Shown here piece by piece: positions 1 to 64,000 of a DNA stretch of 64,000 nucleotides; position 1 is the first letter of the stretch, and each line of letters opens with the position of its first letter. The notes beneath the pieces were generated by a model, which searched no databases, had not been told where the DNA came from, and saw only the letters and a program-made list of their open reading frames with translations. The position numbers and the translations under genes were made by a program. The DNA is from Heterodontus francisci (taxonomy: Eukaryota): the NCBI RefSeq assembly GCF_036365525.1, contig NW_027140825.1, positions 868,001 through 932,000 on the forward strand. The letters are read 5' to 3'.

Positions 1-1166
1 GAAGGACCATCCACAACACTCTGGGATAGAGAATTCCAAAGATTCACAACCCTTTGAGTGAAGTCATTTCTCCTCATCTCAGTCCGGAATGACTGATCCC
101 TTATCCTGAGATTTCTCACTGCCTTATTTCTTGAAAAGCCGTGTAACATTTGTCAGCTTTCATTCCGATGGCACCATTCCTGAATCTAAGGAATTCTGGA
201 AAATCATAGCCAGTGCCTCCACTATCTCTGCAGCTATCTCTTTTAGAACCCGAGGATGTAATCCATCTGCTCCAGGGGACTTGTCAGATTTTAATCCCTC
301 AAATTTCTCGAAGACTTTTTCTCAATTGATATGAAAATCGTTAATTTCTTCACTCTTTTTAGCCCCCAGATAACTTCCTATTTCTGGGATGGAACTTGTG
401 TCTTCTACTGTGAAGACAGACACAAAATATTAGTTCAATTCCCCCATTCCCCAATATAATTTCTCCTGTCTTTACCTCTAAGGGACCAACATCAACTTTA
501 GCTACTCTCTTACTTTTTATGTAAAAGCTCCCACCATCTGTTTTTATATTGCTGGTTAGCTTATTCGCAAATGTTATTCCCACATCCGATGAAAGAAAAT
601 AAACAATGTCTTCACCCAGCCCTATCAGTATGAGGTGCTATTTCCTGCTCCCTAATGTTTTTATCCAGCATCCATTTACATATATCTGGTTGTAAACATC
701 ATTTATTTCTGTGTGCTAGTGAATTCCACATTCTCACCACTCTGTGTAAATTCATTTCTTGGAGTTATTAGTGAGTATGATGTATTCATGACCTTCCCTA
801 CAAGTGCAGGCATCTTCTCTTCCTCTACCCTATTATATTTCTTCAGAATCTCTAACAGGTCACCCTCAGCATTGTCCTCAGCACTTCAGGTGTCGTCTAA
901 ACAAAGTATATAGAGCTGAGAATTGTGCACAGTGCTCCAGGTGTGGTCTAACCGAGGTACGGGTTGAAGAGCCGTTCTATGAACCATTAGACAGGTGTGG
1001 GCACAGAGAGTGTGTGTTGTCTGTCTGGAGGTTGTGGGGAGTTAGAACATGGGCGTTCTGCCACTCGAACGGGCACTGAACAGATGCAGATCCGCATCCG
1101 ATCAGCCAGGGCTGCTCTTCACCGAATGCTGGGTGAAATGCACCCGTTTGAAGGGAGACGTGTGAG

Positions 1167-1205
1167 GGTTTTTGTCAAGGCGGCCAGTGACTCTGAACCG
1201 CTGTG
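1167..1205 (-). promoter_or_regulatory. 23-RSS (CACAGCG-23-ACAAAAACC)
   Basis: Heptamer 1199-1205, 23-bp spacer, nonamer 1167-1175, abutting the V end. Confidence 0.95.
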
Positions 1206-1939
1206 TCCCATCAGCAGCTGCACAGAAGTACACCGCCTCGTCCGTGGCGTTCACACTCTCCATCGTCAGAGTGGATTTCTTATTGTCCAGAGTCCTCGTG
1301 ATAGCAAATCCGCTCTTAAAACCATCTTCATACTGAGGTTCACTGCCTCGGTAAACAGAGCCCATTGAGAGGAATCCTCTGCTGGGGGACTGACGATACC
1401 AGTACATGTAGTTGCGAATCTTTCCTTTCTGCAGACAGTTCATTTCCACGGGTCCTGGTTGTTTAACAGCCAGTGACTGAGGCTATTGATGTATCACATC
1501 ACCCCGGCAAACACCTAGAAAGAGAAATTAGAGGGAATGAACTAGTATCGATGGAGTTACAATTGAGACGATGGTCGTCAGTGTTGCACCAAATTAACGA
1601 CGGAAATTCGGTCTGTGTCCTAATTTCCTGCAAGAACCTGGATCTTTACAACTGTAAAATAGAATTGTGCAATCCACAAGTTTGCAAGTGGGTGCAAACA
1701 TTAAAGAGTTAACATCATATTAATAACACTTGTCTTCCCAAAGTCGGGGACAGATGAATGAGTTCACTGTCTGATATGAAATAATCGATTACTGATTTAA
1801 CAAGTCACCGCTGCTCAGTTTTATTAAGATCATTAATCATCCCTTTCAGTTGATCAAATGTAGAATTGTGATTGGGACATAATTTTAACCTACTCAGCAC
1901 CAGAAGGGAAATAGCAAAGAGGATGAAACTGAAAGGCAT
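1206..1939 (-). pseudogene. TRBV: TCR (beta-like) V pseudogene, HQWP/CAAADG family; leader exon 1894-1939, V exon 1206-1514; in-frame TAG at 1483-1485
   Basis: Leader MPFSFILFAISLLVL with A|GTAGGT donor; ctag| acceptor; V exon VCRGDVIHQ*PQSLAVKQPGPVEMNC..MYWYRQ..VYFCAAADG; the paralog at 7366-7674 has TGG where this copy has TAG. Confidence 0.88.
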
Positions 1940-2971
1940 GTTTGCGGTGGATCTGAGAGACTTTCTGCTGGTTACTCTGGGTTTTAAGGTAGGGAGAGAG
2001 ATGAGGTGTTGGCAGAGCGGATCGTCATAAGAGGAAGTTCTCTCAAGGCAATGAGCCCTGCCCCTAACTTTAAGTTGTCCCCCATTCTTTCGTTTGCTTC
2101 CTTCCGCCCCTTTCCACTTTTTTCTTCTCTCCATTTTCCTCCTTCCACCCCACTTTCCACTCCTCTGCAAATATCTTCACTCTCTTCCCTTTGTGAGATT
2201 GCTTTCATGCCGAGGCGAGGGGAACTGTGTTGGAGAAGGTGGGTGAAAATACAAGGGGCGGTGCAACGAGAGCTGCTTTGGGTGTCTCCAGAGGTAGCGG
2301 TGCAGAACAGGGGATTATTAACATCCTTTTGCAAATTAAAATCAGTAGTGGAGGAAGAGAAGGTGGATAGTTCGATGGCAGCGGAGGCGGTTCATGTAAC
2401 ATCACTGTAAAGTGGAAATCTAACTGCATTTAGCATTGAAAGTGGAAAGATTGCAGAAGCAGAGGAATTGGCTCATTGATCAGCGGCGCCAAAGGCTGTG
2501 GTGGCGCGAAATACCGTGGAGCCATAGCGCCGACCAGTGGCAGCATTGTGCAACTGCAACAAGCTGTGTTTGTTACTTTCCCAGTGAAACCCATTGCTCT
2601 TTCGGAGAGCCAGTGCAGACACGATGGGCCGAATGTCCTCCTCCTGCGCTGTAACAATTCAGCGATTATGAATGTCGATGACAACTGGCAATATTTTGAT
2701 TTCAATTGTTAACCAGATGATCAATATTGTGTAATATTTCTGATGGATTCAAATGTTACAGGATGATATTCTAAGATACTAAGATGTATCTATCCATTGG
2801 TCTGTTTATATCTCTGTCTTTCAGGCTACCGAGCCATCTATTTATCTCTATAAGAGCTGGTTGGCAGCTGAAAGATACAGATGTAGACTCGCAAAGGCAA
2901 CCAGACAAAGTCAGACCCCGAGACGGCGAGGAGATGAACAGAAGAGGATAGCTGTAGCAATGAACCTGAGT

Positions 2972-3010
2972 GGTTATTGTCATAGTGTGGAAGGGGTTTG
3001 AAGCATTGTG
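2972..3010 (-). promoter_or_regulatory. 23-RSS (CACAATG-23-ACAATAACC)
   Basis: Heptamer 3004-3010, nonamer 2972-2980, spacer 23 bp. Confidence 0.92.
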
Positions 3011-3816
3011 CTCCTTCAGTGGCGGCGCAGTAATACATCGCCCTATCTCCGGGGCCTGCAGTCTGAATTTTCAGAGTGCTCCTTTGAATGTCAGCTCTCA
3101 CCACCTCGAATCGCCTCTCGAACTCTTCCTGGAAAGTAGGCTTGCTCCCAGACACGTCCGTCACCAGAAGCTGGGGGCCTTGCCCGTGGTGCTGGCGGTA
3201 CCAGAGCATGGTGATGTGCTCCGTGTCCTTCTGCTGACAGGTCAGTGTTGCGCTCTCCCCATGTCCCACAGTCAGTTCACTGGGTGTCTGGGACACTGAG
3301 GCACATCGACAACAATCTAGGGAAGTGGGAAGGGAGGAAGAAAGGAAAGGGTCCAAGATTCAGTTAACGCAGCCACATCAGGAAAAGTCTGCAGTGCATC
3401 CCAGTGCATTTTCTGATCGAATATGAGCTCAGACAATCATCCAACATGTGAAGGAGGCCGTTCATCCCAGCAGGCCTGTGCTAGCTCTTTGAAAAAGCTA
3501 TGCAATGAGTTCATTCCCCAACTTTTCTCATCTCAATTTAGTTTTAAATGTAATTTATTCCAGTTTTCTAAGAATAAGAGTGAGGTCCTGTCTGGCAGAT
3601 CATGCACCGGTTATAGAAGCAAATATCAGTGCAAAGTAACTCAATGTCTGTTTCTATATGAAGGGGACAATGACAACATCAATGAACGATATTACATACG
3701 GATCATTAAGTGTATTTCTTAAAGAATCTCAGGTTAAATGAAACTATAATAGCATTCTGAAGTTACTTACGCGGCATCAGCAATGAAAAGGCCCAGAGAA
3801 GGAGTTTGAATTCCAT
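3011..3816 (-). CDS. TRBV: TCR (beta-like) V segment, apparently functional; leader exon 3771-3816, V exon 3011-3316
   Basis: Leader MEFKLLLWAFSLLMP with C|GTAAGT donor; V exon ASVSQTPSELTVGHGESATLTC..MLWYRQ..RFEVVRADIQRSTLKI..D..MYYCAATEG; Cys23, Trp41 and Cys104 all present; open frame. Confidence 0.92.
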
Positions 3817-4329
3817 CTTGGTGAGGTAACCAAGATGTGATCTGGCAGCAGGAGAGGTGGGAAGAATGTGGCGCCTCTTGTTGAAGACATGGGGGGAAAA
3901 GTGCAACATAGACGACTGGAAATGGCGCCACGGATATTGCAAGCCTAAAAGTAAGGGAGAGGAAGTGAGTTATCATGGCAGGGGATTGCTTCAACTGTTG
4001 AGCTTCCAGTCCACGGTCATCTGAGATTGAAGTGTTGTTAACTCGCTCAGATCCTCGTTCCACAAAACAATTGTGGGGCATGAGTGGAATTACTTCTATT
4101 TCATTCAATGGGTTGAGTAGGGTCCACGGTCTGATCAGGTATTAGTTGGTATAGGGGAGCCCAGAGCAGGAGTTGCTGAATAAAATAACGCCTACAAACG
4201 TGTGATCAGAGCCATCGATTTAAAATAAACCACAGTTATTCTGGGAGTCGATTGCAGATCTGTTAGCGAATTCTAAAATATTCTATTAGCAATAGCATAT
4301 GTGAACAGAAATGCGTGTAGGGCAGAGTC

Positions 4330-5075
4330 AGAACAGCAAGTTCGGCCCTTCGAGTCCGTGTGAGCTCTCTGTCCAGCAATCCAGTTAGTCCCATTCCCCA
4401 AGCAAGTTTATTTCTCTCCAAGTTCACATCCAATTACATTTTGAAATCATTCATTCTCTCTGCTTCCAGCATCCAGGTAGGCAGTGAGTTCCACATCATT
4501 ACACCGCGCTGTGTCAACAAAATATGCCTCACATCGCCCCTGCATCTCTTCCCCAAAACCTTACATCTGTGTCCCCAAGTCCTTGTCTCCAACAGCTCAT
4601 GGGAACAGATTTTCTTTGTCTATTTTCCGCAACCTCTCTTCATTTTGTACACTTCTGTCAAATCTCCCCTCAATTTCCTATGCTCCAAGGAGAACAACCA
4701 CAGCTTCACCAAACTAACCACGCAGCTAAAATCTCTCATCCCTGGAACCATCCCGGTAGATCGCCTCTGCACCCTCTCAAGGACCCTACATCCTTCCTAA
4801 TGTGTGGTGACCCGAACCGGGCTCAATACTCAAGTTGGGGCCTAACCAAAACCTCATATATGTTGAGCATAACCACGCTGCTTTTGTACTTTATACCTCC
4901 ATTCATGAATCCCAAGATCCCATAAGCTTCGTGAACCTCTCTCTCAATATGTCCTGCCACCTTCAAAGATCTATGCACATTAAGCCCCAGGTCCCTCTGT
5001 CCTTGAACACTCTTTAGGCCTGTGTCATTAAGTCTGTATTTCCTCTCTGTCTCCCTTCTGCCAAAATGCATCACC
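4330..5075 (-). mobile_element. CR1-like LINE 3' fragment
   Basis: ORF 4823-5074 (MHFGR...RDLG..VH.SLKV..H......AYGILG...LY..LVRPQLEY) is a CR1 RT C-terminus; boundaries approximate. Confidence 0.85.
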
Positions 5076-5739
5076 TGATAGCAATGTAGTTCACTGTTAA
5101 CTGCCTCTGAAATGGGCTAGCAAGTCATTCAGTTAAGGGCAGTTCGGCATAGGCAATGAATGCTGACCTTGTCAGTGATGTGCGCATCCCTGAATGTGTT
5201 TTTATATAAAATGCCTCCTTCTTCATTTTTCTTTCACTGTTTTCTCACTTTGCTTCCCCTCTTTACTTCCTTCAGATCATCTGTTTCAGTATATCACAAG
5301 TGTTGCTCAAACCAGTCACTATGAACGAGCAGACTTGGGGAAATCCAATTGTCTATTTTGTGTGGAATGGTTATGATTTGAATCTGTTTCAGAGTTAGTG
5401 GAATTGACTATTAGGTAGATGGGTCAAGTCACTGCTGCTTTGCTCACTCAGTCTTCACAGAAGCAAGTGGGACTCAGGCTGCGGTGGAGCTCCATCCCCA
5501 CCTCGTGGCTGTCATGTGTAACTACAGGTACCTGTGATTTGCAAAGTGCAATTGATAAAATAGGCATTATGAAGACATGCTTTGAAATTGCTCCGTCTTC
5601 CCATTTTTTATCCATTGCTTCGGCTGGTGACGCTGGTGACATCGAATTAGATAGAAGATGCAGCACAGATTCAGGCTATTCGGCCCGATGGGACCATGTT
5701 CCAGACCAGCCTGGGGCAGATGGCGGTGTACTTGTCATG

Positions 5740-5985
5740 TCACTGAGCTGGTAATCCAGAGCATGGGGCTAATCTCCAGGGGACATGCGTTCGAATCCCA
5801 CCAGGTCAGATGGTGGAATTTAAATTCAATTAATGAATAAATATAATTATTTCATCAGAAAATCTGCAATTGAAAGCTAGTCTCAGTTAAGGGGCCCTGT
5901 CACCCAGCTGGCTCACTCATGTCTTTTAGGGAAGGGAATCCGCCTTCCTTACCTGGTCTGGTCTACATGTGACTCCAGCCCCACA
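5740..5985 (+). mobile_element. tRNA-derived SINE fragment
   Basis: B-box-like GTTCGAATCCC followed by a typical shark SINE body. Confidence 0.5.
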
Positions 5986-7326
5986 GAACACAAGAAATAG
6001 GAGCAGGTGTAGACCATATATCCCATCGAGCTTGCTCCGTCATTCAATACAATCATGGCTGATCTTGGGCTTCAATTCCACTTTCCTGCCTACTCCCCAT
6101 ATCCCTTGATTTCCTGAGGGATCAGAAATCCCAGCCTTAAATGTATTCAATGAAGGAGCATCCACAACACTCTGGGATAGAGAATTCCAAAGATTCACAA
6201 CCCTTTGAGTGAAGCAATTTCTCCTCATCTCAGTCCGGAATGATTGATCCCCTGTCCTGAGATTTCTCATTACCTCCTTTTTTGAAAAGCCGTGTAACAT
6301 TTCTCAGCGTTCAATCCGATGGCACCATTCCTGAATCTAAGGAATTCTGGAAAATCATAGCCAGTGCCTCCACTATCTCTGCAGCTATCTCTTTTAGAAC
6401 CCTAGGATGTAATCCATCTGCTCCAGGGGACTTGTCAGATTTTAATCCCTCAAATTTCTCGAACACTTTTTCTCAATTGATATGAAAATCCTTAATTTCC
6501 TCACTCTTTTTAGCCCCCAGATAACTTCCTATTTCTGGTATGGAACTTGTGTCTTCTACTGTGAAGACAGACACAAAATATTAGTTCAATTCCCCCATTC
6601 CCCATGATAATTTCTCCTGTCTTTACCTCTAAGGGACCAACATCAACTTTAGCTACTCTCTTACTTTTTATGTAAAAGCTCCCACCATCTGTTTTTATAT
6701 TGCTGGTTAGCTTATTCGCAAATTTTATTCCCACATCCGATGAAAGAAAATAAACAATGTCTTCATCCAGCCCTGTCAGTATGACGTGCTATTTCCTGCT
6801 CCCTAATGTTTTTATCCAGCACCCATTTACATATATCTGGTTATACACATCATTTATTTCTGTGTGCTAGTGAATTCCACATTCTTACCACTCTGTGTAA
6901 ATTCATTTCTTGGAGTTATTAGTGAGTATGATGTATTCATGACCTTCCCTACAAGTGCAGGCATCTTCTCTACCTCTACCCTATTATATTGCTTCAGAAT
7001 CTTAAACACCTCTAACAGGTCACCCTCAGCATTGTCCTCAGCACTTCAGGTGTCGTCTAAACAAAGCCTGTAGAGATAAGAATTATGCACAGAGCTCCAG
7101 GTGTGGTCTAACCGAGGTACGGGTTGAAGAGCCGTTCGATGAACCATTATACAGGTGTGGGCAGAGAAAGTGTGTGTTGTCTGTCTGGAGGTTGTGGGGA
7201 GTTAGAACATGGGCGTTCTGCCACTCGAACAGGCACTGAACAGATGCAGATCCGCATCCGATCAGCCAGGGCTGCTCTTCACCGAATGCTGGGTTAAATG
7301 CACCCGTTTGAAGGGAGACGTGTGAG

Positions 7327-7365
7327 GGTTTTTGTCAAGGCGGCCAATGACTCTGAACCGCTGTG
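7327..7365 (-). promoter_or_regulatory. 23-RSS (CACAGCG-23-ACAAAAACC)
   Basis: Heptamer 7359-7365, nonamer 7327-7335. Confidence 0.95.
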
Positions 7366-8098
7366 TCCCATCACCAGCTGCACAGAAATACAACGCCTCG
7401 TCCGTGGCGTTCACACTCTCCATCGTCAGAGTGGATTTCTTATTGTCCAGAGTCCTGGTAATAACAAACCCGCTCTTAAAACCCTCTTCATACTGAGGTT
7501 CACTGCCGAGGTAAACAGAGCCCATTGAGAGGAATCCTCTGCTGGGGGACTGACGATACCAGTACATGTAGTCGCGAATCTTTCCTTTCTGCAGACAGTT
7601 CATTTCCACGGGTCCTGGTTGTTTAACAGCCAGTGACTGAGGCCATTGATGTATCACATCACCCCGGCAAACACCTAGAAAGAGAAATTAGAGGGAATGA
7701 ACTAGTATCGATGGAGTTACAATTGCGACGATGGGCGTCGGTGTTGCACCGAATTAACGACGGAAATTCGGTCTGTGTCCTAATTTCCTACAAGAACCTG
7801 GATCTTTACAACTGTAAAATAGAATTGTGCAATCCAAAAGCTTGCAAGTGGTGCAAACATTAAAGAGTTAAAATCATATTAATAACACTTGTCTTCCCAA
7901 ACTAGGGGACAGATGAATGAGTTCACTGTCTTATATTAAATAATCGATTACTGATTTCACAAGTCACCGCCACTCAGTTTTATTAAGATCATTAATCATC
8001 CCTTTCAGTTGATCAAATGTAGAAGAGTGATTGGGACAGAATTTTAACCTACTCAGCGCCAGAAGGGAAATAACAAAGACGATGAAACTGAAAGGCAT
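7366..8098 (-). CDS. TRBV: TCR (beta-like) V segment, apparently functional; leader exon 8053-8098, V exon 7366-7674
   Basis: Leader MPFSFIVFVISLLAL; V exon DVIHQWPQSLAVKQPGPVEMNC..MYWYRQ..YEEGFKSGFVITR..STLTM..D.ALYFCAAGDG; open frame and GT/AG sites. Confidence 0.92.
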
Positions 8099-8345
8099 GT
8101 TTGCGGTGGATCTGAGAGACTTTCTGCTGGTTACTCTGGGTTTTAAGGGAGGGAGAGAGATGAGGTGTAGGCAGATCGGATCGTCATAAGAGGAAGTTAT
8201 CTCAAGGCAATGATCCCCGCCCCTACCTTTAAGTTGTTCCCCCATTCTTTTGCTTGCTTCCTTATGCTACCTTTTCCTTCTTTCTTCTCTCCCCTTGTCT
8301 CCCCCCTCGCCACTTTCTGAGCTCGTGTTCACACCGAAGCCAGGA

Positions 8346-8615
8346 NNNNNNNNNNNNNNNNNNNNNNNNNNNNNNNNNNNNNNNNNNNNNNNNNNNNNNN
8401 NNNNNNNNNNNNNNNNNNNNNNNNNNNNNNNNNNNNNNNNNNNNNNNNNNNNNNNNNNNNNNNNNNNNNNNNNNNNNNNNNNNNNNNNNNNNNNNNNNNN
8501 NNNNNNNNNNNNNNNNNNNNNNNNNNNNNNNNNNNNNNNNNNNNNNNNNNNNNNNNNNNNNNNNNNNNNNNNNNNNNNNNNNNNNNNNNNNNNNNNNNNN
8601 NNNNNNNNNNNNNNN
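8346..8615. other. Assembly gap (N run)
   Basis: 270 N. Confidence 1.
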
Positions 8616-8944
8616 CTCGCCAGCTATCTGTCTGTCTATGCTGCCTATGGAATGGTGCTGTACACCAATTGAATTCCGTATTTTAAGTACACTGCTCTCC
8701 AAAATGACCCAGCAAGCCCTTCAGTTATCTACAAGGCAGCAGACACCTTCTCCAGGGCAATTAGCGATGTTGAATAACTGCTGGCCTTCTCAGAGGGACC
8801 CTGGTCCCCAGAATGAATAAAAAAAATCAAAGCAAGAGAAGAGATAGCAGAGGATCTGACCATCATTGTCCAGTTCTTAATTGGCTGTTAACTGTTTTGG
8901 GGCGTCTTGAAGTCGTGGAAGAGCTGAAATAATTTCTTTTTCTT

Positions 8945-9470
8945 ATTCGTTCATGGGACGTGAATTTCTTTTGCAAGACCAGCAATTATTTGCCCTTGAG
9001 AAGGTGGTGATGAGCTGCCTTTTTGAAACACTGCAGTCCATGTGGGGGAGGTACACCCACAGTGCTGTTAGGAAGGGAGTCCCAGGATTTTGACCCAGTG
9101 ACAGTGAAGAAACGGCAATATAGTTCCAAGTCAGGATGGTGTGTTGCTTGGAGGGGAACTTGCAGGTGGTGGTGTTCCCATGAGTCTACTGCCCTTGTCC
9201 TTCTGGTGGTAGAGTTGGTGGGCTTGGAAGGTGCTGTCTAAGGACACTCGATGCTTTGCTGCAGTGCATCTTGTAGATGGTATACACTGCTGCCACTGTG
9301 GTGCAGGGAGTGAGTGTTGAAGGTGGTAGGTGGGGTACTGAACAAGCGGGCTGCTTTGTCCTGGATGGTGTTGAGCTTCCTGAGTGTTGTTGGAGCTGCA
9401 TCATCCAGGCAAGTGGAGAGTATTCCATCACACTCCTGACTTGTACCTTGTAGATGATTGATACTCTGTA
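8945..9470 (-). mobile_element. CR1/L2-clade LINE 3' fragment
   Basis: IYKVQVRSVMEYSPLAWM motif; same family as 46400-47345. Confidence 0.8.
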
Positions 9471-9494
9471 CATCGCTTCACAATGGTGATGTAA

Positions 9495-9640
9495 ACTATC
9501 TGTCTTATTTAGATCATTAATTAACCTTTTAATTAATCAAGTATAGGACAGAGACTGTGACTCAGTTTTAACATACTCAGTGCCAGAAATTAAACAGTGT
9601 GGACGAGGACTTTGAAATTTTGCAGGGGATCTGAGACACA
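9495..9640 (-). pseudogene. Orphan, decayed V leader exon plus intron start of the HQWP family (V exon missing)
   Basis: CTGGCACTGA|GTATGTTAAAA...TTAATGATCT aligns with the leader/intron at 1820-1960 and 7980-8120; no ATG; a LINE lies where the V exon should be. Confidence 0.6.
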
Positions 9641-9820
9641 TCTCTCTCTTTCCTTCTCTCTCTCTTCCTCGGACCTTCTGCTATTCCCTGTCATTCAGCC
9701 CATGATGAAGGTTCAGGAATCCGGGAATCACCAGCTTGGAAAACGGCCGGTGAGGCAGGGAGAGACATTAACCATTGTCACTGCTCCTGTATGTCTGTCA
9801 GTTGTGTTGTTCACCCTGTT

Positions 9821-10580
9821 GGTTTTTGTACTGGCATTAAGGCAGTCTGCAGCGCTGCACCTCCTCCTCAAATCTTCCTTCGTAAATGGGTGAGCTTCCA
9901 GTGTAAGAATGACCCATTAGGGTGAGTCCCTGACCGGCATACTGCCGATACCACAGCATAATGCTCTTTCTACTGTCATTCCGGGAACAGTTTAATTCTG
10001 CTGGTTCACTTCCATTCACCACCACCAGAGTTGGCCACTGGTGCATCACCTCTGCTAGAGTTTTGCCTTGAGACATAAGGAGAATAGTTTAAAATGTTTA
10101 GAACATATTGTGACATATGATAACCAACTATAACTATCCAAACAGATAAGTAGATAACACTGGATAACTATATCGGCGGACAATATATAGTTAAATGATA
10201 TATTTGTAGATATATAGATAATAAACAGATAGATATAGAGATTGAAAAATAATGTAGCAAGTGACATGAGAGAGACAAATTAACCCAGAATTGGGGCAAA
10301 CTTATCGGTTAAAGATAGCTGTAGTAGCGTCACGAATATATAAATAACTTTCATTCAGTCAAAAATTTCATTAAGCCAATATTATTTACAGTGAAAGTAA
10401 AGTATGTAGTTTAAGAAATGGCAGAAAATCGACTGCAATTATGTTTTATCAATCTAGTTTGATAGAAGTTAGTAGTGAATGAAAACACAGCAAGTATTTT
10501 AGCACAGGTATCTTTATGAACAATGAATACCTACATGGAAGAAGAGAACAGACGATTAGGAAGAGTTTGACTAACTGCAT
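9821..10580 (-). pseudogene. TRBV: TCR V pseudogene with FR3 deleted up to the heptamer; leader 10535-10580, V remnant 9860-10066, damaged RSS 9821-9859
   Basis: Leader MQLVKLFLIVCSLLP T|GTAGGT; V KTLAEVMHQWP..ELNC..MLWYRQ..YEGRFEEEV then directly TGCAGCG-23-ACAAAAACC; no YYC. Confidence 0.85.
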
Positions 10581-11527
10581 CCTGCAGACTGGGGGCTGAA
10601 TCTGTTCATGAATCAATATCAGGCGGCTGAAGATAAAGCAGAGAGCGGAAATGACAGCGCTGGAAACAGGGTTTCCTTCTGACCCCTCACTTCTGGGTAT
10701 GACAGAATAATAACACCCACTGGTCGGAAGGAGCTTGAATAAGGAACTGCTTCCCGTCTGCATCAGGCTGTCGTTGCTTGTGTCTGATTGGTGTTGTGTA
10801 GGGTAGCTCTTTCGAACAGCCGGGCCAGGCTCGATGGGCTGAATGGCCTCGGCTCTGCTGTCGGATTCTATAAATATATAAGACACATCAAGTTGCTTGT
10901 TTGTATTCGGCAGATCAAAAGTTATTTCCCCTGTGCTAAACGACAATTCAAGGGTTATGTTTTACATTGGGGTGAAATCTTAGATACTTTGAAAAGAGAC
11001 AGTGTCATGAAGAAGTGGGTTAACTGTTTTGAACAGATGCTCAAACCGCCGTCAGGAGGCAGGTGTTCCAGTGAGAGACCTATCTGGGGAGGTGTCTCAC
11101 TTTTGCATTGTGTGAGTCATTGGGGACATGTACAACAGGGAGCTATGTGTAACTCTTGTCACATACCACCGACAGCTCATTCAACAGGACCATGAACCCA
11201 TTTACCCCACCTCGGAATCTGTTCTTTGCAGGTGGAGGCTGCCTTAACGAGAAGGATCTGAGCACATTGCTGCAGCATTTTTAATAATTCATAATGTATT
11301 GATGTACTCTGAGTCGAAGGAGAGCAAGAGGATCAAACTATCAGTAAAATACAAATCATGATATATCAATAATTAAACTGGTATGGTGTAAATAATGGTG
11401 TTAGATAGATGATAAACGTCAGATATATGGTGGATGGATATTTAGAGAGGTGAGAGACAGAGAGATAAATCGATGGCAAATATATATATATGATCGAGAT
11501 AAATCGATAGATAAATGGTGCAATATA

Positions 11528-11663
11528 NNNNNNNNNNNNNNNNNNNNNNNNNNNNNNNNNNNNNNNNNNNNNNNNNNNNNNNNNNNNNNNNNNNNNNNNN
11601 NNNNNNNNNNNNNNNNNNNNNNNNNNNNNNNNNNNNNNNNNNNNNNNNNNNNNNNNNNNNNNN
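11528..11663. other. Assembly gap (N run) within GATA/AGAT microsatellite
   Basis: 136 N flanked by agat/gata-rich sequence. Confidence 1.
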
Positions 11664-11745
11664 CTCGCAGATAATCCGAGAGACAGAAAGACACTGAGAT
11701 AGACAGACAGGTTTATCTCCCACAAGTGCTTTCCTCCCCCTTCAG

Positions 11746-11984
11746 AGTTTTTGCTGAACTCCGGCGCCTTTATGAGTCACTGTGCAGTCTCCAGACACAG
11801 TAATACACGGCTGATTGATTCGCCAAAAGGCTGGAGGAGTCCAGGTAAAAATGGGTGTTGTTGGGTCTCCTGGCGGTGTGGGGTCACACAGGGAAAGAGC
11901 AGTGAGGATGACTGACATCTCTCAGTCCAGTTCCACCTTACCCTTTAACACCAGGAACACAACCAAGAGGTGAGACACAGTCAT
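11746..11984 (-). pseudogene. TRBV: TCR V pseudogene (CAWS-related family) with 5' two-thirds of V exon deleted; leader 11942-11984, FR3 remnant 11785-11876, intact RSS 11746-11784
   Basis: Leader MTVSHLLVVFLVLK G|GTAAGG; short intron fused to TARRPNNTHFYLDSSSLLANQSAVYYCVWRL; CACAGTG-23-GCAAAAACT. Confidence 0.85.
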
Positions 11985-13404
11985 CTCTGGAGGGAGACAG
12001 ATCCATGTGTTCATTGTGTGAAATCACTGAGCTGTTTTATTGCAGAATATCTCAATGTTCTGAGTGACATTTACTGTCCCCTCCTCCCCACTGTTTCATG
12101 TTCCCATTGGGGGGGGAGGGTGGGGGTGCAAATTCCTGATGGTTCATTGGGTCCCACATGTTGACATGTTGACAGGTCATTCCCGGGGCTGAGCTAAGGA
12201 GGCCTCAGGGGAATCTGGGGGGCCTCTGGTCAATATTAAAGACCAAACATGATGAAGTCTAACTGCGTTTTTCTGTGTGGGTGAATAGTTGAGAAGTGAA
12301 ACATTTCAGAAGCAGCCGAGTTGACCTGTGGAGCTGCTGTGGGTAAAGCTCACTCTGTCTGAGCATGTGCTGGGCAGCGGATGCAGTGGAGTACCACTGG
12401 CACCTAGTGGCTCCAGCTGCAACTGCAAGCACCGATTCTGCAGGCGTTTCAGTGTCAGACCCTGAACTGGTTTCAGTCATTAGTTATATTCTCCTACTCG
12501 ACTCGTGTTGGCGCTTGTGGCATAGAACCAGATGCAAGTCAATGCACAGATCGGCGCCATTCGGCCCCACAGCTCTCTGCTTCACTCCAGCCTCAACCAG
12601 TCAAATACATTTTGAAGTGCAGTCACTGTTGTAATGCAGGGAAGGAGGCAGACAAGCTGCAAGATCAAGTGCAGGGTTATTCAGAAAGAACAGGGAGTGG
12701 GAGTAATTGGACAGGGAGGATGGAAACCAGGGATCATAAATGTAAGGTAGTCCTTAATAAATCCAATTGGGAATTCAGGAGGAGGTTCTTTAACCCAGGG
12801 AGCGGTGAGAATGTGGAATTACAGACCAAATGGAATGGGTTGAGGTCGAATAGAGAAGATGCAGTTAAGGGGGAGCTGAATAAATACATGAGTGAGAAAG
12901 GAATAGAAGAATCTGTTGATAGGGTAAGATGAAGAAAGATGGGAGGAGGTCGCTCTTTCGAGCTGCCAGGCCAGGATCGATGGGCTGAATGGCCTGGATT
13001 TGACCTGCATGACACGATGACCCAATAAGACCCGTCAACCTGCTGCCTTGTTTTGGGGCCAAGACAGTTTCTTCACTGTCACTGGGTCAAAATCCTGAAA
13101 CTCCCTTCCTAACAGCACTGTGGGTTTACCTACCCCACGTGACTGCAGCGGTTCAAGAAGGCAGCTCAGCACCACCTTCTCAATTAGATGATTAGGGATG
13201 GACAATAAATGCTGGCCTCAACCAAAATCTCATGAATGAATTGAAAAAGAGAAAATAAACTCAGCAGGGGAAAAAAAACTCCAAAAAATACAACAACAAC
13301 CTCAACATGCAAAAACCAAATTGAACAACAACTTAAGCAGGGAAGGAACCAAGTACAACTAAAACCTCAGCAGGGAAAACACCAACAAACACAACAACTA
13401 CCTC

Positions 13405-13729
13405 CACCAGTGTATTAACACCTAATCTGTACTAATGCTTTGTCTTTCAACACACCATTAACATATTGTTTGCCTTTGCTCCGTGCCCTTTTGGTCAGCT
13501 ATGTGGCATGGTCCAATCTAGACCTCCTTTGTTACCTCTAGCCCCACCCCCACGTCACTTGCTTATAACCTGTGACTTTTCTAATATTTGTCAGTTCCGA
13601 TGAAGGGTCACTGACCCGAAACGTTAATCCTGCTTCTCTTTTCACAGATGCTGCCAGACCTGCTGAGTGGTTCCAGCATTTCTTGTTTTTATTTCAGATT
13701 TCCAGCATCCGCAGTATTTTGCTTTTATT
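13405..13729 (+). mobile_element. Penelope-like retroelement 3' fragment with 14-bp target-site duplication
   Basis: ACAACAACTACCTC at 13391-13404 and 13730-13743; the insert is absent from cassettes B and C; contains GATGAAGGGTCACTGACCCGAAACGTT. Confidence 0.7.
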
Positions 13730-13981
13730 ACAACAACTACCTCAGAAGGAGATTCAAGCAACAACAAATACAACAACAACTTCAGCAGCAGAATGATACC
13801 AACAAATGCAACAGCAACTACTGGCAGCCAATGGTAGAGAGAGGGGCGTGGGTTCCCCATCAGGGAGGGAGGTGTTGGGCAAACCTCAATCACTTGCTTG
13901 AGTCTTCATGTGGCTTCTCACAAGACTCAACTCTCTTCTTTCCACTGATTTCCCAATTGCAGGTTCAGCTTCCAGTGAAAG

Positions 13982-14474
13982 ATGTATCTGTTACTGAGTC
14001 TCATGGTCTTATTTCAAAGTAAGGGATCTTTATCACCACCACCCCACACCCCCATTATTTGTGTTAACAGCTGTCTTTCTTATTTTCTTTCTCTCTATCT
14101 TTCTCTCCTTGTTTCATTCTTCACATCCCAGATTGTCCCTGTTCACTGACCTTCTTCTCTCCCGGTCTCTTCCCCCAGGCGCAATCTCAGCGAGGGTCCG
14201 CCAGGCTCCCACCGCCGTCTCCAGATTTCCTGGGGAGGGAGTGGGACTGGAGTGCCGTGTGGAGGGTGAGAGCAGCGGTTCCATGTTCTGGTACAGACAG
14301 GACCCGGGGAAGGAGCCGCGGCTGATGTTTTACTCCGCAGCTACACCAAGTGTGAACTCAGAGGGAACTGTGGAGGGTTTCACAGCCAAGCGACCGACTG
14401 GCTCCCACTTCAACCTGGAGTCCACCAGCCTGCGGGAGAATCATTCGGCCCTGTATTTCTGTGCCTGGAGTCAG
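13982..14474 (+). CDS. TRBV: TCR beta V segment, apparently functional, TRBV30-like (CAWS); leader 13982-14018, V exon 14179-14474
   Basis: Leader MYLLLSLMVLFQ A|GTAAGG; V RVRQAP..VGLECRVEGESSGSMFWYRQDPGKEPRLMFYS..FTAKRPTGSHFNLES..SALYFCAWS; open frame. Confidence 0.93.
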
Positions 14475-14513
14475 CACAGTGACTCAGAGAGACGGAGCAG
14501 TTCAACAAAAACA
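14475..14513 (+). promoter_or_regulatory. 23-RSS (CACAGTG-23-ACAAAAACA)
   Basis: Consensus heptamer, 23-bp spacer, near-consensus nonamer. Confidence 0.95.
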
Positions 14514-15635
14514 CCAACAGAAACACCTGTTTCAGATAAAAGCCCGCAGCTCTGTATCCTGTTTGGTTTATCTATTGCAGTGTGAACATGTCTTCGACAT
14601 GAAGAAGACACAGAAAGATGTTCAAGGATGATATCAGAACTGAGAGGTTATAATGATCAGGAAAAGACTGAACAGACTGGGGCTCTTTTCTCCAAAAAAG
14701 AGAAGGCTGAGGAGTGACCTGATAGAGCTCTTTAAGATTATGAAAGTGGTTTTGATCAGATAAATGTAGAGAAGATTTTTTCCATTTGCGGGTGAGTCCA
14801 GAAAAAGGGGGAGGGGTCATCAATATAAGACACTCACCAATAAATCCAATTGGGAATTCGGGAGAAACATCTTCACCCAGAGAGTGGGGAGAATGTGGAA
14901 CTCATTACCACAGGCTGAGGGGAATAGGCAAGATGTATTTAAGCTGGGGGGTGGGGGTGGGGAAGCTGCATAGGACATGAGGGAGAGAGGAACAGAAGGA
15001 GATGTGGCTTGTGGCGAGATGAAGTGGGCGTGGAACGACGTTCGTGTGGACCAAAAAGGCCTGCATGGACGTGTCTGGCCGAATGATCTATTTCTGTGCT
15101 GTAACTTCCCTGCAGCTGGAGCGAGGAGCAGGAACACCAACACTGTGGGACTAGTCAGTGGAGCTGGGGAACTGACTCCTGGGTGAGGAGCAGCTTTTCT
15201 TTGTGATCCTCATCTAAACCTGTCACAATCTTGTACACCTCTATCAGGTCTCCACTCAATCTCATTTTCTCCAGGTTTTCCAACCTAACCTTGTAATTAA
15301 AATCCCCTATCCCCGGAATCATATTGGTAAATCTCCTCTACACCCTCTCAAGGAAACTCACCTCCTTCCTAAAGTGTGGTGCGCAGAACTGGATGCAATT
15401 GTCCAGTTGTGGCCTAACTAGAGCTTTATAAAGATTCAGCATAACTTCCCATATTTTGTAGGCAGTGCCTCTATTTATGAAGCCCAAGATCTCACAGTTT
15501 TGCTAATCTCATATGTTTTGCTATTCCCATACTCTTTGCTACTGTTTCGAAGTACAGCCACTGCTGCAATGCAGGAAGTGTGGCAGCCAGTTTCTACAAG
15601 GCAAGATCCCACGAACAGACAATGTGCAGATCCTG

Positions 15636-16640
15636 CTGAAGTTGTTGTTGAATTTGTTGGTTTTTTTCTCCTGCTGAAGTTGTTGTTGACTTTGTTGGTG
15701 TTTTTCCTGTTGAAGTTGTTGTTGCATTTGTTGCTGTTTTTCCTGCTGAGGTTGTTGTTGAAATTGTTGGTGTTTTTCTCCTGCTGAAGTTGTTGTTGAC
15801 TTTGTTGGAGTTTTTCCTGTTGAAGTTGTTGTTGAATTTGATGGCGTTTTCCCTGTTGAGGTTGTTATTGAATTTGTTGTTGTTTTCTCCTGCTGAAGTT
15901 GCTGTTGAATTTGTTGGTGTTTTTCTTGTTGAATTTGTTGGTGCTTTTCCTCTTGAGGTTGTTGTTGACTTTGTTGGTGTTTTTCTCCTGCTAAAGTTGT
16001 TGTAGACTTTGTTGGTGTTTTTCTCCTGTTGAAGTTGTTGTTGATTTTATTAGTATTTTATATTTCTCCTGTTGAAGTTATTGCTGAGCTTGTTAGTGGG
16101 TTATTTTTCTGCTTCAGTTATTTTTGTATTTTTTCCTGTTTGCCTCCTGATAACGTTGTTGTTGAATCTATTGGTGTTTTTTCTCGATGTTGTTGTTGAA
16201 TTTATTGTTGTTTTTCCTGTTGAAGTTGTTGTTAAATTTATTGGTGTTTTTTCCACCTGCTAACGTTGTTATTGAATTTGTTAGTGTTTTTCTCCTGAAG
16301 TTGTTGTTGAATTTGTTGGTGTTTTTCCTGTTGAAGTTGTTGAATTTGTTGGTGTTTTTCTCCTGTTGAAGTTGTTGTTGACTTTGTTGGTGTTTTTCTC
16401 CTGATGAAGTTGTTGTTGACTTTGTTGGTGTTTTTCTCCTGCTGAAGTTGTTATTGAATTTGTTGGCGTTTTTCCTGTTGAGGTTGTTATTGAATTTGTT
16501 GGTGTTTTTCCTGTTGAGGTTGTCGTTGAATTTGTTGGTGTTTTTCTTCTGTTAAAGTTGTTGTTGAATTTGTTGGCGTTTTCCCTGTTGAGGTTGTTGT
16601 TGAATTTGTGAGTGTTTTTTTCTGCTGCAGTTGTTTTTGT
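15636..16640. repeat. Degenerate ~35-bp TTG-rich satellite (CCTGYTGAAGTTGTTGTTGAATTTGTTGGTGTTTTT)
   Basis: Directly visible; same family (either strand) at 13260-13820, 20880-21330, 46005-46240, 47360-47660, 49140-49570, 52210-52500, 54715-55530, 61700-62540. Confidence 0.9.
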
Positions 16641-16759
16641 CTTTTTGGGGGTTTTCTCCTCCAGGGGGACAGCAGAGGGCGAGCTAGGACCAGGAAACCC
16701 ATCAGACTTCACCAATATTGATTAAAAAAACATGGTTTTCATTGTTCTGTAAAATTGTT

Positions 16760-17340
16760 TCCTTTCTCTCTCTTCATGTCTGTTTCTTTGTCTCTGTTGC
16801 CCTTGTTATCTTTCCTCTCTCACACACACTCACTCTCATTCTCTTTCTTTATCCCTGTCTGTCTTTCCTTCTCTCAGTTCCTCTCTGCTCTGTTGCTCTT
16901 TCTGTCTCTCACACACACACACATTCTCATTCTCTCTCTTTATCTCACTGTCTTCTATCCTTCCCCTCTCTTTCTCGCCTCTCATTTTCTCACTTACTCT
17001 TGCTGTCTGTCTCTATTTCTCTCTCACACACACTCACTCATTTTTCTCTCTCTCTCTCTCATTAATTCTGACAATCTCCTCTCATTTCCTGTCTCTGTGT
17101 CGCTCTGTCTCTCCTTGTCTGTCTCTACACCTCCTACTGCTTCATTCTCTCTATCTGTCACTATGTCTCTCATTCTCTCTCTCTCTCTGTGTCTAACTTA
17201 TTTTGCCTGAATCATTCCATCTCTCAGTGGCTTTGTCGATCAGTCTGTCTCTCTTTCTCTCTGTCTCTGCCTCACTCTACCTCTCCCTTGCTCCCTCTCA
17301 GCTGTTCTCTCTCTCTCTCATTTTCTCTTTATTTTTCCCT
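16760..17340. repeat. TC-rich low-complexity tract
   Basis: (TC)n/(CA)n mosaic; paralogs at 49670-50245 and 55660-56245. Confidence 0.85.
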
Positions 17341-18082
17341 ATGTAGGGATCCCTGGGATGGCCTCTGCCTGTACGGCGCTGATCCCTGCTAAGCTTTTGT
17401 TGGTATGATCTGGTCAGAGGGTGCTCCGTAAGGAATACAACGCCAGAGACAGTGATTACTCGCCCTGTCTGCAGTTTCCACAGCAGCAGGGGCGGTTTGA
17501 TCACACTGCTTACAACGAGCCTCCTCCTCTGAAAAGAATCTCAAAGTAGTTAAAGATCTGCTGACAGAAGATACTGAAGTGTTATTTGGAGATACTGGTC
17601 ACAATTCCTTCCCTTTCCATATTCCTGCTTTCCACCTTTAAGACAGGAAACACCACTGTCCCCATTTGGTACCATTGTTGATGAAATTAATGTTCGTAAT
17701 AGTTACTTTATGCATTGTTATATGTAATCACCTCGTCAACCAAACTGAAATAATTCACTGCTGCTTGATCCGAACAGCAGTTAGGATTATTTTAACAGAG
17801 TATCATCCTTAAACATTACCTATTTTCCTTTTGCTCAGATGCAGACTGAGCTGGTTTGCATTCATCCTTCCGAGTTTGGCGCTTTTATAGTTTTACCACT
17901 GTCAAAAATCTGATTTATAATTGGGCTTAACCTATGGAGCAAATATAAGCGTGAAGGTAGCAGCGTGACTGGAGGAAAATAATTTGTCTCCTCTGCTTTT
18001 GCCTCTGTCCCTCCCTGTAACCCTCTATCGTTCTCTCCCCATTGATCTGCCATCCTGTATGAAGAATCTTGTCAGATGTTAG

Positions 18083-18403
18083 ATGGTTCTCCAGTCCCCG
18101 GCGGCCAACGCCCTGGTTCCTGGGGAGGAAACCACGTTCCACAGCAGAATTGGGCAGGGCAACATGACTGAGTGTTGTTTGGACTGGTACTTGCAGATTG
18201 GTGACTGCCTGGGATGGATCAGATGGAGTGCACTTTCTGCATCTAACAACAGGAAATGGATTGAAACCCAGCACGAGACTCAGGCCAACACTTTCCCTCT
18301 GTCGTTGAAAAGCTCCTGGGTCCAAGACAACAGCGCTTACTACTGCAGGGCTCACAAGGATACACACAGTGTAACTAGAATGGAAGGAAACAGGGCAAAA
18401 ACT
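18083..18403 (+). pseudogene. TRBV: TCR V pseudogene (xAH family), V 18083-18364 plus RSS 18365-18403
   Basis: MVLQSP..TTFHSRIG (Cys23->Ser)..DWYLQ..WI..NTFPLSLK..D..AYYCRAHKD; in-frame TAG immediately 5'; CACAGTG-23-GCAAAAACT. Confidence 0.82.
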
Positions 18404-19542
18404 TGGGAATTGTGTAATACATCTTACCCCAGTCTCTGGGGGTACGGTAGCATAGCTGTTATGTTACTGGGACTAGTAATCCAGAGGCTTCGACCGAATG
18501 ATGCAGAGCACTGGAGCACAAATCCCACCACAGCAGCTGGGATAATCAAACCAAACAAGCACCACCTTAAATATTTACTCCCTCCGCCACCGACGCACAT
18601 TGGCAGCAGTGTGTACCAGCTACAAGATGTACAGCAGTAATGCACCAAGGTTCCTTTGACAGCACCTTCCAAACCCACGAACTCTACCAACTAGAAGGAT
18701 AAGGGCAGCAGACGCATGGGGAAACCACTGCCTGCAAGTTCCCCTCCAAGCCACACACCATCCTGACTTGAAACTATATCGGCCGTTTCTTCACTGTCGC
18801 TGGGTCAAAATCCTGGAACTCCCTTCCTAACAGCACTGTGGGTGTACATACCCCACATGGACTGCAGCGGTTCAAGAAGGCAGCTCACCACCACCTTCTC
18901 AGAGGTCAATTAACGAAAAATAATACATGCTGGCCTAGCCTAGCCAGTGACACCCACATCCAATGACTCCCTGCTCCTCTCCAATTTCCCAATATTAACT
19001 TCCTCAGACTTGTTCTCAAATCCCTCCATGGCCTCACCCCTCCCTATCTCTGTTGCCTCCTCCAGCCCCACAAGACATTGACATCTTCTGTGTTCATCCA
19101 ATTCCTGGCCTCTTGTGTATCCCCGATTTTAACACTCCACCATTGGCGGTCATGCTTTAAGCTGACTTGGTATTAAGATCCTGAATTATCTCACTAACCC
19201 TCTCCACCTCTCGACCTCCCTCTCTCCTCTTTTAAAATGCTCCGTTAAAAACTCTCTCTTTGATCAAGCCTCTGGTTATCTCGCCCGAAATATCGTTCTG
19301 TGGCTCGATTTCCAAAAACGTCAGAAATGTTCTTATTGGTATCACTGCTGCTAAGCACCTTGGGACATTTTGCTGCATTAAGTGTGCTATTTAAATGTAA
19401 GTTGTTGTTGGTGTAACGGAAAAAGTAAGGGGACCAGCTTTATTAATTGACGTTACTGATCAGCAGCGAGCCCGATGAGATTCTCCTGACACGGAATTGT
19501 ATTCCTGAGGAAGTGAAAAGCACATGTTTACATCTCCACCCA

Positions 19543-20065
19543 GATCAGTCAGTTGAACTGTTGTGAAATGACTCATTGGTCACAACTCTCTAGTGTAACG
19601 ATGTCAAACGTCTGCAATAAGTGAACATGGCTGGGTATCGTCCATTGATGGACATTCAGACAAGGAGAGCTGCAGTTTGGAAAGGCCTTTTAACGTGTTT
19701 GACTCCCTGACCATCCAGTGTGATTGTAAATCTGATTGTAAACTGTGTGTTTAAAGTTTTATTGCATTCTCTGTCTGCTCAATACATCTATGAACGCTGA
19801 CCATGACCGTCTCAAGAAGTTTATTGATTTTGCTGGAATGGCTTTCCCATATGATCATGGAAATCCAGTGTTTTTGTTCTGGGAGGGAACACTCACTGTT
19901 AAATGATTGCTGAGGGCTGGGATCAGAAGGGATGTGACTGTGCATGGTGGGTCTGCCCAGCATTCCCCAAACCTCGTGCTGCTCCATTCTATTCTGGTCA
20001 GTGCTTCCACCCTGGATAATCCAGCTCACTCAAGGCCTGACAGAGGAAAATGAGAAATCCTGGCA
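19543..20065 (+). repeat. Left arm of ~520-bp inverted duplication (partner 28262-28787)
   Basis: Reverse complement matches 28262-28787 at high identity; 18964-18999 also matches 28792-28827. Confidence 0.9.
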
Positions 20066-21559
20066 ACAGGAGTGGGCCATTCGCCCCGTTCGAGCTCGCT
20101 CCGCCATTCAGGGAGATCATGGATCATCTACAACTTATTTCCATTTGCCCATCTGGGTTCCATATCATTTAATACCCTCACCTAACATCAATCTAGCAAT
20201 CTCTGCTTTGTAATGTCTGATTAACCCCCCTCACACCCCCATCTGTAGAGCTTTTTGAGGGAGAGAGTTCCAGATTTCCACTACCTGCTGTGTGAACCAG
20301 CGTTTCCTGACATCACTCCTGAACAGCCCCACCCCACCTTGCCCTGGACTCCCCCAGCAGAGGAAATTGTTTCTGTCCATTAACACCATCGAATCCTTTA
20401 ATCGTCCTAAATATTTCAATGAGATCACCCTTTAATCTCCTATACTTAAGAGAATATGACATTAGGCCATGCAAACTGTGAAGCTAATTTAACCCTTTTA
20501 GACCTGGTGTCATTACCTCCAAGGCTGAGACATCCTTCCTGAGTTTTGATGCACAGAACTGAAGATGGTTTCTCCAGAAGGGGACTAATCCGAGCTGCAT
20601 ACAACAGTAACACAACATCCAGCGCTTTCTATTCCAGCCCCCTTGAGGGAAAAGGGACAATACTCTTTGTTGTAATAGTTACTTAATTTTTTAATTATTT
20701 GACCTGGAAACGAACCTGCAGAAAGGTTATTTCAATGAGCAGGAGGTCGCTCTGTGGAACAGGGTCCCAGGGAGACGCTGGAAGCAGATATTACCTGCAC
20801 ATTAGAGAGATTTCACTCAGGGATACACTTATAGTGTAAGCTGAGTCATGAGGGGTGGTGAGTGTAACATGTTCAGGAGGAACAGGGGAATTCAACAACA
20901 ACTTCAGGAGGGGGAAAAAGAACAACAAATACAACAACTTCAGGAGCAGAAAGACACCAACAAATTCAACAACTTCTTCAGGAGAATTAAAAACAAACAT
21001 CACAACAACTTCAACAGGAAAATTACACCAACAAATTCAACAACAACTTCAGGAAGCAATCACCAACAAATCCTGCAACTTTAGGGGAAGGGGGGAGTAA
21101 AGAAAACAACTAATATTCTCACAACGTCAGCAGGGGAAACACCTACAACTTCACCAACAACTTTAGGGAAGTACATCAAGCAATGCAGCAGCAACTTCAG
21201 CTGGGCAAAGACACCAACAAGTTCAACAACAACTTCAGTGAAAAAAAGACAATAAATACAGCAACAACTTCAGCAGGGGAAAAACACTAACAAATTGAAC
21301 AACATCAGAAGGGGGTAAAACACTGACAAATGGGGAAATTGCACAACTTGTTGAGGTTGATGGGAATTCGTTCACAAAAGCTCCGAGTATCTGATCAGAC
21401 CTGCATGATGTAATCGTTGCAAACAAAGCCCATTTCAGCCTCAATGTGGAAAGGGGAGAGGGAGATTCATAAAAGGGGCTCAAAGATCTTCTACCAGCAC
21501 GTAAATAGTAAGTGAGTAGTAAGAGGTAAAGAGGGGTCAAGTAAGGACGGAGAGAGTAA

Positions 21560-23260
21560 TATGTGCTTTGAGGCACAGGGCAAAGCTAATATACTTAATG
21601 AGAACTTTGTATCAGTGTTCACGAAGGAACTGGAGGCTGAAAATTATCTGCAGAAGCAGAGAGAGTAGAGGCAATGGATAGGATAACAATTGGGAGCTGG
21701 TACTAAAAAGGCTGGCTATGCTTTGGGTGGATAAGTCACCTGGTTCAGATAACTTGTATCCCAGTTTGCGAAAGGAAGTGGGGGGTAGAGATAGAAGAAG
21801 GGCTTGCCGTCATCTTCAAATCTTCCCTGGTTATGGGGGAGGTGCCAGAGGATGACAGAGTGGCAAATCCTTATTCAAGAAAGGGTGTAAGGACAGTCCG
21901 AGCAACGACAGGCCACTTAGTTTAACATCAGTTATGGGTAAGGTTCTAGAAACAATAATCAGAGAAAAATCAATAGACGGTTAGAGAGGTTCGAGTTTAA
22001 TTAAGGATAGCCAGCATGGATTTTCAAAAGGCAGGACATTATTGACTAATCTAATTGAATTCTTTGATGAAGCGACAGAGAAGGTCGATGGAGTGAATGT
22101 GGTGGATGTTGTATATGTGGATTTTAAGAAAGCGCTTGACAAGGTACCACATAAAAGGCTGGTTAACACAACTGAGGCTCATGGATGAGAGGGTCAGTGT
22201 TCAATTGGGTGAAAAAGTGCCGTCAGGACAGGAAACAGCGAATCGTAGTAAATGGTTGCTTTTTAGACTGAGGGATGGTAGTCAGTGTTGTTCCCCCATG
22301 GGTCAGTGCTGGGACCACTGCTTTTTCTGCTATATATAAATGACTTGGATCTTGAAATACAGAGCAGAATCTCAAACTTTGCTCTCAACACCAAACTTGG
22401 AGGTGCGGCAAACAGTGTGGATGATATGAACTGCCTGGATCAGGGCATAGATAGGCTAGCAGAATGGACAGAGAGGTGGTCAATGGAATTTCATACTGAC
22501 AAGTGTGAGGTGATGCATTTTAGCAGAAGGAATAGGGAGATGCAATATATACTTAATGGCACAGTTGTAAAGATTGTGCAGGGACAGAGGGACCTGGGGG
22601 TGTATGTGCACACATCTTTGAAGGTGGCAGGACATCGTGAGAGAGTGGTTAGGAAAGCAGGTGGGATCTTGGGCTTCATAAATAAAGACATAGGGCACAA
22701 AAGCAGTGAAGCCATTGTGAACCTTATAAAGCTCTGGTTCGGCCCCAAATGGAGAGTTGTGTCCAGTTCTGATCACCACACTTCAGGAAAGATATGAGGG
22801 TCCTTGAGAGGGTGCAGAGAAGGTTTGCCAGAATGGTTCCAGTGATGGGGGACTTTAGTTGCAAGGTTAGGTTGGAAAAACTGGGTTTGTTCTCCTTAGA
22901 ACAAAGGTGGTTTGACAGAAATGTACAAGATTATGACAGACTTAGATAACTCAGACAAGAAAAAACGGTTCCCATTAACTAATGGTACAATAGGGAGGTT
23001 GTAGGTTTGGGTTAGAGATGCAGGGGAATATGAGGAAGAACTTTTTTGGCACTGCGGGTGTTAATGACCTGGGACTCGCTGCCCACAGGGTGGTGAAATC
23101 GAAGATGATCAATGACTTCAAGAGGAAGTTGGATTTCCACCTGAGAGAAATAGACTTGCAGGGCTACAGGGATCGAGCTTGGGGAGTGGACTTACTTCAC
23201 AGCACCGTGGACAGCCAGCATGAACTCGATGGTCCGAATGGCCTTCTTCAGTGCCGTAAA
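21560..23260 (+). mobile_element. CR1-like LINE, decayed RT 3' half and 3' UTR
   Basis: GSVLGPLLFLLYINDLD...KLGG...W.MEF..DKCEVMHF (ORF 22285-22797). Confidence 0.92.
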
Positions 23261-24134
23261 TGGCTCGATGCCTCCTTCAAAAGAAGCAACCCTTGACTCC
23301 TCTGTCCTTACAAAATACTGTCCCATCTCCAACATCCCTTTCCTCTCCGAAATCCTGGAACAAGCTGTGCCCATCTTTCCCAGAATTCCATGTTTGAATC
23401 CATCAGCCCCTTGCTATGGCTCTGATATTAATCCCAGCCATATCAGTAATGGGTCAGTATTTGACAATAGCCTGTCAATAACTCCCTCAGATATACAGAC
23501 TAATGCTTCGAGAAATACACCCTTGGCAATGTTTGACTTGACATTTAAATACAGAGCCCATCGCAGTCCCATCACTGTCCCAATGTTAGGGTGTGACCAG
23601 CAGTCAGTCTCTGGTCCATTGATAGCTGGGCAGAGGCTTCACAATGTCACGTTTCCTGGTTACACAGAGACTCTCACAGCTCTCTCCCTCTCTCTCTCTC
23701 TCTCTGGCTGTCTTCACTCTTGTTTGCCTATGTCCCTGAATATGTACCGGTGCCTTTTCGGGAGATCCTCTCTGTGCCTCTGATCGAAACAGTCCATTGT
23801 CCTCAGTCTGTGAGACTCATCTGACAAGCACGACATCAGTACTGGGTCATATTGGGGCAATGTGCTCTGTATCCTCTCAGATTAATGGACACTGAGTATC
23901 TGACATAAAATATTCACAGGATAAATACCTCCCATATCAGTAATGTGTCAGTATTGAGCAATAGGCTGTGTATATTAGATCATAAATGGACACTGAGTGT
24001 CCCAGACAGATCATTCTCATGATAAAGTGCTTCAATATGTCAGCAACAGTCCAGGACCCCAAACTCTCCTTCCAGGTGAAACAGCGATTCACTTGGAATT
24101 TCAATTTCAAATAGAAAGAGGGAATTATTGACAG

Positions 24135-24450
24135 AATATTTTATAACACCCTCATGACGACCCGCCAAAGTGCTTTACAGCCAATGAAATGCTTGTTTTG
24201 CTGCAGTGCAGTCACTGTTGTAATGTAAGAATCATGGCAGCTGATTTGTGCACAGCAAGCTCCCACAAAGAGCAATGTGAGAATGACCAGGTAATCTGTT
24301 TTAATGACGTTGATGGAGGGATAATTATTGGCCAGGACACCAGGGAGAACTCCCCTGCTGTTCTTCAAAATAGTCCAATGGGATCGTTTATATCCACGGG
24401 AGAAAGAGGATGGAGTCTCTGTTTAATGTGACATCTGAAAGAGGGCATCC
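24135..24450. mobile_element. Deu-domain SINE (SacSINE1/AmnSINE1-like)
   Basis: CAAAGTGCTTTACAGCCAATGAA...GCACAGCAAGCTCCCACAAA...GGCCAGGACACCAGGGAGAACTCCCCTGCT; recognised from memory of the family. Confidence 0.65.
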
Positions 24451-24910
24451 TGACAGTGCAGCACTCACTCAGTACTGCCGCTCTGACAGTGCAGCACTCA
24501 CTCAGTACAGACCCTCTGACAGTGCAGCACTCACTCAGTACTGACCCTCTGACAGTGCAGCACTCCCTCAGTACAGACCCTCTGACAGTGCAGCACTCCC
24601 TCAGTACTGACCCTCTGACAGTGCAGCACTCCCTCAGTACTGCCCCTCTGAAAGTGCAGCGCTCCCTCAGTACTGACCCTCTGAAAGTGCAGCACTCCCT
24701 CAGTACAGACCCTCTGACAGTGCAGCACTCACTCAGTACTGCCGCTCTGACAGTGCAGCACTCACTCAGTACTGACCCTCTGACAGTGCAGCACTCTCTC
24801 AGTACTGCCGCTCTGACAGTGCAGCACTCACTCAGTACTGACCCTCTGACAGTGCAACACGCCCTCAGTACTGACCCTCTGACAGTGCAGCACTTCCTCA
24901 GTCCTGCCCT
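24449..24910. repeat. 33-bp minisatellite, ~14 units (CTCTGACAGTGCAGCACTCMCTCAGTACTGMCC)
   Basis: Gives the 11-aa periodic ORFs TVQHSLSTDPL / ECCTVRGSVL. Confidence 0.95.
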
Positions 24911-25379
24911 CATGACTGAAGCTATTGTTTCCAGTTTCCGCTCCAAACTCCACTCTTTAACTACTGACTCTATCCCTCTCCCTGGCAGCAGTCTGAGTTT
25001 AAGCCAGTCTGTTCGAAAGGCTGGTGTCACATTTGATGCCGAAATGGGCTTCTGACCTCATGTAGGCACCATCACTAACGCTGCCCATTTCCACCTCTGT
25101 AACATCACCCAAACTCGCCCCTGTTTCAGCTGATCTGCGGCTGAAACCTTCATTCACGCCTTTGTCAGCTCTAGACTTCACAATGTCAAGACACTCCTGA
25201 TGCTCTCCCACTTTCTGTAAACCTGAGGTAATCTAAAACTCTTCTGCCTGTGTCTTCAGCTACTCCAAGTCCCGTTCCCCTGTCACTCCTGTGCTCGCTG
25301 CCCGACATTGGCTCCCGGTCAAGCAACATCCACATTTTAAAATTCTCGTCCTTGTCCTCAAATCCCCCCATGGCCTTTC

Positions 25380-26240
25380 CCCTCCCTATCTCTGTAATCT
25401 CCACCAGTCTCTACAACCCTCCCTATCTCTGTAACCTCCACCAGTCTCTCCAACCCTCCCTATCTCTGGAACATCCACCAGTCTCTGCAACCCTCCCTAT
25501 CTCTGTAACCTCCACCAGTCTCTACAACCCTCCCTATCTCTGTAACCTCCACCAGTCTCTACAACCCTCCCTATCTCTGTAACCTCCTCCAGTCTCTACA
25601 ACCCTCCCTATCTCTGTAACCTCCACCAGTCTCTGCAAACCTCCCTATCTCTGTAACCTCCACCAGTCTCTGCAAATTCTCTATCGCTGTTACCACCTCC
25701 AGTTCCTACAACCCTCCCTATCTCTGTAACTGCCTCCATCCCCTAATGCCCTCACTTCCTCTGTAACGTCCTCCAGCACCTACAACCCTCCTTTGTCTCA
25801 ATAACCTACTCCAGCTATTGCAACCCTCCCTATCTCTGTAACTGCCTCCAGCCCGACAACACTCCCTATCGATGTAACCCCCTTCAGTCCCTCCAACTCT
25901 CGATATCTCTTTAACTTCCTCCAGCCCTGACAGCCCTCCTTATATCTGAAACTTCCTGCAGTCTCAACAACCATCCCTATCTCTGTAACCTCCTCCAGCC
26001 ATTGCAACCCTCCCTAACTCTGTAACAGCCTCCAGCCCGAAAACCCTCCCTATCTCTGTAACCGCCTCCAGCCCCAACAGCCCCCCTATCTCTGAAACCT
26101 CCTGCAGTCCCTAGAGCCCTCCATATCTTTTACCACCTCCAGCACCTCGAGCCCTCCCTATTTCTGTAACCTCCACCTGCACCTAAATCCCTCCCTCCCT
26201 CTGTAACGTCCTCCAGCCCCGACAACCTCCCGCAATCTCT
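25380..26240. repeat. ~37-bp minisatellite (CCTCCCTATCTCTGTAACCTCCACCAGTCTCTACAAC)
   Basis: Tandem units visible; second array at 45585-46002. Confidence 0.92.
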
Positions 26241-27099
26241 GCACTCCTCTAATACTGGGTTTTTGAGCAACCCCGACCTTAATGGTTCAACCACTGGTGG
26301 CCGCAGCAGGGACATTGATATCTGCTCAGGGGCCTCACAGTGTCGTGTGTACTGCCTACAAAAGTCTTCTCCCAGCTCTCTGGCTTTGCTCATTGTTGTT
26401 TGCATATGTTGCTGAATGTGTACCTGTGGCCTGTGGGAGATCTTATCTGTGCCTCTGATATGAACAGTCCACTGTTCTCCGACTGTGAGCATCTTCTGAC
26501 AAACATATTTACTTTGCAGGTATTTTATCAGCTGCCATAGAGCAGGAAGGACATAGAGGAGCAGAGCTGAAAAGAAATAACTGAGGGGTGAAAAAAATTA
26601 TGTGATGATTTGAGACTTTAGCTACCCCGATATTGAATTGGGCAGTCAGTAAGATTATACGAAATGGGAGCAAGGAGTAGGCCATTCGGCCCCTCGAGCC
26701 TGCTCAGCCATTCTATAAGATCATGGCTGATCTGATTGTCGCTTTAACTCCACTTTCCTTTCTGCCCTCGATAACCCCGACTCCCTTGTCGAATCAAAAT
26801 CTGTCTAAGTCAGGCTTGAATATATTCAATGACCCAGCCTCCGTTGCTCTCCAGGGAACGGAGTTCCACAGACTCACAATTCTCTGAGAGAAAAATATCC
26901 GCCTCATCTCCATCTTAAATGGGAGACCCCCTTATTCTGAAATTGTTACGCCTAGTTCTAGATTCCCAAACGAGAAGGAACATCCACTCAGCATCTACCC
27001 AGTCAAGCCCCCTCAGAATCTTACGTGGCTCATTTTTCTAAACTCCAATGAGTATCTGCCCAACCTCTTCAAACATTCCTCATAATAATCAAAGAATCA

Positions 27100-28260
27100 C
27101 AGAATTGTGACCATGCCGAAGGAGGCCATTCGGCCCATCGTCCTCCCACCGGCTCTCTGAAAGAGCAACGCCCTCAGTTCCACTCCCCCGGCCTCTTCCT
27201 GTAACCCTGCAAATTCTTCCATTTCATGTAACTGTCTAATTTTATTTTAAATGTTTCAGTTGTATCTGCCTCCACCATGTTCCCAGGCAGCGCATCCCAG
27301 ACCTTAACCATTCGCTGCATGAAAACTTGTTTCCCCATGTCACTTTTGCTTCTCTTACCAAATACTTTAAATCTGTGCCATCTCGTTCTCGATAATTTCA
27401 CGAGTGGGAACATTGGCTACTATGTCCAGGCCCCTCATGATTTTGAATATCTCTCTCAAATCACCTCCCAGCCTTCTCTTCTCCAAGGAAAACAGTCCGA
27501 ACTTCTCCAATCTATCTTCATAACTGAAATTCCTCAACCCTGGAACCATTCTTGTGAATCTCGTCTGTACTCTCTCAAATGCCCTCACATCTTTTCTCAA
27601 GTGCAACACCCAGAATTGGAGGCAATACTCCAGCTGAGGACAAACTAGTGTCTTATACGAGTTCAACATAACTTCCTTGCTCTTGTAATCTATGCCCCGA
27701 TTAATATAGCCCAGGATACTGTATGCTTTATCAACCACTCTCTCAACCTGTCCTGCCATCTTCAATGACTTATGCACAGAAACACACAGGTCTCTCTGCT
27801 CCTTCACCCCCTTTAGAATTGTAACCTCGATTCTATATTTTCTCTCCATGTTCTTCCTAACAAAATTAATCACTTCACATTTCTCCACATTGAACCTCAT
27901 CTGTCACTTGTCTGCCCATTCCACCAACTTGTTTCTGTCCTTTTGAAGTTCTACACTATCCTCCTCACAGTTCACAATGCTTCCAAGTTTCGTATCATCT
28001 GCAAATTTTGAAATTGTGCCCTGCACACCGAGGTCTAGGACATTAATATATATCAGGAAAAGCAAGGGTCCCAACACTGATCCCTGGGGAAGTCCACTAC
28101 AAACCTTTCTCCAGTCCGAAAAACATCCATTAACCACTATTCTCTGTTTCCTGTCACTCAGCCAATTTCGTAATCCATGTTGCTACCGTCCTATGTATTC
28201 CAAGAGCTACATGTTTGCTCACAAGTCTGATGTGTGGAACTGTATCAAATGCCTTTTGAA
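27100..28260 (-). mobile_element. CR1-like LINE 3' part
   Basis: ORFs 27904-28137 (GLPQGSVLGPLLFLIYIN..KFADDTKLG) and 27367-27900. Confidence 0.93.
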
Positions 28261-28261
28261 A

Positions 28262-28827
28262 TGCCAGGATTTCTCATTTTCCTCTGTCAGGCCTTGAATG
28301 AGTTGGATTATCCAGGGTGGAAGCACAGACCAGAATAGAATGGAGTAGCACAAGGTTTGGGGAATGCTGGGCAGTCCCACCACGTACAGTCACATCCCTT
28401 CTGATCTCAGCCCTCAGCAATCATTTAACAGTGAGTGTTCCCTCCCTGAACAAAAAAACACTGGATTTCCATGATCAGATGGGAAAGTCATTCCAGCAAA
28501 ATCAATAATCTTCTTGAGACTGTCAGGTTTAGCGTTCATAGATATATTGAGCAGACAGAGAATGCAATAAAACTTTAAACACACAGTTTACAATCAGATT
28601 TACAATCACACTGGGTGGTCAGGGAGTCAAACACGTTAAAAGGCCTTTCCATGCTGCAGCACTCCTTGTTTGAATGTCCATCAATGGAAGATACACAGCC
28701 ATGTTCACTTATTGCAGACGTTTTACATTGTTACACTAGAGAGTTGTGACCAATGAGTCATTTCACAACAGTTCAACAGACTGGTCAGGATGTTAATATT
28801 GGGAAATTGGAGAGGAGCAGGGAGTCA
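28262..28827 (-). repeat. Right arm of inverted duplication of 18964-20065 (internal ~540 bp missing)
   Basis: Reverse-complement match. Confidence 0.9.
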
Positions 28828-28829
28828 GT

Positions 28830-29350
28830 GAATGGCAATAGTTCCAGGGGTTATGGGTGAACAGGGTTCGGAGTGAGTTAAGACACAGGCAGCAAATGTT
28901 TGTATGAGGATCTGATCAGGAAGTGTGAAGGATGTGCGGTTGGCCAGGAGAGTATAGGTATCGTCCAGTCTGGAGGTAACAGAGGCACTGATGAGGGTTC
29001 CAGCAGCAGATGAGCTGAAGCAGGGGCGGAGTCGAGAGATGGTGTGGAGGTGGAAATGGACAGTCTTGGTGATGGTGTGGATATGTGGTCGAAAACTCAT
29101 CTCGGGGTCAAACACAACAACAAAGGCTGAAAACTGTCTTGATCAGTTTCAGACAGGTACCAGAGATGGTGTCGGTGGTCCAAGAATGACATTTGTGTCG
29201 GGGACCACAGACAATGGCTTCAGTCTTCCCAATATTTAGTAGGAGAAAATAACTGCTCATCCAGTATTGGATGTTAGACAAGCAGTGTGGCAGAGCAGAG
29301 ACAATGGAAGCATTCACAGAGGTGTTATTGAGATGGAGTGTTGTCAGCAT
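28830..29350 (-). mobile_element. L2-like LINE fragment
   Basis: CLSNIQYWMS..FLLLNIGKTEAIV and FDPEMSF..HI..ITK...FHL..ISRLR motifs. Confidence 0.8.
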
Positions 29351-29974
29351 TAGGTTCCTGAGCTCAGTATAACTCCCTTAATTTGTTATTAAACATTTGA
29401 CATATGCCACACATAAATGCTTTGTACTCAATGAAAGCTTTCCTTTTCAATATATTTTGATTCTGCAAAGTTCAGCATCAACCAATCCCCCATTCTGCAT
29501 GAACCCTCAATTTAAAAGATGTTATCTACCCTGAGGTTCTCCATGGACAAGGACGAACTGTTTTCCTTGCCTCTGTTCTCAGTACTGACAGCTCCATGAA
29601 GCTGAGGGACCTCTACTCAATGGTAGATCTTTAAAGAAACTCCCTCATTAAACCTGAGATCACTTCATCCTGAAAGTGGCCAGAGCTGTCAGGTTAGTCT
29701 GGGTTCAGCTGACCAGTGGTCACTGTATACAAATGGGATCGTACTTCTCTATTTAACAAAGCAATAGCTTAAAGCTCCCACACCCTTGCGGTATAAAGAC
29801 ACACCAATTACAGTATAACATTAGCATACTTCTAGTCGGAGATTAACCCTTTGCTGACAATTTCCTTGAGTTAAACAAGGTGAAGATAAGATGGTACAGT
29901 GATTGAGTGAGGATGTAAAACACACAGAGACTGGATCACACGTGTCGGGTGCTTGTTGACATGTCCAAACACCT

Positions 29975-32900
29975 TCACACTTCCACAGGCTCACAAGCCG
30001 AGCACTGAACGTCTTCTGGATCCAATTCGAGCTTCGTGTGTGGACACTGATCCTGGAACATGTGCTTCATCTGCATCGCAGAGAGGAGAAACGATGAGTA
30101 TTACTGCAAGGGGAGGAGTGAATAGAAATAGACAGAGAGCATACAGACAGAGATCGGGAGAGAGGGTGGGGACAAGACAGTGAGAGACAGGGTGAGGCAA
30201 AGATACTCAGATAGAGGGAGAGATGCAGAGGGAGGGTGGGAGAGCTACAGGGATTGTGACAGAGGTAGAGAAACAGAGAGCGTGAGAGCGAGAGGTCGTC
30301 AGAGATGCAGTGAGGGAGAGACAGACACAGACAGAAAGAAAGACAAAGAAAGAGAAATACAGAGTGGGTGAGCGAGGCAGAGAAAGAGACAGAGATAGAA
30401 AGGACATAAAGAGAGAATGGGGAGAGTGAGAGGGAAGATCAGAGAGAGGTTACCGTACAACGAGGAGGCCATTCATCCCCTCTAGTCTGTTACACAGGAA
30501 CAGGAGGAGGCCATTCAGCCCCTCGTTCGAGTTATTACACAGGAACAGGAGAAGGCCATTCAGCCCCCTCACCCCCTCTCCAGCCTTTCACACAGGCTCA
30601 GGAGGAAGCCCATTCAACCCCTCACAAGCCTGATCTGGGGGACCAGAAGATAAGCAGAGGGGGAATTAGAGCTGTTTAAATAATGACCTGGAGTTCCCAT
30701 TCAGTGAATACAGACAGTGAGAGGGAGGATCTGTTGCCGCCCGTGTTTCTCCTCAGTCCAGTGCAGTCTCTCACCCTCTCCACAACGATTCTCTTTGCAG
30801 TTTCATCATCCAGATCAGTCATTGAAGTGATCTTCACATTAATCCTCTTGTATTTGGTATCTAAACACAACAGTCACAACATCAACAGGTTGAACACACC
30901 CATAGTTTAGCACAGGGCACGGGACGTATTTCGAATGATCTCTCCTCTCTAATTTAAACTCTCTTTCCTCCAGTTTGTCAACCACTCGTTTGTTCATCTG
31001 TCTCTGTTATTCTCTCTATCTCAACTCGTCTTGTCTCTAATCTGCCCTCCCTGTGTTATCATCCTCTATCCTGCACTCTCTTCTCTGTTGCCTCTTGTTC
31101 CATCTCCCAAGATCATTTGCATTCCGTGTTTACTCCGGTCTCACTGCCCTTTTCTCTGTCTCTGTCGATCACTCTCACTCTCTCTCTCTCTCTGATGCTC
31201 TCTGTCCCTCTGACAAAGACAAAGACAGAGAGACAGACAAAGAGCATCTGTGAGAGAGACACAGAAAGAGAAAGTGAGAGTCAGAGAGACAGACAGGGAG
31301 ACAGAACATCAGAGAGAGTGGGAGACAGAGTGAAGTGAAAGAGGGAGCTGGAGAAACTGAGAGCCAGATAGGAGAGAGGCGGTTACAGAAATGAAATATA
31401 TTTATATATGCGTGTGAAAGGCAGATAAAGGAGAAACAGAGAGACAGAGATAAAACTGAGAGTTACAGAGAGAGGGATGTGAGATAGAAGCTCAAAGATA
31501 TTTCTGAAGGAATTTCTGAACGTTTACGTTTCTGTGTTTCCCAATGTATCCACTCATACTGAACACAAGTGACTGCAACTCTTGTCTGACAGCACAGACA
31601 AGGCAGAGAGAGAGAGTGAGAACGATGGGTTTTCCTACACAGAACGATCACACAGCTGTTTGGAGGCCCTCGGTCCTGATATATTTGTGCCAGACTGAGA
31701 CAGCAGGAGCGATTTAATATTCCTGAAATGTGGAGGATCTGAAACGTTCCCACCGTCATCAGAAACAGGCTGGGAGTCGGGAGGTTCCTCGGGAGTAGAC
31801 GGAATCCCCGAGTCTGAGAGGATCAAATAAAGACAAGAGGAATTTCACTGGGATTCAGAACGCTGGATGAGTGGACAGAAGTGTTTCAACACAGAACCTC
31901 CTCTCGGATGTAATCTAACTCCCTCGACACACTGAATCAATGTATACCAGCCTTAACTGAGGGGGGACACAAGATATCATCGGCTGCAGAATCAGTTACT
32001 ACTCCGACAAGGAAAGAAAATGAACGGAGAAAACTCAGGAGATTATCAAAGTGATCAGCGAAACGACAGGGGGAAAGTGGAGTCAGAGAACAACAGAGAG
32101 CAGGAGTGAGAGAAAAGGAGGGAAGGCGACAGGTGTGAGACAGAAAAGAGTAAGGGAGATCTGGAATGATTGTGAACAAGAGAGAGAAAAGAAAACAGCA
32201 CTGTAATGTTCCCCTTAATCAATACTGATACCCCTCCTCCTTTCCTTCCTCCCCTCTCTTTCCTGAACACCTTGTAGTCAGGAATATTCACTACCCAGTC
32301 CTGCCCCACTTAGAGCCAGGACTCTGTTATTGCCACAACATCATATTTCCACATGGCTATCTGCGCCTGCAGCTCAACAACCTTATTTACCACTGTCCAT
32401 GCATTCATATACACACACATTAAACTGAATTTACAGCTCATCACCTTTCCTCTTACACTGTCCCCGTCTCATACGATACTCTTATCGACTCCATTGTTAT
32501 CTGTCCCTCCTAATTCTCTGTGCATCTATGTTTTGCTCTCTAATAATGCTCAGACCACTGTTTTTCCTGATGTATATTAATGACATAGACTGGGGCGTAC
32601 AGGGCACACTTTCAAAATCTGCAGATGACACAAAACCTGGAAGTATTGTGAACTGTGAGGAGGTTATAGACAGGCTGGTGGGATGGGCAGACACTGGCAA
32701 ATGAAATTTATCACAGAGAATTGTGAAGTGATTCATTTTGGTCGGACGAACGAGAGGCAATATAAAATAAAGGATACAATTCTAAAGGAGATGCAGGGGC
32801 AGAGGGACCTGGGGGGACATGTGCACAAATCATTGAAGGTGGCAAGACAGGTCGAGAGAGCGGTCAATACTTAGGAAGGATGTTAAGGTATTCGAGAGGG

Positions 32901-35900
32901 TGCAGAGAAGATTTACCAGAATGGTTCCCGGGATGAGGGACGTCAGTGACATGAATAGATCGGAGAAGCTGGGGCTGTTCTCCCTGGAGAAGAGACGATT
33001 AAGACGAGATTTGAGCAAGATGTTCATAATCAAGAGGGAACTGGACAGAGTAGTCAGGGAAAAACTGTTCCTCTTGGTGGGAGGATCCAGAACGAGAGAG
33101 CAACGGTTTTAGGTGAGTGGTAAAAGTCACAACAGAGACAGGGAAACCTTTTCACACAGTGAGTGGTTAGGATCTGAAATGCACTGCATGAGAGTGTGCT
33201 GGAGGCAGGTTTAATTGAGGCTTTCAAAAGGGAATTGGATAATTGTCATGGCAGAAAAAATCTGCAGGGCGACAGGAAAATGGCAGGAGTGGGAGTAGGT
33301 GAGTTGCACTGCCAGAGAGCTGGCACGGTGAAGATGGGCTGAACAGAAACTTTCTGTGCCGTAACCAGTCTTTGATTCCATGATTCTGCGATGATAACCC
33401 CACAAAGCAGATACCTTAGCTTCTAGAGCCCGGTGGGTAGTGGATGAAACCTCAGTAGATTCTCTAGTCGATTGTTCCTCGGATTCCTGAGTTTGAGCAT
33501 CATGCTGCCCTCAGTCTCTATCACAGTCACCTCAGTCACTGCATTACACTCACCTCAGTCACTTTATCACATTCCCCTCAGTCACTGCATCACACTCCCC
33601 TCAGTCGTGTATCCCTCTCCCGTCAGTCGCTGTATCACACTCTCCTCAGTCGCTGTCTCGCACTCCCTTCAGCTCACTGTATCACAATCCCCTCAGTCAC
33701 TGCATTATATTCCCTTCAGTCACTGCATTCCACTCCCCTCAGACAGTGTCTCACACTCTACTCAGTCACTGTATCACACTCCCCCAGTCACTGTATCACA
33801 CACCCTTCAGTTCACCGTATCCCACTCCCCTCAGACAGTGTCTCACACTCCCCTCAGGCAGTGTATCACACTCCCCTCAGTCACTGTATCCCACTCCCCT
33901 CAGACAGTGTCTCACACTCCCCTCAGACACTGTAGCGCAGTCCCCTCAGTCACTGTATCACACTCCCTTCAGTCACTGTATCCCACTCCCCTCAGTCAGT
34001 GTATCACACTCCCCTCAGTCACTGCATCCCACACCCCTCAGTCACTGTACCACACTCCCTTCAGTCACTGTATCCCACTCCCCTCAGTCAGTGTATCACA
34101 CTCCCCTCCGTAACTGTATCACACTCCCCTCAGTCACTGTATCACACTCCCTGAGTGACTGTATCACACACCCCTCAGTCACTGTATCATGCTCCCCTCA
34201 GTCACTGTATCACACTCCCCTCACACACTGCATCACACTCCCCTCTGTCACTGTATCACACTTCCTCTGTCATTGTATCACACTACCCTCAGTCACTGTA
34301 TCACATCCCCCTCAGACTCTGTATCACACTACCCTCAGTCGCTGCATCACATCCCCTCAGTGACTGTATCATACTAACCTCAGACACTGTATCACACTCC
34401 CCTCAGTCACTGTATCACACTCCCTTCAGTCACTGTGTCCCACTCACCTCAGTCTCTGTATCACACTCCCCTCCGTAACTGTATCACACTCCCTGAGTCA
34501 CTGTATCACACTACCCTCAGTCGCTGCATCACACTACCCTCAGTCGCTGCATCACACTCCCCTCAGTGACTGCATCATACTACCCTCAGACACTGTATCA
34601 CACTCCCCTCAGTCACTGTATCACACTCCCTGAGTGACTGTATCACACCCCTCAGTCACTGTCTCATACTACCCTCAGACGCTGTATCCCACTCCCCTCA
34701 GTCACCTCATCCCACTCCTCTCAGTCTCTACATCTCACTCCCCTCGGTCACGGCATCCAACTCCCCTCAGTCTCTACATCGCACTCCCTTCAGTCTCTAC
34801 ATCCCATTCCCCTCATTCACGGCATCCAACTCCTCTCATTCACTACATCCCAATCCTCTCAGTCTCTCCATCCCACTCCTCTCAGTCACTGCATCCCTCT
34901 CCCCTCAATCAGTGCATCCCACTCCTCTCAGTCACTGCAACCCGCTCCCCTCAGCCACTGCATCCCACTCCTCTCAGGCACTGCATCCCACTCCTCTCAG
35001 GCACTGCATCCCACTCCCCTCAATCGTTGCATCCCACACCCCTCAATCAGTGCATTCCACTCCACTCAGTCTCTACATCCCACTTCCCACAATTACTGCA
35101 TCCCACTCCGCTCAATTACATCATCCCACTCCCCTCAGTCCTTTATAGCCACTCCAGGCGCTGCTTCACAAACCACTGACCACCTCCACGCGCGTATCCA
35201 CTGTCTCTCGAGATATGGACGCCCAAAAGAACTCCCCTCAGTCACTGCATCCCACTCCCCTCAGTCACTGCATCCCACTCCCCTCAATCACCACATCCCA
35301 CTCCCCTCAGTCACCCCATCCCACTCCCCTCAGCCACTGCATCCCACTCCTCTCAGTCACTGCATCCCACTCCCCTCAATCAGTGCATCCCACTCCCCTC
35401 AGTCATTGCATCCCACTCCCCTCAGTCACTGCATCCCACTCCCCTCAGTCACTGCATCCCACACCCCTCAATCAGTGCATTCCACTCCCCAGTCACTGCA
35501 TCCCAATCCCCTCAGCCTCTGCATCCCACTCCCTTCCGTCACTACATCCCACTCCCCTCAAGTACTGCATCCCACTGCCTTCAGTCCACTGCATCCCATT
35601 CCCCTCCGTCACTGCATCCCACTCCCCTCAGTCAGTGCATCCCACTCCTCTCAGTCACTACATCCCACTCCCCTCAGTCACTACATCCCACTCCCCTCAG
35701 TCTATGTATTCCACTCCCCTCAATTACATCATCCCACTCTCCTTAGTCACTCCATCCCAGTCCCCTCAGTCACCACATCCCTCTCCCCTCAGTCACCCCA
35801 TCCCACTCACCTCAGTCACTCCATCCCACTTCCCTCAGTCACCCCATCCCACTCCCCTCAGTCACTCCATCCAACTTCCCTCATTCACTCCCTTCCACTT

Positions 35901-38900
35901 CCCGCAGTCACTCCATCCCACTTCCCTCAGTAAGAGACTGGATGATCTCGAGGACTGATCTTCTATGGTGCAACATTGGGTGTGGAATCTGTTTCGAATG
36001 CACCCCACAAGGGGGATACCTGATGTTCCAGACACCGCTGGGGTAGACGATGATCCCCTAGTGGATTCTCGAGTTGTTTGTTCCTCGGGTTCCTCAGTTA
36101 CGACAGTCTCTGGATCTGTAATAAAGGAAGAGGGCAGAGTGGAGAAAACCCGAAGAGCTCGTTTATTTAGTTCTCTAGTCCAGACAGTGTCAGATTTTCA
36201 TCTTTATCAAACCCTCGAAGATCCTATCCAACTCCTCGTGAACATTGCTTCCTGGAGAGGGAGTGTGAGGTGCCCAGCACTGCAGTGGGGACCTGACGTG
36301 AGCCATGAACACTGCAGGGATCAGAGTGCCTGATAGACAGAGACAGCAGAGTCTGGTTCAGTTCCCTAGAGTTTCAGTGAAGTACACTTTGTGTTTCAGA
36401 TCCTTTATTCACTGTGTCCCTGACAATAAGGAGGGGAGTGAGTAAACCGTCTCATTTCTGTGGGTGACACGGGACATCCCAGAATCACCCTCTGGATGAT
36501 ATAGAAGCATCAATGTACCTGTACAATACGCAGCGCAATAAAACAAGGACTTCAACTCATAAACGAAGTAACTGCTGCAGTTTTTGATCTTTATCTCATG
36601 GACCTTGTCGCAGTGTTTTCTACCCCAGGATAAACAAACTGTCCGTGTTACTTCCCCCTGTCCCACGCTGGGATGGGAACCTGAAATGAGAGTTTATAAA
36701 TATTGAAGACTGTAACCCATGTGAACAGTGCTGTACAGTGAATGTAAATCTGATATTCTCAAGGCTGAAATTACCATTTAACCAGCCTGTAACATGTGTG
36801 GAGCAGTGAAAATCTGGGACAGCAGTCTCCGGAATCTTCCATCCACCAGAACTGAAACAAAGATTACAGAGTCAGTCCCTGAACTGATGGCAAATATTAA
36901 CTGTTAGAGAGACTGGTACCAGCAGATAGTACCAGAAACTGGGGGAAATCCCTTACTCTGCCCATATTGACTAGATTACCCTGAAATTGTTCCTTTACAT
37001 TACCTTTTAAATCTGTACCATCCTTGAGCAAGATTATCATCACACTTCTCCTGACCGGAGCACCCAGTGACATCACAATCGCTGCTCCTCCAGGGCTGGT
37101 CCAGGACTGTGTGATTTACACACGGGTCAGTGAGTGCAGAGTCTGTGACTGAGTGACAGAAAGATGTTTAATGTTAATATGTGACCTTACATCAGAACTG
37201 GGAAAAGTTCTAGTGACAAGTGAAACCGGGGAGAATGTGATGATAAATGGAAGGGATCACACTCCCCTCAGTTACCGTATCACACTCTCCTCAGTCACTG
37301 TACCCCACTCCCCTCAGTCACTGATTCACACTCCCCACAGTCACTGATTCACACTCCCCTGAGTCACTGCATGCCACTCCCCTCAGTCACTACACCCACT
37401 TCCCTCAATTACAGCATCCCACTCCCCTCACTCACTGCACCCACTCCCCTCAGTCAGTGCACCCACTCCCATCAGTCGCTACATCCCACTCCCCACAGTC
37501 ACTACATCCCACTCCCCTCAGTCACTACATCTCACTGCCCTCAGTCACTGCATCCCTCTCCCCTTAGTCGCTGCATCCCACTCCCCTCAATTACTGCATC
37601 CCACTCCCCTCAATCACTGCATCCCACTTCTCTATGTCACTGTACCCACTCCACCGAATCACTCTATACCATTCCCTTCAGTCACTGCACCTCACTCCCC
37701 GCTTCTCTACATCCTACTCCCCTCAGTTACCACATCACACTTAGTAGTCACTACATCCCACTTCCCTCAATTACAGCATCCCACTCCCCTTAGTCACTAC
37801 ATCCCACTCCCGTCAGTCACTGTATCCCACTCCCCTCAGTCTCTGTATCCCACTCCCCTCAGTCGCTACTTCCCACTCCCCTGTCACTACACCCCACTCT
37901 CCTCAGTCACTACACCCCACTCTCCTCAGTCACTACATCCCACTCCCCTCAGTCACTACATCCCACTCCCCTCAGTCACTACATCCCACTCCCCACATTC
38001 ACTGTATCCTACTCCACCTAGTCACCGCATCTCATTCGCTCAGTCACTGTATCCCACTCCCCTCAGTCTCTGTATCCCACTCCCCTCAGTCGCTACTTCC
38101 CACTCCGCTCAATCACTGCATCCCACACCCCTCAGTCACTACCTCCCACTCCCCTGTCACTCCACCCCACTCCCCTCAGTCACTACATCCCACTCCCCAC
38201 ATTCACTGTATCCTACTCCACCTAGTCACCGCATCTCATTCGCTCAGTCACTACATCCCACTCCCCTCAGTCTCTGCAGACCACTCCTCTCAGTCACTGC
38301 AGCCCACTGCTTACCGAGCTAGCCGTGTCCTAAAAGACAAAGCTGCTAGTCTGGGACTGCGGTAGGTGATGACAGAACCAAAAAGAGGAGAAAATATACT
38401 TGACTTCATCCTCACCAATCTGCCTGCCACATATCCATCTGTCCATGACAGTCTTGGTGGGAGTGACCACCGCACAGTCCTTGTGGAGCCAAAGTCCCAC
38501 CTTCACATTGAGGATACCGTCCATCGTGTTGTGTGGCACTATCACCATGCTAAATGGGATAGATTCAAACAAGTCTAGCAATACAACAATGGGCATCCAT
38601 GAGGTGCTGTGGGAACAACAGCAGCAGCAGAATTGTACTCAACTACAATCTGTAACCTCATGGTCCGGTATATCCCCCAATCGATCATGACCATCAAGCC
38701 AGGAGACCAAACTTGGTTCCATGAAGAGTGCAGGAGGGCATGCAAAGTGCAGCACAAGGCATACCTCAAAATGAGGTGTCAGCCTGGTGAAGCTACAACA
38801 CAGGACTATCTGCATGCCAAACAGCATAATTAGCATGCGATGGACAGAGCTAAGCGATCCCATAACCAACGGATCAAATGAGTTCCGAAGAAGGGTCGCT

Positions 38901-41900
38901 GACCCGAAACGTTAACTTTGCTTCTCTTTCCACAGATGCTGCCAGACCCGCTGAGTGATTCCAGTATTTCTTGTCCTGCCACATCCAGTCGTGAATGGCA
39001 GAAGACAATTAAACAACTAACTGGAGGAGGTGGCCCCACAAATATCCCCATCCTCAATGATCAGGGAGCCCAGCACATCAGTGCAAAAGATAAGGCTGAA
39101 GCATTTGCAAAAATCTTCAGCCAGAAGTGCTGAGTTGATGATCCATCTCGGCCTTCTCCTGCAATCCCCAGCATCACAGATGTCAGTCTTCAGCCAATTC
39201 GATTCACTCCGCTTGATATCAAGAAATGACTGAAGGCACTGGATACTGCAAAGGCTATGGGCCCTGACAATATCCCGGAAGTAGTACTGAAGACCTGTGC
39301 TCCAGAACTTGTTGCATCCTTAGCCAAGCTGTTCCAGTACAGCTACAACACTGGCATCTACCCTGCAATGTGGAAAACTGCCCAGGCATGTCCTGTGCAT
39401 AAAAAGCAGGACAAGTCAAAGCAGGGCAAGTTCAAGCCACCCAATTACCGTCCCATCAGTCTACTCTCTATCATCAGTAAAATGATGGAAGGTGTCGTTG
39501 ACAGTGCTATCAAGCGGCACTTACTCAGCAATTACCTGTTCAGTGATGGTCAGTTTGGGTTCCGCCGGGGTCACTCAGCTCCTGACCTCATTACAGTGTG
39601 GTTCAAACATTGACAAAAGAGCTGAACTCAAGAGGTGAGGTGAGAGTGACTGCCCTTCACATAGAGTCTGTCAGGATCCTGCTGCTGTGTCTGACACTCA
39701 CCAGAAAACCTGAATCTCCTCAATTGCAGACCTGACAGAATACTACCCAGACATGCCAGCCCTCTCTCCAGACAGTGAGCGCATGTTTCAGTTCCCTAGA
39801 GTTTTAGTGAAGAGTTCACTCTGTTTTACAGATCCTTTATTCACTGTGTCCCTTACAAAAAGGAGGGCAGTGAGTAAACTGTCTCATTCCCATGGGTGAC
39901 ACGGGACATCCCAGAATCACCCATCTGCACCATATACAAACAGCAATCTACCTGTACAATAAGCAGCGTTACAGTCGGGTGGAGGCTTCAACTCATAAAC
40001 AAAATAACTGCTGCAGTTTTTGATCTTTATTTCCTGGGTCCAGTGACAGCGATTTCCAGCCTTGTTAAAACAAACTGTCCTCGTTACTTCCCCCTGTCCC
40101 ACACTGGGATGGGAACCTGAAATGAGAGTTTATGAATATTGAAGAAAGTAACCCACGTGAACAGTGCTGGACAGTGAATGTAAATCTGATATTTTAAAGA
40201 CGGAAATTACCCTGTAACCAGCCTGTGGCACGTGTGGAGCAGTGAAAATCTGGGACAACAGTGTCCGGAATCTTCCATCCACCAGAACTGAAACAATAAT
40301 CACAGAGTCAGTCCCTGAACTGATGGTAAATATTAACTGTTAGAGAGACTGGTAACAACAGATAGTGCCAGAAACTGGGGGAAATCCATTACTCCTCCCT
40401 CATTAACTGATTTACCCAGAATTTGTTCCTTTACATTACCTTTTAAATCTGTACCATCCTTGAGCAAGATTATCATCACACTTCTCCTGACCGGAGCCCA
40501 CAGTGACATTACAATCGATGCTCCTCCAGGGCTGGTCCAGGACTGTGTGATTTACACACGGGTCAGTGAGTGTGGAGTCTGTGACTGAGTGACAGAAAGA
40601 TGTTTAATGTTAATATAAAGTACAGTTAATGTTACACAGCGCCTTGTACCCTCCCGAAATACCAATAATCTCAGTTTCACCCTCCGCCCTGGGCAAAGCC
40701 CCGCAGATTAAAGATGGAAAATGTCCTCCTTCTCTAAACTGGGTTTCCATCTGTCTCCCAGCTCAGCCTCCCCCTCTAACTCACTGCTCACAGACAGTCC
40801 TCCCTATTCTAGATTAACCACCAGCTCTCAGGTAACAGAAAGCAGTAAATATCTCAGCTTCACTTCATCCCAGCAGGAAAGATGTAAAGTGGAGGAGGAG
40901 CGAGAACTGCCAGGTGGAGCACAAGCGACCCAGTGTGACTGGTGGGTCCTGCAGAGGGAACGTGTAGTCTCAAAACCAACAACAACCTGCGTTTATGTAC
41001 TGCCTTTGATGTAATAAAATGTCCCAAAGCACTTCATCGGTGTGTTACCATCCCGAACTGACACTGATCCACAGAAGCAGCTGGTCGGGCAGGTGGCCAA
41101 ATGCTATGTCAAATAGGTAGGTTTTAAGGAGTGTCTGAAAGGAGGAAAGAGAGGTGGAGAGACGGAGAAGTTGAGGGAGAGAATTCCATAGCGTTAAGCC
41201 TCGGCAGGTGAAGGCACAGCTGCCAATGGTGGAAGGGATTCGAATCGGGAATACTCAAGAGGCCTCAATTAGAGGAGCGCAGAGATCTCCGAGGGTTGTG
41301 GGGCTGGAGATGATTTCAGCGGTAGGGAACGGCGAGGTGATAGAAGGATCTGGAAACGATTGTGAGAATATTGAAATCCAGGCCTTGCTGAACCGGGAGC
41401 CAGTGTAGGTCAGTGAGCACGGAGATGAAAGGTGAACTGGACTTGGGCAGTATCATACTGGATGACCAAAATGTACAGAAGGTGGAATGTGAGAGATCAG
41501 CCAGGAGATCTTTGGAATAGTCAAGTCTAGAGGTACCAAAGTACTGCTAAAGGGTTTGAGCAGCAGAGAAGTTGCAAGAGCCAAGTCAGGAATACTGTTT
41601 CTGATCATCCTTCTCGAATTGTCGGCAGTCTTTGACACAATTCACCACACTATCCATCGCCAACACCTCTCCTTCCATGTCCAGCTGGGTGGAACTGCTC
41701 TGGCCTATTTCCACTCAACCCAGTCTAGTCTCAGCCAGAGAATCTCCTGCAGTGTCTTCCCTACCCACTCCAGCACTGCTACCTCTAGCGTACCCCGAGA
41801 ATCTATCTTGTCCCTCTCCAATTTCTCATCAGCTTCTGACTGTGCCCAGCTTCCTTCCCTGTCGCCTCCTCATCACAAGGACATCCAATTACAACCTCCG

Positions 41901-42549
41901 TAATATCCACCATCACAGATTTTGCCTCAGCCAATCCTCTACCAAAAACCCTCTACCTTCTGGAGAATCAAATCTTCTAATCCACTCCTGGCCAGCCTCC
42001 CAGCTTCCACTTTCCAGAAGTCAGGTCTCCTCCAACACACTGCTGTTGCATGTTATCTTGCAGAAAGTTTAAGTCATACATCAGCCCTGTGCTCTCTGAC
42101 CCACATTGGTTCACAGCTGCAAACGCCTTTGATGTACAACTTCCATCTTCCTGTTCAAATTCTTTCATGACCTCTCCCGCCCTCTCCCACCACATTTCTG
42201 TAATCTTCACCAACTCTCTGTTTCTCTGACCCAAGCCTCCTGTATAAATTCCCTCCACTCCCTTTCCTCCAGCAGTGTCTGATGTGGCTTCAAGATGTCT
42301 AGCCTCCTAAACCTTTCTGCCTCTCCACCTCCGTCTGCTCTTTTAAACTAACAGTCAGCCCTCCAATCATCTCCTTCCCTGCCGTGTGTCAGACATTTCT
42401 TCAATCAGATTTCTGTGGAACATCTTGGGAGATTTTTCTATGTAACGGTTTGAATAAACACAGCTTGTTCTAGTTGTACTGGGGGTGAACTTTGTCGAGA
42501 ATGAAAGTTACTCACTCAGGTAACCCAGAATGATCAGCCGAGTCCACAT
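29975..42549 (-). CDS. GP2/uromodulin-like secreted protein with two tandem D8C (D10C) domains and no ZP domain; ~398 aa; proposed coding exons 42516-42549, 40440-40584, 40211-40287, 39952-40116, 37004-37148, 36775-36851, 36519-36680, 36020-36115, 31948-32001, 31754-31813, 30775-30860, 29975-30070
   Basis: Hand-spliced GT/AG exons with compatible phases give MWTRLIILGYL-ITDSTLT-DPCVNHTVLDQPWRS..CDDNLAQGWYRFKSSGGWKIP..HCST..TGWL.GSHPSVGQGEVTRTVC...C....IKIKNCSSYFVYELK...C.AAYCT (x2), then stalk DPETVVTEEPEEQTTREST.., then DTKYKRINVKITSMTDLDDETAKRIVVERMKHMFQ..CSACEPVEV*. D8C exons are firm; the 3' exons are less certain. Confidence 0.78.
32560..33385 (+). mobile_element. CR1-like LINE fragment (intronic)
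   Basis: ADDTK..WQMKF...CEVIHFGR; QRRFTRMVPGM..LGLFSLEKRRLR. Confidence 0.85.
33415..33505 (-). pseudogene. Decayed duplicate of the stalk exon
   Basis: QESEEQSTRESTEVSSTT resembles EEPEEQTTRESTRGSSST (36020-36115); its 5' side abuts the minisatellite and its end is out of phase. Confidence 0.55.
33510..35930. repeat. ~23-bp minisatellite (CTCCCCTCAGTCACTGYATCMCA), ~2.4 kb
   Basis: Tandem units visible; source of the many spurious S/H/P-rich ORFs. Confidence 0.95.
36519..37148 (-). CDS. D8C domain 2 (three exons)
   Basis: Same exon sizes and phases (145/77/162 nt) and same motifs as domain 1. Confidence 0.9.
37258..38310. repeat. Second array of the ~23-bp minisatellite
   Basis: Same unit, in the intron between the two D8C domains. 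Confidence 0.95.
38320..39662 (+). mobile_element. CR1/L2-clade LINE ORF2 fragment (endonuclease end to RT start), interrupted at ~38880-38975 by a Penelope-like piece
   Basis: RGENILDFILTN..SDH; GPDNIP..LK.CAPEL..; NYRPISLLSIISK.ME; QFGFRRGHS. Confidence 0.9.
39952..40584 (-). CDS. D8C domain 1 (three exons)
   Basis: DPCVNHT..GWYRF / GGWKIPDT..C..GWLQG / HPSVGQGEVTRTVCF..CHW..IKIKNC..YFVYEL.PPPDCNAAYCT. Confidence 0.9.
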
Positions 42550-44079
42550 CTTACTGGTGAGATTCTGGAAAGGGAAACACAAGACAAACATTTGAGAGAG
42601 ATTACCGAGTCGGGAAATTGGAGGGAATATTAAATAGGGAGTTGCCGAGCAGTTCGTCAGTATATCTGTTTTAGAGAGGTGAGCTCCATCTAATTATCTC
42701 TCTCTCACTGGGGCTCTTACAGACAGAGGTGAGCTCAGCTACATGTTCTTGTTAAACATCAGGAACTTGACTCCAATCCTTCACCCTTTCCACTCTCCAA
42801 AGCTTTTATGAATAAACCACATGTGTTCCTGACTCTCTCCTCCAGGTCTGTCTCCTGCATCCCTGAAACAAACCTCTTTGAATTTCTGACAAAGGTTATT
42901 CAGGAAGATGGTGTTGTTTCAGGAGAAGCAGGACACACACCCCCTGGGTCAACACCGAGCAAGTGACAAACTCCTTTGCTTTTTCTAACAGTCCTCCCAT
43001 ACCCGACTGCTTACCAGAGTCTCCAATGGAGGTGTCACTGGGTGGGAGATGTTGTCGGTTCAGTTCCAGCTGCTTGCTCCTCAGTCTCGGGTCCACTCTG
43101 CTGTGAACAGTGTCAGTCTCAGTGTCAGCTCCAACTCCTATATACACCACGACGGATTGACTGCAGTGCTGGTTGGCTGAAATATTAACATTTAGTAATG
43201 ATGAATGACATTACATAATCTATGCAAACGAAGGCCTTTTGGTTAAAGTAGCTGCCATAATAAACCAAATTAATATTTCTCCTGGGACCATGCTAACCCA
43301 CGGGGATTTGCTGTTGTAACATAACTTGTCTTCAGTTACCCAACAGAGAGTGTGTAGGGAGATTGGAGCCTGGGGCTGGGACTCTGAATATTATAGATAG
43401 TATTTGCCAGTTGGCTGTGTATATTTGATCTTTCATAGGCATTAAGTATTAGGGAGAGAATATTCACAGGAGACATGCCTCTCTTATCAGTAGTGGGTCA
43501 GTATTGGGGGGATGATGAGAGGGGGCAGAGAAACAAGATGTTCCGGAGAGACAAATGATCGGACATCCATTTTCCTCCTTGAGGTCGTTGGGGTTAAAGT
43601 AAATGATTCTGTTTTTCAGAATATAGTCACAGAATGAGAACAATGAAATCCTCACATCAGCGACAGTGATACCATCTCCGAAATAGCACAGATACAGCGT
43701 TAGTAACACATACAAACCAGAATGAGGAGGACATAAATTTCTCAGTGAGAGAGTGTTTGAGTATTCAGGACATGGGATATTGTGAGGGGTCCCTGACCAA
43801 ATGTTAATGTCTCAGTCACTGAATGCTCCTCACCTGCTAACATTGGGATAGCAGTGGGCTTCAGGTATAAACTTCAGTACAAGAACCACCCAGGATGTTG
43901 ATTTATGGAAGCAAAAGTGTTGTATGTAAACTTTATAGAGTTACTGGCAGACCATTGTCCATGACTGACCGAATAATAATAAGCAGGTAATTTTTCCCAG
44001 ATATGGGTGGGATTAGTCTTTGATATGTTTGATTTTGACTGAAAGAATGAGGAGAGATGAAACAAAACAATTTGTGAAG

Positions 44080-44710
44080 TGGTGCAAGAACAGAGAGAAC
44101 TGGGGGTGCTTGTGCAGGAATATTTAAAGGTGACAGGGTAGGTTGAGAAAGCGATTAATAAATCATATTACATTCTGGGCTTTGTAAATAGAGAGGTCGA
44201 GTACAAAACTCCGGGAGTCATGCCAAACCTGTATAAAACACCAGTTCGGTCCCTGTTGGAACAATTCTGGGCACCACACTTTGGGAAAGACCTGTCGGCT
44301 TTGGAGAGGATGCAGAAGAAAATTTCTCGGATGGTTCAGTTGGTGAGGAATTTCAGTCAAGTAAAAAGACTGGGCTAGAAAGGGGAGTTCTCCTTAGAGT
44401 AGAGAAGGTTAAGGGGAGATTCGATAGATCACCAGAGGGCACAGCTTTAATGTGATGGGCAAAGGTACCAGAGGTGACATGAGGATAAATGTTTTTTAAT
44501 ATCATGAGTGGTTTGGATTTGGAGGGCAATGTCTGATAGGGTGGTGGAAATTCAATGGTATTATTCAAAAAGGGAATTGGCTCAATACTTGAAGGGGAAT
44601 TAAATGAGGGAATTATGTGTGAAAGTGTGGGGAGTTGGATTAACTGGGTTGATTTTCGAAAGAGATGACAAACCCTCGATGGGCCGAATGGCCTCCCTCT
44701 GTTGGACTAT
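44080..44710 (+). mobile_element. Old CR1-like LINE fragment
   Basis: Degenerate CR1 3' sequence ending in GATGGGCCGAATGGCCT. Confidence 0.65.
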
Positions 44711-46399
44711 TCGAGGATTTGTTTCTGATGGGGTGGGATTCGTCTGTCCCCACATTTCTCTGTTAGATCATTAGCACATTGGGCAGTGCAGTCAGTCCAG
44801 GGTTCTAGATAATATTCCTGTGACAGAATCACAATGTCACTGTCCCCTCAGTAATCACAATCACCTTGAAGCACATTGTTATTCAATGTTACACTGCCTG
44901 TGAAAAGGGGCGTCTGAATGTGCATCTCAGTTCCAACCAGCCCATGTCCAACGCCTCGTCCCTGATAGTTTCCACAGTTTCCATTCTCTCTGGATTGCTG
45001 ATTCTGTCAGTGCCCCTGTGTCCATGCCAGGTTGTCAGATATTCATTCAGTCCCACAATGGGCCCATTAGCTCTTCTGAGCCGGCTTTGATATTTGCATT
45101 CCCTGGGACTAACAGATTTGAATGTTGTGCCGTGTGTCAACTAGGAAAATGTCAACTTTTGCAAAGCAGGAAGCTGTTGTGTTTGTCAAGGACTGAGAAC
45201 AATAGACTCTTCATATCAGAGGCACAGATAAGATCAGCTGAAGGACAAAGATGCACAACTAACAACATAGTCAAACAAACTGAGGAGAGAGAGGGGGTGG
45301 GAGAGAGAGAGGGTTGGGAGTGTGTGTGTGGTGTATGCGTGCATCCAGTCATGCATTGTGGAACGTGTGATTAATGGAAGAAGCTACAATGCAAAGGGTT
45401 TGGAGGTAATGCCACAGTTGTAGGAGGCTCTGGTTAGTCTACATTTGGAATATTGCACACAGTCTGGGCACCTTCCTCAACAAGCAGCTGTTTGCCTGAG
45501 ACCAGATACAGCTGAGATTCACCAGAATGATACTGGGGTTAACACTGAGTACACTCGATGAACAGTGACAATTATCCCTGTTCATGTAACCTCCTCCAGC
45601 CCCTGCAACCCTCCCTCTCTCTGTAACCTCCTCCAGCTCCTCCAATCCTCCCTATGTCTGTATCCTGCTTAAGGTAATGCAACCCTCCCTATCTCCATAA
45701 CCCACTCCAGCCCCCTACAAGCTTCCCTATTTCAGTAACCTCCTCCTGACACGACAACGCTCCCTATCGATGTAACCTCCTCCAGCCCCGACAACCCTCC
45801 CTATCTCTGTTACCTCCTCCAGCCCCGACAATACTCCCTATCTCTGTAACCTTCTCCAGCTCTACAACCCTCTCTATCGCTGTCACCTCCTCCAGACCTG
45901 CAACCCTCCCTCTCTCTGTAACTTCCTCCAGCCCCTACAATACTCCCTATCACTGTAACCTCCTCCAGCCCTACAACCCTCCCTATCTCTGTAACCTCCT
46001 CCGGGCAATACAACAAATACAACAAAAACCTCAGCACGAAAAGCATCAACAAATTCAACAACAGCCTCAGCGAGGGAAAACACCAACAAATTCAGAAGCA
46101 ACGTTGGCAAAAAAAAGCTCACCAACCAATGTCAGGAGGAGAAAAAAACACCAACAGAATTCAAGAAGTGCGTCAGGAGAAGAAAAGCAACAAACACAAT
46201 TTCAGCAGGTGAAAAACAGCAGCAGATGCAACAACATGTTGAATCTGCACGGTCCTCCTTACCAACATTTCGGGCCTTGTGCCAAGGTTGGGAGAGCTGT
46301 CAAGCAACAACCTGACATAGTCATACTCAGGGAATCATGCCTTTCAGACAATGTCACAGAGCTCGCTATCGCCATCCCCGAGTACGTCCTGTTCCACCA

Positions 46400-47345
46400 T
46401 CTCCAACGGCTTCATAAATGAAATTCCCTTCAATCATAAGGTCAGAGTGGGGATGTTCACTGATGATTTCACAATGTTCAGCATCATTCGCGACAGCTCA
46501 GATTCTGAAGCAGCCTGTGTTCAGATGTAGCAAGACCTGGACAACATCCAGGCTTGGGCTGATAAGTGGCAAGTAACATTCGCGCCACACAAGTGCCAGG
46601 CATTGACCATCTACAACAGGAGAGAATATAACCATCTCCCTTTGACATTCAATGGCATTACCATCGCTGAATCTCCCACTATCAACATCCTGGGTATTGC
46701 CATTGAACAGAATCTGAACTGGAGTAGCCGTATAAATACTGTGGCTACAAGAGCAGGTCAGAGGCTAGGAATCCTGCGGCGAGTAACTCACCTCCTGACT
46801 CCCCAAAGCCTGTTACCCATCTACAAGGCACAAGTCAGGAGTGTGATGGAATACTGTCCATTTGCCTGGATGGGTGCAGCTCCAACAACACTCAAGAAGC
46901 TCGACACCGTCCAGGACAAAGCAGCCCGCTTGATTTTCACCCCATCTACAAACATTCACTCCCTCCACCACTGATGCTCAGTGTCAGCAGTGTGTACCAT
47001 CTACAAGATGCAATGCAGCAATGAACCAAGGCTCCCTCCGTCAACACCTTACAAACCCGCAACCTCTACCACCTAGAAGGACAAGGGCAGCAGATGCATG
47101 GGAACACCACCACTTGCAGGTTCCCCTCCAAGTCACACACCATCCTGACTTGGAAGTATATCGGCCGTTCCTTCACTAACTTTGGGTCAAAATCCTGGAA
47201 CTCCCTTCCGAACAGCACTGTGGGTGTACCCACCCAACATGGACTGCAGCGGTTCAAGAAGGCAGCTCACCAAAACCTTCTCAATGGGCAATTAGGGATG
47301 GACAATAATTGTTGGCCTCAACCAGCATCGCCCAAAATCCCATGA
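46400..47345 (+). mobile_element. CR1/L2-clade LINE 3' end
   Basis: ORF 46603-46974 (ILG...NLNW...I..VA.RA.QRLGILRR..IYKAQVRSVMEYC) followed by 3' UTR. Confidence 0.9.
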
Positions 47346-47821
47346 ATGAGTTAAAAAACAGAAAATAACCTCAGCAGGGGAAAAACTCCAAAATAAAACA
47401 ACAACCTCAACGTAAAAAAAATTCAACAACTTAAGCAGGGAAGGAAACAAGAAGTACAACAAAAACCTCAGCAGGGAAAACACCAACAAAAACAACAACT
47501 ACCTCATCAGGAGAACAGCGCCAACAAATTCAACAACAGATCAGCAGGAGATTCAAACACCAACAAGTTCAACAACCTCAGTTGGAGAAAAACACCAGCA
47601 AATACAACAACAAATACAACAACAACTTCAAAATTATACCAACAAATGCAACAACAACTACTGGCAGCCAATGGGAGAGAGAGGGGCGTGGGTTTCCCAT
47701 CAGGGAGGGGGGTGTTGTGCAAACCTGAATCACTTGCTTGAATCTTCATGTGGCTTCTCACAAGACTCAACTCTCTTCTTTCCACTGATTTTCCAATTGC
47801 AGGATAAGCTTCCAGTGGAAG

Positions 47822-48050
47822 ATGCATCTGTTACTGAGTCTCATGGTCTTATTTCAAAATAATGTTTTACTCCCCAGCTGTACCAAGTGTGATTTCAGAG
47901 GGGACGGTGGGGTGTTTCAGCGCCAAGTGACCGACTGACGCCCAGTTCAACCTGGAGTCCTCCAGCCTGTGGGAGAATCACTCGGCCATGCATTGCTGTG
48001 CCTGGAGTCTGCACAGTGACTCAGAGAGATGGAGCAGTTCAACAAAAACA
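47822..48050 (+). pseudogene. TRBV: CAWS-family V pseudogene with intron and 5' half of V deleted; RSS 48012-48050 intact
   Basis: Leader ...TTTCAAA fused to ATGTTTTACTCC (MFYS); TGA in V frame; ends HCCAWSL then CACAGTG-23-ACAAAAACA. Confidence 0.85.
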
Positions 48051-50451
48051 CCAACAGAAACACCTGTTTCAGATAAAAGCCTGCAGCTCTGTATCCTGTT
48101 GGGTTTACCTACTGCAGTGTGAACATGTCTTCGACATGAAGAAGACACAGATAGATGTTCAGGGATGATACGAGAAGTGAGAGGTTATAATGATCAGGAA
48201 AAGACTGAACAGACTGGGGCTCTTTTCTCTAGAAAAGAGAAGGCTGAGGAGTGACCTGATCGAGATATTTAAGATTATGAAAGGGGTCTTGATCAGATAA
48301 ATGTAGAGAAAAATGTTTGCATTTGCGGGTGAGACCAGTAAAAACGGGGCAGGTGCGTCAATATAATACAGTCACCAATACATCCAATTGGAAATTTGAG
48401 AGAAACATCTTCACCCAGAGAGTGGGGAGAATGTGGAACTCAGTACCACAGGATGAAAGGAATAGGGAAGATGTATTTAAGCTGGGGGGGAGGGGGGCAG
48501 TTGGATAGGACATGAGGGAGAGAGGAACAGAAGGAGATGTGGCTGGGGGCGAGATGAAGAGGGCGTGGAACGACGTTCGTGTGGACCAAAAAGGTCGGCA
48601 AGGACGTGTCGGGCTGTAAATTCATTGCAGCTGGAGCGAAGAGCAGGAACACCAACACTGTGGGACTAGTCAGTGGAGCTGGGGACTGACTCCTGGGTGA
48701 GGAGCAGCTTTTCTTTGTAATCTTTATCTAAACCTGTCACAATCTTGTACACCTCTATCAGGTCTCCACGCAATCTCAGTTTCTCCAGGGAGAACAACCC
48801 CAGCTTCTCCAACCTAACCTTGTAACTAAAATCCTCCATTCCTGGAACCATTCTGGTAAATCTCCTCTGCACCCTCTCAAGGAACCTCACCTCCTTCCTA
48901 AAGTGTGGTGACCAGAACTGGATGCAATTTTGCAGTTGTGGCCTAACCAGAGCTTTATAAAGGTTCAGCATAACTTCCCAGTTTTTGCACTCAATGGCTC
49001 TATTTATGAAGCCCAAGATCTCGCATGTTTTGCTATTCCCATATTCTTTGCTACTGTTTCGAAGTACGGCCACTGCTGTAATGTAGGAACAGTGGCAGCC
49101 ACTTTCTAAAAGGCAAGATCCCATGAACAGACAACGTGCAGATCCTGCTGAAGTTGTTGTTGACTTTGTTGGTGTTTTCTCCCGCTGAAGTTGTTGACTT
49201 TGTTGCTGTTTTTCCTGTTGAGTTTGTTGTTGAATTTGTTGGCATTTTTCCTGTTGAGTTTGTTGTTGAACTTGGAGGTGTTTTTCTCCTGTTAAAGTTG
49301 TTGTTGAATTTGTTGGTATTTTCCCATTTGAATTTGTTGTTGAACTTGTTGGTGCTTTTCCTGTTGAAGTTGTTGTTGAATTTGTTGGTACTTTTTCCTC
49401 TTTAAGTTGTTGGATTTATTTGTGCTATTTCCTGTTGAGGTTGTTGTTGAATTTGTTTGTGTCTTTCTTGTTGAGGTTGTTATTGAATTTATTGTTGTTT
49501 TTCTTTCCTCCTGTTGAAGTTATTGTTCAATTTGTTCGTATTTTTATTCTGCTGCCGTTGTTTTTGTATTTTGTGGGGGGGGGGGGGGTTTCTCCTCCAG
49601 GGGAACAGCAGACTTCACCAATATTGATTTTTTAAAAAGGTTAACATTGTTCAGTAAAATTGTTTCTTGGCTCTCTCTCTTCATGTCTGTTTCTCTCTCT
49701 CTGTTGCTCTTGTTACCTTTCCTCTCTCACACATTCTCATTCTCTCTCTTTATCACTGTCTCTCCTTCCTTCTCTCATTTCCTCTCTGCTCTGTTGCTCT
49801 TTCTGTCTCTCACACACGCACCCAATCTCATTCTCTCTCTTTATCTCACTCTCTTCTTTCCTTCCCCTCTCTTTCCCGCCTCTCATTTCCTTGCTTATTC
49901 TTGCTGTCTGTCTCCATTTCACTCTCACACACACTCACTCTTATTCTCTCTCTCTCTCTCATTAATTCTTACAATCTCCTCTCATTTTCAGCCTCTGTGT
50001 CGCTCTGTCTCTGTCTCTCCCTGTCTTTCTGTACACCTCCTATTGCCTCATTCTCTCTATCTGTCACTCGTTCTCTCAATCTCTCTCTCTCTCTCTCTCT
50101 TTCGAACTAATTTTCCCTGAATCATTCCATCTCTCAGTGGCTTTGTTGATCAGTCTGTCTCTCTCTCTCTGTCTTTGCCTCACTCTACCTCTCCCTTGCT
50201 CCCTCTCAGCTGTCCTCTCTCTCTCACTCGTTCTTTATCTCTCCCTATGTGGGTTTCCCTGGGATGGCCTCTGCCTGTCCAGCTCTGTTGCCCTCTAAGA
50301 TTTTGTTGGTATGATGTGGCCAGAGGGTGCTCTGTATGGAATGCAATGCCAGCGACAGTGGTTATTCAACATTGTCTGCAGTTTCCACAGTAGCGGGGCG
50401 GTTTGATCACATTGCTTATAACGAGCCTCCTCCTCTGAAACGAATCTCACA

Positions 50452-50778
50452 GATCCAGCCTCACAGCTCCAGCGACCCGGGTTCAATTCTGGGTACTGCC
50501 TGTGTGGAGTTTGCAAGTTCTCCCTGTGTCTGCGTGGGTTTCCTCCGGGTGCTCCGGTTTCCTCCCACATGCCAAAGACTTGCTGGTTGATAGGTTAATT
50601 GGCCATTATATATTTGCCCCTTGTATAGGTAGGTGGTAGGGGAATATAGGGACAGGTGGGAATGTGGTAGGAATATGGAATTAGTATCGGATTCGTATAA
50701 ATGGGTGGTTGATGGTCGGCACAGACTCGGTGGGCAGAAGGGCCTGTTTCAGTGCTGTTTCTCTAAACTAAAGCAAAC
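50452..50778 (+). mobile_element. HE1/V-SINE family element
   Basis: GACCCGGGTTCAATT B-box and V-domain GTGTGGAGTTTGCA..GTGTCTGCGTGGGTTTCCTCCGGGTGCTCCGGTTTCCTCCCACA; absent at this site in cassettes A and C. Confidence 0.85.
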
Positions 50779-51330
50779 TAGTTAGAGATCTGCTGACAGA
50801 AGATACTGAAGTGTTATTCGGAGATACTGGTCATGATTCCTTGCCTTTCCATATTTCTGCTTCCCACCTTTAAGACAGGAAACACCACTATCCCCATTTG
50901 TTACCATTGTTGATGAAATTAATGTTCGTAATAGTTACTTTATGCATTGTTATACATCATCAGCTCGTCAACCAAACTGAAATAATTTACTGTTCCTTGA
51001 TCTGAACAGCAGTTAGTATTCTTTTAACAGAGTGTCATCCTTAAACATTACCAATTTTCCTCTTTCTCAGATGCAGACTGAGCTGGTTTGTGTTCATCCT
51101 TCCGAGTTTGGCGCATTTATAGTTTTATCAATGTAATAAATCTGATTTATAATTGGGCTTAACCTGTCGAGCAAATATAAGTGTGAAGGCAGCAGCGTGA
51201 CTGGAGGAAATTATTTTGTCTCCTTCTTAATCCCTTTCTTCTGCTTTTGCCTCTGTCCCTCCCTGTAACCCTCTATCGTTCTCTCCCCATTGATCTGCCA
51301 TCCTGTGTGAAGAATCTTGTCAGATGTTAG

Positions 51331-51645
51331 ATGGTTCTCCAGTCCCCGGCGGCCAACGCCCTGGTTCCTGGGGAGGAAACCACGTTCCACAGCAGTATTG
51401 GGCAGGGCAACATGACTGGTATGGACTGGTACTTGCAGATTGGTGACTGCCTGGAATGGATTAGATCGAGTGTACTTTCTGCATCTAAATGCAGGAAAAG
51501 GATTGAAACCCAGCACGAGACTCAAGCCAACACTTTGACTCTGTCCTTGAAAAGCTCCCGTGCACAAGACAACATCACTTACTACTGCGCGGCTCACAAG
51601 TACACACACAGTGTAACTAGAATGCAAGGAAACACGGCATAAACT
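51331..51645 (+). pseudogene. TRBV: TCR V pseudogene (xAH family), V 51331-51606 plus RSS 51607-51645
   Basis: Cys23->Ser (TTFHSSIG), upstream TAG, DWYLQ..LEWI..TYYCAAHKY; CACAGTG-23-GCATAAACT. Confidence 0.82.
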
Positions 51646-52668
51646 CGGGAATGATGTAATACACCTTCCTCCAGTCTTTGGGGGTATGGTAGTATAGCTG
51701 TTATGTTACTGGGACTAGTAATCCAGAGGCCTCGACTGAATAATCCAGAGCACAGGTGTTCAAATCCCACCACAGCTTCTGGGGGAATCTAACTAAACAA
51801 ACATCACCTTAAATATTCACTCCCACCACCACCGACGCACAGTGGAAGCAGTATGTACCAGCTGCAAAAAGCACTGCAGTAATGCACCAAGGCTCCTTCA
51901 ACAGCACCTTCCAAACCCGCGGCCTCTACCAACTAGATGGACAAGGGCAGCAGAATCATGGGGACACCACCGCCTGCAAGGTCCCCTCCAAGTCACACAC
52001 CATCGTGACTTGGAACTATATCACCGTTCCTTCATTGTCGCTGGGTCAAAATCCTGAAACTCCCTTCCTAACAGCACTGTGGGTGTACCGACACTACATG
52101 GACTGCAGTGGTTCACGAAGGCAGCTCACCACCACCTTCTCAAGGGGCAATTAGGGATGGACAATAAATGCTGACCTCAACCAGCATCGCCCAAAATCCC
52201 ATGAATGAAATAAAAAATAGAAAATAACAGCACCAAAAATACATCAACAACCTCAACATGCAAAAACCAAGATGAACAACAATTTAAACAGGGAAGAAAA
52301 CAACAAGTACAACAAAAACCTCAGCAGGGAAAACACCAACCAACACAACAACTACCTCAGCAGGAGAACAAGGCCAACAAATTCAACAACAGATCAGCAG
52401 GAGATTCAAACACCAACAAATTCAACAACCTCAGTCGGAGAAAAACACCAGCAAATACAACAACAACTTCAGCAGCAGAATGATACCAACAAATGCAACA
52501 GCAACTACTGGCAGCCAATGGTAGAGAGAGGGGCGTGGGTTCCCCATCAGGGAGGGAGGTGTTGTGCAAACCTGAATCACTTGCTTGAGTCTACATGTGG
52601 CTCCTCACAAGACTCAACTCTCTTCTCTCCACTGATTTCCCAATTGCAGGATAAGCTTCCAGTGGAAG

Positions 52669-53199
52669 ATGTATCTGTTACTGAGTCTCATGGTCTTATT
52701 TCAAAGTAAGGGATCTTTCTCACCACCACCACACACCCCCATTGTTTTTATCAACAGCTCTCTTTCTTATTTTCTTTCTCTCTATCTTTCTCTTCTTCCT
52801 TCATTCTTCACATCCCAGATTGTCCATGTTCACTGACTTTCTTCTCTCCTGGTCTCTTCCCCCAGGCGCAATCTCCGCGAGGGTCCGCCAGACTCCCACC
52901 GCCATCTCCAGATTTCCTGGGGAGGGAGTGGGACTGGAGTGCCGTGTGGAGGGTGAGAGTTGCGGTTCCATGTTCTGGTACAGACAGGACCGGGGAAGGA
53001 GCCGCGGCTGATGTTTTACTCCGCAGCTACACCAGGTGTGAACTCAGAGGGGACGGTGGAGGGTTTCAGCGCCAAACGACCGACTGGCTCCCAGTTCAAC
53101 CTGGAGTCCACCAGCCTGCAGGAGAATCACTCGGCCCTGTATTTCTGTGCCTGGAGTCAGCACAGTGACTCAGAGAGACGGAGCAGTTCAACAAAAACA
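52669..53199 (+). pseudogene. TRBV: CAWS-family V with 1-bp frameshift at ~52990; leader 52669-52705, V 52866-53160, RSS 53161-53199
   Basis: CAGGACCGGGGAAG here vs CAGGACCCGGGGAAG at 14298-14312; otherwise intact. Confidence 0.85.
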
Positions 53200-53830
53200 C
53201 CAAGAGAAACACCTGTTACAGATAAAAGCCTGCAGCTCTGTATCCTGTTGGGTTTACCTGTTGCAGTGTGAACATGTCTTTGACATGATGAAGACACAGG
53301 TTGCATTGAACGTCGGGGAAAAGTTGCACGGAAATATCTTCAAGGATGATAGGAGAACTGGGAGGATATAATGATCAGAAAAAGACTGAACAGATTGGGC
53401 TGTTATCGCTTGAAAAGAGAAGGCTCAGGAGTGCCCTGATAGAGCTCTTTAAGATTATGAAAGGGTTTTTGATCAGATAAATGTAGAGAAGTTTTTTTTC
53501 ATTTGCGGGTGAGACCAGAAAAAGGGGTGGGGCATCAATATAAGACAGTCAGCCATAAATCCAATTGGGAATTCGGGAGAAACATCTTCACCCAGAGAGT
53601 GGGGAGAATGTGGAACTCATTATCACAGGCTGAGGGGAATAGGGAAGATATATTTAAGCTGAGGGGATGCTGGATAGGACATGAGGGAGAGAGGAACAGA
53701 AGGATATGTGGCTGGGGGCGCGATGAAGAGGGCGTGGAACAACGTTCGTGTGGACCAAAAAGACCAGCATGGATGTATCGGGACGAATGGCCTGTTGCTG
53801 TGCTGTAAATTCCCTGCAGCTGGAGCGAGG

Positions 53831-54267
53831 AGCAGGAGCACAAACAATGTGGGACTAGTCAGTGGAGCTGGGGGACTGACTCCTGGGTGAGTAGCAGGAA
53901 CACCAACACTGTGGGACTTGTCAGTGGAGCTGGGGGACTGACTCCTGGGTGAGGAGCAGGAACACCAACACTGTGGGACTAGTCAGTGGAGCTGGGGGAC
54001 TGACTCCTGGGTGAGGAGCAGGAACACCAACACTGTGAGACTAGTCAGTGCAGCTGAGGGACTGACGCCTGGGTGAGTAGCAGGAACACCAACACTGTGG
54101 GACTAGTCAGTGGAGCTGGGGGACTGACTCCTGGGTGAGTAGCAGGAACACCAACACTGTGGGACTAGTCAGTGGAGCTGGGGGACTGACGCCTGGGTGA
54201 GTAGCAGGAACACCAACACTGTGGGACCAGTCAGTGGAGCTGGGGGACTGACTCCTGGGTGAGTAGC
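53831..54267. repeat. 62-bp tandem repeat, ~7 units
   Basis: AGCAGGAACACCAACACTGTGGGACTAGTCAGTGGAGCTGGGGGACTGACTCCTGGGTGAGK; single copy in cassettes A and B. Confidence 0.95.
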
Positions 54268-55134
54268 AGCTTTTCTTTGTGATCTTTATCTAAACCTGTC
54301 ACAATCTTGTACACCTCTATCAAGTCTCCACGCAATCTCAGTTTCTCCAGGGAGAATAACACCAGTTTCTCCAACGTAACCTTGTAACTAAAATCCTCCA
54401 TTCCTGGAACTATTCTGGTAAATCTCCTCTGCATCCACTCTATGACCCTCACCTCCTTCATAAAATGTGATGACCAGAACTGGAAGCAATTCTCCAGTTG
54501 TGGCCTAACTAGAGCATTATAAAGGTTCAGCATAACTTACTAGTTTTTGTAGGCTGTGCGTCAATTTATGAATCCCAAGATCTCGCATTTTTTGCTAATC
54601 TCATAGGTTTTTCTATTCCCATATTCTTTGCTACTGTTTCGAAGTACGGCCCCTGATGTAATGTAGGAAGAGTGGAAGCCAGTTTCTACAAGGCAAGATC
54701 CCAGGAACAGACAACCTGCTGAAGTTGTTGTTGAGTTTGTTGGTGTTTTTCCTGTTGAGGTGGTTGTTGAATTTGTTGGTGTTTTTCCTGCTGAGGTTGT
54801 TGTTCAATTTTATTGGTGTTTTTCTCCTGCTGAAGTTGTTGCTAACTTTGTTGATGTTTTTCTCCTGCTAAAGCTGTTGTTGGCATTGTTGGTGTTTTTC
54901 CTGTTGAAAGCGTTGTTGAATTTGATGGTGTTTTTCCTGTTGAAGTTGTTGTTGAATTTGCTGGTGTTTTTATCCTGCTGCAGTTGTTGTTGAATTTGTT
55001 GGTGTTTTTCTCCTGCTGAAGTTGTTTTTGTATTTGTTGGTGTTATGTCCTGTTGAAGTTGTTGTTGAATTTGTTGATGTTTTTCCTGTAATAAGTTGTT
55101 GTTAAACTTGTTGGTGTTTTTCCTGTTGAAGTTG

Positions 55135-55456
55135 TTTAGTTCAGAGTTTAGTTTAGAGATACAGCACTGAAACAGGCCCTTCGGCCTACCATGTCTGTGC
55201 CAACCACCAACCACCAATTTATACTAATCCAACACTAATTCCATATTCCTACCACATCCCAACCTGTCCCTGTATTTCCCTGCCACCTACCTTTACCACG
55301 GGCAATGTATAATGGCATGTGGGAGGAAACCGGAGCACCCACAGGAAACCCACGCAGACACAGGGAGAACTTGCAAACTCCACACAGGCAGAATTGAACC
55401 CGGGTCGCTGGAGCTATGAGGCTGCGGTGCTAACAACTGGGCCACTGTGTCGCCCT
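55135..55456 (-). mobile_element. HE1/V-SINE family element
   Basis: Reverse-complement homolog of 50452-50778, inserted in the TTG satellite. Confidence 0.85.
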
Positions 55457-56954
55457 TTTCATTGGTGCTTTTATTTTTCCTGTTGAAGTTATTGTTGAAT
55501 TTGTTAGTGTTTTTTTGTGCTGCAGTTGTTTTTGTATTTTTGGGGTGTTTTCTCCTCCAGGGGGACAGCAGAGGGCGAGCTAGCACCAGGAAACACATCA
55601 GACTTCACCAATATTGATTAAAAAAATCATCGTTTACATTGTTCTGTAAAATTGTTTCCTTTCTCTCTCTCTTCATGCCTGTTTCTCTGTCTCTGTTGCT
55701 CTTGTTATTTTTCCTCTCTCACACACACTCACTCTCATTCTCTTTCTTTATCCCTGTCTCTCTTTCCTTCTCTCATTTCCTCTCAGCTCTGTTGCTTTTT
55801 CTGTCTCTCACACGCACACCCATTCTCATTCTCTCTCTTTATCTCACTCTCTTCTTTCTTTCCCCTCTCTTTCTCGCCTCTCATTTCCTCGCTTACTCTT
55901 GCTGTCTGTCTCTATTTCTCTCTCAAACGCACTCAGTCTCATTCTGTCTCTCTGTCTCTAATTAATTCTGCCTATCTCCTCTCATTTCCTGTCTCTGTTT
56001 CGCTCTGTCTCTGTCTCTCCCTGTCTGTCTCTACACCTCCTATTGCCTCATTCTCTCTATCTGTCACTCGTTCTCTCAATCTCTCTCTCTCTCTCTCTTT
56101 CGAACTAATTTTCCCTGAATCATTCCATCTCTCAGTGGCTTTGTTGATCAGTCTGTCTCTCTCTCTCTCTCTGTCTTTGCCTCACTCTACCTCTCCCTTG
56201 CTCCCTCCCAGTTGTTCTCTCTCTCTCATTCTCTCTTTATTTCTCCCCATGTGGGGTTCCCCGGGATGGCCTCTCCCTGTCCGGCTCTGTTCCCCTCTAA
56301 GGTTTTGTTGGTATGATGTGGTCAGAGGGTGCTCTGCAAGGAATACAACGCCAGTGACACTGGTTATTTGACCTATCTGCAGTTTCCACAGCAGCAGGGG
56401 CGGTTTGATCACACTGCTTATAACGAGCCTCCTCCTCTGAAAAGAATCTCAATGTAGTTTGAGATCTGCTTTCCATATTCCTGCTTTCCAGTTTTAAGAC
56501 AGGAAGCACCACTGTCCCCATTTGGTCCCATTGTTGATGAAATTAATGTTTGTAATAGTTACTTTTTGCATTGCTATACATAATCTCCTCGTCAACCAAA
56601 CTGAAATAATTTACTGTTCCTTGATGTGAACAGCAGTTAGGATTATTCTGACAGAGTATCATCATTAAACATTACCAATTTTCTTTTTTCTCAGATACAG
56701 ACTGAGCTGGTTTGTGTTCATCCTTCCGACTTTGGTGCTTTTATAGTTTTATCAATGTAATAAATCTGATTTATAATTGGGCTTAACCTGTGGAGCAAAT
56801 ATAAGTGTGAATGTAGCAGCGTGACTGGAGAAGAATAGTTTGTCTCCTTCTTATTCCCTCTCTTCTGCCTTTGCCTCTGTCCCTCCCTGTAACCCTGTAT
56901 CATTCTCTCCCCATTGATCGGCCATCCTGTGTGAAGAATCTTGTTAGATGTTAG

Positions 56955-57275
56955 ATGGTTCTCCAGTCCCCAGCGGTCAACGCCCTGGTTCCCGTGGAGG
57001 AACCCATGATCCACAGAAGCATTGGGCAGGGCAACATGACTGAGTGTTGTTTGGACTGGTACTTGCAGATTGGTGACTGCCTGGAATGGATCAGATAGAG
57101 TGTACTTTCTGCATCAAACTACAGGAAAAGGATTGAAACCCAGCACAAGACTCAGGCCAACACTTTCACTCTGTCCTTGAAAAGCTCCTGGCTCCAAGAC
57201 AACAGCATTTACTACTGCGGGGCTCACTAGGATACACACAGTGCAACTAGAATGCAAGGAAACACGGCAAAAACT
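56955..57275 (+). pseudogene. TRBV: TCR V pseudogene (xAH family), V 56955-57236 plus RSS 57237-57275
   Basis: Cys23->Arg and two in-frame TAG (WIR*, GAH*); CACAGTG-23-GCAAAAACT. Confidence 0.85.
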
Positions 57276-58169
57276 TGGGAATTGTGTAATACACCTTACC
57301 CCAGTCTCTGGGGGTATGGTAGCATTGCTGTTATGTTACTGGGACTAGTAATCCTGAGGCTTCGACCGAATGATCCAGAGCACAAGAGTTCAAATCCCAC
57401 CACAGCAGCTGGGGGAATCTAACTAAACAAACACCACCTTAAATATTCACTCCCTCCGCCACCGACGCACAGTGGCAGCAGTGTGTACCAGCTACACAAT
57501 GCACTGCAGTAACGCACCAAGGCTCCTTCGACAGCACCTTCCAAACCCGCGACCTCAATCTCGAAGGCCAAGTGCAGCAAATGCATGGGAACACCACCAC
57601 CTGCAAGCTCCCCTCCAAGTCACACACCATCCTGACTTGGAACTGTTTCGGCCGTTCCTTCACTGTCGCTGGGTCAAAATCCTGGAACTCCCTTCCTAAC
57701 AGCACTGTGGGTGTACCCACCTCACATGGACTGCAGCGGTTCAAGAAGGCAGCTCACCACCACCTTCTCAAGGGCGATTAGGGATGGGCAATAATTGCTG
57801 GCCTGGCCAGTGACTCCCACATCCAATGAAATAATAAAAGAATGTTTGCAGATGTCACTAAAATCTGTGCACGGGTTAAGACAGTAGAGGGGTCCTGTGG
57901 AATCCAAAGTGATTTACCTGTGGCAGGGGATTAGGCCACACAATGGCAACTGGCATTAAATTTAGGCAAATGTTGTGTTATGTACGTTGATGGGGCCAGA
58001 AATGAATCCAAGTATCACTTGCAGGGAAGACACTGAAAGAGGTCAGCAGAGAATTATTCTGGTCAGATCATTGAAGGGTGAAGACTGATGTAAAGAGCCT
58101 GCAGTTAAAGTTAACGGGTTTTTAGATTGTGTTAATGGAATCATCATGAATCAAATGACTAGATTTTAG

Positions 58170-59540
58170 AATAACATGAGAAATCGGAGCAGGTGTAGAC
58201 CATTTGGCACCTCGATCCTGCTCTGTCATTCAATACCATCATGACTGATCCTCGAACTCAACTCCACTTTTCCACCCGCTCCCCATATCCCTTCAGTCCA
58301 TCAGTCACCACATATCTGTCTATCACAACCTGAAATATATTCAATAATGGAGCATCCACCACCCCCGGGGGTAGAGAATTCCAAAGATTTACCACCCTTT
58401 GAGTGAAGAAACCTCTCCTTATCTCAGTCCTAAATGCTTGGCCCCTTATCCTGAGGCTGAAATAGATTCCCCAGCCAGGGGAAGCAACTTCTCAGTGTCT
58501 ACCCTATCAAGCCCCTTCAGAATCTTGCATGTTTCACTGAGATCACCTTTCATTCTTCTAAACTCCATAGACTACAGGCTCTCTCATCATAGGACAAACC
58601 TTTCATCCCAGGAACCAATGGAGTGACCCTTCGCTGTACTGCCACCAAGGCAAGTGTAGCCTTCCTCGGATGTGGAGACCAAAACTGTGTACAGTAAAGC
58701 AGGTGTGATCTTACCAAAGCGCTGGCCAATTGTAACAAGACTTCCTTATTCCTGTACTCCAATCCCACTTGCAATAAAGGCCAACAGGCCATTTGCCTTG
58801 CGAATTTCTTGCTGCACCTGCATGTGAACTTACTGAGTCTCATGTACTGAGAAACCCAAGCCTCTCTGAACATCAACATTGAGAAGATTGACGCCTTGTA
58901 AAAAATTATATTCTTTCAACCAAAGTGAAGAACCTCATTCTTCCCCACATTATGCTCCATCTGCCAATCACTTATTTTGAAATTATGCTGCCTAGTTCTA
59001 GATTCGCCCACCAGGGGGAAACATCCTCTCGGCTTCCACGCTGTCAATCCCCCTTCAAATATGACATGTTTCGATCAGATCACCTCTCATTCTTCTAAAT
59101 TCCAGTGGGTATCGGCTCAAACTGCTCAACATTTCCTCATAAGACAATTATGTGGACCAAAACAGTCCACATTACTCCAGATGTGGTCTAACTAAGGCCC
59201 TGTACAGCTGTAACAACACTTCCCTACTTCTGAATTCTATTCCCCTTGCAATAAACAACAACATTTCATTTGCCTTCCTAATCACGCGCTGTACCTACAT
59301 GCTGACTTTTTGTGATTCACGTACCAGGACACCCAGATCCCTCTGTACTGTGGAGTCCTGCAGTCTCTCTATTTAAATAATATTCTGAATTCCCATTCTT
59401 CCTGCCAAATTGGGCAAGCTCACATTTGCCCACAGTATGCTCCATCTGGCAATTTTTTGCCCAACTCACTTAACCTATCTATAACCCTCTGCAGACTCTT
59501 TGTGCCCTCCTCACAATTTGTTTTCCTACCTATCTTTCTC
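58170..59540 (-). mobile_element. Nested CR1-like LINE fragments
   Basis: LEYRNKEVLLQL..ALVR.HL.YC.QFWSP..; VQRR. Confidence 0.8.
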
Positions 59541-59840
59541 ATGGTCAGCACGTTCCTGGCCAATCAAAAAATAAGGCAATATTCCATGGAAGGAAAGGTG
59601 GGAATGTTGGGAAGGGAAGAGGGAAAGTCGGGCTAAGGGGCTTGCAGCAATCTGCATAAATAACAGCAATGTTGCCGAGGGAAGTGCTCCTCATTTGTTC
59701 ACTCTGCTGACAGGCGTGGTCGAGGTACAGGATGGGCGGCCAATCGTTCCACTCTCTTCATCACAACCGGTGGCATTTCCATTTACCAGGCGCTGGCTTG
59801 TTGCTCAGTAAGGGCTGCCTCTCTGCTTCTGAGAAGGACG

Positions 59841-60466
59841 ATGGCACTCTTAGCTAAAAACGTCTCAATCTTGGTTATCTTATTGCTTGGACATTGGATT
59901 TTTTGTAAGTGCTATCCCTTCAGCAGGTGGAAGTAGATTCAATAGTAATCTCCCAAATGGCTATTGGATCAGGGCTTGGAGCGGGGAAATTGGGAGGGCA
60001 ATGGGGTAGGACCGGGGGCAAGTGAGACTAACTCGATTGCTCTTTCAAACAGCCAGCGCAGAAACGATGGGCAGAACGGCCTCTTTCTATTCTGTTAGAT
60101 TTTATGATTTATGCTGCAATTTTCCTTCGATGAGTCTGAATTACTTTCTTTTATGGAATGTGTTCCAGGGGTTCAGTCTGCACCCACTGTGGTCCAGACT
60201 CCAGCAGCGGCATCTATTCGACCGGGGAAGCCCCTCGCCCTCGGCTGCAGCTTGGAGGGAGCCAGCATGGGCAGCTACATCATGCACTGGTACAGGCAGG
60301 AGGGGAAGGCAGTAAAGTGGATGTGCAATGAGCACGGCAGCTGTGGGCCAGGCTTTGAGAAGCGGTTCACTGTGCAACACGACGCTGCAAGCAACCGATT
60401 CTCCCTGCAGCTGGTCGACCCCCAGCCGACAGACACTGCGACCTACTACTGTGCAGCGAGTATGGG
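59841..60466 (+). CDS. TCR V segment, apparently functional; leader 59841-59904, V exon 60169-60466; Vdelta2-like signature and two extra Cys around CDR2
   Basis: Leader MALLAKNVSILVILLLGHWIF T|GTAAGT; V APTVVQTP..LGCSLEGASMGSYIMHWYRQ..WMCNEHGSCGPGFEKRF..NRFSLQL..DTATYYCAASM. Confidence 0.9.
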
Positions 60467-60505
60467 CACGGCGATACAACCCTGCGGCAGAGTGAGACAA
60501 AAACG
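60467..60505 (+). promoter_or_regulatory. 23-RSS (CACGGCG-23-ACAAAAACG)
   Basis: CAC retained, 23-bp spacer, near-consensus nonamer. Confidence 0.88.
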
Positions 60506-60654
60506 TCCTCACCCTCCCAACCTGCCCCTAAAACACCCACCTGTGAGCAGCATCATCGTGAAAGCTCAGCAAACCAACGAGCCCCTGTGTATCCCTATTG
60601 GTGACCTTTGCAACACCATTTCATCTGAAAACACTTTACAGCCAGTTAGCCAGA

Positions 60655-61270
60655 AAGTCATACAGCCTGTATGGTACAGAAGGAGGCCATTCTGCCCATC
60701 GAGTCCATGCAATCCAGTCAGTCCCATTCTACCTCTCTATCCCTGCGGCCCAGCAAGATTATCTCCTTCAAGTGTCCAATCAATTTCCTTTTGAAATCAT
60801 TCATTGTCTCCACTTCCACCACCCTGGTAGGCAGTGAATTCCCGGTTATTACCACTCACTGTGTATAGAGGTTCTTCCTCAAATACCCCAGTATCTATTG
60901 TCCAAAATCATCAATCTGTGACCAATATTCCTTGCACCATCCACTAATGGGAGCAGGTTTACTCTGTCTACCTTAACTAACACTGTCACAATCTTGTTTC
61001 CTCTATCAGATCTCCCCTCAATCGCCTTTGCACCAAGGTAAACAACCCCAGATTCTCCAAAATAACCATGTAACATCCCTGGAACCATTCTGGTAAAATC
61101 TCCTTTGCACCCTGTCATGGACACTCACATCCTTCCTAAAGTGTGGTGACCAGAACTGAACGCAAACTTCCAGTTACAGCCTAACCAGAGCTTTGGAAAG
61201 GTTCATCATAGCTTCCCAGCGCTTGTGCTCCATGCCTCCATTTATAAAGCCCAAGAACCCGAGTGCTTTA
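60655..61270 (-). mobile_element. CR1-like LINE 3' fragment
   Basis: FTRMVPGM motif and CR1 3' UTR-type sequence. Confidence 0.75.
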
Positions 61271-61699
61271 CTAATCCCATATTCGTTGCTAGTACTTCTT
61301 CGAAGTGCAGCCACTGCTGCAAGATAGGAACAGTGGCAGCCAGTTTCTACAAAGCAAGATCCATCAAACAGGCAATAATGTCCAGATCATCTGTGGTTAT
61401 TGTCAGAGCAATTTTGATTGGAGGATAATCATTGCTGAGGATTGCCCCCTCTGACTGTGCAGTTCTGCCCTTCTGGACATCAGAGGTTGTCCTCTGTACA
61501 GTCCCAGGATGTCACCAAAACAAAACCCAATACTAGCCAATGAAATGTTTCTCATTTGTTCATCCCATTGACCTGTGTAGTCTAAGCACATGCTTTGTTG
61601 TTGGATCACTATGCATAGTTCCTTACATCCGGTGGCATCTGTGCTGAGGAGGACAATATTATTGGTGGCAAATTGGCCCCCTCTAACACTGCATCGCAG

Positions 61700-62540
61700 G
61701 AGTAAAACAGCAACAAATTCAAGAAAAATACCAACAAATTCAACAACAACTTAAGCAGGTGAAAAACACAAACAAATTCAACAACAACCTCAGCAGGTGA
61801 AAAGCACCAACAAATTCAACAACTTCAGCAGGAAAAAAAAAAGCAACGATTACAACAACAACTTCAGCAGGAGAAAAACACACAAATTCAACAACATTAG
61901 CGGGAAAAAAAATTCAACATATACAACAACAACTTCAGCAGGAGAAAAACACCAAAACATTCATCAACAAAGTCAGCAGGGATTAAAGAACACCAACAAA
62001 TTCAACAACAACTACAGCAGGAAAAAAAAATATCAATGAATACAACAACAACTTCAGCAGGAGAAAAACACCAAAAAATTCAACAACAAAGTCAGCAGGC
62101 AGTAAAGAACACCAACAGATTCAACAACAACTTCAGCAGGAAAAAACATCAACGAATACAACAACAACTTCAGCAACAGTTAAAAAGCCCCACAATTCAA
62201 CAACAACTTCAGCAGTAGAAAAACACCAACAAATTCAACAATAACTTCAGCAGGAGAAAAACACCAACAAATACAACAACAACTTCAGCTGCAGTAAAAC
62301 AAAACCCAACAAATCCAACAATAACTTCAGCAGGAGAGAAAAACACCAAAAATCCAACACCAACTTCAGTCGGAAGAAAGCACCAACAAATTCAACAACA
62401 ACTTCAGTCAGAAGAAGGCACCAACTAATTCAACAACAACTTCAGTCAGAAGAAGGCACCAAGAAGTTCACCAACAACTTCAGTCGGAAGAAGACACCAA
62501 CAAATTCAACAACATCTTCAGCAGGAGAACAACACCAACA
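61700..62540. repeat. CAA-rich degenerate satellite array
   Basis: AACAACTTCAGCAGGAGAAAAACACCAACAAATTC units. Confidence 0.9.
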
Positions 62541-64000
62541 TTTAGGGGTGTTGAAAGGGATTGGTGAAGTAGGTGGAAATAACACAGCCGGCACATGAGC
62601 ATTTTGTGGGAGTTTAGGATGGAGGGTTTCTGGGGAATGTTAATGAGGGTTGCTGGATGGGAGCTCAGCCAAGTAACTGTGCATGTATCGCTTGCATGGA
62701 GGAGGCTGGGGTTAGCTACAGAGCAGTGAGGGGAAAGATTGAAACAGACCAGATGATGTGTCTGGGGGTGAGGACAGGCCATGCAGTGTACACACACCCG
62801 TGTTGAGGCCTCTATGCAATTATATTTCTCAATCTCTCTATCTGCTTTCATTCACAGGATGTGGTTGTGACACTGTTATGCAGAATTCAGTGCCCACCAC
62901 CTCACCGTCCTTGAGAAGATGGCGATGAGCCCACCCCCATTGCTGTCTGTTCCCGTCACAGCTTTTGTACGACCGACTGTCTTGCCCGGCCAATGCAGAG
63001 TGCCTTTTAAGAATCAACCATATTGTTGTGGGACTGGAGTCACCTCTTAGGCCAGACCGGATAAGGATGGCAGGTTTCTTTATCTCAGTGACGATGAGTT
63101 TTTTGTCCAATACTGTAGGTTAATGTTCACCATGACTGAGAGCAGCTTTTCATCAATTCCAGCTTTATCTAATGAAGGGAATTGAAATAATCCAGCATGC
63201 TGGGATTTGAATTCACATCTCCAGGTTATTAGCCCAGGCCTTTACATTAATAGCCCAGGAACATAACACTTTGCTACCTTACCCTTTAACCTACTGTTTT
63301 GCCTCAGGCCCAGGAGTGGAAAAATACAAATGTGTGCAGGGCAAACCCACAGAACAGGCTGTTTTTTTTTCTTGCTGCATCCGTGAACATGTTGAAACAT
63401 TTACAGCTGCACTCTGATAACCACACATCCTGACGGTGCCTTTCCTGTCTCTGTGTCTCTCTGTACAATGCGATTCTGTTGCTGTGTTGTGCTGACAAAG
63501 TCCTTCCACATGAGTATGCGAAGGAAACAGCGCAGAGGAATTTGCAGGTGGTTATGGCGACAAATTGAATTGACAGGAGAGATAGGAGGAGTTGCACTAG
63601 CTGGGTTGATCTTGCAGAGAGCTGGCATGGACTCGATGGGCCGAATGGCCTCCTTCTGTACTGTAACCAGTCTCTGATTCTATGATCGATTTCCTGTGTT
63701 CGGAGTTTCTGAAAATATCTTTGATCAGTTAATCAAGTGTGAAGGAAATGCAGCACCCAACATGTTTACATTGCTTGTTCTTTATTCCCTCGGGTAGAGA
63801 AGATTAAATGGTGATTTGACTGAGGTGTTTAAAATGATTGAATGGGTTGATCGGCGAGATGGAGATAAACTGCTTCCTCTTGTTGGGGGCGGGGCACGGG
63901 GGTAGAACAAGGTGGTCTAAACCCAAAATTCGAGCCAGGCTATTCAGGAGTGATGTCAGGAAGTACTTCTTCACACAAAGGGGAGTGGACATCTGTATCC

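Follow-up and report, generated by a model that had tools for sequence, protein, structure and literature searches.

The window analysed in this study, a stretch of 64,000 nucleotides from Heterodontus francisci, in all likelihood carries one intact minus-strand copy of an elasmobranch multigene family whose product is predicted from the sequence to be secreted: two D10C (D8C) heads precede a stalk and a small tail, and there is no ZP module or membrane anchor. In the D10C proteins studied to date (UMOD, GP2 and, more recently, the omcins of teleosts), the head is always borne by a ZP polymer or a membrane anchor. The shark family, in which a short mucin-like stalk bearing one or two D10C heads and ending in a small tail would form a soluble protein, is amplified in many copies across sharks and rays and thus provides a natural test of the D10C head acting alone. 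It is also a second example, next to the mammalian TRB trypsinogens, of genes for a family of secretory proteins located within a TCR V array. For annotation, the analysis has the further value of distinguishing live exons from relics in the window copy.

Gene structure and the 3' end

The coding sequence runs on the minus strand from an ATG at 42549 to a stop codon that ends at 29975, as sequence and exon check agree; these limits are exactly those of an earlier sequence-only reading of the same DNA. The best model comprises ten coding exons and 360 amino acids, with GT-AG at every junction in an exon-by-exon splice check, and is collinear with the NCBI prediction XP_067883778.1 of H. francisci, with eight differences. 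The structure thus established consists of a signal-peptide exon, two three-exon D10C cassettes, one 96-nt stalk exon and a two-exon tail with the stop codon. The window exons were searched one by one; for whole-protein searches and for the fold, the twin P0166, an NCBI model almost identical to the window copy, was used in place of the joined window exons. The features of the gene are as follows.

42630..42636, minus strand: TATA-like TATTTAA, 87 nt 5' of the ATG, a candidate from a pattern match only
42516..42549, minus strand: exon 1, ATG and start of the signal peptide (MWTRLIILGYL), phase-1 donor GTGAGT (sequence and exon check)
39952..40584, minus strand: D10C cassette A, exons 40584-40440, 40287-40211 and 40116-39952, phases 1-2, 2-1 and 1-1
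36519..37148, minus strand: D10C cassette B, exons 37148-37004, 36851-36775 and 36680-36519
36020..36115, minus strand: stalk exon, 96 nt, phase 1-1, DPETVVTEEPEEQTTRESTRGSSSTPAVSGTS, acidic Ser/Thr
33415..33509, minus strand: relic of a stalk-repeat exon, 95 nt (tblastn of P0010, splice enumeration, RNA contigs)
31754..31813, minus strand: optional 60-nt cassette exon, SGIPSTPEEPPDSQPVSDD, phase 1-1, good splice sites
30775..30860, minus strand: tail exon 1, TKYKRINVKITSMTDLDDETAKRIVVER, RNA joint 30775/30070 in contigs X1 and X2
29975..30070, minus strand: tail exon 2, MKHMFQDQCPHTKLELDPEDVQCSACEPVEV, TGA stop at 29977-29975, RNA contigs spliced on at 30070
29300..29974, minus strand: 3'UTR of at least 675 nt, contigs extending further (X1 record 1, X2 record 8)

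Exon 1 is collinear with the N-termini of P0166 and P0010, and its placement, like that of the A-to-B and stalk-exon-to-tail junctions, is predicted by homology with Gnomon models. Both cassettes consist of three exons and are phase-1 symmetric, and the A and B blocks share 88% identity over 835 bp; the two heads probably arose by tandem duplication of this phase-symmetric three-exon cassette.

Twelve exons had been proposed originally. Ten coding exons stand; the proposed ninth proves to be a decayed relic and the tenth an optional cassette without RNA coverage. The ninth candidate (33509-33415) was rejected as a live exon on several grounds: its weak, purine-rich acceptor abuts a minisatellite and its length is 95 nt as against 96; tblastn of P0010 reveals a frameshift and a stop codon relative to the frame of the paralogue; splice enumeration renders it phase-compatible only via weak GTTA-type donors; and the RNA contigs touching the region depart from the window sequence at 33495 and 33435, on both sides, and continue as paralogue sequence. 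The tenth candidate (31813-31754) is present in the paralogues P0010 and P0167, is skipped in P0166 and has zero coverage in the RNA contigs, which were compared over 29300-33507 only.

The terminal exon is established by RNA. At the last splice junction (30070/30775), contigs X1 and X2 agree with the predicted sites to the base. The possibility that transcripts splice on to a ZP or TM exon had been raised in the sequence-only reading and was looked for; the contigs instead run collinear past the stop codon into the 3'UTR (X1 record 1, X2 record 8), and no ZP or membrane exon therefore lies downstream. A pattern search found neither AATAAA nor ATTAAA within 1.67 kb of the stop. At the diagnostic coding site 29995 the RNA contigs read Ser, the letter of P0166, whereas the window reads Cys, and 10-11 sites in the 3'UTR differ as well; the contigs are therefore assignable to a sister copy or allele and not demonstrably to the window copy, which is itself presumably transcribed. 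The last exon, for which RNA confirmation had been called for, is thus borne out in junction and extent, in the letters of that sister copy or allele.

The D10C heads, stalk and tail

The presence of two D8C/D10C domains, read originally from the translation, is established by both domain and fold searches. Pfam D8C_UMOD (PF23283) matches single window exons with E values of 4e-9 (exon 3 of cassette A) and 2.9e-5 (cassette B), and D8C matches P0166 over two stretches at E 5.2e-21. With exon 3 of cassette A phmmer returned 1354 hits, and with the paralogue P0010 against the PDB it retrieved GP2 (E 2.5e-30) and UMOD (E 3e-29). The fold was modelled on P0166, a twin with 97.8% identity, and not on the joined window exons. 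Its AF2 model has a mean pLDDT of 82.7, with the stalk below 50, and Foldseek superposes it on the GP2 crystal structures 7p6r and 7p6s with a target TM of 0.82-0.86 and an rmsd of 1.4-1.5 over 124-131 columns.

Compared with human GP2 and UMOD (7p6r, 7p6s, 7pfp; PMC8930769), the shark heads have the same D10C fold at 38-40% identity and share the WYRF and GWL.G.HP motifs, the YCTDP at the module end and the cysteines of C1-C8, C2-C9, C4-C10 and C5-C7. The sequon at the GP2 N65 position is also kept, reading DPCQNYT in GP2 and DPCVNHT in both shark heads. However, alignment to GP2 and between modules reveals that the heads lack C3 and one of C6/C7, and no C3-C6 disulfide is present; an additional cysteine pair lies in the loop before C2, one member of which is lost in head A, which has nine cysteines, an odd number, as against ten in head B. 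The beta-hairpin is also missing: only TDSTLT separates the signal peptide from DPC (about nine residues from signal peptide to C1), only VTDSALT, seven residues, joins head A to head B, and there is no Cx-Cy pair. The equation of the heads with the GP2/UMOD decoy module consequently fails on the missing beta-hairpin half and C3-C6 disulfide.

The acidic Ser/Thr stalk and the short C-terminal domain correspond to exon 36115-36020 and to exons 30860-30775 and 30070-29975, respectively, and match the earlier description. In P0166 the stalk contains 13 Ser/Thr and seven Asp/Glu in 32 residues. The tail that ends the protein, of about 55 amino acids, follows the pattern YKRINVKITS…helix…C…C; it has zero Pfam matches at E up to 10 in P0166 and no meaningful look-alike in an ESM Atlas search. 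A two-copy complex prediction with residues 300-360 of P0166 scored 0.05 and returned no answer, and has no bearing either way on self-association.

The absence of ZP and anchor is likewise established, in line with the sequence-only reading. Pfam finds D8C only, and at E up to 10 neither P0166 nor P0010 has an EGF or ZP match. Hydropathy of P0166 reveals the N-terminal signal as the sole hydrophobic 19-aa window (residues 1-22) and a mean of -0.75 over the last 25 residues, with no transmembrane segment, hydrophobic C-terminus or GPI signal, and the RNA places the terminal exon where the reading frame ends. Where GP2 and UMOD have EGF IV, ZP-N, ZP-C, a GPI anchor and a polymer, the shark protein has an acidic stalk and a small tail. 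Of the 'soluble, divalent decoy' proposed initially, the ZP-less, anchor-less architecture of two heads, stalk and small tail stands, as far as sequence and modelling indicate; the decoy of FimH type is a guess.

The elasmobranch family and its TCR V setting

Family membership is established by comparison with members in Heterodontus, Carcharodon, Mustelus, Pristiophorus, Chiloscyllium, Hemiscyllium, Scyliorhinus, Leucoraja and Hypanus. The family N-terminus, M[WRK]T.L[IL]IL..L followed by the DPC of the first head, is fitted by the window sequence MWTRLIILGYLITDSTLTDPC (compared with P0010, P0166, P0059, P0058 and P0013). Stalks are built of 96-nt phase 1-1 exons, one of them live in the window and one to several in the paralogues. 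The tail, for which phmmer matched P0010, P0079, P0078, P0059, P0016 (skate) and P0126, is common to shark and skate members. ZP-N occurs in only three of the 125 nearest representatives, and ZP-less multi-D8C proteins are common in databases and not unusual. NCBI Gnomon predictions such as XP_067883778.1 (360 aa) and XP_067884563.1 (472 aa) have the same architecture and exon plan; they are automatic predictions, named 'uncharacterized protein' in H. francisci and 'uromodulin-like', 'GP2-like' or 'OIT3-like' in other elasmobranchs. The family is therefore already predicted by automatic annotation, and we found no published study of it: literature searches for shark D8C, uromodulin-like or GP2 proteins yielded no relevant paper, and PMC12227049 makes no mention of uromodulin, GP2, D8C, Heterodontus or trypsin.

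The gene occupies, in antisense orientation, a V-free gap of 29.6 kb between RSS-23-bearing V segments at 18365 and 48012, which upholds the V-free block between V cassettes described earlier. The neighbouring segments and the repeats within the gene are the following.

18083..18403, plus strand: nearest low-coordinate V-like segment (…AYYCRAHKDT), RSS-23 starting at 18365, open frame without a Pfam V-set match
47720..48050, plus strand: nearest high-coordinate V-like segment (…AMHCCAWSL), RSS-23 starting at 48012, CAWS family, probably a pseudogene
33508..35931, no strand assigned: 23-bp minisatellite, about 105 copies, intronic, between the stalk exon and the relic exon
37256..38308, no strand assigned: 23-bp minisatellite, about 46 copies, intronic, between cassettes A and B
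38330..39700, plus strand: retroelement fragment in the A-B intron, with a weak RVT_1 match on 39257-39613 (E 3.9e-6, 27.1 bits, below the Pfam cut-off of 29.6)

Right behind Y.C motifs, RSS-23 sites occur nine times in the window; a tenth RSS pattern hit (RSS-12-like, 33324) is intronic to the gene and has no V. Pfam V-set matches were obtained on four V open frames. Compared with 3tf7_C, the V at 14184-14477 scored 49 bits against the V-beta domain and 32 against the V-alpha domain; its score on Ig kappa was 37 bits. Because protein-database searches with two V exons gave no matches, the chain type rests on this one PDB comparison, by which the tested V appears V-beta-like. The window also holds …YFCAA and …YYCRAH families and a VH-like V at 60108; no D, J or C segment is present in the 64 kb. 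Runs of N occupy 8346-8615 and 11528-11663.

Possible function and origin

From the family plan, namely a signal peptide, at least one D10C head, a Ser/Thr stalk that is acidic and probably O-glycosylated, and about 55 residues of tail, with EGF, ZP module, membrane span and GPI signal all lacking, the window copy most likely yields a 360-aa secreted glycoprotein from its ten exons. The protein would be non-polymerising and released in soluble form into mucus or a secretion, where its D10C heads may serve to display N-glycans or to bind ligands on the surface of microbes or epithelia; a role in defence is conceivable. Variation among the copies is located in four surface-loop patches. The mechanism offered by the sequence-only reading is more specific, with the protein serving as a soluble, divalent decoy to which mannose-binding (FimH-like) adhesins of bacteria would attach, acting as GP2 and UMOD do and without their filament. 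In fold, the D10C heads correspond to the module of GP2 that binds FimH, in which N65 carries oligomannose and the N65A mutation abolishes FimH binding (PMC8930769), and both shark heads keep the N-x-T sequon at that position. Teleost omcins (zebrafish zgc153932/omc5), relatives that resemble the shark family in their tandem D10C heads and in forming a clustered, rapidly duplicating gene family, have been shown experimentally to protect against E. coli (PMC11415648). However, the hairpin/D10C groove of UMOD has been proposed to help to keep the FimH-binding glycan high-mannose (PMC8930769); since the hairpin half, which together with D10C makes up this glycan-holding groove, is absent from the shark heads, as is the C3-C6 disulfide, a FimH-type function is a guess. 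Avidity without a polymer would be limited to two, and the omcins differ in that EGF IV, a ZP module and a predicted GPI anchor come after their five D10C domains; they are described as teleost-specific and occupy a 400-kb cluster on chromosome 12, where no TCR V array is reported (PMC11415648). We consider the decoy unlikely on balance, and the less specific secreted glycoprotein remains the preferred reading.

The location of the gene is most simply explained as co-amplification with V duplicons. Mammalian TRB loci contain interspersed trypsinogen genes, which similarly are non-TCR genes for secretory proteins, sit within a V-beta array and have been amplified along with it; the protein families are unrelated, and the analogy is one of context only. 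It seems improbable that the position is itself functional, either through co-regulation with, or removal by, V(D)J joining or through array turnover that diversifies an innate receptor family. An antisense gene between RSS-23 V segments, one V-beta-like by the comparison above, would suit such a role, as would the variation between modules, which is patchy and lies within the head loops; yet passenger co-duplication explains the same pattern, the overall dN/dS of head A against head B is 0.5 and not above 1, and the window is without D, J and C segments. V-to-DJ joining would delete or invert the gene only if the array were the working TRB locus. Still more speculative, and quite unlikely, is that the soluble D10C-head family, large, fast-duplicating and variable in its loop patches, constitutes a germline-diversified mucosal recognition or decoy system, diversified by the dynamics of a TCR V-beta-like array, with genes lost or inverted on rearranged chromosomes. 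The window copy could be a silent or decaying duplicate with only its sister copies expressed, which we regard as doubtful. Every contig over the diagnostic sites bears the other letter, the exact window protein is absent from a collection of 15 billion proteins, P0166 is alone in its 90% cluster, and the window copy carries a relic exon, large intronic minisatellites and an extra tail Cys. Against silence, contigs drop rare variants, so that absence from them is not evidence, and the RNA may derive from another individual or haplotype; moreover, the open frame is complete over ten exons with all splice sites canonical, and only eight substitutions separate it from the annotated protein.

Gene model and exon inventory

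The gene is real and intact, belongs to a known domain superfamily and has an architecture that is new and unstudied; automatic annotation already predicts the family, of which this is a further copy. This eukaryotic gene runs on the minus strand from an ATG at 42549-42547 to a TGA stop codon at 29977-29975, exactly the ends placed by the sequence-only reading. Two near-identical D8C-type sets of three exons stand in minus-strand open frames. The window was read exon by exon against the Heterodontus francisci prediction P0166 (XP_067883778.1, 360 amino acids; the 'twin'), which was found by a region search with the tail.

Features of the gene and its introns
40584-40440, 40287-40211, 40116-39952, minus strand: D10C cassette A (exons A1-3, head A), from open frames and splice check
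37148-37004, 36851-36775, 36680-36519, minus strand: D10C cassette B (exons B1-3, head B), from open frames and splice check
36115-36020, minus strand: stalk exon after cassette B, 96 nt, phase 1-1, acidic Ser/Thr stretch DPETVVTEEPEEQTTRESTRGSSSTPAVSGTS
30860-30775, 30070-29975, minus strand: tail exons 1 and 2, the last two exons of the gene
33508-35931, intronic: 23-bp minisatellite, about 105 copies
37256-38308, intronic: 23-bp minisatellite, about 46 copies

All junctions of the ten exons (the signal exon E1, A1-3, B1-3, stalk, tail 1 and tail 2) are canonical, with AG and GT; the exons total 1083 nt and match P0166 residue for residue bar eight substitutions (P0166 to window: L4R, D37N, N93Q, I118K, E135N, V137A, A274V and S355C). 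D37N (position 40474) gains an N-x-T sequon in a variable loop of head A (IDCNVT), and S355C (29995) gains a tail cysteine relative to the annotated twin. Homology with Gnomon models is the basis on which E1, the A-B junction and the stalk-to-tail junction are predicted.

Each cassette is phase 1 at both ends, so that tandem duplication leaves the reading frame intact; the duplicated block (39784-40616 versus 36354-37180) shows 88% identity. Pfam D8C_UMOD matches the third exon alone with E values of 4e-9 (A) and 2.9e-5 (B). The two D8C/D10C domains of the sequence-only reading are thus two three-exon cassettes, each with a Pfam match, and its acidic Ser/Thr stalk is the 96-nt exon. Its overall structural description was largely right, with the exon count corrected from 12 to ten live exons. 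The proposed ninth exon (33509-33415) was rejected as a live exon. It is what remains of a stalk-repeat exon, with a purine-rich acceptor adjoining the minisatellite, a length of 95 rather than 96 nt, a stop codon in the paralogue's frame and a phase that is kept only with weak GTTA-type donors. The tenth (31813-31754) has good splice sites and encodes protein identical to the exon used in the paralogues P0010 and P0167; it is skipped in the P0166 model. Joining the stalk to tail 1 through this exon or directly is in frame either way, giving 380 or 360 amino acids.

Both minisatellite arrays consist of the same 23-bp unit, whose plus strand is strongly C-rich (GC skew -0.65), and occupy introns that immediately follow the D10C cassette regions. 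The longer array abuts a stalk-repeat exon, whose 5' end it appears to have eroded. The A-B intron contains a retroelement fragment.

Protein architecture and comparison with GP2, uromodulin and omcins

Whole-protein tests were run on P0166 and P0010 as proxies. Pfam searches with both, at E values up to 10, returned D8C_UMOD twice and nothing else. In a phmmer search of PDB sequences, P0010 matched human GP2 (7p6r; E 2.5e-30) and UMOD (E ~3e-29) across the whole three-exon module. The AF2 model of P0166 (40-sequence alignment; mean pLDDT 82.7) has two confident heads, a stalk below 50 and a tail that contains one helix (residues 319-337, pLDDT 67-84). By Foldseek, the heads match crystal structures of GP2's FimH-binding decoy module with a target TM of 0.82-0.86, an rmsd of 1.4-1.5 and 38-40% identity. 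The tail gave no match in Pfam, Atlas or the fold search. The N-terminal signal is the sole hydrophobic window and the C-terminus is hydrophilic; therefore, as the sequence-only reading held, there is no transmembrane segment or GPI signal. Its statement that a ZP module is absent agrees with the Pfam result for both proxies and with RNA contigs that are collinear past the stop codon.

The published decoy module is bipartite, with a disulfide-stabilised beta-hairpin packed against D10C, an architecture suggested by its authors to help hold the UMOD N275 glycan high-mannose (PMC8930769). In the shark protein, the first cysteine follows the signal peptide after only approximately nine residues, and the linker between head A and head B has seven; the hairpin is therefore absent. 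By alignment, the shark heads are without C3 and one of C6/C7 and have an added cysteine pair in the long loop before C2, one member of which is lost in head A, leaving nine cysteines. Like GP2, both heads carry a sequon at the N65 position (DPCVNHT versus DPCQNYT). The domain-level match places the shark gene among D10C proteins, but not among decoy modules carried on a ZP filament, from which it differs in the hairpin, EGF IV, ZP and anchor. The nearest studied non-mammalian relatives, the teleost omcins, combine five D10C with EGF IV, a ZP module and a predicted GPI anchor (PMC11415648). The protein may serve as a decoy, its two heads may work divalently and the gene may be linked functionally to the TCR locus, as proposed earlier.

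Transcripts over the 3' end of the gene

RNA contigs were aligned over the minisatellite-free interval 29300-33507 only, using four runs, three from a single sample of organism A and the fourth from organism B; the contigs are spliced, hence the runs hold RNA. A joint at 30070-30775 (CT..AC on the plus strand, GT..AG on the minus strand) falls exactly at the predicted tail junction. It is carried in run X1 by a 324-nt contig at depth 85 with one mismatch, and occurs also in run X2. Contigs with 558 and 772 bases aligned remain collinear across the tail exon and the stop codon and continue past 29300. The last coding exon proposed from sequence is therefore terminal, with nothing spliced on behind it, as judged from transcripts of a sister copy or allele. 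At 29995, the sole coding difference in 29300-33507, every contig has the Ser of P0166 and none the Cys of the window, and in the 3'UTR the contigs depart from the window at 10-11 sites; the source of the transcripts is thus a sister copy or allele with 98-99.7% identity. The transcripts bear out the plan of the gene; this copy itself may be transcribed.

The tenth exon had no coverage in any contig over 29300-33507. Short contigs over 33435-33495 depart from the window sequence at both sides, and their upstream loose end, reverse complemented, reads GSGSSEPVTS, the stalk-repeat junction of the paralogues. An alternative donor at 30688, minor and in frame (X2, depth 6, two mismatches), would add 29 residues between the tail exons and possibly derives from a paralogue. 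The 3'UTR exceeds 675 nt by contigs, and the 1.67 kb that follow the stop codon (28300-29974) contain no AATAAA or ATTAAA.

Family distribution and the TCR V setting

A phmmer search with one cassette A exon retrieved 1354 D8C proteins, the closest being H. francisci predictions. Among the nearest 125 D8C representatives (up to 800 amino acids), D8C was found in 123, ZP-N in three and ZP-C in two; with so few ZP modules among near relatives, a ZP-less tandem D8C is common in databases. Larger relatives have D8C repeats with CUB, SRCR or adhesion-GPCR modules, or alone, with up to 11-17 repeats per protein in corals and a loach. The head-stalk-tail plan is specific to this family and occurs in sharks of seven genera; the tail is also present in a skate member (Leucoraja), and a stingray relative (Hypanus) has five D8C. 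Members carry the NCBI names 'uromodulin-like', 'GP2-like', 'OIT3-like' or 'uncharacterized', and a literature search found no paper on this D10C family.

Between heads A and B, identity is ~90% in introns, 96% in exon 1 and 84% in exon 3, with an overall dN/dS of 0.5. The third exons (39952-40116 versus 36519-36680) are less alike than the surrounding introns, their changes falling in two short patches that are also variable among other H. francisci copies. Six H. francisci modules, when compared, differ in four patches (the loop before C2, around C4, around C6/C7 and before C9) and share an almost invariant framework between these, a pattern that fits variable surface loops but is no proof of positive selection.

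At nine places in the window a Y.C motif is immediately followed by an RSS-23 site, and four V open frames match Pfam V-set.

RSS-23 sites behind Y.C motifs
14475, 18365, 48012, 53161, 57237: plus strand
11784, 7365, 3010, 1205: minus strand

Two V segments, at 18365 and 48012, stand 29.6 kb apart, and the gene lies antisense in the gap between them. Against a mouse single-chain TCR (PDB 3tf7_C), the V at 14184-14477 (...LYFCAWSQ) scored 49 bits with V-beta and 32 bits with V-alpha; its score with an Ig kappa domain was 37 bits. These scores point to a beta-like family; the similar end of the neighbouring V at 48012 (...HCCAWSL) suggests that it is beta-like too. No D, J or C segments were found in the 64-kb window. 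Deletion or inversion of the gene in T cells, as earlier suggested, would follow only if the V array rearranges.

Two-V cassettes at 13.6-18.6, 47.4-51.7 and 52.2-57.3 kb each pair a 'CAWS'-type V with a 'YYC(R/G)AH'-type V ~3.9-4.1 kb apart (RSS pairs 14475/18365 and 53161/57237; at 48012 an RSS was found for the first V only). The same low-complexity repeats flank the cassettes; the array therefore grew by duplication of a two-V unit. V orientation switches between ~11.8 and 14.2 kb, from minus (1105-11784) to plus (14475-60791). Unlike the plus-strand CAWS family, the minus-strand V segments end in ...YFCAA or ...YYCAA, except that at 11784 (...YYCVWRL). In PDB searches, the V at 60108-60791 most resembles antibody VH domains.

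Follow-up and report, generated by a model that had tools for sequence, protein, structure and literature searches.

Mosaic D10C repeats and a variable predicted hairpin in a bullhead shark gene located among TCR-beta-like V segments

Known D10C proteins and the shark gene

The D10C domain of human GP2 and uromodulin (PDB 7P6R/7P6S/7P6T and 7Q3N; PMC8930769) is known to act as a rigid scaffold for the display of a glycan decoy: the target of FimH is a glycan in both proteins, and the betaE/betaF loop is known only as the epitope of a light chain in uromodulin. In zebrafish the omcin cluster (PMC11415648) is, like the shark family described here, an expanded family in which the number of tandem D10C domains varies; its member omc5, which has EGF IV, ZP and a predicted GPI anchor, protects against bacterial infection. 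The text of PMC11415648 does not mention "shark", "positive selection" or "gene conversion". A third case is bovine CEACAM32, whose escape from concerted evolution is credited to selection (PMC7042247), conversion being seen there in introns and leader and not in domain-coding exons. Elasmobranch relatives of the shark protein bear automatic names only (uncharacterized, uromodulin-like, GP2-like or OIT3-like). Within the openly accessible literature, nothing was found on the evolution or function of the Elasmobranch GP2-like expansion, no link between shark uromodulin and TCR-beta, and, under D8C/D10C selection and shark TRB organisation, nothing on a shark D10C family.

The window, i.e., the whole 64,000-nucleotide stretch of Heterodontus francisci DNA that was analysed, contains a spliced gene on the minus strand with an intact ORF of 360 aa (Table 1). 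The protein consists of two D10C domains, a Ser/Thr stalk and a small C-terminal domain of 55 aa, predicted as beta-alpha-beta, for which Foldseek gave no match and the Atlas no usable match (best feature score 0.78). There is no EGF and no ZP in the ORF; the protein thus falls outside the omcins, which combine tandem D10C with EGF IV, ZP and GPI, and outside GP2/uromodulin proper, marked by a C-terminal ZP polymerisation module and a GPI anchor. Its nearest relative, P0003, has the same architecture with 8 differences in 360 residues, and PF23283 alone in its domain listing.

Table 1. Coordinates of the gene and of the duplicated unit in the window.
Feature	Position	Strand	Evidence
First coding exon, signal-peptide-like start MWTRLIILGYL	42516..42549	-	GT donor; one change vs P0003 start
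N-terminal D10C repeat, exon A	40440..40584	-	AG/GT, intact ORF; alignment to GP2
N-terminal repeat, exon B	40211..40287	-	
N-terminal repeat, exon C	39952..40116	-	Pfam D8C_UMOD E=2.4e-9; RNA contigs link N-type exon C to next repeat's exon A
Patch 1, N repeat (FNKAGNRCHWTQE), predicted beta-hairpin tip	40031..40069	-	same in P0003
Patch 2, N repeat (PPPDCN), general family type	39968..39985	-	
Second (last) D10C repeat, exon A	37004..37148	-	RNA joint 36851/37004
Last repeat, exon B	36775..36851	-	RNA joints
Last repeat, exon C, old "last-repeat" type	36519..36680	-	tree support 97/89; RNA contigs 0 differences over 158-160 nt
Patch 1, last repeat (LSWGRKHCDKVHE)	36595..36633	-	
Patch 2, last repeat (SLFYC + one-codon gap)	36535..36549	-	identical in whale shark P0019
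Acidic Ser/Thr stalk exon	36020..36115	-	RNA joint 36115/36519
C-terminal domain, first exon	30775..30860	-	loose RNA end (run X6) ties stalk exon to this exon
Last coding exon with stop	29975..30070	-	closes 360-aa ORF
Duplicated unit, last-repeat copy	36354..37180	.	88.2% to 39784-40616
Duplicated unit, N-repeat copy	39784..40616	.	88.2% to 36354..37180

An earlier note on this DNA had spoken of D8C repeats. The kind of domain is right but D8C is only a part of it, since each repeat is a full D10C spread over three exons (A, B and C), of which exon C, searched by itself, gives Pfam PF23283 matches (E 2.4e-9 and 7.6e-6). Membership of D10C/D8C is found both by sequence (phmmer to GP2, E 1e-24) and by fold: the predicted model matches the GP2/UMOD D10C in Foldseek (E 2.5e-14, about 40% identity), and for three of the four GP2 chains the superposition is within 1.2-1.9 A.

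The comparison with GP2 and uromodulin (PMC8930769) shows that: (i) the shark protein has two tandem D10C domains, without ZP or EGF; (ii) the NHT sequon equivalent to GP2 N65 is found in both repeats (in exon A for the N repeat) and in 53 of 113 family domains, while the equivalent of UMOD N275 is absent from the window repeats; (iii) the beta-hairpin preceding D10C in GP2 has no match; (iv) the ten-cysteine pattern (C1-C8, C2-C9, C3-C6, C4-C10, C5-C7) is incomplete, C3 and C6 being absent from both window repeats and occurring in 1/142 and 1/147 shark/ray domains, respectively. A different cysteine pair is found at positions 19/24, in the exon A loop, the second of these loop cysteines being missing from the N repeat. 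With two D10C heads bearing the predicted N65-type glycan site, a stalk and no ZP filament, the protein, which is likely secreted, is likely a soluble mucosal decoy or binding protein.

The stretch called patch 1 aligns to betaE/loop/betaF (GP2 139-151; UMOD AHWSGHCCLWDAS). In the P0003 model it spans strands 95-104/107-119 and 224-233/236-248, one predicted two-strand hairpin per repeat. This predicted surface hairpin is, in sharks, without the C3-C6 disulfide.

Divergence and genealogy of the two repeats

The duplicated unit is 88.2% identical over 833 columns, i.e., slightly less extended than the 36330-37185 vs 39770-40615 given previously. Its non-coding part differs at 47/449 aligned sites (10.5%), for an intron identity estimated at about 90% in the earlier note: 18/152 in intron A-B, 9/94 in intron B-C, 20/165 in the 165 nt downstream and 0/38 in the 38 nt upstream, 6 nt of which turned out to be exonic. 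A recount gave the same description of patch 1 as the earlier note, with 17/39 nucleotides different (15 replacement and 2 silent) and 11/13 residues changed, Cys and Glu being retained through synonymous codons. When the 93 mismatches were shuffled over 827 sites, 17 differences per 39-nt window were reached in 0/5000 shuffles. The contrast of patch 2 (PPPDCN vs SLFYC plus a one-codon gap) and the invariant IKIKNCSSYFVYELK between the patches, with 2 silent changes, were also correctly described. It must be noted that the patchiness is not confined to coding DNA, because intron A-B holds its own cluster of 11 differences in 39 nt (p=0.06). A 75-nt identical run extends across the exon A acceptor (p=0.009).

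An assembly chimera with another paralogue could give such a patch, and several close paralogues do exist (P0003, P0004/5, P0006, P0010, P0011), 312 DNA contigs of run X2 mapping to the unit. This explanation is refuted and its probability is practically nil: P0003 carries both patch-1 sequences in the same order, and contigs from runs X5 and X6 span the splice joints. These runs, from the same sample as X2, are presumed to be RNA on the basis of their splice joints and of their restriction to exon bins; their contigs stem from a near-identical copy. One of them runs unbroken from exon B through exon C into the stalk, with 1 difference, and in others an N-type exon C continues directly into the following exon A.

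The two parts of the repeat have opposite relationships. Over residues 1-84 (the framework) the two repeats of the window are 89% identical, and each is less similar to its positional counterparts in a Heterodontus paralogue (79-81%) and in other orders (56-71%). Over residues 85-123 they are 61% identical, and the last repeat is 68-74% identical to the last repeats of Rhincodon, Mustelus, Hemiscyllium and Chiloscyllium. A tree of 34 rows for residues 85-123 places the last third of the second repeat in a "last-repeat" type common to whale, bamboo and smooth-hound sharks. The 11 rows of this type lie on one side of a branch with a support of 97/89, which is partly circular because the same 39 columns supplied the motif by which the group was chosen; in three shark orders the end of exon C is grouped by repeat position. 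Uniting the two repeats of the window is rejected in this tree (p-AU 0.0003) and a Heterodontus clade is not (p-AU 0.077). In the tree of residues 1-84, the last-repeat group is found in 0% of 200 bootstraps, a last-repeat clade not being rejected (p-AU 0.17). Silent divergence is 2/48 in exons A+B and rises to 8/31 in exon C when patch 2 is set aside (p=0.011). Adjacent segments thus show the different genealogies of a gene-conversion mosaic, i.e., an identity reversal, an AU rejection in the last third with none in the framework, and heterogeneous silent sites.

On this sequence evidence, the introns and exons A-B appear to share a younger common ancestor than exon C, and intron identity cannot therefore date patch 1. 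The use of intron divergence as a clock for the patch, on which the earlier note relied, fails accordingly, while conversion, which it held as an alternative, was a sound suggestion. Patch 2, listed there as a second divergent stretch, is an old type marker. Whale shark carries an identical SLFYC-AAYCT, and patch 2 with its gap, together with the V/I-H-E end of patch 1, recurs in 6 last repeats, which come from 4 species belonging to two other orders. As the last-repeat type is shared across orders, patch 2, together with 3 of the 11 differences in patch 1, is older than the separation of these orders; about 8 of the patch-1 differences look Heterodontus-specific. The two domain copies are likely more than 180 million years old.

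We propose that the last thirds of the repeats descend from two types already distinct in three shark orders, and that gene conversion in the bullhead-shark lineage has likely homogenised the remainder of the repeat; the protein comparisons suggest that the introns would have been homogenised as well. The exchange would then lie between tandem domains of one gene with a boundary inside an exon, in contrast to CEACAM32, where it took place between paralogous genes (PMC7042247).

A unit that is old throughout, with slowly evolving introns and no conversion, is an improbable alternative. Shark substitution rates are slow and the framework tree does not reject the last-repeat clade, but the framework is far more similar between the window repeats (89%) than to the repeats of other orders (56-74%), and within one unit the exons differ sixfold in their silent divergence.

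The same mosaic would also arise if a new duplication had been followed by conversion of its exon C with an old paralogue as the donor.

Rates of change and the hairpin in the family

Patch 1 has a pN of 0.47 vs 0.105 for non-coding sequence (p=9e-7). The apparent 6.5-fold excess drops to a dN/dS of about 2.3 (15/32 replacement vs 8/31 silent; one-sided p=0.07, for a window picked post hoc) when the silent sites of the same exon replace introns as the yardstick; intron identity between tandem repeats is thus unusable as a clock for dN. The expected excess of patch dN holds against introns and is not significant against exon C silent sites: the hypervariable hairpin stands, the intron yardstick does not. 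Family-variable sites of residues 1-84, defined independently, have no replacement excess over local neutral divergence (p=0.27-0.47).

In its strict form, the first interpretation has a recent duplication with some 10% divergence, after which positive selection acted in a burst on the two patches; this would account for the excess over non-coding sequence and for the Heterodontus-specific differences of patch 1. It is largely refuted by the presence of patch 2 with its gap and of the V/I-H-E end in other orders, and the silent sites of exon C are high too. Moreover, a continuing 6.5-fold rate predicts, as a rough estimate, about 10 changes vs P0003, where 0 are seen in the 26 patch-1 residues of both repeats. 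Its probability is very low, even slightly below that of the old unit without conversion.

The variability of the hairpin extends over the family set (99 shark and ray proteins, 19 species). Patch 1 is more divergent than the rest of the domain in 36/39 other adjacent-repeat pairs, all without type split (11 species), and no other 13-residue window diverges as much in 24 close adjacent-repeat pairs (39% vs 14.5%), so that the hypervariability first noticed in one gene is a family property. Among five last-type repeats of Heterodontus, differences affect 37% of the positions in patch 1, 5% of those in the strand that comes next and 10% of those in the stalk exon.

Loose constraint might also explain these values: in the same mosaic, the hairpin would drift almost neutrally after loss of the C3-C6 disulfide, with no special role towards a ligand. 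C3 and C6 are indeed missing from nearly all shark and ray domains, omega is not significantly above 1 and patch 1 is unchanged vs P0003. Furthermore, paralogue introns differ by roughly 11-16%, hence 24-33% residue differences are expected at unconstrained codons, close to the 37% observed. On the contrary, the hairpin differs between otherwise close repeats in 10 species, the divergence of patch 1 in the Heterodontus last-type repeats exceeds 3.6-fold that of the low-complexity stalk exon, which lies 400 nt from it, and the normally conserved W94 and N90 are both changed to Lys in the last repeat of the window. Drift is a serious but minority explanation. The reading that we prefer, with moderate confidence, combines mosaic repeats, conversion and a predicted hairpin that varies family-wide, probably under selection for adjacent domains to differ in their binding surfaces. 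The earlier interpretation is supported in part, its pathogen-binding role being putative.

A wider and tentative proposal, which is rather doubtful, is that sharks and rays possess an expanded family of secreted, ZP-less D10C proteins in which the betaE/betaF hairpin, freed of the C3-C6 disulfide, would be a CDR-like variable binding loop, diversified by selection, reshuffled by conversion among domains and paralogues, and providing germline-diversified innate recognition on the uromodulin fold, with at least one member inside a TCR-beta V array. If so, a candidate diversified mucosal defence family would be added for cartilaginous fish, and the D10C fold, with variation in its own protein surface, would gain a second way of recognising partners. 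In the 64-kb window, the gene is surrounded by TCR-beta-like V segments.

Gene model and divergence of the patch

From its signal-like start the 360-aa product runs through two D10C domains and an acidic Ser/Thr stalk to a short C-terminal domain; no ZP module was found in this frame. It differs by 8 residues from its nearest relative P0003 (labelled Heterodontus francisci protein by its source). Contigs of two sequencing runs, X5 and X6 (one sample, guessed to be RNA), are restricted to exon bins, show joints at 36115/36519, 36678/36773 and 36851/37004, and link N-type exon C with exon A of the following repeat. A near-identical gene is therefore spliced according to the model, and an assembly chimera, considered in the earlier note as a source of the patch, is ruled out.

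Features of the gene and its surroundings
Feature	Position	Observation
Gene (minus strand)	42549 to 29975	Ten exons, AG/GT at every internal junction, intact 360-aa frame
N repeat	39784-40616	Three D10C exons (A, B, C), minus strand
Last repeat	36354-37180	Three D10C exons (A, B, C), minus strand
Patch 1, N vs last repeat	40031-40069 vs 36595-36633	13 codons
Patch 2, N vs last repeat	39968-39985 vs 36535-36549	PPPDCN vs SLFYC plus one-codon gap
Exon A, N repeat	40440-40584	Shark-specific loop Cys replaced by Gly at domain position 24, as in P0003; 9 cysteines left, probably one free thiol
Intron A-B cluster	~36950-36990 vs 40385-40425	39-nt stretch with 11 differences (p=0.06), separate from the patches; paralogue DNA contigs also stop here
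Stalk-repeat remnant	33436-33500	No clear acceptor; minisatellite edge
63-nt exon	31752-31814	Intact-looking; present in P0004/P0006 models, skipped in the RNA contig seen
C-terminal domain	29975-30860	55 aa, beta-alpha-beta, common to many family members, matching no named family; third cysteine present in the window copy
V segments	1100-18400; 47800-60500	Both orientations, several broken
V-signal pattern match	26470	Eleventh match; not a V
V-gene cassette duplications	1-2157 vs 6152-8317; 13734-16048 vs 47862-53897	85-95% identity

The two repeat units are 88.2% identical. In patch 1, 17 of 39 bases differ (15 replacement, 2 silent) and 11 residues are altered, as compared with 47 differences at 449 non-coding sites of the unit; none of 5000 shuffles gave a window as divergent. 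The hypervariable patch described from sequence is thus confirmed.

An old repeat type within a probable mosaic unit

The P0003 search gave 151 matches, 120 of which were listed. Of those listed, the 99 from sharks and rays (19 species) in which a domain was hit were kept; the 153 extracted domains covering exon C and the two of the window make 155 rows (147 distinct). Of these 155 rows, 13 are of last-repeat type, i.e., patch 2 starting with Ser or Ala, a one-residue gap, and patch 1 ending with His-Glu. All 13 are the final D10C of their own model (two models have a single D10C), and some other last repeats listed belong to other types. Six of the 13 come from outside Heterodontus (Mustelus, Rhincodon, Hemiscyllium and Chiloscyllium), and whale shark carries an identical SLFYC-AAYCT. 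These genera represent two orders, neither of them bullhead sharks. Bullhead shark fossils reach back 180 Ma (PMC7614348). With features common to two further orders and fossils of this age, patch 2 and three patch-1 differences (positions 85, 95 and 96) are thus old type markers and no recent changes.

Over residues 1-84, the two window repeats are 89% identical; either shows 79-81% identity with the same-position repeat of paralogue P0004 and 56-71% with those of other orders. Over residues 85-123 this is reversed: 61% between the window repeats, 68-74% between the last repeat and last repeats of other orders. The 34-row tree of residues 85-123 places the 11 last-type rows on one side of a branch, with a support (97/89) that is partly circular since the group was picked from the same columns; it rejects uniting the two window repeats (p-AU 0.0003). 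The tree of residues 1-84 recovers the last-type group in 0 of 200 bootstraps, yet does not reject it (p-AU 0.17). The silent sites agree independently with the trees: 2/48 differ in exons A and B and, leaving out patch 2, 8/31 in exon C (p=0.011; exon C vs non-coding sites, p=0.017). The downstream intron has 7 differing sites in its first 30 nt vs 13 in the next 135 (p=0.058).

We infer from these sequences that conversion has homogenised most of the unit, sparing an older block that starts at patch 1 and extends slightly beyond exon C. The same pattern would result if the unit had been duplicated afresh and its exon C then converted from an old paralogue. Homogenisation with a spared block resembles the escape of CEACAM32 from conversion (PMC7042247). 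Given the silent-site contrast and the reversal of identities, intron divergence, the yardstick of the earlier note, fails for the age of the patch, and the patch stands out against the introns mostly since segments of different age are being compared.

The Heterodontus paralogues P0003, P0004, P0006, P0010 and P0011 have loop segments in common as a patchwork, the hairpin being variously combined with the loops of exons A and B; this suggests segment exchange between genes.

The hairpin, its contacts and its variability

AlphaFold predicts for P0003 (mean pLDDT 76, about 88-95 across the patches) a structure that matches the GP2 decoy module and in which each patch spans a two-strand hairpin. 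The patch is aligned with GP2 139-151 and uromodulin AHWSGHCCLWDAS. The peptide AHWSGHCCL presumably originates from uromodulin. It binds free light chains (PMC5507933); the light-chain epitope was mapped to the betaE/loop/betaF region, kept rigid by C5-C7 and C3-C6, and FimH is bound by glycan at GP2 N65 or UMOD N275 (PMC8930769). With the epitope at the loop and FimH on a glycan, the betaE/betaF loop has a precedent as protein-contact surface and none as pathogen-contact surface. The N65-type sequon is kept in both window repeats. C3 and C6 are missing in the listed shark and ray domains, with almost no exceptions; this loss would free the hairpin, under selection or drift alike.

The window protein probably acts as a soluble counterpart of GP2/uromodulin that forms no filaments, a likeness that extends to zebrafish omcins (PMC11415648). 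It is a member of neither, since it is without ZP and EGF and its disulfides are altered. The literature search found no publication on this shark D10C family.

About 8 of the 11 patch-1 differences are apparently Heterodontus-specific, mostly in the last repeat, and include Lys at two usually conserved positions. In 45/48 adjacent-repeat pairs (36/39 without the type split), which are not fully independent, the two repeats diverge more in the hairpin than elsewhere in the domain. The hairpin also ranks first of all 13-residue windows in the 24 close repeat pairs, which represent 10 species (39% vs 14.5%; next loop 26%). When five Heterodontus last-type repeats are compared with one another, differences amount to 48/130 comparisons in patch 1, 8/150 in the next strand and 33/320 in the stalk exon; two further loops reach 32-33%. 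The hairpin is thus a true family-wide variable loop.

Selection on the hairpin is likely, though unproven. Omega relative to exon C silent sites is ~2.3 (one-sided p=0.07, window chosen post hoc), not 6.5, and positive selection is not demonstrated; paralogue introns differ by ~11-16%, for which 24-33% residue change is expected under neutrality. Both patch-1 sequences are unchanged in P0003 and the guessed-RNA contigs match last-repeat exon C at every base; there is therefore no sign, against either, of ongoing rapid change at patch 1. The earlier note thus described something real but misread it in part.

Surrounding V segments

A pattern search located at least ten V segments in the window, on both sides of the gene, that carry 23-bp recombination signals. 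Trypsinogen genes are located within the mammalian TRB locus, a placement that the D10C gene among V segments recalls. The best single-domain matches of the V segment at ~3000 are TCR-beta chains. For the segment at 14190 the matches are mainly to antibody and TCR constructs of several domains, and its assignment is less clear.
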